A stretch of 58,582 nt of DNA, counting the filler, from Jimgerdemannia flammicorona (lineage: Eukaryota), in NCBI GenBank assembly GCA_003990765.1. It is 3 parts of 3 records of this genome, joined end to end, with 100 filler letters (N's around TTAATTAATTAA, not from the genome) between each part and the next. Parts side by side here need not be neighbours in the genome. Positions count along the whole stretch, not along the records: positions 39,127 to 58,582 come from RBNJ01001935.1; 2 more parts are not named here. One strand, written 5' to 3'. Positions within the stretch are counted from its first letter, which is position 1; each line of letters starts with the position of its first letter. This document shows, piece after piece, positions 1 through 58,582 of the stretch. The position numbers were made by a program, and so were the translations under genes. Under the pieces are notes generated by a model. It was not told the DNA's origin and did no database searches. It saw nothing but the letters and a program-made list of their open reading frames with translations.

Positions 1-3000
1 TTCTAATGAAAGACCACTTTGTCTAACACAATCTCCACCCTCCCACCACTCTGCTCACAGATCCTTACCACCAAACTACAATGTTGCCCCCCTGAGGACC
101 CCAACCCACCCACCATCCAGTCAGCAGATCCTCCAACAGCTCCTCCCACCTTAATGCTTTCTTCTGCAGTCCCATCTATTACTTCTCCTCAAATATAAAA
201 AGCCAATATCCTACCAGTCCCACCCACACTGCTAACACCCACCCTACAGTGAGCCAACTATTACCCACCCCACCTACTAGCCAAGATCTCAAGTCCTTCC
301 AGTGGCCCCCCTCACCTGCTGGCCTTTGCTCTACACTCAGTCTATTCCCTATTTCTATCCAAAAGTCCCCCAAAACATCATATTCTCCCAACCAATATTC
401 CAGCATCTGTATAAGACCCCCAGCTTGCCCTATATTATAATACTCCTCACAATCAAAATGGCCACTGTCCACCAGATGCCTAGTGCAGAAATTCAACATA
501 ATATTCCTCCATAGCATTCACCACCATACTACCTAGAACTTGGGAGGAAGCCACCTCTACACCTTAGTACTCCAGGACCAGATACCTGCCCAGTCCCACT
601 CCTTGCTGATCCCTGCTGCCTGCCAGCCACTTGGCTAAAGATCCTGGCCAAGGCCCTGCTGACACTCCACTCCATTCCCAATATTAAATGTAGCAAGTGG
701 AGTATCCCCCAGGAGCAGTCTATTCTATTGCCACATATCAGGCCCCCCCACTACCTCCCCCTCATTGCCCTGCCAGTATAGACCAATTCAGTATGCTCCA
801 TTTACCACTCCCCACCAAAAGCCCTTAAACCATAGCTGCTGATTTCTATTCAGCCCTATCAAAGAGAGCAGATCTCCTGAAGACCCCCAAGGGGAGGTTC
901 TCATCTCCCACACCTTCTGCAGCAGAGGCACCCAACCTTCTCCCTGCAGTTCAGCAGCTCTCTTCAACCACTAAGCTTGCAAGCAGTACAACCTCTTAGG
1001 GAAATCCACAAGGCCAAGACCTCCCCTGACCACTGGTGTTGCAAGAGCATCCCAACTGATCTGGGACCTCCTCTCTGCCCAAATCCAATCTCTAGCCACC
1101 TTTATCAGCCTCTTCACCACCCAAGCTAGAAAGTCTAGGTGATAGGCCATATACCATAGCTTGGGGAATCAGTATACATTCAGAATTGACACCTACCCCA
1201 CTAGAGAGATATGGTGGCCACTCCAACCTCAAAGGGCCTCCCCCCAAATGGTCACCCTGCTCTCTCACCACACTCATGGTAAGACAGAACTATATATAGA
1301 AAGGAAGATGCCCAGATACCGCACCACCTCACCAGTAGGGACAATTGTTCCAATAATGTCCCCACCCACTAACCCATTCCTTAGCACCATTGTCTCACAC
1401 TTATATCAGTTGAGCTTCACCTCAGAGTAAGTCTCATACCATTCCACTGTCTCCTTAAGTGCCTTGACATCTGCCACAGACCTAAGTCCAACCACCATAT
1501 CATCAGCAAAGGCCCCCACCTTCCACACTATACCATATATAGAGAGCCCTGCTATCTTCTGATGAATCCTATCCATCAATGGCTCCAATGATAGGACATA
1601 GAGAATAGGGGACAGAGGGTCTCTCTGAGAAACTCCTCTTCCCAAGGAAAATGCCAGACCTCAGTGATCATTATACATTAGCACCACCTGACTGCTCTCT
1701 AGCAGATTCAATATAGAGGTCTGAAATCTTGGGGGAACACCAATTCGATCCAACACCTTGCCCAGCCAAACCCACCATATATGGTCATAGGCCTTCTCCT
1801 GGTCCAAAAAGACCAATCTTCCATCTAGTCCACAAGCCCAGGCCCCTTCAATGACACTATGCACCCATGCAGTCCCATCCCTTATAAGTCTGTCTCTAAC
1901 AAAGCCCTGCTGCTCCTCCCCCAGCACCTGTTGGACAACTTTCTGCAACCTTGCAATAATCACCTTAGTCACTATCTTCCTGTCCATATCCAGGAGCATG
2001 ATCAGTCTCCAGTTCTTCCAGTCTTCCCTCCTCCCCTTGTCTTTGTACAATAAGGCCACCAGCCTGAGGTCCTGCTCTCCAACCCACTCACCACTCTGAA
2101 GAACATGGTCACAGAGCACTGCCATTTTACCCAAAACTCCAGGGACCTTTACCATTTTCTTCCAGAAGTCCCACAGTAACCCATCCTCCCCTAGCACTGT
2201 TCTAAGTTTAGTTGCTGCAAGGCCACTCTGAATCTCCTCTCCTTGCACCAGTAAGATCAAGTTACCCAGTCTGGCTACTAGTGGTGGCCCCCACTCCTCT
2301 AGTGTATTTGCAATTGCTGTCTCATCAGCACCCCCTTCTCTCTCACTCCACAAACCCTATCATCTCTCCTTCAAAACCCCTAAGTTGTTATATGCCATAT
2401 ACCATATCCCCATTGGCATCTAGGACTCCATCCCACCAATGCCACACCCTTCTAGCTTTGAGGAGTCTTGATAGGTACCTAGTAGGCCACTCACCCTCCT
2501 CAAGCCCCTACCACTATAGCCTAGCAGCCATCTCTCACATATGAGTCTCCTCCTCTTCTCTCAACACCTATTATAGTTCTACTATCTCTAATTTTGCCTA
2601 CTCTATCCTCCAATCCTCTACCCCATCAGAAGTAAGCAAATCTGCCCAATCCATTTGCAGTCTCCTCAGCCTGCTGGAAGCACACCCTGTGCACTTCCTC
2701 CTCTATCTCCCAGCTTCTCTACCAGCCTCTCCCCAATAGACCCTCACAGTCTCTTTCAATCTCATCCAACAGACACCCACAGACAAACCCTCATGCTTCT
2801 ACAAAGAAACCTTCACCTGAATGTCCTCTACTCATGAATCCCACAACCCCTTCTTAGCCAGCAGGGAGGAGTTAAGGTGCCAATGTCCAGGTCCATCTCC
2901 ACTTCCCCCAAACTGCCCCTGCCTCAACAGTCCCCAGTGATCAGACCATAGGCACCACTCCACCTCCAATGCCTTCCAAACATCTGAACCCCAGCACTCT

Positions 3001-5754
3001 GCTATCAGAATTCAGTCAATCCTTGTACCCAAGTCATTTACCTAATGTGTGTAGACCCTGGTATTGCCCCATCAAGTTCAGCCCATATCCCCTAAGAAGC
3101 TCAACTTCTCCACCTCTTCCCATGCATCCAGACCTCCACTTCTCCCTCCTGCACTCCTCTCTCCATCAGTTCTGTCTAGATGCTGATCCTGAACTATATT
3201 AAAGTCTCCACTGAGAACATTGACCTCTTCCTCCAAGAGAATACTCTCCTCCAGCAGCTCCTTAATCTACGCAGTCCTCTCACTCCTAATAGTGGGGCAG
3301 TAGCAAGAGCCAATCTTCACTGACTCCCACCCTGGCTGATGCCAATCTCCCCAGACCAAGCAATCACTCCAGCTCCTGATTCCCCCCAAGTCTCCTCTAC
3401 CCTTCCTTACCAGAATCGCTACTTTTCCAAACCAAGCAGTAGTCCCACCCCATTCCCTAGTCCATTCTACCTGATTATCCTCATCCTCACACCGAACATT
3501 CTGTAGTAAGAAGAGATCAGCCTCCAATCCCTTGAGCTAAGTAAAAATGTTCTTATGCTGCCCAGATCTCCTTAACCCATTCACATTCAAAGAGAAAATG
3601 TTAGTTATACTGTTCATAAGAAATAATGATATATAGTGATCCTATCCTCTACAAGTCTGCATTCAGCTCCTCCTGCACCAAGTCCAAGTCATGTTCAGTA
3701 GCTAGTTCCCTTTCTCCAGCTTCCCATGCCTCCAACTCTCCCAGAAGTTCAACTATCACCCCATCTTCTTACTCCTCAAAGTCCTAATGATACTTTAGAT
3801 AGGTCTCTTGCCAGAGCTGCAAACCATGACACTCTGCCCAACAGTAGGCTGCCCACTCACCAGCGACCACCACTAGCTCTGCCTTCCTTACCTCATCAAT
3901 CTCATATCCCTTCTCCTCTAGGAAGATCATAAGAATCTCCACCTTCAGTACCTCTACCACTCCATTGTCATGCAGAATCCACACCCAATGCTCCTCAGGT
4001 ATTACTCATAGGTTCACTTCTCCCAATGCCTCTGCTGCGAGATTATCTATCACCTTGCTCATCTACAACAAGTTCCCCACCTCTTTCCCTCCTGGAGTCC
4101 CTGGCCACCCTGTATCCAACATCATGGTGTTAGCTCCTACACTGACAGTCTCATCCCACTTCTCCTCAGGGACATCCACCAGCTCATCCTCACCAACTGC
4201 CACCACCTGGCCCCCTTTCTCCACATTGGGGACCCCAAAGTGCACTCACTGGGCCCCCTACATCAGTACATCCTCTGTTGTCTCTCTCTTCACAGCTGGG
4301 CCCCTTCTGATAAGAGAGGGGGGAGTGGTATCTAATTCCTGCTCCCAGACCTCAAATGTACCATTAGTATAGAGGTCCTTGCTCAGCACCTTCCCAGCTC
4401 CTTTCTTGCCTGCCTCTACCTCCCCTTCTCCTTTCCTGGCCCAGACACTGGCTTTGACTCCCCCAGATACCTCAGCTCCATCTGCCTTCTTCTTAGCCCC
4501 ACTGCTCATACTTGCCAACAACTCTCTCTGCCACTTACACCCCTGGGCCCACTCCCACTGCCCCTTGTTAGTTCGAATCCTCTTTCTATCAATAATCTCC
4601 AGATATATTGACTCCTCATACAACTTCCAGGCCTTCACCCTCCTTTCAACAGCACCACTCAACTCTTCCAGTACCTCTAATAAGTTCTCTTCCTCCTCTT
4701 TATTCCCTTACACCCTTGATACCTTATAGACAAAAGCCCGCCACATCAACACTGAGGGCCAGTTGCTCGCCTTCCCAGTGGCCTTCTTTCCTACCAGTCT
4801 AATCCTCATCTCTACATCATCAGTTCTAATAGAGGTCCCCTCCCACACCTAGAAACTGATATCCACCACATTGCCATACTCTGCCATCATCTCCTCCACT
4901 CTCCTCCTAGTCTTCTCCTTTGTCACAGTAGGCACCCCCTTCACCAGCAGCTGCACCACCCTGGGGTCCCACCTTAGGCAGTGCATTATGGGGACTACTA
5001 CCTTGCCAACCACCACTCCAGACTTCAGTATCTCATCCAGTGGGCCTGCCTTCTCAAAGCCCACCTCGACTCCCTCCAGGTCCTTCAGGAACTTCACTGA
5101 GGCCACTCTAGCCATCTACTTTGAGATAAGCCCCAAGACTATCCTCACCATCACCACCAAGTCTCAGAAGCACAGTGTTACTGCAAACTCCGAAATTGAC
5201 TTTCTGAGTAATGGTGCCACCCAGCCCCATCATACTATCAGTCAGGTCTCCCTTCTGCATCAGGAACCCCTGCTCCACACCACCATTAGCTGTTACATCT
5301 CTTTTTTTTTCCTGATTGCCCATCATACTACCATCAGCAGTCCTATCCCCAGCCACCACACCTCTAGCACCTATGCTTGCATTCCCCCCCTGAGCAACTC
5401 CCCCCCTCTCTAGACTTGCCTTGCCCTTTCCTACTGCAGCACCAGCCCTAGTCCCAGCCGACCACCCACTCTCCTTCACCTTCTCCACAAAACTTGGAGG
5501 GCCAGACCTCTCCCATAGCTACCAGACACCAGTCCACCTCTAGAGCCCCCACCACCCTTCGACTCTCCAAAGGCCCCCATCCCCAGGCCATAACCCCTCC
5601 CTACATACTGCTAGCTGAAAGCCCCAGGTCCACCTGATCCAGCACACTCAGCAGAACTCTTGCTCGATGATATTGTTATAATACCTTTCCTCCAAGTTGT
5701 GTTGAAAAACTATTACTTAAAGTTTGTGTAACATGAATTGTACCAGAGAAAGGT
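1..5754 (-). mobile_element. Degenerate non-LTR retrotransposon (L1/Tx1-like LINE), 3' end cut by the contig edge; ORF1 ~5660-3640, ORF2 (APE endonuclease + RT) ~3617-1
   Basis: RT motifs WRLIMLLDMDRK, QQGFVRDRLI, FLDQEKAYD, RGVSQRDPLSPILY and AFADD; endonuclease start FSLNVNG and DLFLLQ. Many stops. Colinear with 39127-44987. Confidence 0.93.
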
Positions 5755-6488
5755 ATATATATAAATACTCTCTATACTAAGTATATTATAACCTTAGCTC
5801 TACCTTCTCTAAATATAAGAATAAAGAAGTATTTTTATTAAAAAACTCTGAGATCTGACTTATTAATAATTCTAAGTCTAATCAACTTAGAATATAAGTA
5901 TAGTATCTCTATTAGTATAAGAACCTAAAAGTAATACTTAGACTATACTATTACAATAAACAATTGAAACTTAGTACTTTTTTATAAGATCTTAGAATTT
6001 AGGGCTAATAGTTATTTTGATTATTTATAATATATATATTAATTCTATTAATATATAGTTTTATTATAATTTAGTAGTAGTAGAAGTTACTCCTATCTAT
6101 GAGTAAGCTTCTTTTAAGGAATCTATCTAAATATAGACAATTTAGTCAATATTATTAATATTATGTATTAATAATAATAAAAAAACATCTTTACTCTAGC
6201 TACTCCTCAGAACTAAGCTAAAGTAGTTAATAGAATCATTACTAAGTAGACCAAGACTCATACCAGTTAAGAAGAATTTGATAGACTTAATAACAAAATA
6301 TCTAAGAAGTATTTGACACATTTATTATATTTAATAAAAAAGTTATCTATATTTAAGAAGTTAGAGAAGAATTCAAAAAATTAATTAGTAGCTATTTTTT
6401 ATAAAAAATATATAAGAGAATCTATTAAAGCTATAAGTAAATATTTTCTGAAATTTCTCTCTAATAATTATTATTACAAAGTCAAGAC

Positions 6489-6826
6489 TAATACTCCTAA
6501 ATAAATTGAATCAATTTGAATTAAATTAAATTAAGAGTCATTCAAATCAAATCAAATTGGGGATTTTTCAATTTAAATAAATTTTAAATTAAATTAAATT
6601 TAAATTGAATTAAGGGTCCAATTTGAACTCTATTTTTAGAAATATAATATCTTAATGAAAATATATCTAAATTTAATGATTTTTAGCTTATTAGATCACC
6701 TTATATAAGAGAATCTAATAAGCTAAAGATCATTATATTTAGATATATATTTGTCAAGTTATTATATTTTAAAAAATAAAGTTTAAATTAAATTTTAACC
6801 TTTGATTCAATTTATTGGAAGCACTA
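6489..6826. mobile_element. Decayed hAT-type MITE, same family as 16343-16766
   Basis: Termini taatactcctaa...ttggaagcacta; flanks gtcaagac/gttaaggt form an 8-bp TSD differing only by transitions; same internal palindrome. Confidence 0.75.
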
Positions 6827-7295
6827 GTTAAGGTCTTTCTGAACTATAAGAGATATTATACTAACTAAAGAAAATCTTACCTCTACTACTAAGTTCTCTA
6901 TATATAAGTAAAGATAATTCAATAATAAGGATTACAAACCATTAGATTTAGTGAAGTTTCTATTATATCATTTCAACCTAAGAGAATAGTTGAAGAAATA
7001 TCTAAACCTAATATTAATAGCCCTAGTACTGCTATATAAACCCACTACTAAGAATATTAAGTTTATAAAAATTACTATAAAAGACTTAATAATAGCTCTA
7101 TCAAAACCATCAACCTACAGACTAGTCACCAAGTTTACCCATCTTAGTAATATTATAGAAAAAATACTATATATTATACTATCTCTAAAGTAATAATACC
7201 TAAAAGAAAACTACCACTATTTTACTGTATATAAGTAATAAGAATAGTAGAATAACATTAGCTATACTTAGTACTATCAATAAATCAAATGTCTA

Positions 7296-7620
7296 TTTTT
7301 TTTTTTTTTTTTTTTAATAAACTCAAGGTTCTGCAGATTTTTATTAGAAGAGAACTTAGACTATAGACCAAACCCCCCTCCCCTACCACTCATCGAGCAC
7401 TACTCTCTTATTAAATCTAGACTAGTTATTATTTAGTAGCTTAACTATACCAGATACAGTAGGGTCTAATATGATCTATATCTCATTCTGTATACTATAC
7501 ACTCCCTATTACTAGGGGGAACTTGACCATATACCAATAATCAAAGATATATGTCCAAAACCCCAATATATGTATAAAGCTACACTTGAGCCAAATAGAA
7601 TAGTTTCTGCCACCCTAAGT
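7296..7620 (-). mobile_element. Short 5'-truncated LINE 3' end with poly(A) tail
   Basis: Poly-T run at 7296-7315 followed by sequence resembling the LINE 3' end at ~23300-23600 in reverse. Confidence 0.45.
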
Positions 7621-7624
7621 GGAA

Positions 7625-8490
7625 ATAATAGATAAAAAAAAACTCTTTTTAAGATACAGAATAGTGAGTAGGATCTAGTTATCTCAAGTAAGATGAGTAG
7701 AGAACTTATATGTAAGATATTAGAAGACCCCCAATACCCCACTACTCAAGCTTATAGACCTTGATCATATTACTATATTAGCTCTCAGTTCTAGTTGAGT
7801 ATAGTCAAGATGCCTGACCTAGATAGTCTTGAGTCCCCAGTCACCTCCAATGACTGAAGCCTAACTCCACAAATTGCCAAAAGCAGCTGAGAGTGATATC
7901 TACTACCTAACCACTCCATACTAATCAAAAGGCCCCACCAAAGCAGTACCTACCTTAGCCCTGATGACTACCCCCAGTCTAGTACCCTACTAGTCCACTA
8001 TTATCACTCTTTCTCCTATATATCTGTAATGGCCATCTCTTCTTCTATCTCAATACCATCTGAAAAACAGTTATCTATGTTAGAACTATACTCACTGAAA
8101 AGCTCACCAAAGCCAGAGGGCTCTACCACAGATACTAAAAACCTGCAGATAATCTATACTGAGTACTTAACACCCAAGGTTGGTCAACTCTCTACATAAT
8201 TCATAATATACTAAGATGATACCTTATTGATAATAGTAAAAGAAGAAGGTACTGCACTAAACAAGTATATTCTAGATATAGCTAAAGGTACCAGAAACTA
8301 TAAAAAAGTAAAGAAGATACTAATCAGATACTGATAAAAGAGCAACTCATCACCATTGCCCTCCTCCCACTGTACTTATACAGATATAGCAAACTACACT
8401 AGGGTAGAGAGTGAGAAGTTAGGAGAAAGGAGACCCAGATAGTTACCTATCAAAACCATGTGACCAGTATAGTAGTAAAGAAAGGAGCTG
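7625..8490. repeat. Unclassified interspersed repeat, copy 1
   Basis: Colinear with 23627-24465 (e.g. gtagagaacttatat, agatgataccttattgataatagtaaaag, gcaactcatcaccatt). Confidence 0.8.
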
Positions 8491-8509
8491 TCTGATAAAT
8501 CAAAGATCT

Positions 8510-8625
8510 AATTCAATTTGATTCAATTTGAACTAATTTAAATTAAAATAATCCCAATTTAATTCAATTTGAATGACTCTCAATTCAATTTAATTCAAAT
8601 TAATTTAATTTATTTAAGAGTACTA
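8510..8625. mobile_element. Terminal fragment of the hAT-type MITE
   Basis: attcaa repeats ending taagagtacta, the decayed form of gggagcacta. Confidence 0.6.
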
Positions 8626-9049
8626 ATTATACTTATTCAAGCTCTTTATCTTAGTATTAAAATAAATAAATCTACAAAATACCTCTGACTCACATTATTT
8701 AAAGATAAAGCAAACCAAGTAACAATATTTATAAGATAAGTTAATACTAATTATCATGCCAATAGATAGAATGATAATCAGAATCCAGACAGCACTCTCA
8801 CCAATAATGAGTATATGAGATTAAAAATATCTATATAATTGTAGACTCATAAGTAGAAAAGTTATAATCTATTTCACAGATACAGCTGCTCTGTAGTAGT
8901 ATAATTTCTCAGTACATCCTCTTATCTAAAAAACTCATACTAAAATTAATGCAAGTAAAGGAGATAATAATTATCATAACTATGAAGTCTACCTAGCTAC
9001 TATAGGTCTAAAGAAGCTAATAATCTAGTAGTTCTATAGCTCTATCTAT

Positions 9050-10578
9050 TGTAGCGGTGACCCCAGAATGATGACATCAGTACAGGAGACAGTCTTTCTT
9101 TACAAGCCACCAGATCGGAGTATAAGAAGATCATACAGCGTATGAGATGAGCAATGATGACCAACTGTGAGTCATTGTGACCACAGCACAAACATTCTGA
9201 AGAATATAAAAGAAGGATTAAGGAACTACAGTAGTAGCAACCAATAAGAACCACCAATCCCAAAATAGCTCAAAGACTTATCACAAACAAAATGCCTGCT
9301 GCCTGCCAAACCTCAAGGTCAAGGAATTATCAAGGTATCTCGGTCGAGAAAAGGATGTTCCAAGACATCAGAAGAGCCATGAGGACCCACTCAAGAAGGA
9401 CTCCTAGTGTCAACCTGGGTACTGCAGACCCTTATCACTTTATCCTCTACTGCCGTGAAATGGAAACAAGGATCACCATTGCCACCGAATGCCTCTAAAT
9501 GTGGCAGAAATACGAAATAGGAAACCTCCTCTATTGGGAGTTCCCACAGGCCAGCCCTCAAGAGCTACAAGATGCCACTCCTATGGACTTACGTGAGGTA
9601 AGGACAGCAAAGAAGATTCATCAGATCTTCAGGCATGCACCATGGTCGATTCTCAACTTGGAGTATGTTAGAGTCTCAGACTTCAGAGACCTGTCATCCC
9701 ACCGTATCAATGCACTAGAAGCCAGGGTAGCTACAGAAGCCCAGTCCACTATCACCCTCAACAGCGAAGAAGTAGAAGACTTCTGGCACCTTATCCTTTA
9801 GGACAACCCAGACCAATTCCCACAAGGATTAATCTCAGTATTCCAAGGCCCAAGTATCTGGGTTAGATCTCCCCAAGACCCCACATTTGTCCCCTATTTT
9901 GTGGAAGAGAACCTCATAGACTGGAGAGCTCCAGACCTTGTTCCCGATTTTCCTGTCACCCCCGAACGTGATGACATCATCGATGACATCATCCCGTGCA
10001 ACATTGAAACACGCGAAAATGATGAAGTATGCGAGACACGCGACCTACATGATGAATTTGCAGACCTCATCTCCTTCAGTAATGATGATGATAATGATGA
10101 TGAAGCTCCCATGATCCTAAACTTTCTGCTCTAAAAGTTCTTTGTTATACTGGATAATGCCAGCACCAGTATTCTTATGTAACACTGAATAATGCCAGCA
10201 CTGGTATTCTGAGGTGATGCGAAATTGTTCTAGCACTGGTATTTTGATGTGGTACTAAATAATGCCAGCCCTAAAACTTAGTAGTTTTAGTTATTGGAAT
10301 TTATATTTAGCTTTATATCTTAACAACTATTGAATTATATTTTGTATAAATACCTCTCTTATTTTCTCTGAAATAAAGTCAGTTCTACTCAGTGCAATAT
10401 ACACACTTCCTTGCAAGCAATCTAAGAGATAACAAGACAGTTAAAGATAAGAAGTTTGAGGACTATAAGATCTTGGGAAGGCACTCCAATAAGAACTTGC
10501 TTATAACAACTTGAGTTAGTCTAAGAGATATACCTTGAAGAGAATCTGGCATATTTGAAGGACTCAGCGACCACTACA
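9050..10578 (+). mobile_element. ~1.53-kb LTR (probably solo) of an LTR retrotransposon, copy 1
   Basis: TGTAG...CTACA inverted termini mark exactly where similarity to 15174-17160 starts and stops; TATAAA at 10345 and AATAAA at 10372 give a U3-R-U5 layout. No clean TSD. Confidence 0.8.
9292..10134 (+). pseudogene. LTR-encoded ~280-codon protein of unknown function with acidic C-terminus
   Basis: ORFs 9292-9498, 9499-9801 and 9901-10134 share one frame, broken by two point stops; the second stop is GAG in copy 2. Confidence 0.8.
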
Positions 10579-11030
10579 TGACACTATATTGCTAAAGCCA
10601 GAACTAAGCTCAAGAATCTCTAATTCTATAATGATAAAAAAGAAGACCTAGAAGTATTTGTAACAAAATTAAAAATCCTCCTAAATAATATATAAATAGA
10701 ATATAGTTAATGAAAACAGACTATAAATAGAACCAGAGTAGCATACTTCTTTAATGCTATCTCTAGATAATTATTAGAGATGATTCAAAAGTAAGAATAA
10801 TCCTACAACTATCTATATAAGTAATGATATCTGGAATAAGCTGTTATCAGAATATATACTATTTTAATAACTTAAAGACTAAGAGACAATAGAAATAACA
10901 ACAAAGGAGACAAGCAATATCAATTTAAAAAAATCTTCAAAATTATAAGAAAGATTCAAGAAATTATCTAATAAGGAAATAGAAGAACTTATAAAGAAAG
11001 AAGTATTAGATTATATAATAAATTCTCAAT
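10579..11030 (+). mobile_element. Heavily decayed gag-like remnant
   Basis: Residual reading KLKNL*FYNDKKEDLEVFVTKLKILL resembles a retrotransposon gag; very AT-rich. Confidence 0.3.
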
Positions 11031-11039
11031 ATAATCTTT

Positions 11040-11772
11040 GTGGTTTTTTTTTGGAGAAATGCATTTAGTAATATATTATCATATTAGAGTTTAGAGAAGT
11101 ATACTGGACAGAGAGGCCCTAGTGCATTTGACTGATAGTATGTAGGGCAGAGATATAATATAAAAGAAGGTCTCTGAGCCTTTATGAGAATGAGAGCAGA
11201 CAGAAAAAGGTAAGAGATCTGGTAGAAGTAGGCTGAAGACTGAGAGAATGAGCTTTGCTAATAAGATTAGGCAGAGAGAGCATTAGCAAGATTAGATAGA
11301 TAGTTGTAAAGGAGGAAGGAAAAGGCATCAGCTGAAGAATCTAGAGGGACTGCTCTGGGAGTATAGTGACTAGAGAGGAGAGAGAGACTGCTGATGGAGA
11401 TATAACTACTAATCTGAAAAAAAAATTCAAATATAATAGCTAATGGAGGTCCAGAACTGATAGATGATATAAGGTCTGAGGACTTAGTCAATAGTATAAT
11501 GAGCTTGATGATAGTACTGTTACTTAAGAAATTAGTATTAAAATTTACAGTCATACATATTATACTTCTAGAGCTTAGTAGTTACAGCAAAGTTGATTCT
11601 AAGACTACTGATCCAATAGGTGAAAGGAGTGGTCTCAGTGAAGTTTCTGAAGAGACTAGAGGAGATTAAGATAGACTTTGAGAAAGAGGGCCTAATATTG
11701 GAGGTACTAGAGAAGAGAGTAGTAGTTAAGAGAGTAGTGATCTCTATAGTAAGATATCTGTAGTAATAGGTA
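11040..11772 (+). mobile_element. LINE 5' fragment (5' UTR and start of ORF1)
   Basis: Direct repeat of ~11830-12545; related to the reverse complement of 4950-5700. Confidence 0.75.
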
Positions 11773-14700
11773 ACATCTTTCTCTAGTATTATTCAGATTA
11801 CACAAACTTTTGACAATACTTTTAACATAGTTTTTAGAGAAAAGGTGATAGCAATATAGCAACTAATGAGTAATCAAAAGAGTATATTGGACAGAGTGAC
11901 TCTAATATATTTGACTGACAGTATGTAGAGAGAAGTTATGACTTGGGGAAAAGTCTGTTGGACTCTTATTTAGATGAATATAGGGTTGGCAATAGTGAGA
12001 GATAAGGTACTAATAGACAGAAGACCAAGAGAGTGAGCTTTACTAATAAGGTCAAGACTGGAGATCAGTCAGCAGACTTAGATAAATAGCTATAGAGAGG
12101 TAAGGAGAAGGTGAGGGCTGCAGAGCTGCTCAGAGTGATAGTGGTAGCAGAGCTGAGAGAGTAGTAGCTGGAAGAAGAAGTGACTGCTGATGGAGAGGCA
12201 ACTGTTAATCTGAAAAAAAATTCCAGATATAATGGCTGATAGAAGGTCTGAGTAGAGGAGAGACATAAGGCTCAGGAACTTAGCTAATAGTATAATGGGC
12301 CTAGTGGCAGTACCATTACTCAAGAAATTGGTATCTAAATTTATAGTCACTTTATACTTCCAGGGCTTAGTAGGGCAAAAATAATTCTGAGACTTCTGGC
12401 TCAGAAGGCAAAAAAAGTAGCCTTAGTGAAGTTTCAGAAGAGACTGGAGAAAGTAGAGATAGGCTTTAAAGAGGAGGATTTGATACTGAAAGTGTTGGAG
12501 AAAGAGGTGGTAGTTAAGGAAATAGCAATCTCTATGGCTTAATGCTTGTACTAAAACCCCCAGATAGTTTAGCTAGTAATAGTTAATATACTGACAGTAA
12601 AGAAAGAGGAGGCCAGAAAATTGATTATTGATACTATTAAGGAGTATAGTGATGTTATTGATATTGGTTTTTAGGTCCAGAGTTTAGAATAGAGGATGTA
12701 GATATCAGGGTGAGGCTGGCAGAAAAGAAGAATACTGGAAAAGAGAGAAACTGATTAGTAGTACTAAAGTGGGACCTAGTGGAGTATAAGGTCTCAAGAG
12801 TAAAGAGGATGCCTGAGGAGAAGGAGGAGGATTTGCTGGAGATATTAAAGGATCTGACTGGAGCAGTGGAGAGGAGAAGGCTGGTCTAGAAGGAGTTTGA
12901 GACTAAGATAGTGGTAGAGATTGTAAATGGTAAGAGAGTGAGACTGGATCAGACTGCTTGAGAGAGAGCTCAAGGAAGATAGTGACAAAAGAATTTATTG
13001 GCAAATTTGGAAGAAAGTATAGAGGGGGTAAATACTGCTGAGAGAGTTGGTTCATAGATTAGTATCTGGGTAGGAGAGAGAAGGATGGCTCAGGTGGAGG
13101 CCCTGATAGGAGGGTAGGGTTCAGGGGTAGAGTAAAGTAGCTAAAGATGAGATGATGGCTTAAGTCTGATATAGAGTTTCTACAAAGAGTGGAGAGACTG
13201 ATGAGCTGTAGGATATACTAAAAGAGAACTGAAATAAGTCAGTGAGGATGAATGCTGATGGGGGCCTAAGAGTAGGGGGGCAGGTGATAGCTCTGAAAGT
13301 AGAGGTAGTGATTGGAGATAACAATATAGTGGCTGATGAGTTGAGAGAGATTGATTTTTGTATTATTGGTGAGGTATGCTAGAATATAATCTTGTAAGGA
13401 GAGAAGGTAGTGCAAAAGCTCAGAGATGAGTTAATGGCTGCTCTACTAGAAATAGAGAAGTATGAGGTAAATACTGATAGGGAGGCTGTACTTCTGGTAA
13501 TTGCAAATGATCACATAGCATATCTGTGGGGTCTGAGGAAGGAGTTGGTAAAATAGCAGATAGTGTGTGAGAAATATAGGTCTTCTATAGAGGTGTAGAA
13601 TAAAGAGGACTGTCTGGAGATATTGGTAGCTCTGAATACTCAGCAGAGAGAGGTAAATAAACTTGAGACTAAAAGAAACTTAGATATAGCTGGTAATATA
13701 GTGAGTATAAAATTGTAGAGTAGGTAGTTCTTCTTTAATATAAATAGTATAACTAGGATTTTCTCTCTAAATATTAATAGATTATAGGGGACAGTGAGAT
13801 ATTAGAATATTTTCTGCTAGCTGAGAGGGCTGGATATTGATCTGTTCTTGTAATAGAATGTGAGATATGATGAGGACTTAGATATGTTAGACTAGACAAG
13901 AAAATAGAGAGATATAGCTATATAAAGGGACAGAATGAGAATTCTAATATAGAAAAAGAAGAGAGATATTGGGGATATTGAACACTGAGAGGGTAAAGTA
14001 GTGTGAGAGAGGTAGCAGAGACCAGACTGAGATTTAGTAGTTATTGGGTCTTACTATTATCTAGCAGAAAGAGAGACATACTTAGAGTAGATAAGAGGTG
14101 TGTGAGACTTGAGTGCTCTGGTAGAGATAGGGATTGACTACATTGATAGAGACTTTAACTTGATTTGTAATAGAAGATTAGACAGGACAGATGGTGAGCA
14201 GGAGCTATCTAGGAGGATATTAAATAGCTTAGTACTCTGATAGATATAGGTCAATAAGTGTGAGATAATTACTGAGTTTATATACATTAGACAGCTGAGC
14301 TTAGTTTGTAGATTGACTGGATCCTAACTACTGAGTACTAGAGGGAAATATTTGGAATAATTGGAAACAGTATAGTGCCTATAGTTTGACTATTGAGATC
14401 TTCTGAGATATAGAAGGTTTGGAGAAAGTAGGGAGGGGCTAGAATATTAGTACCTGAATACTTTCTTGCTAGATAAGCCCTCTTTGTAAGATATCTGAGT
14501 TTATTTGACTATAAGGAGTACTTCAATATTAGGCAGAAAGGTGAGTAGTATAGACTTCAGAATATTGACTAGATAAGTATGAGATACTGTCAGATTTCTG
14601 GTTGATAATTGAGAGTCAGCTAGGGGTACAGTCTTCTGAAGAGATAGAGAGAGAGCAGTAGAGTACTCTTTAGTCATGTCTAGTAGGAGAGGTTAGAGAT

Positions 14701-15000
14701 AAATAACTTTTAATAAAGTAGACTCTTGCTATTTGGATTGGACTCTCTGGACATTAGTTGAATATCTTTAAGAATAGCCAGAAGGTATTACTAAAAAGAG
14801 GCTAGTGAGGTGAAAGTAGCTATATACTATTGAAATTTTTAAATAAGTAGTGGACTGGGTAGAGACCCAGAGAAGATCTATATCATAAGCTTATAGAAAA
14901 GATATATATGAAGAGTAGAGGGTAGATTTAGACAATTGAGAGAGTGATTACTTTCAATTTTGAAAGGGTGAGAAGTGAGACCCCCCAGGAGATTGAATAG
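11773..15000 (+). mobile_element. Degenerate LINE, 5' half (5' UTR, ORF1, endonuclease)
   Basis: 5' UTR ctttctctagtattattcagattacacaaacttt matches the other LINE 5' ends; endonuclease start IFSLNIN at ~13760. Confidence 0.85.
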
Positions 15001-15427
15001 AGAGTAGAGCTATTATATAATATATTAGTATAGATAGATTTGGTAATAAATATACATAGAAGTCTAAATAACTATAAATATATATATATTTTTCTACTAT
15101 AAAAAGAGAGAACATATATCTCATAAATAATTTAATAAAAAGATCAATATGAATAAAGAACTATCCTCTTTACTATAACAGTAACCTCAGAATAATGATA
15201 TCAGTATAGAAGACAGTCTTTTCTTATAAGCCACCAGATCAGAGTATAAGAAGATCATATAGTATGACTCATCTGGACTATAAGATAAGCAATGATGACC
15301 AACTATGAGTCATTGTAACCACAAGATAGATATCTTGAGGAATATAAAAGAAGAATCAAGAAACCATAGTAGTAGCAATCCAAAAAAAAGCTCATAGAAA
15401 TAGTTCTAAAGACTTACTACAAATAAA

Positions 15428-16258
15428 ATATCTGCTACTTATCAAACCTCAAGATCCAGAAACCACCAAGGCCTCTCAGTCTAGGAAAGAATATTCTAAG
15501 ACATCAGAAGAGCTATGAGGACCCATACAAGAAGGACTCCTAGTATCAATCTAGATACTGGTGACCCCTATCATTATATCCTCTACTGTTACAAAATGGA
15601 AACAAGGATCACTATTGCTACTGAATACCTTTAGATGTAGTAGAAGTATGAAATAGGAAACCTCCTCTTCTGGAAATTCCCTCAGACCAGTCACCAGGAA
15701 ATACAAGATATCACTCCTATAGATGTATATGAAATAAGGATAGCCAAGAAGATTTATCAGATTTTCAGACATATACTATGGTCAATCCCCAACTTAGAGT
15801 ATACTAGGATCTCAGACTTCAAGAAACTGTTAGCCCATCATACCAATATACTAGAGACCATGGTGACCACAGAAGCCCAGTCTACTATCACTCTCAATAG
15901 TAATGAGGTAGAAGAGTTCTGGAATCCCATTCTTGAGGATAATCTTGATCAATTTCTGCAACAATTGATCTCAGCATTTCAAGGCCCCAGCATTTGGGTT
16001 AGACCTCCCCAAGACCTCACATTTATCTCTTATTTTGTGGAAGAGAATGTCATAGATTGGAGAGCCCCAGATCTCCTTGTTCTCTTCACTACTGAATGTG
16101 ATAATATTATCAGCAATAATGTTATCTCATGTGATATATGCAAAATAGACAAAATGTTCACAAACCTTATCTTCTTTGAAGACATCCTGTCTCCAACCTC
16201 TGATCTTGATAATAGTGATGAAGATGAAGCCTCCATAGTCCTGAACTTTCTGCTCTAA
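15428..16258 (+). pseudogene. Second copy of the LTR-encoded ORF (ATG mutated to ATA)
   Basis: ORF 15860-16258 (TEAQSTITLNSNEVEEFW...VEENVIDWRAPDL...VLNFLL) matches the C-terminal half of 9292-10134. Confidence 0.8.
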
Positions 16259-16342
16259 GTTCTTAGTAATACTAGATTCTACCAGTATTCTGATCTTGTA
16301 TAACTCAGAAATTCTTCTGGTATTCTTTTTCTATACTACTGA

Positions 16343-16766
16343 TAGTGCTCCCAAATGAGTCAAATCAATTCGAATCAAATCAAATTGAGGGTTAAATGAG
16401 TTGAATCGAATTGGGGATTTTTCAATTCGAATCAATTCAAATTGAATCAAAAGTTGAATCGAATTGAGGGTCTGATTCGAACCCTAATTTTCAAAATGCA
16501 ATAACTCAGCGTAAACTCATCCAAATCTAACGTACTTTAGCTTGTTAGAATCACATTAATATGGTGAATCCAACAAGCTAAAATATATTAAATTTGGATG
16601 AGATTTTGTCGAGTTATTACATTTTGAAAATTAAGGTTCGAATCGAACTTTGAATCGAATTGGACCTTTGATTCAATTCAAATCGAATCGAATTGGACCC
16701 TTGATTCGATTGAATCGAATCGAGTTTGGGCCAAATTCAATTCAATTCAATTCGTTGGGAGCACTA
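16343..16766. mobile_element. hAT-type MITE with subterminal TCGAA repeats and a central palindrome
   Basis: TIR TAGTGCTCCCAA...TTGGGAGCACTA; flanks ctactga/ccactga; absent from LTR copy 1. Confidence 0.88.
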
Positions 16767-17729
16767 CCACTGAAATTCTACTGGCATCTTGAATTTGTAC
16801 AACTATTTGTACAGATACTTGAACTTGTACTTATGTATAACTGTAGTTTTCTGTATTCCAGTATTTTATTTGGTTATTAGAATTTATATTTAGCTTTATA
16901 ACTTAGCAACTATTGAATTATATTTTGTATAAATACCCCTCTTATTTTCTTTGAAATAAAGTCAATCAAGTTCACTTACTCTCAATTCCATGCAAGCAAT
17001 TTAAGAGATAACAAGATAGTTTAAAGATAAGAAGTTTGAGGACTATAAGATCTTGAGAAGGCACTCTAATAAGAACTTGCTTATAACAAACTTATAGTTA
17101 GTCTAAGAGATACACCTTGGAGAGAATCTGACATATTTGAAGAACTTAGTAACTACTACATAATATTACATACTATTACTATAATAGGAGATAATCTTAA
17201 AAGAATCTCTGAAAAAATCAAGGTCAAGAGATTCTACATTGTTTAAAAATTCCAAATAAAGTATATAAATCTAATACTGGCTAAAACCTCTACTCAAGCA
17301 TAGAAATAACTATTAAACTGAATAAGCAAGTAACAATTAGTATAGGTGTTAGAATAGAAGTCTCCAAAGGAGCTTATATCTGTCTTATAGAAAGAAGCAG
17401 TCTGGCTAAGAAAGATAGACTCTATATAGCTAGAGAAGTTATAGATCAAGAATTCAAAGGTAAAATCAATATTCTGTTATATAATACTAGATAGAAGATA
17501 GTTGAAATTATATTTAAAAAATAAATTATCTAAGTCTTTTTTGAGATAATATATAATAACTTTAAAGTCAAAAAAACAAACAAACTATTACTTTCCAATA
17601 GAGGAGAAAAAGCTTTTGGATTAATAGAAAAACACTCTGATAAGACCAAAGAGAAGACTAGAATATAAAATATTATTTATATTGAAGAATCTCAAGACCA
17701 AGACTAGAAATAATACCAGTACATTACTG

Positions 17730-18015
17730 ATAGATATATTCTAGCAAGGGTCTCTGGAGTGTTAGGAGAGATAGTGGCCCTCTGTGATCTTGTTCTTCTG
17801 AGGGGTTGGTAGGTGGGAGGGCAGGACCTAGGACTAGTGGCCCTATTGTATAAGGACAAAAGGAGGAGAGAGAATTAGAAGAACTAGAGGCCAATCATAC
17901 TTCTGGATATGGATAGAAAGATGGTGACTAAGGTAATTATTGTGAGATTACAGAAGATTGCCCAACAGGTATTGGGTGAGAAGTAGTAGAGCTTTGTTGG
18001 AGACAGACTTATTAG
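17730..18015 (+). mobile_element. LINE RT fragment
   Basis: LVALLYKDK...RPIILLDMDRKMVTKVII...FVGDRLI matches the other LINE RTs. Confidence 0.85.
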
Positions 18016-18049
18016 TAGTGCATCGCAACCCAAGCCGACCTGTATACAT

Positions 18050-18285
18050 ATTTAACCTGACCCAGAATTATATGTCACCCGTCTTTAACCCGACCTGGAA
18101 TTATACATCACCCATCTTTAACCCGACCCAGAATAATATGTCACCCATCTTTAACCCAACCTGGAATAATATGTCACCCGTCTTTAACCCGACTTGGAAT
18201 TATATGTCACCCATCTTTAACCTGACCTGGAAATGTATGTCACCCATCTTTAACCCAACCCAAGAAATATATGTGACCCGACCCT
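18050..18285. repeat. 33-bp tandem repeat, about 7 units (tttaacccgacctggaattatatgtcacccatc)
   Basis: Units read directly; no unique spacers. Confidence 0.92.
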
Positions 18286-18459
18286 GACCTATATTTAACC
18301 CATCTTTAATCCACCTTTAAGCTATAAGGTACAAAAAAAAATATATTGCACATCTAAGATATATATTTAGAATAAACAAACAGAAACATAATTAGGAATC
18401 AGAAATCAAAATGAAATCGGAAATAAATAGGAAGTAAATTAGGAACATAAAGAACTTAC

Positions 18460-19463
18460 CAGTGTGAACAGATCTTACTCTTCATTGCTATAAACCAACT
18501 GATCCTCCTCTTCATCACTATAAACCAACTGATCCTCCTCCTTCTCATATTCCGAACCATCTTCCTCCATATATTCCAAACTGCTTTCCTCTATATCCTC
18601 CTCCTCCATATCCTCCTCTGGGCCGACCTCCTCTATGCCAACCTCCATTTTGTCCTCTATGCCGACCTCCCCGTATTCCTCCACACTGACCTCCCTGTGT
18701 TCCTCCACGCTGACCTCCCCATGTTCCTCCGTGCCAACCTCCCATGTTCCTCCGCACCGACCTTCCCCATGCCAACCTCCCCATGTTCCTCTATACTGAC
18801 CTCCCCCGTGCTGACCTCTCCATGTTCCTTCATGCTGACCTCCTCCATGCCAACCTCTCCTGCACCGACCTCCCCCGTGCCGACCTCCCCCGTGCTAACC
18901 TCCCCTGCGCTGATCTCCCCTGCGCCAACTACCCCACGCCAACCTCTCCACTGACCTCTCCACCAGTGCCGACTCCTCCACCGGCACTGACCTCTCCCAC
19001 CTCTCCATCTCCTCCACCACCACCCCCCTCAACAAAATGCACAAGCCTGCCATCCATCAGTCGCGTATAAAGCATTTTGTCATTCTTCACCGGTACTCAT
19101 TCAAATATAGCCAGCAGTTTTTCATGTTCATCCATGACAACAATTCCATCTGAACAACCTCACTTGTTCCATGCTTTGGCATTCACCTTGAAGCTGGTGT
19201 GGTATGACGAACGTTCTACGATTTTCACATGGTTTTCTATCGCTCTTATGACTTCTTGCCTCAGTTGGTCATCATGTACTTTCTTAATACATTTGTTGGC
19301 CACAGCGAAAGCACGCCTAATGTCCGATTTGTAAGGCCTTTTCTCCATGAGGTTTGGGGCATCCAGGAAATTGATTTGGCAATGCTTCCAGGTGGTGTTT
19401 GGGCAAACTTGATGGCAAAAATGGCAATTGTAGCAAGATTTGCGCTCTGGCCCAGGCTTAGAA
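18460..19463 (-). pseudogene. Degenerate ORF: Cys-rich segment, helical middle, Gly/Glu-rich 15/30-bp repeat tail
   Basis: Frame KSCYNCHFCHQVC...MEKRPYK...AWNK*GCSDG...FE*VPVK continues through TGA stops (probably from CGA) into GEVG/EEHGEV repeats; GTAAGT donor-like site near 18459. Confidence 0.5.
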
Positions 19464-19563
19464 NNNNNNNNNNNNNNNNNNNNNNNNNNNNNNNNNNNNN
19501 NNNNNNNTTAATTAATTAANNNNNNNNNNNNNNNNNNNNNNNNNNNNNNNNNNNNNNNNNNNN
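19464..19563. other. Artificial contig spacer
   Basis: N44-TTAATTAATTAA-N44, identical to 39027-39126. Confidence 0.98.
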
Positions 19564-19950
19564 TTTTTTTCATAGTCACCTGGACCCCACTATTTATTAC
19601 CAGTCTATTGTTAAATATATAGTCTTCCTCCTACTACCCAATCCCCATAGGGGGACCTCTCCTCACTCTGACCCAAGCAAAGACCACCTTCTCCCCAACT
19701 ACTCCCACTCTTCCCCCACTCTGCCTACAAATTTTCTCCACCAGATTATACCTCTGACCCCTCTGTATCCCCCAACCTAGCCACCAGCCTGTCAAGGTAT
19801 CCTCCATAAGGCTATGCCACTGCCACAGCCAGACCTCCAAGCCCAGTTTCCTCCCATCTTCGAACACAAATAACCAGTGGCCAGCCAACCCTACCCAAAT
19901 GGCCAGTGCCCAGCCTAGCATGAGTTATTCCTTTCTCACCCCCCCCCCCT
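19564..19950 (-). mobile_element. LINE 3' end fragment with poly(A)
   Basis: ttttttt catagtcac matches 39127 onward; ORF LGWALAIWVGLAGHWLFVFE matches the LINE ORF2 C-terminus. Confidence 0.85.
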
Positions 19951-19959
19951 GTTAAGTGG

Positions 19960-22900
19960 CAGTGTCTGTTTTGTTGGCTAAAAGTTAGGAGATATGATGT
20001 GGTACTTCAGGATGTTCAAGCTTATGGTGAACAGGACTATGAGAAGTAGTACAAGGAATAGTATGGCAATACTGGTTAGAATAGGCAGGTGGGCATATTA
20101 GTGGGTATTAATAGGGGTGAATTGATAAAAGTGGAAGCCTATGGTGATCAGATGATATGGGGAAGATTAAAAGAAGGACTGGGAGATAGACTGGTGGTGG
20201 CCTCTGCCTATCTTCTAGTAGTTGGCAGAGAGTGAAAGCAATGGGTGGAGAATTGGCTAACATGAGAGGGCTGGGAGGAGATGGAGTTGGACATTCTAGG
20301 GGGAGATTTTAACATAATGCATGACAGAACTCTGGATAGGTCTGATGGGGGAGTAGGTGTGGCAGTCTCAGCAGGGCTGGCTTAGTGGCTCCAGGTTGAG
20401 AGAGATATAGATCTGGTGGATGATATTCAACAGCAGCAAAGAGAAAAGCCAGGGCCCTTTACTTGATGGTATTCAGTGGGCAAAGGTCTGGTAGGGACAA
20501 GAATCAATTGGATTCTGGTGGCTGAAGGTTGGGGAAATGTTCTGAATATTGTGGGGGCTAGGTGGTGCCCTTGGTCAGATTATTGGAGAGTGGAAGTGAG
20601 TGGCAGATTTCAGGAGATCCAGGGGTAAGGGTTACTGGCAGCTCAATATAGTACTTTTCTATAGGCAGGCAGAATGAAATAACTTTATAGAGATAGCAAA
20701 ACAGGAGGTAGCAAGGTAGAAGGAGGAAGGGCAACAGATAGAGCAGTAGTGGGGTAAATTCAAACATTTGGCTGGTGCCTATTGATAGGATGTAGAGGAG
20801 GTTGCTGGGAGAGAGCAAAAGGACAAAGAGAGGAGAGTAGAGCAAGGACTATAATGATAGTTGAGATTGATGGAAAGGGGGAATCTGTCTGAAGCAAGGC
20901 ACTCTCAGTTGGCTGCAGAGTTGGCTGAATTGTAGCTAGATCTTAGAGTAGCTGAGAATAGAGTAGTTGATAGCCTACTAGTGAGGCTGTGAACAAGGTG
21001 GTTAGAGGAAAGAGAGCAGCCTATAAAGTATCTATTGGGCATCTTGAAGGCCAGAAAAGTATGACATAGCTGGGCTTCTATATTGTGTGAGGATGGGGTT
21101 GAGGTCACTGGAATTATGGAAATACTGGGCAAGATTTCTGGGTAATGGTGAGACCTCTGGCAGGATGAAGGGGGACCAGTGGTGAGTAGGGTGATGCAAG
21201 AAGACAATGACAATTTGGTTTGAAGTTGGCCAGTAGTAGTGCAGTCTAAAATGAGTGAGGTGATAATAGATAGAGTGGTTCTAAAAGAGGTATTGGAGGT
21301 GTTGGAGAAAGTACAGATGGGTTCATCTCTGGGAGAGGATGGGTTGCCATGGGAATTCTAAAAGGAGTTCCAGATTGAGTTTGGAGACTGGCTAGTTGAA
21401 ATGGCAAACTTTATCTTGAAGGAAGAAAGCTGGATTAGCAATGGTTCTGTAGGGCTAGTCTCTCTACTATATAAGAAGAAAGGAGATTGGCAGGTGTAGT
21501 GGAATTGACAGCCAATTATGTTACTAAATGTAGACAGGAAACTGGTATCTAAGATCCTGGCTGGGAGGATGTAGTAGTAGATTAGCAGACTGGTGGGGGA
21601 GGACCAAAGAGGCTTTGTCAAAGGGAGGCAGATTAGAGATAGTATAACTTGGGTATAGAATGTTTTGGAGGGCTATTAGAGTCAGTAAGTAGATGGGAGG
21701 ATAGTCTTCTTGGATCAGGAGAAGGCATATAATAGAGTATAGTGAAACTATCTTAAGGTGGTACTACAAAAAGCTGGGTTCCATTCTGAAGAGATAAGGA
21801 GGTTGATGGGGCTGGTACAAGGTTGTCAAGCAGTAGTCCTGATGAATGGATGGAGTGATCCAGAGTTCATCTTAGGGAGGGGGGTACTACAGAGTGACCT
21901 GCTCTCCCCTCTTCTCTATATTCTTTCCTTGAAACCTTTGTTGGCCTAGCTGAAGGGGTGGCTAACTGGATTGTGAATGAGAGATATAGTCTGGAAACTG
22001 GGGACATTTGCTAATGATATGGTAGTTAGACTGAGCTACTTAGAGGATATAGGATGTCTGCAAGAAGGGATTGGAGAGTATAAGAGGTTGGTAGGTATAA
22101 AATTGAACTGAGACAAGTGTGAGATGATGGAGCTTAGTATAGGTTTGGAAGAGAATGAGAGATTTGGAAAGACAGTAGCTGTTGAGAATACAGTTCATTA
22201 TTTGGGCATCTGGTTTTCAGTTTATGAGACAGTATTGCCAAAGGAGTGGTGGTGTAGTATGATATAGAAGTGGGAAAGAGCACTAGCTGGTTGGTCAGGG
22301 AGGTACTTCTCCTTAGTGAGGAGAGTGGTGGTCCTGAATGTGTATTGGTTACCAAAACTGTGGTATTTGGGATATCATTTGGATTTTTCAAGTTGGGTGG
22401 TACAGAAGTTGAAGAAGGTAGTGGAAGGATAGTTATAGCAAGGAGGATGGCCACAAATTAGTTGGGAGATAGTGATATTAGGGAAAGCTGATAAAGGTCT
22501 GGGATTGGTGGACTTTCAGAGGAGGTTGAAGGTACTTCAGGGTTTGTGGAGATATTAGCTGGTAGAGCTAGGAGAAGAAGGTTGGGGCAGACTGACTATG
22601 GACAATTGGGAGGTCAGGTTCTGCCCCCATAGAGAGATCTGGAAGGATATGTGAGGGCTGCTTCAGGTGAGAAAGGTCAGTAGATTGCAGTTCAAAGAGT
22701 TCTAGTGGAATATTGTAGAGGCCTATCTGGCTATGGGATTGACAAAGAGAGGGTGAGAATCTAGAGTAGTAATGGTAGCAGTTGGAGGACCTGCACATTA
22801 GTAGACACTGGTTGGTGGAGTATTCTCTGATAGAGGCAATAGTGTAGATCAGATCTGACCCTCTTGAAAGGGGGCTGGTAGACTGGCAGAAGGCTGAGTT

Positions 22901-23626
22901 TGGGGAGGATTGAGATTGAGGAAAGATCTAGAGCTGGGGGGATTTCTTGCTTAAGGTTATACTATCTAAGTACTGGGTGGTATGGTAGAGATTCATGAGG
23001 AGGAACATGATGCTCAGTTATAAGACAGGATGAATGAAAGTGGATAGAGGTAGGAATTGTAAGTAGTATAGTAAGATGGATGGTAGAGTGGTGCAGATAC
23101 CAGAGTATATTCTGGTAGAATGTCCAGGAATAGAAGAGTACTGGCAGATACTAGAAGGATATTGGGGCCTAAAGGAGAGGAGGTTTGGAGAACTCACTGG
23201 TCTGATAGTCAAGAGGCATCTAGTTGAAGTCTCTGGAGATATTTTGAGTGGGCTGGGCTGAGTTCTTGGAGTCTGGATTTTGATGGCAGTATATTGGCAT
23301 TGGGTATTTGAGCAGGAGCCTTGGATGGAGATAGGGGAGTTGGTTGAGAGGTGGTAATGGCTCATTAGGGAGGTAGTGCAAGAATGGTAGTTTCAGGGAA
23401 AGTGGCAATAGCTGGGAGTCTTGAGGAGAGTACAGAACATTGTAAAGAAGAGTCATGATAATTTAATACTAGATGACTGAAGAGTTAGGTAGAAGGAAGG
23501 GGTTGGCTGAGAGGTCTTTCTGTATATATCTTAGTAGTAGTCAGAGTGAGGGCCTTATTAATATATTAGAATCTAGGTAATAAAGGAGTCTAAGAGACTA
23601 AAAAAAAAAAAAAAAAAAAAAAAAAA
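19960..23626 (+). mobile_element. Degenerate LINE ORF2 (endonuclease + RT) of a related family, ending in poly(A)
   Basis: LGGDFN, GEDGLPWEF, PIMLLNVDRKLVSKILA, LDQEKAYNRV, RGVLQSDLLSPLLY and FANDMVV motifs; A-tail at 23600-23626. Confidence 0.9.
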
Positions 23627-24465
23627 GCAAAGAAAAACTCCCCTCAAAGTATAAAACAGTAGATAAGACCTGGTTCTCCCTAGTGAAATAAGTAGAGAAC
23701 TTATATATAAGACAAGAGAAGACCTCTAATACTTTACTACTCAAGTCTATAAGTCTTGATCATATTGCTATATCAGCTCTTAGTTTTAGTTAAGTATAGC
23801 TAAGATGTCTGACCCAGATAGCCTTGGGCCCCCCAATAACTTCCAAATGATATTGCAATATACTGAGAGCAACCAAGAGTGATACCTACTACCTAATTAC
23901 TCTATATCAATTAAAAGGTCTCATCAATATATGTAGTATCTATCTCAGCTCTGATAACTACTCTCAGCCTAGTACTCTACTGATCTACTGTTATTACTCT
24001 TCTACCTATCTATGATAGCCATCTTCTTTCTCATCTCAATAATACCTAAAAAACAGCCATCTATACCAGAACTGTACTTACTAAGAAGCTTGCCAAAGCC
24101 AGAGAGTCTCACTATAGATATTAAGAACCTATAAGTAACCTATACTGAGCACTTGATACTCAAGATCAGCTAACTCTCTATACAACCTATGATATACCAA
24201 GATGATACCTTATTGATAATAGTAAAAGGAGAAAAGTGCTATATCAAAATAGATATATCTCAGATGAGCTAAAGATACCAGAAACTACAAAAATGTAAAG
24301 AAGACACCAATCTGATACTGATAAAAAGGCAACTCATCACCATTATCTCTCTTCTACTGTTCTGCAATAGGTATAGTAAACCAACCTAAGGTAGAGAGAG
24401 TATTAGTTATAAAAGTGGACTTGGAAGATTATTTATCAAATCTTATAACTAATAAAATAGTAGAG
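23627..24465. repeat. Unclassified interspersed repeat, copy 2
   Basis: Colinear with 7625-8490. Confidence 0.8.
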
Positions 24466-24504
24466 AAAAGAGTATATATATTCTTCTATTTATATATATA
24501 TATA

Positions 24505-24761
24505 TCCTTTTGACTATAGATAAGATCATCTTTTAAAATCATTTAGCAGACAAATTAAGGTTTGAAAAAAATGATTTTTTGAAATATTGTTTTTCTGTTA
24601 AAAATATATCTCAATTTGTTTAAAAAAAATTTTTTACCAAAAGTAGAATTATTATATAAAAAATTATTGGTAATTTTTTTTAAAAAAAACTATTATGATT
24701 TTAAAAGTTATAAACTTTTAAAATCTTATCTCTAAATATAGATACAAAACAGTCAAAGAGA
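24505..24761. mobile_element. Small AT-rich TIR element (MITE)
   Basis: Imperfect TIR tccttttgactat...acagtcaaagaga flanked by TATA. Confidence 0.45.
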
Positions 24762-24809
24762 TATAATAATGAATTATACATATGATATAGTAAAGTATAA
24801 GTAATTTGA

Positions 24810-25021
24810 TTTCTAAGATTCAAATTAAGTATTTGAATTAGATGTTTGAATCTAAAGATTCAAATCTAGTAATTCAAATTTAAAGATTCAAATTTGAAAA
24901 TTTGAATTAGAGTAGTTATAATTCAAATTGATCCAAATTGATCATATGATAAATTTGAACTATTTGAATCAGAAACCATTACAATTTAAACTAATTTGAA
25001 CTAACTTATTCAGAGCACTAG
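24810..25021. mobile_element. MITE-like end with attcaaa repeats
   Basis: Ends in gagcacta like the hAT-type MITE. Confidence 0.45.
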
Positions 25022-25549
25022 TATGAAAAGACACCAAGTTTTAAGGATGCTTGAGTAGTAATAAGAAGCATATTTTCATATTAAAGAATAAAGAAACAAA
25101 TATGAAGAATATCTCTTTACTTACTTATATATGTGGATTTTGGTTTTGTTTTTGTTCATACATGTTCTTGCTATGAAAATGGAAAAAGGACTATTCAAGA
25201 CTAGTCAAGTGATTTTAACAAATTCGATAGTCAATTGGTCACGATTTTTTGAGCGGTGTTCTTCAAAGCCGAAAATGGCGGTTTTTTTTTTTTTTTTTTT
25301 TTTTTTTCTTCCTTCCGAAAATGGCGGTTTGTTATTTTGTTATTAATCAAAACAAGCTGACGCGTTGCCAGAATACGTGATTGGGTGGCGTACTGGACGA
25401 GTGACGGTTTGTCGTTGGTGGCGGAGAGACTAGTATATAAAAGATGAGGTTGAGAGCAGTATCCTAACAATTCAAGAACTTCTTGAGCAATAGTTCAGAA
25501 AAAAAAAACCCCCCTCATTCTACCCCTTCAACACTTCAAGAGGTCAATA

Positions 25550-26705
25550 ATGAAAGTGTGTATTCAAGGCCCCAAACACCCTCCCACCTACACTGCTGCC
25601 TCCCATCCCACAACACATCTAACTGTTCTCATCCCCTCCTCTTTTCCAGATCGGCATCCTCGGTTCTGGCAACGTTGGCCAAACTCTTGCCTCGGGCTTC
25701 CTCTCTGAAGGCCCCACGGTGATCCTGGGCACACGTGACTCGACCTCGGCCAAAATTGTCCAGTGGCTCCGCATCCAGACCGCGCCAGCGCAGCCTCCTA
25801 CGCCGACACCGCCGCCGGTGCCGAGCTCGTCGTCCTCGCGTCGCCGTCCGATTGGGCGGCTACCGAGGAAGTTATTCGTGCTGCCAGTGGCAGGGGCGCG
25901 CTTGACGGGAAGGTGCTGATTGATACGGTGAGTGCAACGGCTATCGAGTATCTCACCAAGGTCGAGCTGGTTATTGCGGGAAATGGTGAGTTGAGGGAGA
26001 GGGATGGGAAGGAATATTTATTGTTATTGTAATGAAAATAATCGCACTACTTTTGAACGCTTAATATCTCACGTCTCAATCGATTCTCAAACACAATCCC
26101 AACCTCCCCCCTCTCAAGACTCCGTCGGTGACTTTTCTTCCACTTCCAACTGTCCCTCTTAGGATTCGACCGCAAATCCTCTCCCATCCACACAACCCAG
26201 TGCCTAACTCTCACCCCTTCAACAGGTCCAATCTCTGCTCCGCAATACCCACGTAGTCAAGATGTTCAATGCCATCGGCCTCGACCACTTCTACAAACCC
26301 AAGGGGCCTGCTGGTAAGCCTTCTTCCACACTTTCTTCTTGCGCCTTTCAGCTTCAACTCGTACTGAAAACTCCCTTTTTCACATAGACATGTTTATCTG
26401 CGGTAACGATGCCGTGGCTAAGAAGACGGCCACGGAGATTGCCCTCGCCTTCGGTTACCCTCGCGTCATTGACGTCGGTGGCATCCAATCCTCTAGGTTT
26501 CTCGAGCCACTCGGAGCCCTTTGGGTGGTACGTATTCGTTATTCATGCACAGTGGTTTTTTGGTTAGGATATACCCATGATCGGGGGAAATTGTTTTACT
26601 GCATTGTTAACGTACGCTCCTGTCACGACATTACGAATACAGGTCCACGCCTTCCGCGGCCAGACCCGTAGGCACGCCTGGAAGCTCATTGATATGGACG
26701 AGTAA
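25550..26705 (+). pseudogene. NAD(P)-binding oxidoreductase (F420_oxidored/COG2085-like), copy 1, frameshifted
   Basis: MK|IGILGSGNVGQTLA Rossmann motif, VVKMFNAIG, DMFICGND...AK, RFLEPLGALW; 10-bp deletion near 25769 and loss of the gagagggtaag donor region relative to copy 2. Confidence 0.85.
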
Positions 26706-28349
26706 GCCTGTGGCATCGATCCACTCACGCATGGGGCACGTTTCGTGGCTTCCATGACATGATCCCGCTGACGGCGCAATCTTTTTTATCCTGTGCCCGC
26801 ATGAAGGACGAATTATTATTATCTGTATGATGAATCTCTTGTATTCACCATGTATGCGCGGACGTGAGCGACCTCTCTTCACGTTACCTCTCATATGAAT
26901 CCAGAGATAGGTTGTTATTCATGAATATTGGAATAACCCCAGAAAACCCAATCGTGGTCGCAAGGTACAAGCAAGCGTGTTCAATTTCGCCGCAAACCAC
27001 ATCATTTTATTGCATTTATGTAATTCCATTGTTTGTCTCCTGCATTCCGTGTCTCCTGCATTCGTCGTCTGCACACTGCCGCACCGAGAGGATTGGGGGG
27101 TCGGACAGAGGAAGGAGGAAGGCCAGAATAGGACCAATCTTTCAACATATCATCCATGCTCTCTCAGAAGACACTTCTCGAATCTGTCGGAAGGAGAGAT
27201 ACACCTTCGTTCGGGCATCCACTGGTGAAGAGAGAAAAGTTTGTAATATTCATAGCAGCAAATAAGTCCCTTCCAACTCACGCCCTCCCCGCCAACCATT
27301 CATCCAACTAACGAAACATATTCTTCTCCCCTTTTTCCAAGATAAGTCGCGTATATACAACCCTTACCGTCTATACAATGCTTACCGTGTCACCCGGCGG
27401 CTAACACTTCAGCTTGATGCACTAGTATCGTACATAGTTCACATCGAGGGGTAAAAAAAAAAAAAAATAAAAATAAAAAAATTGCATCCCCAACAAAACT
27501 CTTCTACCGGCACCGCCAAAAAGAGCAAAGTATAGCCCATTGACCTCTTATAACCATAATCCCATTCCACGTCGAGAGGTATATACTTAACAAAAAAAAA
27601 AAAAAAGAAGCGGTTGTGGCAACCTGAATTTTGTGTAGCTGCACACTGCGATGGCTTCTCGGAAATTGCTGGACAAGCGTAAGTACTGAAAGGGGACGCC
27701 GTGGCATGATGGACTAGTGGCAAACGGCTTCTCGGATTCAATAGAAAAGCCGATCGTACGGTGAGATAAAAGCAGAAAAGGAGGTGCATCAGTAACTTCT
27801 TGATATTGTGTGTCAGTAGTTTTTTAGGCGCTAGCATTTTTTTTTTGGTACAATAGGACATCAAAATAGATCTGGATGCGGGGTTGCTTTCCGACTCCAT
27901 CAACATCGGTTCTCAATTTTATGGTGCCAACCCTTCCCCGCAAGTGAAGTATATATCCATCCTCTCCTTTCTTGTTTTACATTCGCCACCGTTTTTGTTT
28001 TCTTGGGTAACGACCACCCGAGAATAGAGAAACAAAAACCACACAAGTCCATTCACGTAGCACGTGCAACACCCTTCTCTCGCGACAGCGCTTGAGTTCC
28101 GACCGATTTGTAAGATATCACTACTCCGAAGATCGGTACTCTTCAAATCCGCAAAAAAAAAAATAAAAATAGCGCCATTCGGAGGGGTAAAAACTGATTA
28201 CGCCCACCCAACCTTGATTGGGTGGCGTATTGGATGAGTGACGGTTTGTCGTTGGCGGAAAGACTAGCACCCTGGTTGAAAAATATAAAAGCAATAGTTC
28301 AGAAAAAAAAACCCTCATTCTACCTTTCCAACACTTCAAGAGATCAATT

Positions 28350-29514
28350 ATGAAAGTATGTACTCGAGCCCCCAAACACCCTCCCACCCACACTGCCGCC
28401 TCCCGTCCTACGACACATCTAACCATTCCCATCCCCTCCTCTTTTCCAGATCGGCATCCTCGGTTCCGGCAACGTTGGCCAAACTCTTGCCTCAGGCTTC
28501 CTCTCTGAAGGCCACACGGTGGTCCTGGGTACACGTGATCCGACCTCGGCTAAAATTGTCCAGTGGCTCAAGTCGGCTCCGCATCCAGACCGCTCCAGCG
28601 CAACCTCCTACGCCGACACCGCCGCTGGTGCCGAGCTCGTCGTCCTCGCGTCGCCGTCCGATTGGGCGGCTACCGAGGAAGTTATTCGTGCTGCCAGTGG
28701 CGGGGGCGCGCTTGACGGGAAGGTGCTAATTGATACGGTGAATGCAACGGTCGTCGAGTATCCAAAGGTCGAGCTAGTTATTGCGGGAAATGGTGAGTTG
28801 AGGGAGAGGGATGGGAAGGAATATTTATTGTTATTTGTAATGAAAATAATCGCACTACTTTTGAACGCTCAATATCTTACGTCTCAATCGATTCTCAAAC
28901 ACAATCCCAACCTCCCCCCTCTCAAGACTCCGTCGGTGAGAGGGTAAGCTTTTCTTCCACTTCCAACTGTCCCTTTTAGGATTCGACCGCAAATCCTCTC
29001 CCATCCTCACAACCCAGAGCTTAACTCTCATCACTTCCACAGGTCCAATCTCTGCTCCCCAATACCCACGTAGTCAAGATGTTCAATACCATCGGTCTCG
29101 ATCACTTCTACAAACCCAAGGGGCCTGCTGGTAAGCGCCCTCCTTCCACACTTTCTTCTTGCGCCTTTCAGCTTCAACTTGTACTGAAAACTCCTTTTTC
29201 CACATAGACATGTTCATCTGCGGTAACGATGCCGTGGCTAAGGTGACGGCCACGGAGATTGCCCTCGCCTTCGGTTACCCTCGCGTCATCGACACCGGTG
29301 ATATCCAATCCTCTAGGTTTCTCGAGTCACTCGGAGCCCTTTGGGTGGTACGTATTCGTTATTCATGCACAGTGGTTTTTTGATTAGGATATACCCATGA
29401 TCAGAGGAAATTGTTTTAACGTACGCTTCTGTCACGACATTACGAATATAGGTCCACGCCCTCCGCGGCCAGACCCGCAGGCACGCCTGGAAGCTCATTG
29501 ATTTGGACGAGTAA
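28350..29514 (+). CDS. NAD(P)-binding oxidoreductase (F420_oxidored/COG2085-like), copy 2, about 6 exons, possibly damaged
   Basis: GT-AG spliced reading MK|IGILGSGNVG...GKVLIDT|..DSVGER|VQSLLPNTHVVKMFNTIG..PA|DMFICGND..LWV|VHALRG..HAWKLIDLDE*; the expected NP-containing segment after DT could not be placed in frame. Confidence 0.75.
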
Positions 29515-30282
29515 GCCCACGCATGGGACACGTTTCGTGGCTTCCATGACATAATCCCGCTGACGGCGCAATCTTTTTTATCCTGTGCCCGCATGAAGGA
29601 CGAATTATTATTATCTGTATGATGAATCTCTTGTATGCGCGGACGTGAGGGACCTCCTTTCACGTTACCTCTCATATGAATCCAAAGATAGGTTGTTATT
29701 CATGAATATTGGAATAAACCCAGAAAACCCAATCGTGGTCGCAAGGTGCAAGCAAGTGTATTCGTACTCATTGAAGAAATTTCGCCGCAAACCACATCAT
29801 TTTATTACATTTACGTAATTTCATTGTTTGTCTCCTGCATTCCATCGTCTGCACACTGCTGCACCGGGAGGGTTGGGAGGTTGAACAGGGGAAAAAGGAA
29901 GGCCAGAATAGAACCATATCATTCATGCTCTCTCGCAGAAGACACTTGTCGAATCTGTCGGAGGGAGAAATACACCTCCTTTCGGGCACCCGTTGGGGAA
30001 GAGAGAAAAGTTTGTAATGTTCATAGCAACAAATATACCCCCTTTCAACTCACGCCCTCCCCACGTCCTCCATCCAACTAACGAAACATATTCTTCTCTC
30101 CCTTTTTCCAAGATAAGTCGCGTATATACAACCCACCGTCTATACAATGCTTACCGAGTCATCCGACGGCGAATACTTTAGCTTGATGCAATGACAGGCC
30201 AGATGTTTTTTTTCTTTTTCTTTTTTTGGGTAGTGTGCCAATGTCGTACATAATTCACATTGAAGGGTACTCACTTTTCTAT

Positions 30283-30332
<50 letters not shown>

Positions 30333-32239
30333 CATCCCCAATGAAACCCCTTCTGCCAGCACCGCAAAAAGAGCAAACTAAGGCCCACTGAGAGCGTCAC
30401 AGCTTCTTATAAGCATAACCCCGTTTCCATGTCGATAGGTACTCATTTTTTTCAGCAAAAATGTAGAGGCGCCTGAATTTTGTGATTTACTACGGCATCA
30501 TCTCGTATTAATATCTCATCTCGGAAATTGCTGGATAAGCGCAAGTATTGAGAAGGTGGGGAGGGTACCCCGTGGTATATGGGATAATGACAACTGGAAA
30601 AATTGGCTTCTCGGGTTCAATATGGGCACAATAGAACATCGAAATATATCTCACCGTCTTAATACGTCGACAATGAGAAATCAGTCCTGTAAGGAAATAT
30701 TTTACGTTTGCGCCGGCAGCGCCTCAACGAATTCCATCGCACATTTCCTTGCTTTGACACAAGCATTCGCGCCGAATCGGAACAAACGACCTACCCAACG
30801 CTCATGCTATCAAGCACATGACTGTTTTGATGACATGTCATGGCCCCAGGATTTGGCAGCACACACTTTTGAGATTTATAGATGCACCAACCCTTTATCG
30901 CAAGTGAAATATACGACGTCATCAATAAATTTCCTTTATTTGTCGCATGATAATCCGAGTTAAATTTATTCCAAAACGTCGAGGTCAAACAAACCAAGTA
31001 TTTGTCGTAGGTATTGAAAAAGGAAAAGGAAAAAAAAGAAAAAGAGAGATGTATTTGGTTGGTGTACCTTGGGTCTTGCTCGATTGTGTAGACCGGACCG
31101 AGGGTAATTGATACCGTGTTCGACATGAGGGTGAGAGGAGTATGTGATGTTTGAAACACCAGTCTTCATTTTGGCACCCCACACAAATGTTCAAACTTCT
31201 CCGCTTCATCGCTCGCATTACATCTTGATGCCGTCAGTAACTTTCTCGCCTCTGCTCGCATGTCCTGTCCTGCCGATGCCGCCCGCATCATCAGCGAGCG
31301 AGTCGAAGAATTATGAGTCGAAGTTTACAAATGACTCCTTTTATACGGTTTATACGAAAGACCTCCTTCAGGGATTGTCAACCTATAAAAGGGCAGCGCG
31401 CGCCCTTTAAATGGCAGCAAATAGCTGGTATTAAATGAGACGTGACGTCGCCATACTCTGTTCTCCTCACCCGCCGACACCCAAACGGAAAGTGAACTGG
31501 AGGCAGGCATCGGCTGTGGGTTTTTTGCGTAAATTCGTTGGTAAACTGCGCGTAACAGTTTCCGTGTGATGTTGGATGGACCCTGGAATGCGTGCACACG
31601 CCTGACGGTGGTGTGGCGAACAAGGGGTCAAAGAACCTTCGCTTGTAGCGGCGCAATGCCCCAGCGAGCAGTGCTATCGAGCACGTAGAAAGTGCAACAG
31701 CGAACTGACTGGCATGACAGAGGGCAGCAATCATGCGCCGAACTCATCCTTCGCCACAACAACAAAGCATGAGGAATCGTTAACGTAACTGAATCCCTGG
31801 TTTACCTTTCTATTTTCCTTCTCTACGCACGCCTCACAAATTTTAGCTCCAGGCTCTCAAACATCTGTCGCCAAGCACACAGGAAACCGAAATAATAAAT
31901 GTCGCTAGGGCTTTCGAGGGGCAAATATTTGGCAGGAGTAGTTCAAAGGTATTCAGGGATTACCATTCAAACTCTGCATCTCATTTCGAGCTCCACACAT
32001 ATGGGCATGCGCAATCAAAAGGCGACTTGGAGCTCATTATAACATAATAAATTTGCGACTTTTCAATCGTATGACTAATGCATCCGGTTATTTACGAATT
32101 CCGTTTATGTAACTACAGAGAGAATACCTGACTTTATATTCTCGTAAATTCAACGGCAACTTGTGATCTAAGCGAACCAGCAGAATCAGGCGGGATTAGG
32201 TGTTACCACGGCTGGTGGACTTGCGACTTATAGCGGGCA

Positions 32240-33140
32240 ACAATGGCGGTCCGAGCAACCTCCTCAGCAACAATCATTAATACGACCTCCACAACAACAG
32301 CAGTTGCAACGACAACAGCAGCAGCAGAGCGCTGGTATGCAGCAACAGGTGGGTTCACACTGCTGCAATATTCATTTTGACGTACGATAGGGATCAGGTC
32401 TTGGGGACGGTTCTGACGATCCTTCTTCCGATTAAAAATTGAAGGCCCGACTCCGTCCGCAGATGATGGCGGCCTGACAGCAACAGCAGCAGCGTCTGTT
32501 AACCAGTCAACAACAACAAGCTATGGCGAGGCAGCTTCTAAGCGTGAGGAGTCCTTCAACAACTTCAACAACGGCAGCAGCAGGCTGCGGCCTCCGGCGG
32601 TGGGCAAGGTCCTCAACAACAAACTGTCGCCTTGTAGAATCTGAACCAATCGAGGCAGTTTGACCGGCACCCCACCCAAGGACAACTCCAATCTCTTATC
32701 CAGCGTCAACAAATCGTCGCACAATAGCAGCAGCAGCAAGCCGTCGCTGCCCAGAACGCCAGCAACGCACCGCAGAACCCGGCCAATTTCCTCGTCAACT
32801 GCCCCGCGGCGCCACAACCCGCCATGCGTCCGCAGATTTCTCTCGGTGGCGTTGACGCATCCTCCGCAATCAACTCCCCGGCCATGATCCCTTCTCCACA
32901 GCAACGACGACCGTAGGCCCTTTTCTGGCCGGGACCGTCCCCCTGCCCAACAGAGGATGGCGATGGTCCCCCATCAGCAGCTTCAGATGCAGCAACAGAC
33001 CCAGTAGCAGCAACAGGCGCAGGTCACACAGCTCCAGGCGCAACAGGCTCAGCAGCAAGATCCAGGTAGCATTGGGTTGCACACGCAACAGGGACAGCAG
33101 GGCTCTGCGGTACGACCGCATTCTCAGCCGCAGTTCAGGC
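32240..33140 (+). pseudogene. Glutamine-rich protein fragment (coactivator-like low complexity)
   Basis: CAG/CAA runs, one GT..AG intron near 32349, several stops and frameshifts. Confidence 0.55.
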
Positions 33141-33529
33141 GGTTCACGGGATGGATAAAAATATTGTGGCTAATCGTGGTTAGTATTTGATTTGTCAAGT
33201 CTAGGTGGCGCTTGCAGTCATTTGGAAATAATATGTTGAAAAAATAAAACACTTGAGTTATAACATTTATTACATCTTCCACTCTTCATACTCCCAATAC
33301 TGAACGCTATACTTTGCTCTGGCTTGTCAGAGTCAAAACCAATCCGATCGAAGGTTTAAGAAAGAAAAAACAGTAATCCACGAACAAGTAATCAGATGCA
33401 GACAGAAGCTCATAGAGATATTTCCTCCGGGTCAAGAATCAAATAGGCGGTCAGAGTCAACCTTTGCCTGGTGCGAGCCCGGCCAAGGCCTTTGCGTTTG
33501 TCTGCTGCCGGGCAACCTGCCTCGCGATG

Positions 33530-33835
33530 ACGACTTGATCCGAGTACATTTGAGTACATTTTCTGGAGCCGGGCCTTCTGCACTGGGTTCAGAAGCGTTT
33601 TACCTAGATTCGCTTGCTGAAGGAGATGTTGTACTTGGAGTGCCCTGGGGGACAAAGCGTGGGCGATCTGTGGGGCGATAGCGGCTTGGACGGCTTGTTG
33701 CTGTGAGAGAGGCCGGAAAATAGGGGTCTGATCTGCGCGGCGGACTGGGCGGGTTGCAACGGTTGCACGCTAGCTAGGACGGGTGAGCCGGTAAGATCGA
33801 CGGTGACGGGGATACCAGTGCCGGATAAGGGCGTG
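33530..33835 (-). pseudogene. Q/P-rich gene fragment, inverted paralog of 38355-38510
   Basis: Shared sequence (PVTVDLTGSPV..VQPLQPAQ..QAVQAAIA..PQIA). Confidence 0.55.
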
Positions 33836-34429
33836 CTGTTATCTCCAGGGACAAAGGATTTCTGAGATCTCCAAAGGCACGTGCTTCATGGCGTTGATTT
33901 CCTGTACCACTTCCATGGTTTTTTTTTTTTTTCGGCCATGGCCGTGGGGCCAACAAAATTCGCGACAGCAGCAACAGCCACGCGTGCTGGATTTCACCCT
34001 CACCTTCACGGTTGCGCTACAATTCTCCAGCTGAGAGAAACAGCTCAAGCTAGGCTTCGGCAGCCTGATAGTCGAGACCAACAGCTGAGCATGCCTGCTC
34101 AATTTCGCGTACTGGGAAACTGGGAAGGTTTGTATCAGCTATAATTGTTAGCTAATCAGCACGTTTTGGAAATGTCTCCCGCGATATTAATATGCTCATC
34201 TTCATTCTCGTGCCCAATAATAAGCGAAAGCGAGGTTCGTCATTTTCATCTTCCGACACCTCCTATAGTACAAGCCTGAAGATCAATACGAGCCCACTAA
34301 ACATGAAACCGAAAGATTGCAGTATCCAACTCTCTTTTATAAAAATTCTCGCCACCGCCCCTCCGCTTCTTCCCAACCAACATTCAACATATAATATGAC
34401 CGAATTATTATCCAATATGTCACCCACAT

Positions 34430-34615
34430 GAAACGCGCTCCCGCTACCGTACAGAAAATGATGCCTACACAATGGCCCAGGCTCAGGTGCAGCAGGCCCA
34501 AGCTCAAGCCCAGGCACAGCAGCAACAGCAGCAACAGTAGCAATAACATTATCAGGTCCAGAGCCAAATGCAGACTGTTCGGGGACATGCATCAGCCAAG
34601 CACTACGAAGGTTCG
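34430..34615 (+). pseudogene. Q/A-rich exon fragment
   Basis: MAQAQVQQAQAQAQAQQQQQQQ*Q* reading. Confidence 0.4.
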
Positions 34616-34622
34616 TGCTCGA

Positions 34623-34695
<73 letters not shown>

Positions 34696-35390
34696 CGCTT
34701 CATGGTGATGCTTACTCTCAATATTTCTCCAATTTCTACAGCCGAGAAAGATACTAGGAGGGTTTGAGCTGGAGACTAAAAAGGAAGCTGGGTTTTGATA
34801 AGCTAGTCTTTTCAGTTCGTCTTGACTTCTGTCTTTCTTTCGTCTGGGACATGACCTCTCTGTAGATAGATTTCCGTCTGAACATTTTCTGGTCGGGATA
34901 TCATGTTTTGAAAATTTACCTTCCCAGCTCCTCAGTAGCCCCCTCTTTGTGGAGAGAGAAAGGAGGGAGACGAGAATAGAAACCTTTCAATGTATCACCC
35001 AACACCTTAGGCACTTCTCGAATCTGTCGGAGGGAGAGATAGTCATCTATTGAGGCACCAGGCCAGAAATCTTCGTAATTATAACAGCAAATAAGCCTCC
35101 AATTCACGCATTCTCCATATCCATCCAACAACGAATTCTCCCCCCCTTTTTTCGGGGACGCCGTGTTCGTTACCTTTCGAAGGGCCGTCCAAAAGCATTT
35201 CGTCGCCCCTGTTTCCCTGCGTGTGCGACTCTCCCCTTTGGTCTATCTGCTTTTCACGAAGCTTCGCTTCCTCTCCCTTCCTCATTGACGTATCAAAACT
35301 CCGCCTCGTTACACCTATTATGTAAATGGGGCGCAATTTTTCTAACCAAATGTGGGTTTCACCCAGCGAAATATGGTTATTCATCGCAAT

Positions 35391-36713
35391 ATGGATCATC
35401 AGTTTAAAGATCTTTGCGAGCTCATTATAAATGCTTGCAAACTTTCAAATGACCTCCCGCCACCTCCTCCACCACCCGTTGCACATACACTACGAACGCT
35501 CCTCACATCACGTCAGCCGTACCTCACCTCCTTGACACTGGCAACTAAATGGACCCCCCCACTTCATTACTCAGTCGCCTCCCATCTGTCCATCATCGCA
35601 GGACACCCTTTCCGGATACAAATCATACAGATCGCATTCTTCGGATATACCTTGAGCGCCTTGGTGCCCTGCATCTTGCGGGCTTCCTGGTTTGGTTCCC
35701 GTATGACCAGTTTACAGACGTGACTTGTATAAGCAAGGATGGAACTCACGAAAAGGTGTATAGGGGGACGATCGCGTCTGAGGGGGACTCAAACAGGCAA
35801 GAAGCACCAAAATGGACACTGAGGTATGAATCCTGCGTTTATGAATTACGATGATGATGTTGATTTGGCAAGATTTATTATATATTAACCAAATGTCAAA
35901 TAGTTGGTGCTGAACGTCTGCCTGACCACCTATGGCGATAGCCCTACTGTTCCCCTCGTCGGCCTCTCTCAGCATCCAGAAGACACCCATGGCTATTTGA
36001 TGGTCTTCGACTACGCTCAGTATGGCACGCTTGAAGAAACCCGTCTACAGGATCCCTACGACTGGTACCGTGTTGCGCAGATTTCCTCACGCCTTGCCCG
36101 ACGACTAGCCGACCTCCACAAATTTGGCTACGCCCATCATGACCTACACCCAGGTAACATCATGTACGTGGCAATAGATGAACCACGCTTAATCGATCTC
36201 GCCCTTGCCACCCCCATGGAAGATACCATCACCCAAACCAGCAACTGTGGCTGTGAAAAATACCTTTCACCCGAGTTCTTCTCCGAAAGCAAACAGACCT
36301 CAGCGTCGGACATCTACAGCTTCGCCACACTACTCTGGCAGTTAGTCACTGGTGTCCCACCAAGAGGGGACTCGTCCAACGCCCCGAATGGCCGACGCGA
36401 GCGCATGATCCCCGGTTCACCGCGTGAATTCAAGGAGGTTCTCAGAGATTGCTGGTCCCTGAATCCTCTCCTACGACCAAGCATGGAGCAAGTCTACGAG
36501 CGGTTATCGGGCTGGCATGATTCGTACAGGAGCGCAGCCGTCCCGTTCTCCCCGCAAACGACGGAGTTCATCGAGAAACTTCGGGCGGGCCGAGATCGGC
36601 GTTTCTGGAACGTGAGGAGTACGCTCACTCTCGCACCGTTCTTTGTCCATCTCGGTATACGAGTTCCAAAAATTATCAAGTCACTGCCGATTGGGACTCG
36701 TTCAACTTCATGA
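35391..36713 (+). CDS. Protein kinase-like gene (TKL-like type expanded in Mucoromycota); possibly pseudokinase or pseudogene
   Basis: WFPYDQF..ISKDG..VYRG; YLMVFDYAQYGTL; HHDLHPGNI; IDLALA; YLSPE; SDIYSFATLLWQLVTG; CWSLNPLLRPS. Intron ~35824-35903; apparent frameshift near 35555. Confidence 0.85.
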
Positions 36714-37553
36714 AGGGTTATCTGAAGCAGAAATCATAGAAGGGTTTCAATATGTTAATATTTATGCTATCACGAACTCTGCAACAATCAACCCCCATTA
36801 TGCCTCTTTCCTTTTTTTATGCAATCATGAACGATCAAACCTTCATTATGATATTATGCTTTTAACATTTTATGCAATCGAATGATCAAGGCTTTCCCTT
36901 TTAATAAAAATAAGCAATATGCGGTAAAGGATGCGCGAGCGAATATAAGCCCAACGGAAGCATGATTAATTGGGAACCCAATCCGCGAATTTATTACCCA
37001 ACCACTTAATACCTCCCCTCTTTCAACAATAATATTTAGTTTTGCTCATCGAATATTCATATTTAGTTTCCATGATATTTTGAGAACATTTTCCAAAAGT
37101 TTAGAAATCTATCTGTAATTCCTGCTACGTCCCTACCCCCCCTGCTCACGCTTTCTACAAAATGATGATTTATAAAAATCGCATTGTTCAACAAAGCTTG
37201 CAGCAACCCAGAGTAAAGGATGGAATAACGTTAAGCTAGGCTGCAGCAATTTTTTTTCAATTGAGAGTTTCAGACGCATTCCACTCTGACCCTTTTCAAA
37301 ATGCTTCGGTATTACTGTATCGCTACCACTGCCGTGCGGCTAGCCGCCTGTCGCCGTCGGTCCCATCAAACTCAAACCCCATTCCGCCACTCGCTTCTAT
37401 GTAATTTGCCCCATCGTCCACTGTGATCCACCATAGGTATTCTGCGAAATGTGAAATACATTTACCAATATGCCATCCCTGATGTGATTGAAAATACATA
37501 CAAGTGAGTTCGTGTTGTGAGGCAAGAAAAGTGGAGAGATACAAATTTGCATA

Positions 37554-37638
<85 letters not shown>

Positions 37639-37807
37639 TTTTTATATCTAGATTTAATATATGCCTTTAAAATAATTAAAAGATATATAGAGAATTTTAG
37701 AATTATAATTTTATTTATTTATAAAATATTTACTTAAAGAAATGACCATAAGAATACAGAATTATTTTATTTAAATTTTATTATAAGTAAAATTATATTA
37801 AAATATA

Positions 37808-37840
<33 letters not shown>

Positions 37841-37939
37841 AAACATAAAAAAAAAAAACCATTAAAGCTTTATTAAAAAAACCCCCAGTTTATTAACAAA
37901 TTAATAGTGGATGTTAATAATATTTTAAATTAAAATAAA

Positions 37940-38510
37940 TCGATGGAAGGTTTATCTGGGAAGAGAAAGCAGCAATCTACTAACAAGTAAAACAGATTAC
38001 CGAGATGTTCAAGGCACTCTTACGATGCCATGAAGCGTGGATACATGTTTCAAATCAGTTCGATGCTGGTCAAGAAGTCGGAGTCAATCTTTGCTCCCCA
38101 GACACGAATGCCCAGACTACGACAGTGCCTGCCGCTTCACACTATACAACAGGCAATGGCCTTTCAACAACGAGTGCATGAATTACGATAGCAACAGCAG
38201 CAGCTGTGCAGCAGTCCGTGGACCTCAAACCACGCAGATGGCTATTAAGCACGTACCTTTGGATTTGAAACTCCCTCCCACCAAGAAGCAAGCGAAGGGA
38301 CAGTCGCCCCAGTACAACAATCTCCGCGACGATGACGTTGCCGCTGGGGATGCCAAGCCCTATCCGGCGCTAGTATCCCCATCACTATCGACCTTACCGG
38401 CTCACCCGTCCCATCCAGCGTACAACCGTTGCAACCCGCGCAGGCCGCCGTGCACGTCACAAGCCGTCCAAGCCGCCATCGCCGCCGGTCTTGCCCCACA
38501 GATCGCCCGC
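37940..38510 (+). pseudogene. Q/P-rich gene fragment
   Basis: Similar to 33345-33480 (same strand) and 33650-33835 (opposite strand); contains TIDLTGSP. Confidence 0.5.
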
Positions 38511-39026
38511 CCAAGAACAACACCTCCTTCCGATGGGTGAAAACGACACTGATTGGGAGGAGAATATAATCGACATGGATGAGATCGATGCCGATGATAA
38601 TGATGAGCATAAGCAAGATCATTCCAGGAAGAGCCGCAGGCGAGGCGGTCAGGAAGAGCATAAGCGAACTTGGTAATGATTGGGTAGCTTCCAACATCGT
38701 TCTGTGCTTAGCTGTCATTACCGCCATTCCGTCTACCATTCTGTATATGTTCGTCATCATTGTAACTCTGCGTTTAGCCGTCTAAGTTGTTTTTGCTGAG
38801 CTTTCGAACTGTCGTAAGAAGTAGGTCGAGGATCGGCAGTCACGTTCAACTCTGGGGGCAATTTTTAAAATAACGGAAGTCAGGAATATCAAGTTGTGGT
38901 GGCGATTGTGGCTTTCGCCACTATATACCAGTAACGGATCGCGCGCCCTGCAACAGGATGGGTAGTGGGAATCAATCAAACAACCCCCGCCCCCGCCCTT
39001 TTTTCCGGCGACGGTTCAACAACATC

Positions 39027-39126
39027 NNNNNNNNNNNNNNNNNNNNNNNNNNNNNNNNNNNNNNNNNNNNTTAATTAATTAANNNNNNNNNNNNNNNNNN
39101 NNNNNNNNNNNNNNNNNNNNNNNNNN
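39027..39126. other. Artificial contig spacer
   Basis: N44-TTAATTAATTAA-N44. Confidence 0.98.
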
Positions 39127-42100
39127 TTTTTTATAGTCACTTGTACTCCATCCTTTATTAATACACCCATCTATCCTCCATATAATACACAGTGACCCAC
39201 CCCTATCCAATCCCCCTAGGGGCCCCCCACCCCCTCTTAATAAAAGACCACTTTGTCAAACACAACTGCCATCTATCCACCACTCTGTCTACAGATCTCT
39301 TCTACCAGATTGTGATATCACCCATCCTGGAAACCCCAACCAATCCACCACCCAGTCAGTAGATCACCCACCAATGCCTCCAACCTCAACAACTTCTTCT
39401 GTATCCCTATTTGTTGCCCTTTCTCAAAAACAAAGAGCCAATGCCCAGCCAACCCTACTTACACCACTATAACCCACCCTACCATGAGTCACCCATTGCT
39501 GACACCTCCTACCAATCTAGATTTCAAATCCTCCCAGTGACCTCTCTCTCCATCTGGCCTCTTCCCTATACCCAGCCAGGCCCCTATAGCTATCCAAAAG
39601 TCCCCCAAAACCTCACACTCTCTCAGCCAATATTCTGGCATCTGCATAACTCCCCCAGCTTGTCCTACATTATAACACTCCTTGCAATCCAATTGGCCAC
39701 CATCCACCAGATGCTTAGCACAGAAATTCAACATAATATTCCTCTGCAATATTTGTCACCAAACTATCCAGAACTTGGGAGGAAGCCACCTCTGCACCTC
39801 AGCACTCCAGGACCAGATTCCTGCCCAGTCCCACTCCTCACCAATTCCCACTGCCTGCCAACTCCTTGGCCAAAGATCCTGCCCAAGTCTCTGCTAATAC
39901 TCCACTCCATTGCCAATGTCAAACTCAGCAATCAGAATCACCCCTAGAAGTAGTCAGTCCCATCGCCAAATAGCAGGGCTCCACTCTACCTCTCTCTCAT
40001 TGCTACACCAGTGCAGGCCTATCCAGTACACTCCATCCACCACTCTCCACCAGAAGTCCTTATACTACATCTGTTGGCTTTCATTCAGACCCACCAGAGA
40101 GAGCAAATCTTCTGAGGACCCTTGAGGGGAGAATCTCATCTTCCACACCTTCTGCATCAGTGATACCCAATCTCCTCCCAGTAGTTCCACTGTCCTTTTC
40201 AATCACCAAGCTCACAGACAGTATAGCTGCTTAGGGAAATCTACCAGTCCTAGGCCTCTCCTAATTCCCAGCTCTACATGGTTATCCCAACAGATCTGAG
40301 ACCTTCTTCCTGCCCAAATCTAATCCCTAGCCAGTTTCATCAGCCTCTTCACCAGTCAGACTGGAAAGTCCAAGTGATATGCCACATACCACAGCTTGGG
40401 GAACCAGTAAACATTCAAGATCAATACCTTCCCCACCAGGGAGCCCCCCAACCTCTAAGAGCCTCTCCCCAAACAGCCACTCTCCTCTTCCACCATACTC
40501 ATGGTGAAACTAACCCATATATAGAAAGGAAGATACCAAGATACTGCACTACTTCTCCTGTAGGTACAATTGTTCCAATGATGTCCTCTCTCACTAGCCC
40601 ATTCCCCAGCACTATTGTCTCACACTTATGCTGGTTGAGTTTCACCCCAGAGTGTACTTCATACCATTCCACCATTTCCTTAAGTATCTCTATATCTGCC
40701 ACTGATCCAAGTCCAACTACTATATCATCTGCAAAGACTCCCACCTTCCACACTACACCATACACCAAGAGCCCTGCTACCTTCCTATGGATCCTATCCA
40801 TCAAAGGTTCTAGTGAAGGGGCATAAAGGATAGGAGACAGCAGGTCTCCTTGAGGAACTCCTCTTCCCAAGGGAAATGCCAAACCCCTGTAACCATTACA
40901 CATTAGCACTGCCCTACTGCCCTTCAACAACTTTAACATAGAAGCCCTAAACTATAGTGGAACATCAATTCTATCCAGTACCATGTCCAGCCATACTCTC
41001 TGAACATGGTCATAGGCCTTCTCCTAGTCCAAAAAGACCAGTCTACCATCTAGTCTGCAAGCCCAGACCCCTTCTATGATACCATGCACCCAGGCAGTCT
41101 CATCTCTGATAAGTCTACCTCCTACAAAGCCCTGCTGCTCCTCACCCAACACCTGTTGAGCAACTTTCTGTAGCCTCAAAACAATCATCTTAGTCATCAA
41201 CTTCTGGTCCATATCCAGAAGCATGATTGGCCTCCAGTTCTTCTAGTCCTCCCACCTACCCTTGTCTTTATACAATAATGTCACCAGCCCCAAGTCCTGC
41301 TCCCCAACCCACTTGCCATTCAGAAGAACATGGTCACAGAGGGCAGCCATCTCTCTTAATACTTCAGGGACCTTTGCTATCTTATTCCAGAAGTTCTAAG
41401 GTAACCCATCCTCTCCAGGTGCAATCCCAAGCTTAGTTGCTGCAAGGACCCCCTGGATCTCCTCCTCTTGGACCAGCAAGATCAGGTCATGCAGTCCCTC
41501 CACCTGTGGTGGCTCCCACTCTTCCAGGGTGTCTCTAATCGCCTCTTCCTCCACACCCCCTTCTTCCTCACTCTACAGACCCCACCATCTCTCCTTCAAA
41601 ACCCCTTGGATCTGTTGTATGCTGTGTACCATATCCCCCTTGACATCTAAGACCCCATCCCACCAATGTCACACCCTCTTAGCTTTGAGGAGTCTAGACA
41701 AGTACCTACTAGGCCACTCCCCCTCCTTAATCTCCTACCACTATAACCTGGCAGTCATGCCTCATACATGAATCTCCTCCTCCTCTCTCAATATCTGTTG
41801 CAGTTCCACTATCTCCAATTTTCCCCACTCTAACCTCTAATCTTCCATCTCAACAGGAGAAAGTAAGTCCACCCATTCCATCTGCCATCTCATCAGTCTA
41901 TTTGAAGCACACCATATACAGTTCCTCCTCTATCTCCCAGCCTCTCTACCAGCTCCTCTCCAATAGACTCTCGCAGCCTTCTTTAACCCCATCCACTAGA
42001 TACCCACAGACAAACCCTCATGTCTCCAGATAGGAACCTTCACCTGTACATCCTCCATCCATGAGTTCCACAACCCCTTCACAGCCAGCAGGGAGGAGTT

Positions 42101-44987
42101 AAGGTGCCAATATCCAGGTCCATCTCCACTCCCCCCAAACTGCCCCTGCCCCAACAGTCTCTAGTGATCAGACTATGGGCACCACTCCACCTCCAATGAC
42201 TTCCAAACATCAGCACCCCAACATTCGGCTGTAAGTATCCCATCAATCCTTATACCTAAGCCATTCACCCAATGTGAATAGACCCTGGTATTACCCCACC
42301 ATGTTCTGCCCATATCCCCTAAGGAGCTAAGATTCTCCACCTCCTCCCATGTCTCCATACCACACTCCTCCCACCTGCATTTCTCTCTCCATCAGTTCTA
42401 TCCAGGTGCAGATCCTGAACCATATTAAAATTACCACCCAGAACATCAACTCCTTTCTCCAAGAGAATACCCTCCTCCAACAGCTCCTTGATCCATATAA
42501 TCCTCTCGCCCCTAACTGCAGGGCAGTAACAGGAGCCAATCCTCACCAATTCCCACCCTGGCTGATTCCAATCTCCCCACACCAAGAAATCACCCCAGCT
42601 CCTGATTCCCCCCAGTTCTCCTCTACCCTTCTTTATCAGAATTGCCACTTTGCCAAACCAAGTAGTAGCCCCACCCCATTCTCTAGTCCACTCCACCCAA
42701 TCATCCTCATCCTCACACCATATATCCAGCAGTAAAAAGAAATCAGCCTCCAATCTCTTGAGCCAAGTAAAAATGTTCTTATGCTACCCAGATCCCCTCA
42801 CCCCATTTACATTCAAAGAGAAAATGTTGGTTGTACTGTTCATAAGAAATAATGTTATATATTGCTTACATCCTCTACAAATCCACCTTCAACTCCTTCT
42901 ATACCAAGTCCAAGTCAGATTCTGCAGCTAGTTCTTTCTCCTTAGCTTCCTGTGCCTCCAGTCCTCCCAGTAGTTCAGCCATCGCCCCATCCTCTCTCTC
43001 CTCAAAATCCTCACAATACTCCAGACAGGTCTCCTGCCAGAGCTGCAAACCATGATGCTCAGCCCAACAGTAGGCAGCCCACTCACTAGTAATAACTACC
43101 AGCTCCTCCTCTCTCACCTTATCAATCTCATATCTCTCCTCCTCTATGAAAACTGCAAGAATCTCCACCTTCAGTGCCTCCATCACCCCATCACTATACA
43201 GAATCCACACCCAATGCTCCTCAGGCATCACATGCAGGTCCACTTCTCCCAACTCCTCAGCTGTGAGGTTATCCATCACCTTACTCATCCATAGCAGGTT
43301 TCTCACCTCCTTCCCTCCCAGAGTCCCTGGCTGCCCTGCATCCAACATTGTGGTATCAGCTCCTACACTGGCAGCCTCATCCCACTCCTCCTCTGGGATA
43401 TCCACCAGCTTGTACTTGCCAACTGCCACCACCTAACCCCCTTTCACGACATTGGGGACCCCAAAGTGTACTTGATGGACCCCCTTCATCAGTACATCCA
43501 CTGTTGTCCCTCTCTTCACAACTGGGCCCCTTCTGATAAGTAGGGGGGGGGGGGGTGGCATCCAAATCCTGCTCCCAGACTTCAAATGTACCATCTATAT
43601 AGGGGTCCTTGCTTGGTACCTTCCCAGCTCCTACCTTGTCTGCCTCCACCTCTCCTTCTTCTTTACTAGTCCAGACACTGGCTTCGACACCCCCAGACTC
43701 CTCAGCCCCATCCACCTTCTTATTTACCCCTCCATTTATACTCGCCAACAGCTCCCTCTGCCTCCTATGCCCCTGGGCCCACTCCCACTGCCCCTTGTCA
43801 GTATGAATATGCTTCCCATCAACAATCCAGATGCATCGACTCCTCAAACACTCTCCAGGCCTTTGCCCTCCTCTCAACTATACCACTCAACTCCTCCAGA
43901 GCCTCCAACAAGTCCTCTTCCTCCTCTTCACTCCCTCTCATCCTTGACACCCTACAGACAAAAGCCCCCCACATCAGCACCAAGGGCCAGTCGCTTGTCT
44001 TCCCTGTGGCCTCTCTTTCTGCCAGTCCAATCCTCATATCCATGTCTCCCATCCTAATGGAGGTTCCCTCCCACACCTGGAAACTAATATCCACCACATC
44101 ACCATACTCTGCCATCACCTCCTCCACCATCCTTCTAGTCTCCTCCTTCATCACTGTAGGCACCCCCTTCACCAGCAGCTGCACTATCCTGGGGTGCCAC
44201 CTCAGGCAGCACATCATGGAGACCACAACCTTCCCAACTACCACTCCAGTCTTCAGAGCCTCTTCCAGCAGGCCTGCCTCCTCAAAGCCCACCTCAACCC
44301 ACTCTAGACCCTTCAGGAACTTCACTGATACAGCCCCAGCCACCTGCTTCAAGATAAGCCCCAAGACCATCCTTGTCATCACTGCTAAGTCTTAGAAGCA
44401 CAGTGTCACTGCAAACTCCAAGATCGATTTCCTGAGTAATGGTGCAACCACTAGCCCCATTACACCATTGGTCAGATCCCCCTTCTGCATCAGGAACCCC
44501 TGCCCCACTCTGCCATCAGCCATTACATCTCTTTTTTTTTCCTGATTCCCTATTACACTTCTATTAGTAGTCCTATCCCCAGCCATAGCACCTCCAGCAC
44601 CTATGCTTGTACCCCCCACCTGAGTACCTCCCCCACTCCCTAGGCTTACCTTGCCCTTCTCTACAGCAGCACCAGCCCAAGATCCAGCTGGCCATCCACT
44701 CTCCTTCACCTTATCCATGAAGCTTGGGGGGCCAGTTCTTCTCCCATGGCTACCAGATACTGATCCACCTTCAGAGCCCTCACTACCTTTCAACCCTCCA
44801 AAGGCCCCCATCCCCAGGCCATAACCCCTCAACACATTCTGCCAGCCAAAAGCCCCAGGTCCACCTGACCCAGCATGCCCATCAGAACTCTTGCTCAATA
44901 ATATGTTTATAATATCTTTCCTTCAAGTTGTGTTGAAAAACTATTGTCTGAAGTTGGTGTAATGTGAATTATACTGAAGAAAGGTGC
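39127..44987 (-). mobile_element. Near full-length (~5.9 kb) degenerate L1/Tx1-like LINE; ORF1 ~44898-42860, ORF2 ~42843-39190
   Basis: MNSTTNIFSLNVNG endonuclease start, LGGNFN, RT motifs LDMDQK, QQGFVGGRLI, RGVPQGDLLSP and FADD; poly(A) at the contig start. Confidence 0.94.
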
Positions 44988-45171
44988 CTCAAAACCTACA
45001 GTTTAGCTATCTCAGCTATATAAGAATAGTATTATATATCTCTATCTCAATAATTGGTAGATCACACTTATCTATTTATCAGAGCTAGATCATTAGGACT
45101 AATATCTATAAGAGTGTACTTATATATCAGATTTGGTAATATCAGAACTAAACAATATAACTTCTCTGATC

Positions 45172-45400
45172 TAGTGCTCTCAACAAATTGAAGTGAGGCC
45201 TAATTTGATTTATATTTCAATTCAAATCTTAATTTTTAAAATTCAATAACTTGACAAAAATGTCTAAATTTAGTGATCTTTATTGTACTGGATTTGTCTT
45301 ATCAAGATTCTTAACTATGAATTGAATCAAGTCATAATTCAAATTAAATTTGAAATTTAATTTAAAGTTTCAATTTTTCAAAATTCCAAACAAATATGAT
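45172..45400. mobile_element. Partial decayed hAT-type MITE
   Basis: Starts tagtgctctcaacaaattgaa and contains part of the internal palindrome arm. Confidence 0.6.
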
Positions 45401-45556
45401 AATTCAAAACTTATATGCAATACAGCTTACAATAATACATATATACACAATCAAGTATATCACAGTCAAATATATCTGATATGTCTTCTATAATACTACT
45501 TATAGTAAATACTATGACAATAGCTTCAGGGTTAGATAAAGCTTCAATAAGTATAG

Positions 45557-46608
45557 TGTAATATGCCCAGCCCAATAGAGGCAAATTACAAGGTTGGGGG
45601 TTGATGTAGTTTGGCTTGAGCCCCCAGTTACTTTGTTAAAAGTAATAAAATATTCTTGGTATTTAGTGGTATAATAGTCAAAGCTAGATATCTGTGAGCA
45701 TTTCCTTATTGAGATGAGTTCTCTGGGTATAGTGACAATTTATATATATGTAGTGGACTGATAATTTAGCAGTTTTTCTTCTTGAGTGATAAATGATCTC
45801 TGTGTAGTGTGATAATCTCCAATGCAATTTCTGACTGATGGTCTTGTTTCCAAAAGTAGGCAATTTCTGGTGTAATCTTTGTATAGTGTGATGATCTTAG
45901 CAGTATTCTGTATTTGGCAGGGAACTTGATTTGATATAGATTCTCCTGAAGTGGACTTACTGGAAATAGAGAATAGCATGGATTCTTCCTAAATTGGCTC
46001 ACTGAGAATTGTACTGGTAACAGATTCTTCTTACTAGAAATGGGTGAATAACTTAGATAATTTGGATAACTCAGCTGTCATGAATTCTTCCTGAATCAGC
46101 AGGCTCTTTGGGAATAATATTTAGGTGGTGTGGATAACTCAATAACTTGGGTTCTTGGCAAGTTATATCAAAGACTAGCTTGTGGCAAGGTTTCTTAAGA
46201 GCTCTTTGAGAATGCAGATAACTTGGAAATGGTAGCTTATTTCTTAAGTAGTGGATTACTTAAATAGCAGTGAACCAAAAATATAACAGACTCTTCTTTA
46301 TATCAGAAAGTGGACCAGATTGGAAAGTAAGCTCACAATCTCCTAGCAGTAACTGTAGAGTTCCTCTTGAAGTATAGTAGACAGACTTGTCTTTTGCTTT
46401 GAATTTCAGACTAAGGATTATTCATTCTTATCTCTAGGGTATTTTATATATTGTGGTTGCTATCTGGTTACTATGTTGCTAATTATAGATTACCATCTAT
46501 GGTAGATGTGCTGGTTTAGCACAGGTGTGCTGGTTCAGCACAGGTGTGCTAGTTCAGCACAAATGTATAGATTCAGTACAGATATATCTTATCTGATAGT
46601 CTGGCTAT
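45557..46608 (-). repeat. Part of the 3' LTR of the older Gypsy copy (remainder at 56555-56667)
   Basis: Starts tgtaatatgcc; similar to the LTRs at 46609 and 55334; interrupted at ggctat. Confidence 0.85.
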
Positions 46609-47799
46609 TGTAACATGTCTGACTCAATAGAGGCATTACAAGATTGGGGGTTGAGGTAGTTTGGCTTGAGCCCCCAGTTACTTTGTCAAAAAGTAACAAA
46701 ATGTTTGAAGATTTCTGAGATCCTTAGTGTTTAGTGGTATAATAATCAAAGCTAGATATCTGTGAGTGAGTTGTATGATTGGGATGGTTCTCTGGGTGTA
46801 GTGGCAATTTGGGTGTAAATGGATTTCCTTCTTAGGTCAATTGAGAATTGGTAGAATTTATATGTAGTGTGATGGGTTCCTTATTCAGGTCAACTGGGAA
46901 TGCCATGATTTATGTAGTATGACGATCTCTGTATAGCACAACGATCTCCAAAAGTATGCAATTTCTGGTGAATGCCTTGATTTGGCTTACTGGGAATAAT
47001 GAATAACTTGGCAGCAGATAATTTGGATAACTTGGATGTCACAGGTTTGGTTTCAACTGGGAATACTACTTGGATGGCATGGGTTCTCTGGAAATGTGGA
47101 TAACTTGAAAATAGCAGATAATGCAGATTTTCTAGAATCAGTGGGATTCTGGAAAATAACTCAGATAGTGTGGATTTATCTGAATCAGCAGCTTCTACTG
47201 GGAATACAACTGGCATGGATCCTTCCTGAATCAGTGGCTTTAACTGAGAGATGGCAGTGAAGTTCTTCCTTGAACTTGGGCAGCAAATCTTCAGGCTTAT
47301 CTGGTAAGTAAACCAAAAACAGACTCATTCTTTGTATTGGAAAGTGGACCAGAGTGGAAAAGTAGAGAACAAAGCTCACAACTTCTTGGCAGTGGCTCAT
47401 TGGCAGGCATATCTCCTAAGTATTGCAATTCTTTCTGGATTAAGTGGCTTTTGGCATGTGTTTCTCCTAAGTATACCAGACAATTGACTTTCCTTTGGTT
47501 TGTGTTCAACTTTTGGACTGAGGTTTATTCACTCTTGTCTCTGGGATAATTTATATATTATGGTTACTATGTGGTTACTATATGGCTAATTATAGGTTTG
47601 CTATTTGTGGCAGGTATACAGAGTCTGTATGGTGTATAGGACCTGTATAGTATACAGAGTCTGTACAGGTAAACAGACCCTTTATGGTATGTCTGGCTAA
47701 TTATACAGTTTCCACAGCAATGATTACTGGTTACTATGCTGTGTGTTCACATTATCTTGGCTAAGGTATAATTCAGGTAGTACATCTTGGTTTGTTATA
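46609..47799 (-). repeat. 3' LTR (~1.19 kb)
   Basis: Direct repeat of 55334-56554; preceded on the minus strand by a PPT-like gtgggggctga. Confidence 0.92.
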
Positions 47800-47849
47800 T
47801 CAGCCCCCACTGAAGGATAGCCTGTCTCAGACTGTTTTTTAGTCATCAT

Positions 47850-48300
47850 TTCAATAAGCATAGGCTGCTTCTTCATTTATACCTATTCCATCATCTTCAT
47901 CATCTGTACTAGGGTCACTCCATTCTATGGGCTCTTCTTCTTCTTCAGGGAATAGGATTTTGACAGCATTGATGAGACTCAAATAGGTAGTAGAGTTCAT
48001 TCCTTAAATGTTATTCAGAGAAAACTATACCTGTTTCAGAGCTGTGACATTTTGTTTGTAAATGGTGTATAGTCTGTCTGCAGCAGTAGTGTCTCTTCTG
48101 GTCAGACCAGTGGTGTTTCTGATATAGGTCTGCTCTGGGGCTAGAAGGTTCTGCAATTGTTTACCAATTGCATAATAGGCCTGCAGTTGGTAGATTTGTA
48201 GTAGGCACCTGGCTAGGGTAAGATTTTTTTTGGTGAACTTGGACCCTCTGAAGGGGGCTTCCATTAGCTTGGCTGATTTGGGTTAGAGGGACTGGTAGGA
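47850..48300 (-). pseudogene. Accessory ORF between integrase and 3' LTR, unknown function, acidic tail
   Basis: NLTLARCLLQIYQLQAYYAIGKQL..TTGLTRRDTTAADRLYTIY..MNSTTYLSLINAVKILFPEEEEEPIEW..DDEDD; conserved at 56740-57130. Confidence 0.75.
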
Positions 48301-48351
48301 CTTGGAAGGAGCTGAGGACCAATATCTGGTGGTGCTGATCAATCCTTTGGC

Positions 48352-49400
48352 TTATGGTGTGGAGGAAAGATATAGTTTGAGATAATTAATATATACTGGT
48401 GTTCTCAGAGTTTGTCTGTCCATGCTTCTTAAATAGATGCTAGTTCCTCTAATGTTGTGTACAAAATAGGGTCCTTCTCATTTGGGTTCCAATTTGGCAG
48501 CAAAATTTATTTCAATCATACTTCTCTAAACTAATACTTGATCTCCAATCTTGATCTCCTGATCCTTCTGTTTCTGGTCATAATACCTCTTTTGTCTTTC
48601 CTGGGCTTTGAAAATCTGATCTTGGGCTTGATTACATAACTGTTCTGTCTTCTTGAGGAGATCTCCAAGATTCTCATGGTCAGGAGTTCTGGTTTTCTTG
48701 ACAAACATCATTTCAAATGACTTTTATTTGGTGGAGGCAACAGGGGTATTCCAAATTTCCCATAGGATCTCAGGTATACAGAGGTCCCAATTGGTAGGAT
48801 TGACTTGGACAAGTTCTTTTTTGATAGTCTGGTTCATTCTTTCTGTCATGCCATTAGTCTGAGGATAATATGATGTAGTCTATTTGAGATGGATCTTGTG
48901 AATTCAGGCATAACTTATAATTATATTGTTGATGAATTCTGTGCCTCAGTCAGAGATAAGTTCTTCTGGGGATCTATATCTGAGTATAAGTTCATGAAGA
49001 AGGCCTACAATGATTAGGGTATCTGCAATTTCCATTGGGAAGGCCTTGGGCCACTTTGTCAGATGTTTCACAATAATAAGGATGTATTTGTTTCTTCTTG
49101 GTATAACTGATAGAGGCCCAATTACATCTATTCCCCATCTCTTAAAGATGTTGTCTGGTGGTACAATTGGTTGCAGTGGTGCTTGATAGTTCTTCCTTCC
49201 TTAGTACTTCTGGTTGGTGTCATATTTCTTAACTATATCCCAGACTTTTGTTCTAAGGTTGGGCCAATGTTAGTATATTGTTCACAGCTTTTCTTCTACA
49301 TTTGCCTATCCTTGGTGGGCTTTCTGATATTCTTTTCAGATGAGATCTTCTTGTGCATTGATGGTCTGTGGAGTCTCTTTTTGGGTGTAGTTCCTCAGGA
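48352..49400 (-). pseudogene. Gypsy integrase
   Basis: WGIDVIGPL, KYILIIVKHLTKWPKAFP, QKRYYD, IGDQVLV, KLEPK*EGPY. Confidence 0.9.
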
Positions 49401-49415
49401 CACCCTTTTTCTAGT

Positions 49416-50700
49416 TTATTGGGTTTGGTGGGAAAGTACATCAACATTGTTGTGGACTTTTTCAGCTTTGTGGATGATGGTGATTTTGTAATCCTGAAGG
49501 ATAAGGATCCAGCAGGCTAGGATTCCAGTGGGTTCCTTGCAGTTGAATAGCCATTTGAGAGCTGCATGGTCTGTGATCAGGGTGAACCTTTTTCCAATGA
49601 GATAATGTTTGAACAGAGTGACTGTCCATATGACTGTAAGGTATTCCAGTTTGGTTCTACCATAGTTCATCTGCTGCTGATTGGTAGCTCTGCTTGCATA
49701 AGCTATCACATAGTATTGTTGATCAGGTCCTTCTTGGGCTAGAACTGCTCCAAGGCCATCTTTAGAAGCATCTGTATACAAGATGAATGGCTTCTATAGA
49801 TTTGGGTGCATAAGGATTGGTGCTGTAGTCATACAGTTCTTGAGTTCTTTGAAGGCTTTTTCTTGTGATTCTGTCCATTTGAATGGCACTTCTTTCTTGA
49901 GAAGGATCTAGATTGGGACAGAAATTTGAGCAAATTCCTAATAAACCTTCTGTAGTAGGACACTAATATCTGAAATGATAGTGTTTCCTATGGAGTCTTG
50001 GGTATTGGCCAGTTGCTGATCTTCTTGATTTTCTTTGAGTCTATATGGGTTCCTTTTTTCGAAACTATGAATTCAAGGAATTCAAGTTTCAGTTTCCCAA
50101 AGTAGCATTTCTTTGCATTCAATCTTAAGTAGTTCTTGTGGGTGAGCTTGAAGAATTTCTCTAGGTAGTACAGGTGTTCTTCAAAATTTACTAAATAGAT
50201 GTTAGAATTGTCCATGTATACAATCAGATAGTGGTGGATTAAGAGAGTATAGACTGAATTCATCATCCTCTGAAAGGTGGGAGGTATATTGCAAAGTTCA
50301 AAGGGCATTCAGAGGTACTTGAACAGTTTCCCTAGAGCAAGAAAGGCTGTCTTCTGAATGTCCTTGAGGTCCATGGGGATCTCATGAAATCCTGTGAAGA
50401 GGTCTATACTGCTGAAGTATCTGGCATCTTGTAACTGATCCAAAAGGTCATTGATTCTGGGCAAAGGATAGGCATCCTTTTCAGTGACTGAATTGAGTTT
50501 TCTGTAATCTACACAGAGTCTCCATCCTCTCTTCTTTGGTACAATAAGTATAGGGCTGGCCCAGGGGCTAGTAGAGTGTCAGATGACTTCATTGTCGAAG
50601 AGTTCTTGAATGTGCTCCTTTTTGAATGTTTTTAAGTGATGGGGTTTTCTATAGGATTTCTGTCAGATGGGTGTTGCATTCCCTATATTTTAGCTGTGGT
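49416..50700 (-). pseudogene. Gypsy reverse transcriptase and RNase H
   Basis: SPWASP, RLCVDYRKLN, YPLPRI, MPFEL, YMDN (decayed YMDD), YTDAS, VIAYASR, TDHAALKWL. Confidence 0.95.
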
Positions 50701-51231
50701 GGTATGATGAATTGTATGGTAGGTTGCCATAATCAGTGGTGAAGATATCTTGATATTTGTTTAGAAGTTCTACTAGTTGTTGCTGTTGTTGAGATGTCAA
50801 TTCTTCTCCAATATTGGTGGAAGGCTTCACTGTTTCCTGGTCGCAGAGGGGCCTTTCCTTTCTTCTGGGACCTTTTGCCATTTCCTGATAGGTTTAGTTC
50901 ATAAACTTCCCTATGAGTTTAGTTAAGGAAAGGTACCAGGTGTTCTATGATGGTTCCTTTTGGAAAAATGATGGTTTCCCAGTTTTGGTTGGTTGCTTGG
51001 GAGTGTACTGGATTCATCTTGTCAGGGAATGTGTGTCCCTCTATGTCCAGGTGGGAGTTGTCTTCTTTGGGTTCAAAGAAAAGATTTCTGGGGTCAGGTT
51101 GTGCAAAGATTTCGAAGGTTGCTTGTTCTCCAGACTCCAGGATAAGATTCTTATACAGTCTGACTGATTGCCAGTATACTTGCTGGGGAATGTTCTTTTT
51201 GAGGTAGTTGACTTAAAGGAGATGTACTTTC

Positions 51232-51651
51232 TTTCTGTCTGAACTTCGAAATCCTTTGGCTTGTCTTGTTCCTTCAATTAGTTCAGAGACTTCTTCCAAT
51301 TGTAGAGTTTTGATCTTTATGAAGACTGCTTGGGCAATCTTCTGTCTTTTAATGATTCAGTGCCATTCTGTACTGCTATTGTGTAGAATAATCTTGATCT
51401 TGCCTATATATCCTGGGTCAATGGTTCCTCCTTCTACAGTTATCTCTTGTCTGGCAAGTCTGGACCTTAAGATCAGTTGGATGTAAGATCCTTGGTGTGG
51501 CTGTATGGCTAATCTGGTTCTGATTATGAAGGTTTTTCCAGGCTTGATAGATTCATCCTCCAGGCTGTGAATTTTATATCCTATATCCTCTGGGTGGGCT
51601 TTGGTTGGGGGTTTGGCCTTAGGGTGCAGCAGGGCATACTGGGCAATATCC
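51232..51651 (-). pseudogene. dUTPase domain in the Gypsy polyprotein
   Basis: Hand translation shows all five trimeric dUTPase motifs in order: AHPEDIGYKI, RSRLA, GGTIDPGYIGKIKIILHN, KIAQAVF, RQAKGFRSSD; one internal TGA. Confidence 0.92.
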
Positions 51652-52929
51652 TTGCTGTGTTCGGGCTTTCCTAAGGCTGAGGCTCTACTAGTGGAGAGCC
51701 TCTAAGCTCTAAGATTGAGGTGTGGCCATCTGGCTCCAGTAGAGGGGTCTCGAAGATAGTTGATTTCTCTTCTTCCTGTAGGGTCTAGGGCTTCCATGAA
51801 GTTGGTGGCATCTTCTGCCCATCCTTGGTGAGTTGCATGTCTGATGAGAGCCAGGATGTCTTTGCCTAAATCATAGATCTTGAGGGTCCTTCTTCCTGGC
51901 TTTTTGGTCTGGCTTTTTTGGATCTGACTTCAGTTATCTCCTCTCTTCAAGGTATGGACTGCAATATTATAACTGAGATGGATCTTCCAATGCCTGTAGT
52001 CTCGGCAGTCTGGGTGTCTTCTATGGTTGCAATATCTCATTGCTCAGAAATGATATTTCTGATTATTGATCTCTTGTTGTCTTGGTAAACAGTACCCATC
52101 TTGGTCATAGGTGAGTGGAAGAGTAGATAAGGGATATATTTCTATCTGGGTGAAGATGTCTTGTCCCCTGAATCAACTTTGCAACTTAGTGATGATGTTT
52201 TGAAAGGTGGTTAACTGTACAAGTGTATTCAGGTGTTCTGGTCTCTGGGGCCTCTGTTTCTCCTGATGGTCTAGTAAATGGCACTGATAGCAGTAGTCTC
52301 AGAGAGAGTGGAAGACCATTTGGTATGGACATCTTCCTAGCTGAAAAGCTTTTTCTTGGTGAGTTTCCTTCTTAAGGATAATAGTGATTATACTGGGTCC
52401 TTCTTCTGTATTCCAAGGATCATTGTCTTTAGGTGGCGTTCAGTGAGGATCATCCAAGGAGATGAGTTTGGGGACCTCTTCTTCTTCAGGTGCTTCTTGT
52501 TCAGGAACTTCTTGGTCAGAAGTTTCTTCTTTCTTAGATGATTCTTGACCCCAAATTGCTTGTACTTCTGCAGCTTTAGTCGCAGGTGTTTCTGGAACAT
52601 ATCTGCATTTCTTCTTCTTTCTGCATTCTGGGCAGGCTGTGCTAGGTGATTTCCTTGTTCCCATGATCTTGGAGGAATGCTCAGGATACTTGTATCTCTT
52701 GAGGCAGGTAGGGCATCCTTTAGCTTCTCCTGCAATAGCCCCAATTGTGATAGAGATAGTGTTCTTGGCCCACACATTATCTTCCGGTCTATTATCCACC
52801 AGATTAATTTGGGGATTGAGTCTGGGATCATTGTCATCTTCAGATTCTTCTTCTTCTATAGTAGACTCCTCACTGCTGGCATATTCTTCCTAAATAGTGA
52901 CCTTCTTCTTCTTCTTTGATTGCTCATAG

Positions 52930-53290
52930 CTGATCACCTTAACTCTATACTTCTTGCCTCGGTAGTCAAACTTGAGTACTTGTTGGCCAATATCAACAAC
53001 TGCATTCATTTCCTTCATCCAGTTGGTGCCAAAAATTATGTCATAGGTGACAGCTTCAGAAACAACTGCTTTAGGGATGGAGAACTGAATGTGTCCAAGA
53101 GAGATAGTGATATTTTGTACTTCTCCAAGGGGTTGAGTTCAGGCTCCATCTGCTACTATGATGCTGAGGTTGGATGGTCCATCAATGGGCCATTGGAGGG
53201 TGTCCAGGAACCATTTGGCAATGACACAGATAGCTGCTCCTGTGTCTATGAGGATCTTTACCTTTTGTCCTCCATTGTCTCTATGTAGGT
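52930..53290 (-). pseudogene. Retroviral-type aspartic protease
   Basis: KILIDTGAAICVI...YDIIFGTNWM. Confidence 0.9.
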
Positions 53291-53399
53291 AGATGCTGAC
53301 ATATCTTTCAGCTGCCTGGACAGAGATGGGAACTAGTTCTTGCTGTTGTATTGAGACTCAGCCAGTGCTAGACCTGGTAGTTCTCAGCAATTTGTTTCA

Positions 53400-55200
53400 G
53401 ACTTCAGCTTGTATCAGTTGCAGGAATTGCAGGAGGGGGACTTCCACTTGGCCTCTTGAATCTTCTGCCAGGCTTTATTGTAGATATCTCTAGGCATGGT
53501 CTTTGGGGTGGACTTTTTCTTGGGCTTTGGGGCAACAGGTTCCTGTTCTTCTTGTTCCATTTCTTCATTCTCTGATGGCAACTCGTTTGTCTCAGGGGCA
53601 AAAGGTGAGGGGGTTTGGGGAGGTATTTCAACTTGTTCTTCTTCATGTTCTTCATCTTCCTCTTGGATGATTCTTCTGCTAATATTCCTGGATGGTCTTC
53701 CTACAGGTCTCTTTCTCTTCTCTGCTAGATAGATTGTTTTTTGAGTGGTAACCTTGATAGAGTACAAGTCCAGGTTACTGTAGTCTTTACTATTACTTGC
53801 CTCCTCAAAATCTTCAACAGGATGAGCCTCAGTTTTTTTTGTACTAGGTGTCATTCCTTTGGTTTGATGATTCTGATTCCCTTCAATCACTTTTTCTATT
53901 ATCACATTCAGTGATATAGTGTCTGAATTGTCCACAGTGGAAGCATTGGACTTGGGCTCTGTCTTAGTCAAGGTATCTTCTTTCTTCTTACTGGAAATTC
54001 CTGTTATCTCCTGGTAGATAACCTTGGCTCCTTTGTGGTGGGTATCCTCTGTTGTCTTAGTAGCCCTGATTTTCATGTATGGTGAGTTTTTCAATCTGTC
54101 CAACCAGCTGGCTAACTTGGAGCTGAGGTCTTGGATTTTACATCTATCCTTCTTTCCTTCCTTAGCTGGCCTTCTTTCTTTGGATCTTTCTTGTCCTTGG
54201 AGAAGTCCTTATAGGGCTTTGACCAGGATGTCTTCTTTATCTTCTTTCTTGTCATGATCACTCCAAGTAGTTCCTTGTCTGATATCAAAGAATACTTGGG
54301 CTATATTTACTTATTCTTCAGACCTTCTGATGCCTAGGGTGTAGACATGCTTGGCAATGTTTGGGGGAATTCCATTCATGAAGGTCATTGGGTCCATAAT
54401 GTCCTGGTTGGTAGCATTGAACCCAGCAGCATGCATTCTCTTCTGGATTCTTGTGAAGAAGGCTCCAGGTGATTCTCTAAGATTCATCTTCATTCCCATG
54501 ATGGATTCTTGGGACTTGTGGTAGGTTTCATTTCCTGCATACTTTTTGATGAGCCAGTGGACCATGGCCTCATATTCTAGCTCATAAGACATTGCTGCTT
54601 GTATCTGTCTTGCCAGTTCTGAATCTGGGTTGTTTGCTATTTAGTGGAAAATTTCTTAGGCTGGTTCCCTGAGCTGTGTCTTGTAGATGGCAATTTTTTT
54701 TTCATCTGGAAGATTCCTCAAGGCTGTGATTTCTTCAATTCCATCAAGTAATTCTCTGGGGTCTTCCTCCAAGTATCCTGCCAAGATTGGCAATAAGGTG
54801 GCCATTTCATTGTTACTTTCTTCTGATTCTAATTCACTTTCTGAACTATCACTGGAAATGTGGGTGCTTGGGTATCTTGAGGATGGTGTTCTGGACCTTG
54901 GATGAAGTGAAATAAGCCTAAGTATTCTTGTAGGAGCTGCTTCCAATTCTGTAAGGGGTTGTGATAAAGGTTCTATTAGTGAGATTGGTGGGACTGATAT
55001 AGGGCATCTGGCTGTAAGGTCTTAGGTTTATGTGATAACATCTTCTAGTTCTTGTGCAAGTTCTTTGAAATTTCTAGCAGGGCTGTCTATATTGTCTGGT
55101 TGATCTGGTTTGGGGTTTCGGGCTATAATGCCTTCTGGTTGGAAACCTTTTGATACTGGGTAGTTGGCAAGTCTTGATGTGATTACTTCTCTTCCTGTCC
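53400..55200 (-). pseudogene. gag with CCHC zinc knuckle
   Basis: GYLEEDPRELL, RESPGAFFTRI, FMNGIPP; CFHCGQFRHYITEC at ~53950-53905. Start approximate. Confidence 0.8.
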
Positions 55201-55313
55201 AGATGCTAGTGATAACTGGTTCTCCTGTAGTAGCAGAGGTTGGTGTTATATCAAATATATCCAGTTTGACTGTAGGTTCTTGTGAGCTAAAAAGTCATGT
55301 CAATTTTGAAATC

Positions 55314-55331
55314 TTCTCAGTTGAGCTCCCA
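55314..55331 (-). promoter_or_regulatory. Putative primer-binding site, tRNA-Pro-like
   Basis: tgggagctcaactgagaa 2 nt after the 5' LTR resembles TGGGGGCTCGTCCGGGAT with mostly transition differences. Confidence 0.5.
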
Positions 55332-55333
55332 AA

Positions 55334-56554
55334 TGTAACATACCTGGCTCAATGGAGGCAAATTACAAGGTTGGAGGTTGAGGTAGTTTGGCTTGAGCCC
55401 CCAGTTACTTTGTCAAAAAGCACAAAATATTCTAAGATTCCTGAGGTCCTTGATGTTTAGTAGTATAATAATCAAAGCTGGATATCTGTGAGCAAGTTGT
55501 ATATCAATTTCCTAATTGAGACAGTTCTCTGAGTATAGTGGCGATTTCGGTATGAATAGATTTCCTTCTTAGGTCAATGGGGAATTGGTAGAATTTGTAT
55601 ATAGCATGATGGATTCCTTATTTGGGTCAACTGGGAATGCCACAATTTGGGTAGCATGATGATCTCTATATAGTGTGACAATCTCCAAAAGTATGTGATT
55701 TCTGGCAGATGCCTCAATTTGGCTCACTGGGAATAATAAATAACTTGATGGCAAGATAATTTGGAAAGCTCAGATGTTGCAGGTTTGGTTTCAACCAGGA
55801 ATGCTACTCAGATGGCATGGGTTCTCTGGGAATATAGATAACTTGAAAACAGTGGATGATATGGATTCTCCAGAATTGCAGGCTTCTGGGAATAACTCAG
55901 GTGGTGCTGATTCATCTGAATCAGTGGCTTCAACTGGGAATACTACTGGTGCAGATCCTTCCGGAATCAGTGGCTTTAACTGGAAGACAGTGGTGAAGTT
56001 CTTCCCTGAACTTGGGCAGCAAATCTTCAGGCTTATCTGGTAAGCAAACTAAAAATGGTCTCATTCTTTGTATCAGAAAGTGGATCAGAGTGGAAAAGAA
56101 GAGAACCAAGCTCACAACTTCTTAGCAGTGGCTCATTAGCAGGTATATCTCCTAAGTATTGCAATCCTTCCTGGATCAAGTGGCTTTTGGCAGACATTTC
56201 TCCTAAGTGTACCAGACAATTGACTTTTGCTTTGGTTTGTATTCAACTTTCAGACTAAAGTTTATTCACTCTTGTCTCTGGGGTAATTTATACATTATAG
56301 TTGCTATCTGGTTACTATGTGGCTAACTATAGGTTTGCTATTTGTTGCAGGTATACAGAGTCTATATAATATACAGGACCTGTATAATATACAGAGACTA
56401 TACAGTATACATAGTCTGTATAGGTAAACAGACTCTTTATAGTATGTCTGGCTAATTATACAGTTTCTGCAGTAATTGTTACTGGTTACTATGCTGTGTG
56501 TTCACATTATCTTGGCTAAGGTATAATTCTGGTAGTATGTCTTGGTTTGTTACA
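55334..56554 (-). repeat. 5' LTR (~1.22 kb)
   Basis: tgtaacata...tttgttaca; direct repeat of 46609-47799. Confidence 0.92.
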
Positions 56555-58472
56555 CTATTTATACAGTTTCCCACAGCAATAGTTACTATATCTGGTTACT
56601 ATACTATGTGTTTATGTCATCTAACTAAGTTATAATTCAGGTGATACATATGTTTTGATTTGTCACATCAACCTCTACTAAAGGATGCTCTGTCCTTAGA
56701 CTGTCCTTTAGTCATCATCTTGGTATAGATAAGTATCTTCTGCATTAATATCTGTTCTATCATCTTCATCATCTGTACCATAGTTACTCCATTCCAGAGG
56801 TTCTTCTTCTTCTTCTAGGAACAGGATTTCAATAGCATTAATAATGCTCAAGTAGGTGGCTAGGTTCATTTCTCATATATAATACTGGGAGAATTATACT
56901 TGTATCAAGACTATAGAGTTTCATTTATAAAGAGTATAGTGCCTGTCTGCAGCAGTGATATCTCTCCTTGATAGTCCTGTAGTATTTCTGATATATATTT
57001 GTTCTAGAGCTAGAAGGTTTGGCAATTGTTCTCCAATTATATAATGGGCCTGAAGTTGATGAACCTGCAGCAATCATCTAGCCAGAATAAGATTCTCTTG
57101 ATGAATCTTAATTTTCTGAAGGGTATTCTCATTAACTTCTCAGAATTGGGGTAGGAGAACTAGTAGTGATTGAAATGAGCTAAGGACAAGAGTCTGAAGA
57201 CAGTTGTTAACTCTCTGATTTATGATATAGGGGAAGATATATCTTGAGATGATTGATGTGTACTGGTGTCCTCAGGGTTCATCTATCTATACTTCTTAAA
57301 TAGATGCTGGTTTCTCTGATGTTGTATATAAGATAGGATTCTTCCCACTTGGGCTACAGTTTGGTGGCAAAATTTGTCTCAATTATGCTTCTACAGACTA
57401 GTACTTGATCTCCAATCTTGACCTCCTGATTATTCTATTTCTGGTCATAGTACTACTTTTGACTTTCTTGGGCTTTGGTAATCTGAACTCAGGCCTGATT
57501 ATGTAATAGTTCTGCCTTCTTGAGGAGGTCTCTAAGATTCTCATAATCAGTAGTTCTGGTTTTCTTAGCAAACATTATTTCAAATGACTTCTGTTTGATA
57601 GAGACAGTAGGGGTGTTCCAAATTTTCCATAGAATCACAAATAAGCAGAGGTCCCAGTTGGTAGGATTGACTCAAGCAAGGCAAGTCCTTTCTTGATGGT
57701 CTGGTTCATTCTTTCTCATACCATTGGTCTAGGGATAGTATGATGTAGTCCATTTGAGGTAGATCTTAAGAACTCAGGTATAACTTATGATTATGTTGCT
57801 GATAAATTCTGTGCCTTAGTCAGAGATGAGTTCTTCTGGGAGTCCATATCTGAGTGTGAGTCTATGAAAAAGGCCTACAATGGTTAGGACATCTGTAATT
57901 TCCATTGGGAAAGCCTCAGGCCACTTGGTCAGATATTCTACAAATATAAGAATATACTTATTTCTACTTGGTATAACTGGTAGAGGTCCAATTACATCTA
58001 CTCCCCATCTCTGAAGGATGTTGTCTGGTGGTATAATTGATTGTAGAAGTGCTTGGTAATTCTTCCTTCCTCAGTACTTCTGGCAGACATCACATTTCCT
58101 AAGTATATCCTAGACTTGAGTTCTAAGGTTGGGCCAATGTTCATATATTGTTCACAACTTTTCTTCTATATTTGCCTGTCCTTAGTTGTTCTTTTCAGAT
58201 AAGATCTTCTTGTGCCTTAATGGTCTGAGGAGCTTCTTTTAGAGTATCATTCCTCAGAACACCCTTCTTCTGGTTCATTGGGGCTGGTGGAAAAGTATAT
58301 CAACATTGTTGTGAGCTTTCTCTACTTTGTAGATGATGGTGATTTTGTAATCCTGGAGAATAAGAATCCAGCAGGCTAGGATTCTGGTAGGTTTCTTACA
58401 GTTGAATAGTCATTTGAGAGCTGTATTGTCTGTGATCAGAGTGAACCTTTTTTTAATAAGATAATGCTTGAA
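56555..58472 (-). mobile_element. Older Gypsy copy of the same family: rest of LTR (to 56667), accessory ORF, integrase, RNase H end
   Basis: Colinear with 47700-49620. Confidence 0.92.
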
Positions 58473-58582
58473 CTGGGTGACCTGCATCCCTTTCTTAGTT
58501 ACTAATCACATTATACACACTTTTACAACACACTTTCATAACATTTATTGGAGAAAGATACTAATTTTTTTTTTTTTTTTTT
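58473..58582 (+). mobile_element. LINE 5' UTR interrupting the older Gypsy
   Basis: catccctttctt...acacacttttacaacacacttt...ggagaaag resembles the LINE 5' ends at 11773 and 5754/44987 (reverse). Confidence 0.55.

Follow-up and report, generated by a model that had tools for sequence, protein, structure and literature searches.

Protein genes inside long terminal repeats (LTRs) are oddities of a few retroviruses, and the present locus raises the question of whether a fungal retrotransposon may carry one as well. The window, i.e. the whole stretch of 58,582 nucleotides from Jimgerdemannia flammicorona that was analysed, contains a repeat of 1.5 kb with an open frame of about 280 codons in it, and an earlier note based on the sequence alone had read the frame as an accessory gene in the U3 region of an LTR. 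Here we ask what the repeat is, whether the frame is a gene, and what its product might do for the element.

The surroundings of the repeat are a graveyard of transposons, including LINE-like elements with extreme strand skew, dUTPase-bearing Gypsy DNA and MITEs. The observed/expected ratio of CpG was 0.04-0.36 in the repeats of the window versus 0.98 in the gene region. Among the named relatives of a kinase gene at 35904-36710, the best come from Endogone sp. (41% and 36% identity), and the nearest Atlas cluster of this gene is from Mucoromycota, so that the host is probably a fungus. Using 9050-10578 as query, blastn found exactly two copies of the 1.5-kb repeat within the window, at 9050-10583 and 15174-17165, and frame reading confirmed that each holds the same frame of about 280 codons, as the earlier note had described. 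The copies and the features adjoining or resembling them are as follows.

9046-9049, plus strand: target-site duplication (TSD) CTAT on the left of copy 1, the same 4 letters as at 10584-10587
9050-10583, plus strand: solo LTR copy 1, 1534 bp, TGTAG...CTACATGACA (from the sequence, blastn and the limits of public contigs)
10584-10587, plus strand: TSD CTAT on the right of copy 1 (direct reading and contig joints)
15170-15173, plus strand: TSD TTAC on the left of copy 2 (direct reading)
15174-17165, plus strand: solo LTR copy 2, 1992 bp including a MITE of 420 bp (from the sequence and alignment)
16345-16764, no strand assigned: foldback MITE in the U3 of copy 2, not part of the LTR proper, with ends GTGCTCCC...GGGAGCAC and TA/TA flanks
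17166-17169, plus strand: TSD TTAC on the right of copy 2 (direct reading)
17246-17620: dUTPase fragment adjoining copy 2 (Pfam, E 4e-14)
51360-51701, minus strand: dUTPase-bearing Ty3/Gypsy element (Pfam scan of stop-free pieces)

Both copies have the TG start and the CA end, with a perfect 4-bp TSD at each, and the ends of copy 2 (TATAA... and ...CTACATAATA) are transition-mutated forms (G>A, C>T) of those of copy 1. The earlier note had placed the limits at TGTAG and CTACA; the left one stands, whereas the right end lies 5 nt further on, at ...CTACATGACA (position 10583 in copy 1 and 17165 in copy 2), because the positions of the TSDs and the limits of the public contigs agree on it. The right end of copy 1 reads CATGACA, and the terminal inverted repeat is only 3-5 nt long. 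In the public run X1, a joint from 16339 to 16773, with 2 letters between, skips the MITE of copy 2.

Global alignment of copy 1 with copy 2 gave 1146 identical letters at 1504 aligned positions (76%), and of the 358 differences, 264 are transitions and 94 transversions, C>T and G>A changes being strongly overrepresented in copy 2; indels and an unalignable tail region also separate the two. The sequences 5′ of the two left ends have nothing in common except AT-richness. Because each copy has its own 4-bp TSD, the copies are separate insertions, and both are probably independent solo LTRs of one LTR-retrotransposon family, which is itself probably fungal. We considered and rejected a pairing of the copies as the 5′ and 3′ LTRs of one element, given their own TSDs, the 94 transversions, the indels and the unalignable tail; the 4.6 kb between them, which are mostly G-rich, decayed LINE-like DNA, oppose it as well. 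Two neighbouring stretches were likewise rejected as LTR interior, namely, beside copy 1, a weak gag-like one at 10584-11061 (PNMA, E 0.19) and, beside copy 2, the dUTPase at 17246-17620, since both lie outside the TSDs, and empty-site contigs join 9045 straight to 10584. The gag-like stretch and the dUTPase thus belong to the DNA that was hit by insertion. Consequently, the repeat does not flank gag-pol in the window, an arrangement that the earlier note had named as a point to confirm, while the note's proposal of a gene left behind in solo LTRs agrees with the finding that both copies are solos.

The frame itself and the signals around it, given for copy 1 unless stated otherwise, are arranged in the following order.

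9168-9174, plus strand: TGAGTCA, 31 nt upstream of the first TATA and conserved in copy 2 (15306-15312)
9205-9212, plus strand: first TATA box TATAAAAG, putative promoter of the ORF, 87 nt before the ATG (15343-15350 in copy 2)
9292-10135, plus strand: LTR-borne ORF of copy 1, spanning 281 codons and interrupted in frame by TAA at 9496-9498 and TAG at 9799-9801
10138-10210, plus strand: 35-bp tandem repeat, 2.1 copies, between the stop of the ORF and the second TATA
10345-10352, plus strand: second TATA TATAAATA, putative promoter of the genomic RNA, marking the end of U3, 210 nt past the ORF
10372-10377, plus strand: AATAAA poly(A) signal, 27 nt past the start of the second TATA
15428-16258, plus strand: LTR-borne ORF of copy 2, 277 codons, with ATA in place of ATG and 5 internal stops

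The ORF frame contains 2 stops in copy 1 and 5 in copy 2, compared with 10-23 and 11-28, respectively, in the other five frames, and across 2000 shuffles the stop count never fell so low (mean 13.6 and minimum 3 for copy 1, mean 17.0 and minimum 7 for copy 2). Inspection of public contigs and relatives suggests how the stops arose. Position 9496 is C, giving a Gln codon, in 483.9/487.2, 30.4/30.4, 835/835 and 129.2/129.2 of the depth of related contigs, and on this evidence the first stop of copy 1 arose from a Gln codon by C>T; at the second stop, the relatives have Gln (five) or Glu (two). Both copies are therefore dead, as transitions gave copy 1 two stops at positions that are mostly Gln in relatives, and gave copy 2 five stops and the loss of its ATG.

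Selection on the frame was examined by comparing the two copies with each other and with a divergent metagenome contig (L001) that carries an uninterrupted relative. The dN/dS of copy 1 versus L001 was 0.185 over 277 codons and 0.128 over a core of 193 codons; that of copy 1 versus copy 2 was 0.192. All of these are rough values because dS is saturated (pS 0.70); for copy 2 versus L001 dS is undefined, and the copies compared include decay after insertion. Differences at the three codon positions numbered 104/72/140 and 61/39/105, with third positions the most frequent. Judged by these substitution patterns, the frame belongs to a real gene kept by purifying selection, now decayed in these copies. 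This bears out the central claim of the earlier note, a gene inside U3, in that the ORF lies wholly upstream of the LTR TATA and evolved with a dN/dS of about 0.13-0.19, and the continuous ORF that it had asked of a mutation-corrected consensus is matched by uninterrupted ORFs of 271-342 aa in relatives.

A word-index search identified 6 relatives with 56-85% identity, on short contigs, and an exhaustive profile search of 1.84 billion representatives identified 7 proteins of 62-342 aa and, within that collection, no longer or cellular relative. Uninterrupted members are P0005 (271 aa), the ORF of L001 (323 aa) and P0012 (342 aa, 40% identical), and the relatives extend down to about 21-40% identity. 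The protein of L001 is 54-55% identical to P0005 by alignment and 62% identical to copy 1 in the best tblastn segment. No relative of the ORF was detected by tblastn in the Gypsy element at 46-58 kb of the window, and the viral contig collection contained no relative of the protein. A match of 15 residues in the bacterial MAG contig L002 of the genome contig collection was taken as chance.

Conservation along the protein is blockwise: the centre is conserved, the acidic tail varies, and the end is again conserved in the form P..LNF.L. The first 45 residues of the close members are arginine-rich (7-10 R+K) with a net charge of +4 to +8, whereas the tails have charges of -8 to -25 and contain recurring hydrophobic motifs of the DLISF / LNFLL type. 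In the distant members P0012-P0014 the N-terminus is not strongly basic, and that of P0012 has 4 R+K and a net charge of +1. No membrane segment was found in 7 members, the maximum mean hydropathy over 19 residues being 0.47-1.05. Pfam gave no family at E <= 1 for P0005, the ORF of L001 or the pieces from the window, and the sole Pfam family across 12 members was ATG5_HBR, in 3 of the 12 with a best E of 0.028. A profile search of the PDB gave 0 matches at E <= 10, and P0005 had no ESM Atlas neighbours at >=0.9. As far as these sequence comparisons go, the LTR protein is soluble and represents a conserved unannotated family that matches no Pfam or PDB sequence.

The Atlas model of P0005 has a pLDDT of 0.35. 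AlphaFold2 with an alignment of 12 sequences predicted a helical core followed by a disordered tail, with a mean pLDDT of 59.1 for the full length, and of 75.2 (pTM 0.63) for the core alone. Foldseek against the PDB and BFVD found nothing at E <= 0.001. The predicted core resembled the DNA-binding domains of ParB/SopB/VirB/KorB with Z 3.4-4.6 over 74-80 residues, all below the noise level of Z 8: 3vwb_A (Z 4.6, 75 aligned, rmsd 3.8), 3mkw_B (Z 4.6, 80 aligned), 1zx4_A (Z 4.1, 77 aligned), 1r71_A (Z 3.5) and 8qa8_A (Z 3.4). The full model compared with TetR/AraC helix-turn-helix domains gave Z 3.4-4.5, again below that level. The likeness of the modelled core to helix-turn-helix domains is weak, and we use it as a lead only.

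The signals around the ORF suggest how such a protein would be made. The TGAGTCA upstream of the first TATA is presumably an AP-1/Gcn4-type bZIP site, as its sequence agrees with the consensus. In L001, GAATATAAAAG also precedes the ATG, by 65 nt, and the order there (GAATATAAAAG, 65 nt, ATG, ORF, about 180 nt, TGTATAAATACCCCTC, AATAAA) is that of the window copies. The motif of the second TATA, TGTATAAATACC(C/T)CTC, is conserved in both copy 2 and L001, and the TATAAA/AATAAA pair that the earlier note had seen behind the frame is present in both copies, in copy 2 at 16928-16935 and 16955-16960. The 35-bp tandem repeat at 10138-10210 possibly serves as an enhancer or as binding sites. From the spacing and conservation of these elements, we infer that U3 would form a complete small gene, consisting of the bZIP-like site, TATA and the ORF of about 280 codons and followed by the LTR TATA and, 27 nt later, AATAAA. 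Transcription of the gene would begin at the first TATA, and its transcript would be polyadenylated at the AATAAA of the LTR itself, so that any LTR, solo or paired, would yield an mRNA of about 1.15 kb and be a free-standing expression unit. The genomic RNA would start at or just after AATAAA, and would therefore meet the signal in the 3′ LTR only. In run X9, a presumed RNA run, deep contigs lie on 9358-9761 and 10173-10470; these were not counted as expression evidence.

On balance, we lean toward an explanation in which the two repeats are solo LTRs whose U3 gene encodes a nuclear trans-acting regulator, most likely a DNA-binding transactivator. Such a regulator would bind DNA and activate the LTR promoter, and this reading was chosen because a helical core of nucleic-acid-binding type, a basic N-terminus and an acidic tail fit it best. 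The specific assignment as a transactivator is tentative, being drawn from the charge layout and the weak fold likeness.

An alternative role, which we consider unlikely, is that the product counters silencing by the host, through RNAi or cytosine methylation, and does not activate transcription. The repeats of the window are heavy in C>T changes and CpG loss, so that a suppressor would profit such an element; a factor supplied by every solo LTR would suit a defence acting in trans, and a lack of matches to known families is common for fast-evolving antagonists. However, the sequence has no sign of RNA binding, a nuclease or a methylation-related fold, and a core kept across relatives of about 21-40% identity at a dN/dS of about 0.13-0.19 is less like a protein in an arms race. 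Less probable still is a post-transcriptional role like that of Rev/Rex, in which the N-terminus would bind the RNA of the element and the C-terminal motifs would serve export or packaging. The arginine-rich N-terminus of the close members and the repeated DLISF / LNFLL-type motifs of the tail are in accordance with such a role, but the weakly basic N-terminus of distant members such as P0012 is not, and we know of no need for an export factor in a simple LTR retrotransposon. The reading preferred here thus remains that of a nuclear regulator acting on the LTR promoter.

All of these roles presuppose that the unit is an LTR, and public contigs were examined for this point. Copy 1 has the layout of U3-R-U5, with TATA at 10345, AATAAA at 10372 and then 206 nt to the end. 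U3 takes up about 1.3 kb of each LTR, and a TATA/AATAAA layout of the same type recurs in copy 2 and L001. In 4 public runs (two soil metagenomes and two coded organisms), the contig depth ran to hundreds or thousands across 8817-10718 and was about 0-7 in the bins beside this stretch. Loose contig ends at 9050/9057 and 10583 match the limits of copy 1, and empty-site joints that skip the whole unit, 9045 to 10584 and 9031 to 10584, were found in one contig each, in two runs; at the former, 4 letters fit either side, which is the length of the TSD.

Some related contigs also continue past the unit into recurrent flanks. After 10583, 8 contigs of X1 and 1 of X2 share a 3′ flank, ACTTGGTGCCCATTGG..., with TGG starting 3 nt past the end, and in loose contig ends this flank, which resembles a primer-binding site (PBS), reads ACT followed by TGGTGCCCATTGG... 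(ACT-TGGTGCCC...). Before 9050, 3 contigs of X2 share a purine run, ...CAGGAG(G/A)AAGA (...CAGGAGGAAGA; ...AGGAGGAAGA), which resembles a polypurine tract (PPT). Both junctions consist of loose ends of 15-30 nt in metagenome contigs aligned at >=80% likeness. No tRNA matching the PBS-like flank was identified, and a search for tRNA genes across the window found none. With up to 3 mismatches allowed, the PBS-like motif had 21 matches in the window versus 13.0 +/- 3.6 expected, a count attained in 4 of 100 shuffles, and these matches revealed no internal region. The 22-nt flank on the PBS side had no match in the viral contig collection. No gag-pol of this LTR family was seen in the window, and the collection scans gave just one contig of 1345 bp.

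Taken together, the TG..CA ends, the 4-bp TSDs, the TATA/poly(A) layout and the PBS-like and PPT-like junctions in related contigs uphold the LTR nature that the earlier note had assumed. We regard it as very likely that the unit is an LTR, and as likely that it is an LTR carrying a selected gene. The competing view, that it is a small mobile element with a passenger gene, for example a non-autonomous relative of Ginger-type cut-and-paste transposons, seems improbable. Ginger-type transposons have a retroviral-type integrase, TGT..ACA ends, 4-bp duplications and long terminal inverted repeats. The occurrence here of single copies only, with 4-bp TSDs and never paired around gag-pol, would suit such an element, as would the failure of the window and the collection scans to yield the internal region of the family. 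Nevertheless, the terminal inverted repeat is merely 3-5 nt, TATA and AATAAA precede the 3′ end by about 200 nt, in keeping with U3-R-U5, and the ORF has no Pfam match to integrase or any other family. Moreover, a dispersed cut-and-paste element should give varied flanks, whereas many contigs have one and the same 3′ flank starting with TGG and three have one purine-tract 5′ flank. Finally, the idea that the frame arose by chance or stems from a captured piece of host DNA in decay, and is not a functional gene of the element, for which the broken state of both window copies and the unmatched domains might speak, is very improbable and already largely refuted by the stop count (0/2000 shuffles this low), the uninterrupted ORFs of divergent relatives, the excess of third-position changes with dN/dS of about 0.13-0.19, the blockwise conservation and the lack of any longer or cellular relative among the 1.84 billion representatives, whose matches span 62-342 aa.

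If the unit is an LTR with a gene, its nearest case by architecture is the sag gene of MMTV, although the proteins are unrelated. MMTV sag is an ORF of about 300 codons that lies wholly in the U3 of an unusually long LTR (about 1.3-1.5 kb) and ends upstream of the LTR TATA, and its product is a type II membrane protein. The present ORF likewise lies wholly in U3, upstream of TATA, and is therefore present in every LTR, and in both LTRs the poly(A) signal stands so near the start site as to require a very short R. The two differ in host, which here is probably fungal, and in the kind of element, here a retrotransposon and there an infectious virus; in addition, the present protein has neither a Pfam match nor a membrane segment, and its ORF has its own conserved TATA.

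Other retroviral cases are more distant. Tas/Bel1 (and Bet) of foamy viruses lies at the 3′ end and reaches into U3, is served by an internal promoter, and has a DNA-binding part and an acidic activating C-terminus. The likeness to it is one of logic only, a regulator near or in U3 with its own promoter and an acidic C-terminus; sequence likeness and significant fold likeness are absent, the gene here lies entirely in the LTR, and solo LTRs keep it. The nef gene of HIV/SIV is an accessory ORF that overlaps the U3 of the 3′ LTR and is read from spliced genomic transcripts. It shares DNA with U3 as the present ORF does, but nef only overlaps it, and homology is absent.

Among LTR retrotransposons, plant Ogre/Athila and bdelloid rotifer elements have genes beyond gag and pol, as here, yet these extra ORFs lie between the LTRs and not inside them; a review places captured ORFs downstream of pol, where they replace, follow or precede env (PMC6431247). 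Ty3/Gypsy elements bearing a dUTPase are known in fungi, according to the available part of PMC2864245, and those of the window either lie beside the solo LTRs or served as targets for their insertion. For crapaud, the part of PMC10787394 at hand reports variable 5′ halves of the LTR and makes no mention of an LTR ORF, and the term "LTR ORF" occurred in MMTV papers or in generic usage, as in the accessible text of PMC12037069. A broader search led to two ERV reviews, neither of which showed such a case in a retrotransposon or a fungus. In the full-text literature that could be searched, which leaves most subscription journals and supplements aside, we found no description of an LTR-internal ORF in a retrotransposon or a fungus.

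These results indicate a conserved, unannotated gene family that resides in U3 of an LTR and persists in solo LTRs. More tentatively, a retrotransposon that is not a retrovirus may keep a selected trans-acting gene with its own promoter in U3, so that solo LTRs would be sources of an activator or silencing suppressor for the whole family, and this may be the first protein gene inside an LTR to be described for a fungal element, its product having a fold that belongs to no known family. Being small, conserved and unannotated, the protein family offers a clearly delimited object for initial functional work. Should the gene act as proposed here, solo LTRs would be dispersed genes acting in trans on the whole family and not inert scars, and models of transposon regulation and silencing would have to count them differently.

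LINE-like elements carrying a reverse transcriptase domain (RVT_1) recur through the window. Two of the copies are long and resemble each other at about 80%, and several other pieces are decayed. Strand bias is extreme in these elements: the absolute GC skew is about 0.3-0.55, and the G-rich strand is the coding one. The ends of LINE-like copies adjoin both pairs of N-runs (19464-19563 and 39027-39126), each of which consists of 44 N, 12 bases and 44 N; these runs may mark gaps in the assembly or sequence that was withheld.

LINE-like elements in the window
1-6000 (-)
39137-45000 (-)
20000-24233 (+)
about 11040-15000 (+)
17741-18013 (+)

The minus strand carries a Ty3/Gypsy element with a dUTPase among its domains, and there is also a partial second copy. 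When a relative of the LTR-borne ORF, the frame of about 280 codons in the U3 region of both solo LTRs, was looked for by tblastn in the Gypsy element at 46-58 kb, none was found. Another dUTPase domain, nearly complete and with many stops, lies immediately next to LTR copy 2 (the solo LTR at 15174-17165), and a LINE reverse transcriptase fragment comes after it. This domain is probably what remains of an earlier Gypsy element into which the LTR element inserted.

Ty3/Gypsy elements and dUTPase domains
46000-55500 (-), Ty3/Gypsy element
51360-51701 (-), its dUTPase
49991-50578 (-), its reverse transcriptase
49419-49793 (-), its RNase H
55515-58481, second Ty3/Gypsy copy, partial, 8.7-8.9 kb from the first
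17246-17620, dUTPase domain next to LTR copy 2 (E 4e-14)

LTR copy 2 itself contains a foldback MITE with internal inverted arms of 132 nt and TA on either side. In the comparison with contigs from public runs, one contig of run X1 skips the MITE, and in coded organism A the MITE has a separate contig depth.

Foldback MITE and related pieces
16345-16764, 420-bp foldback MITE within LTR copy 2, ends GTGCTCCC.../...GGGAGCAC
6489-6695, related piece
about 8513-8640, related piece

The region at 18451-19150 is repetitive, of low complexity and rich in proline and leucine. Both of its strands have open frames, and it gives a match to Pentapeptide-repeat (E 8e-6); this is probably simple-repeat sequence rather than a gene. 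Tandem copies of one gene, bearing an F420_oxidored / NADP oxidoreductase domain, lie at 25500-26600 and 28300-29420 (90-94% identity), and the copy at 25500-26600 looks shorter or broken.

CpG depletion was confined to repeats, where the observed/expected ratio was 0.04-0.36, only 0.04 in the Ty3/Gypsy element at 46000-55500, compared with 0.98 in the gene region at 25-38.5 kb. C>T changes in LTR copy 2 peaked at CpG (26/44), and were also common outside it, at 79 of 215 CpA and 43 of 142 CpC sites. This cytosine mutation pattern is directed at repeats and is wider than CpG alone.

Follow-up and report, generated by a model that had tools for sequence, protein, structure and literature searches.

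The window, that is the whole 58,582-nucleotide stretch of Jimgerdemannia flammicorona DNA analysed here, is made of contigs joined by runs of N. The part derived from RBNJ01001935.1 holds the flagged stretch and, from about 46609 to the window end, two tandem copies of a Ty3/Gypsy element on the minus strand, which we call family A. As the sequence-only reading had noticed, both copies keep an extra reading frame after integrase, hereafter the accessory ORF. On contig C1933 (contig 1, positions 1–19463), a second Gypsy family, B, is present as two solo LTRs with an accessory ORF inside each. The features of both families are collected in Table 1, and sister loci were sought in the genome (231 Mb, 35,354 contigs).

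Table 1. Gypsy-type features of families A and B in the window
Feature	Position	Strand	Remarks
Solo LTR, family B	9050..10583	+	1,534 bp, TG...CA, 4-bp target duplication CTAT
Accessory ORF, family B	9292..10134	+	280 codons, 2 internal stops, wholly within the LTR
TATA box and AATAAA of the B LTR	10345..10377	+	3' of the ORF, which would lie in U3
Second, older solo LTR, family B	~15174..17165	+	target duplication TTAC
Decayed accessory ORF in the second B solo LTR	~15425-16258	+	
3' LTR of family A copy 1	46609..47799	-	~1.19 kb, non-coding; TATA...AATAAA module ~245 nt in
Polypurine tract, copy 1	47800..47811	-	~30 nt past the accessory stop; conserved throughout the A subfamilies shown
Accessory ORF, family A copy 1	47839..48355	-	start codon mutated, one-base frameshift, 3 internal stops
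Overlap of pol stop and accessory start site	48352..48355	-	ATGA in most genomic copies
Decayed gag-pol, family A copy 1	48352..55300	-	by translation and Pfam on sister copies; without chromodomain
LTR common to the tandem elements	55334..56667	-	3' LTR of copy 2 = 5' LTR of copy 1; then putative PBS
Accessory ORF, family A copy 2	56708..57223	-	single frame, start codon mutated, 5 stops

Translation of family A gives gag, CCHC, protease, a Cys/His-rich extra segment, dUTPase, RT, RNase H and integrase, in this order. Pfam recognised zf-CCHC, aspartyl protease, dUTPase, RVT_1 and RT_RNaseH on the open frames of two sister copies (L068 and L070), and the integrase was assigned by motif, not by Pfam scan. 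The Ty3/Gypsy features are present: TG...CA LTRs, PBS, polypurine tract, target duplication, and gag followed by the PR-RT-RH-INT order. Membership of the chromoviruses was rejected, the integrase C-terminus having no chromodomain and the accessory ORF no chromodomain match. In all four families of the present study (A, B, C and E, the last two described below), pol ends some 45–65 codons past the start of the KLEPKWEGP motif.

The long pol segment between protease and dUTPase bears Cys/His clusters in family A (~51700–53000, minus strand; L068:5067–5729), for which Pfam gave no match in the part scanned, and a shorter motif rich in Cys stands here in family B. The tandem copies form an LTR-internal-LTR-internal arrangement around their common LTR, yet the internal parts are just ~78% alike. 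A third LTR, related to family A and more decayed, lies just past the 3' LTR (45554–46500).

Elsewhere in the window, two 5.75-kb copies (4–5754 and 39238–44985), 80% alike and strongly C-rich on the plus strand, are probably a non-LTR retroelement on the minus strand; the G-rich stretches at 11000–15000 and 20000–24000 resemble these elements reversed. A palindromic, GAATC/GAATT-rich, MITE-like element occurs at 6489–6813, at 8517–8625 and at 16340–16790, the last as an insertion in the second B solo LTR. A tandem duplicate (25378–27421 and 28215–30190, 86%) holds an intron-containing gene with a Rossmann GxGxxG start, which we take to resemble F420-dependent NADP reductases and whose first copy looks frameshifted. 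A protein kinase frame (35904–36713, Pfam Pkinase E=3e-21) and about eight 33-bp tandem repeats (18014–18313) were also seen. The intron-bearing style of the host genes, this kinase among them, and the abundance of repeats would point to a fungus.

The accessory gene of family A

The accessory ORF was first put at about 150 codons; its presence was borne out and its size was not, copy 1 having about 172 codons and the family 171. In 30 sister loci it occupies another frame than pol and ends ~30 nt ahead of the polypurine tract. The frameshift of copy 1 sits in an A-run near 48230, and the family HMM matches this copy at 48355–48227 and 48255–47914. The motifs reported by eye were found: LQAYYAIGKQL at 48186 and IRNTTGL at 48123 and 56992 in family A (minus strand), and MWQKYEIGNLL at 9499, LQDATPMDLREV at 9565, KKIHQIF at 9610 and FRDLS at 9682 on contig 1 (plus strand). 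At one genomic locus (L107:3631–4850), two family A accessory ORFs stand in opposite orientation about 400 bp apart.

The decay of the copies follows a pattern that had been perceived from the window, with stops at CAA/CAG/CGA-like positions: of the 63 stops in 23 gap-free copies, 61 occupy columns that read Gln, Trp or Arg elsewhere. The CpG observed/expected ratio is 0.00 in old copies, against 0.34–0.51 in younger ones. Since all CpG is lost with age, the host would methylate these elements and their decay would be driven by methylation; the CpA index shows no depletion, which sets this decay apart from classic RIP.

The start of the gene is closely tied to the end of pol. The start site reads ATG in 50 of 54 distinct A-type loci. 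Of these 54 loci, 39 have a pol stop beginning 1 nt past the start site (37 of them as ATGA) and 13 have one 14 nt past it, the two others being outliers. A frame placed after integrase, where env and chromodomains lie, might be a C-terminal extension of integrase or an env remnant; such an origin is highly improbable, given another frame than pol, a conserved pol stop, an ATG of its own (also in 18 of 20 loci of family E), no membrane segment and no Pfam match. The match to a known integrase C-terminal domain that the sequence-only reading had considered is indeed absent.

Pairwise dN/dS ratios, from 40 sampled pairs per comparison, are 0.21 (A1-A1), 0.11 (A1-A1y) and 0.16 (A1-A2) in the accessory frame, against 0.53–2.3 in the other two frames. 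By the simpler pN/pS count, the controls gave 0.39 for integrase and 0.97–1.04 for the family A LTR; as the latter range holds in all six frames over bases +300 to +950, an ORF within the A LTR was rejected. Having its own frame and a dN/dS that is low relative to the other frames, the accessory ORF is a real gene under purifying selection.

Families B, C and E and the spread of the gene

The repeats of contig 1 were rejected as the two ends of one element, each having its own 4-bp target duplication. A 4-bp duplication was found at 2/2 solo B LTRs with both flanks, and in the second window copy. Across family B loci L031–L060, 4-bp target duplications come with frequent ATAT-like flanks, and family C flanks also often end in ATAT. 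A target duplication of 4 bp is unusual for fungal Gypsy elements.

Sister B LTRs adjoin either a polypurine tract and integrase on their 5' side or a primer site and gag-CCHC-protease-dUTPase on their 3' side. Because these neighbours are Gypsy-type gag-pol parts, family B is a Gypsy relative of A. The earlier view that the LTR protein of contig 1 comes from an unrelated family thus fails: B shares with A the gag-CCHC/PR/dUTPase/RT/INT layout and the integrase C-terminal motif. On sequence grounds, families A, B, C and E are one clade of dUTPase-bearing Gypsy elements.

In the B copies listed, the TATA...AATAAA module lies at about +1260 to +1400; it is 3' of the ORF in family C as well, and in the non-coding LTR of family A it is found ~250–300 nt in. 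The B ORF, being upstream of the TATA box, probably lies in U3. From the position of the module, the gene would therefore stand 5' of the presumed promoter, and just the place of the polypurine tract would differ. As a consequence of its position, an ORF inside the LTR is also duplicated with the LTRs and retained where just a solo LTR survives. In B and C the gene is found 540–570 nt past the pol stop and ~200–240 nt into the LTR; a linker ORF joining pol to the LTR-borne one was rejected, 12 B copies and 4 C copies showing no codon-position bias. The dN/dS ratio of the B ORF is 0.35 within the family and 0.21 against the window copies.

Family C was found through a divergent B-like metagenome protein. 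Its gene is also LTR-borne and has a dN/dS of 0.24 (C-C). In the 3' part of its LTR (L072–L090), a variable number of internal repeats of 120–175 bp stands between the ORF and the TATA box, and these repeats are possible binding-site candidates for a regulator of the element itself.

An integrase-motif search of the genome gave 1,460 matches, the first 30 of which, in contig order, were fetched. A member of the accessory family was present within 1.5 kb at 30/30 of these loci: 8 A, 6 B, 1 C and 15 E. The family E gene is post-pol, with 153 codons and no acidic tail; it has its own ATG in 18 of 20 loci, and the ATG lies 5–17 nt before the pol stop (+5, +8 or +17) in 19 of 20. A conserved ORF under selection, in sense orientation and 3' of pol, is thereby found in most copies, as in sense additional ORFs. 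A first look gave 1,491 A, 3,631 B, 4,647 C and 2,529 E candidates, which are not copy numbers.

Beyond this genome, relatives were encountered as metagenome-derived proteins only (7, 6, 9 and 19 matches in four protein searches). The 10 relative clusters looked up come from ENA or JGI sources only, and no relatives were found in viral contigs. Among the three metagenome loci fetched, L122 is a chance bacterial match. Related sequence was also present in three contig-only runs, a kind of data that cannot show transcription.

Relationship of the accessory proteins

The structure predictions proposed earlier for A and B gave two helical models with the same six helices, at low confidence (mean pLDDT 59 for A and 54 for B). 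In AF2, these span residues 34–69, 72–82, 86–99, 104–108, 113–118 and 121–130 in family A, and 47–83, 89–95, 100–113, 117–122, 128–132 and 136–149 in family B; compared by these spans, the helices of the separately folded models are of like length with a constant offset of 13–17 residues. A short helix, a turn and a 14-residue helix with basic residues may form a helix-turn-helix-like part in the core, as this pattern suggests. A homodimer prediction for family E, made without an alignment, scored 0.19, a value that speaks neither for nor against a dimer.

The cores have little net charge (A +3, B +1, C -1, E -5). The D/E-rich tails noticed by eye exist in A (last 40 residues net -13) and B (net -9) and do not extend to family E, which has none. 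Membrane segments, sought by 19-residue hydropathy in A, B, C and E, were not found (maximum KD19 0.16–1.02), and the predicted proteins are soluble.

No family of Pfam or PHROGs was matched to the accessory ORFs. The same holds for NCBIfam, where a tryptophan dioxygenase match on 3 of 14 rows stayed below the cut-off (17 bits for the first, against 391), and for PDB sequences, where the best score was E=0.69. The ESM Atlas returned a Closterovirus coat protein for family A (0.92, 147 shared features), rejected as noise of low recognition, and nothing for family B. In fold searches, the best Z was 6.0 over 52 residues of generic helices for A and 4.0 for B, with several winged-helix proteins at Z 2.6–3.4, below noise; a viral fold library gave nothing for A or B at E<=0.001, nor did Foldseek against PDB for B. 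A missing or weak fold match is not proof of a new fold.

By eye, the core presumably resembles DUF3102 (PF11300) and DUF1016_N (PF17761), which share with it a long helix ending in I-G-x-x-L and followed by a helix-turn-helix. With 27 DUF3102 and 22 DUF1016_N natural sequences, the joint profile met DUF3102 in the same register over 69 columns (E=0.083), at a score of 16.5 against shuffles of up to 16.6 and a reversed score of 17.1, and DUF1016_N gave E=0.22–0.4. DUF3102-labelled entries ranked 9 and 39 in two viral fold searches (E=0.52 and 0.73), and PF17761 had no match in this genome. With scores in the shuffle range, the link of either DUF to the accessory family is not supported.

Compared directly, the window A and B proteins align at 21% identity over 121 columns (BLASTP, E=17), and 174 of 500 shuffles reached their Smith-Waterman score. 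The register of the by-eye alignment is recovered by HHalign, HMMER and MAFFT alike; the significance of the pair is not. Early profile comparisons had HHalign probabilities of 1.6% and 13%. HHalign of A against B, the comparison advocated by the sequence-only reading, reaches E=1.1e-3 with a score of 26.3 against 17.8 for the best of 40 block shuffles, a favourable result that is not significant at database scale; at full length, the score is 28.5 against 25.1 for the best of 150 block shuffles. Taken as single comparisons, the A profile finds B members at E ~1e-5 (6 of 10 at <=5e-5), with reversed decoys at ~0 bits. When 2,340 window tiles were searched blind, the A profile matched B at E=0.39 and the B profile matched A at E=2.4, two reversed decoys scoring above each; the correct tiles were first among the non-self forward tiles, and the E profile ranked B and A tiles 1–4 (E=0.03–1.1).

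Family E stands between the two. HHalign joins A with E (probability 70%, E=4e-5, 34.4 against 21.0 for the best of 40 block shuffles) and B with E (90%, E=1.7e-6, 79 columns, 42.4 against 32.7 with 40 block shuffles), both in the register first read by eye. A profile of A, B and C that predates the discovery of E gave 12–43 bits to the ORF in 15/15 E loci, and independent A-only and B-only profiles both reached at least 7 bits in 12 of 15. An A-type metagenome protein, P0008, matches the B copy L038 (BLASTP, E=7e-7) and has the B-type motif LREARTAK.

The A-type and B-type ORFs could also be real and unrelated, their likeness being a chance match of amphipathic helices. The window-against-window E-value, the early HHalign probabilities and the non-significant blind search agree with this, as does an extra 100-residue domain in B and C that is absent from A and E. 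We hold it quite unlikely: E matches A and B in one register, the A and B models share helix order and spacing, P0008 combines features of both types, and the genes occupy the same place in related elements at all 30 loci. Because family E bridges both and the element context is shared, homology of A and B is probable, the direct match alone being insufficient. The proteins of A, B, C and E, 10–25% identical between families, very probably share one six-helix core of ~100 residues. The proposal of one helical accessory family residing inside or outside the LTR is therefore upheld for placement (post-pol in A and E, in the LTR in B and C) and for helical content, and is probable as regards a single family.

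The trees of the two genes differ in part. The integrase tree reads ((B,E),(A,C)) with support of 100/100, and the accessory ORF tree joins B with C (90/100); in an AU test on the ORF data, B+E was not rejected (p=0.15-0.16). B and C share the LTR position and the extra C-terminal domain. An exchange of LTR-borne modules between lineages is suggested, not shown, by these sequences; alternatively, A and E may have been shortened independently. A move of the polypurine tract from the 3' to the 5' side of the gene would convert the post-pol arrangement into the one in U3.

Expression, possible roles and known counterparts

The third gene would be the last cistron of the element RNA in this dUTPase-bearing, chromodomain-less Ty3/Gypsy clade. 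In A and E, out-of-frame stop and start codons overlap or lie close together. By analogy, it is reasonably probable that these two families rely on termination-reinitiation where pol ends, and that B and C depend on an internal promoter or on an RNA that is sub-genomic or spliced. Termination-reinitiation at AUGA or UAAUG overlaps is described for caliciviruses, the fungal viruses HvV190S and CHV1 and the non-LTR element SART1 in the available part of PMC10275272, which holds no LTR-retrotransposon example; like these cases, A and E have a stop and a start that share bases (AUGA) or are a few apart, ahead of the 3'-most cistron.

As to function, we tentatively favour a soluble protein of the nucleus that regulates the element encoding it. 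Its helix-turn-helix-like part would bind the LTR or the chromatin there, and recruitment of transcription or anti-silencing factors would fall to the acidic tail in families that have one. The near-neutral core is weak for a DNA binder, family E lacks the tail, and the helix-turn-helix reading comes from the pattern of helices, the DUF3102 and DUF1016_N profiles not being significant. The Tas gene of foamy viruses also has a 3'-end location, and its product contains an acidic region for activation. The regulator would act like Tas or plant VANC and belong to neither family. As far as the available text goes, Arabidopsis VANC (PMC5735166) and CERV of Cer1 (PMC10309623) are element-encoded accessory proteins acting on their own element, and the accessory protein may be likened to Tas, VANC and CERV in this proposed function, with no sequence or fold match found and CERV likened by description only.

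It is fairly unlikely that the protein acts instead on the export, stability or translation of the element RNA, like CERV of the C. elegans Cer1 or retroviral Rev/Rem. The precedent lies in a Gypsy-type element, although CERV is made from a spliced mRNA (available part of PMC10309623). A small, soluble, helical protein suits this role, and if its translation is coupled to that of pol, it would emerge next to the RNA that encodes it. Against this role, a stretch rich in arginine for RNA binding is not apparent, and the core has a charge close to neutral.

In A and E, the link of the start codon to the pol stop would fix the ratio of the protein to Pol, as expected for an adaptor that is associated with the particle or with integrase and produced along with Pol, and that would, for example, steer integration in place of the missing chromodomain or bind a host protein through its acidic tail. 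The clade has no chromodomain, and family B insertions show 4-bp duplications and ATAT-like flanks. Such an adaptor is nonetheless unlikely: in B and C the gene is remote from the pol stop with no selected linker ORF, and the B integrase is sister to that of E while the B accessory protein is closest to that of C, a mismatch that argues against a tight partnership with integrase.

A general suppressor of host RNA silencing or DNA methylation, not specific to its own LTR, would fit with an arms race, given the fast divergence between families, and with elements that lose all CpG with age. This role is very unlikely, for selection within families is purifying and not diversifying, and no known suppressor family was matched in Pfam or PDB sequences.

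Descriptions of fungal Gypsy elements normally give them gag and pol alone, between LTRs that do not code. A survey of fungi reports gag and pol, mostly of chromoviruses, in its available part (PMC3248453). Sense additional ORFs between pol and the 3' LTR are known in plant elements (PMC7264820), LTR retrotransposons of rotifers have ORF3s (PMC5408684), and fungal Gypsy elements have been drawn with an 'add. ORF' of unknown function (PMC2864245), this last one being compared by description, not by sequence. From what is available of these sources, the accessory gene resembles known additional ORFs in being sense, at the 3' end, kept in all family copies and common to several lineages, and the rotifer and some of the fungal elements also have a dUTPase. 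It differs in lacking a membrane segment and any Pfam domain, GDSL/DEDDy included, in a start that would be coupled to the pol stop instead of a spliced message, and in its occurrence inside the LTR.

MMTV Sag is a membrane protein for the vertebrate immune system. The proteins of B and C are, unlike it, soluble by prediction, with no sequence or Pfam match, and belong to a retrotransposon whose sister families hold the gene outside the LTR. The likeness lies in position: in the available text on MMTV, the sag/naf ORF is in U3 of the LTR (PMC9412291), and as in B and C it is a full ORF within the LTR, 5' of the TATA box, in an element with dUTPase.

The sequence-only reading had seen here a candidate for an undescribed system. 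The protein family is nameless in the libraries searched, and no published description of it was found in the openly searchable literature; extra 3' ORFs and a U3 ORF are known kinds, and to this extent the claim was overstated.

Throughout the clade, a third gene is retained under selection of roughly the same strength as that on integrase, and this gene crosses the polypurine-tract boundary into the LTR. Its post-pol stop-start geometry is known from fungal RNA viruses and one LINE, LTR elements being absent from the available part of PMC10275272. By analogy, the clade might work like complex retroviruses, each member encoding an AUGA-reinitiated helical regulator whose gene moved into U3 and then travelled from lineage to lineage as an LTR module, a proposition that we consider doubtful. 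If true, LTR copies by the thousand, solo LTRs among them, could each bring along an activator or anti-silencing gene of their own. The accessory gene, with its predicted role, is a candidate for the expansion of retrotransposons in a methylating fungal genome.
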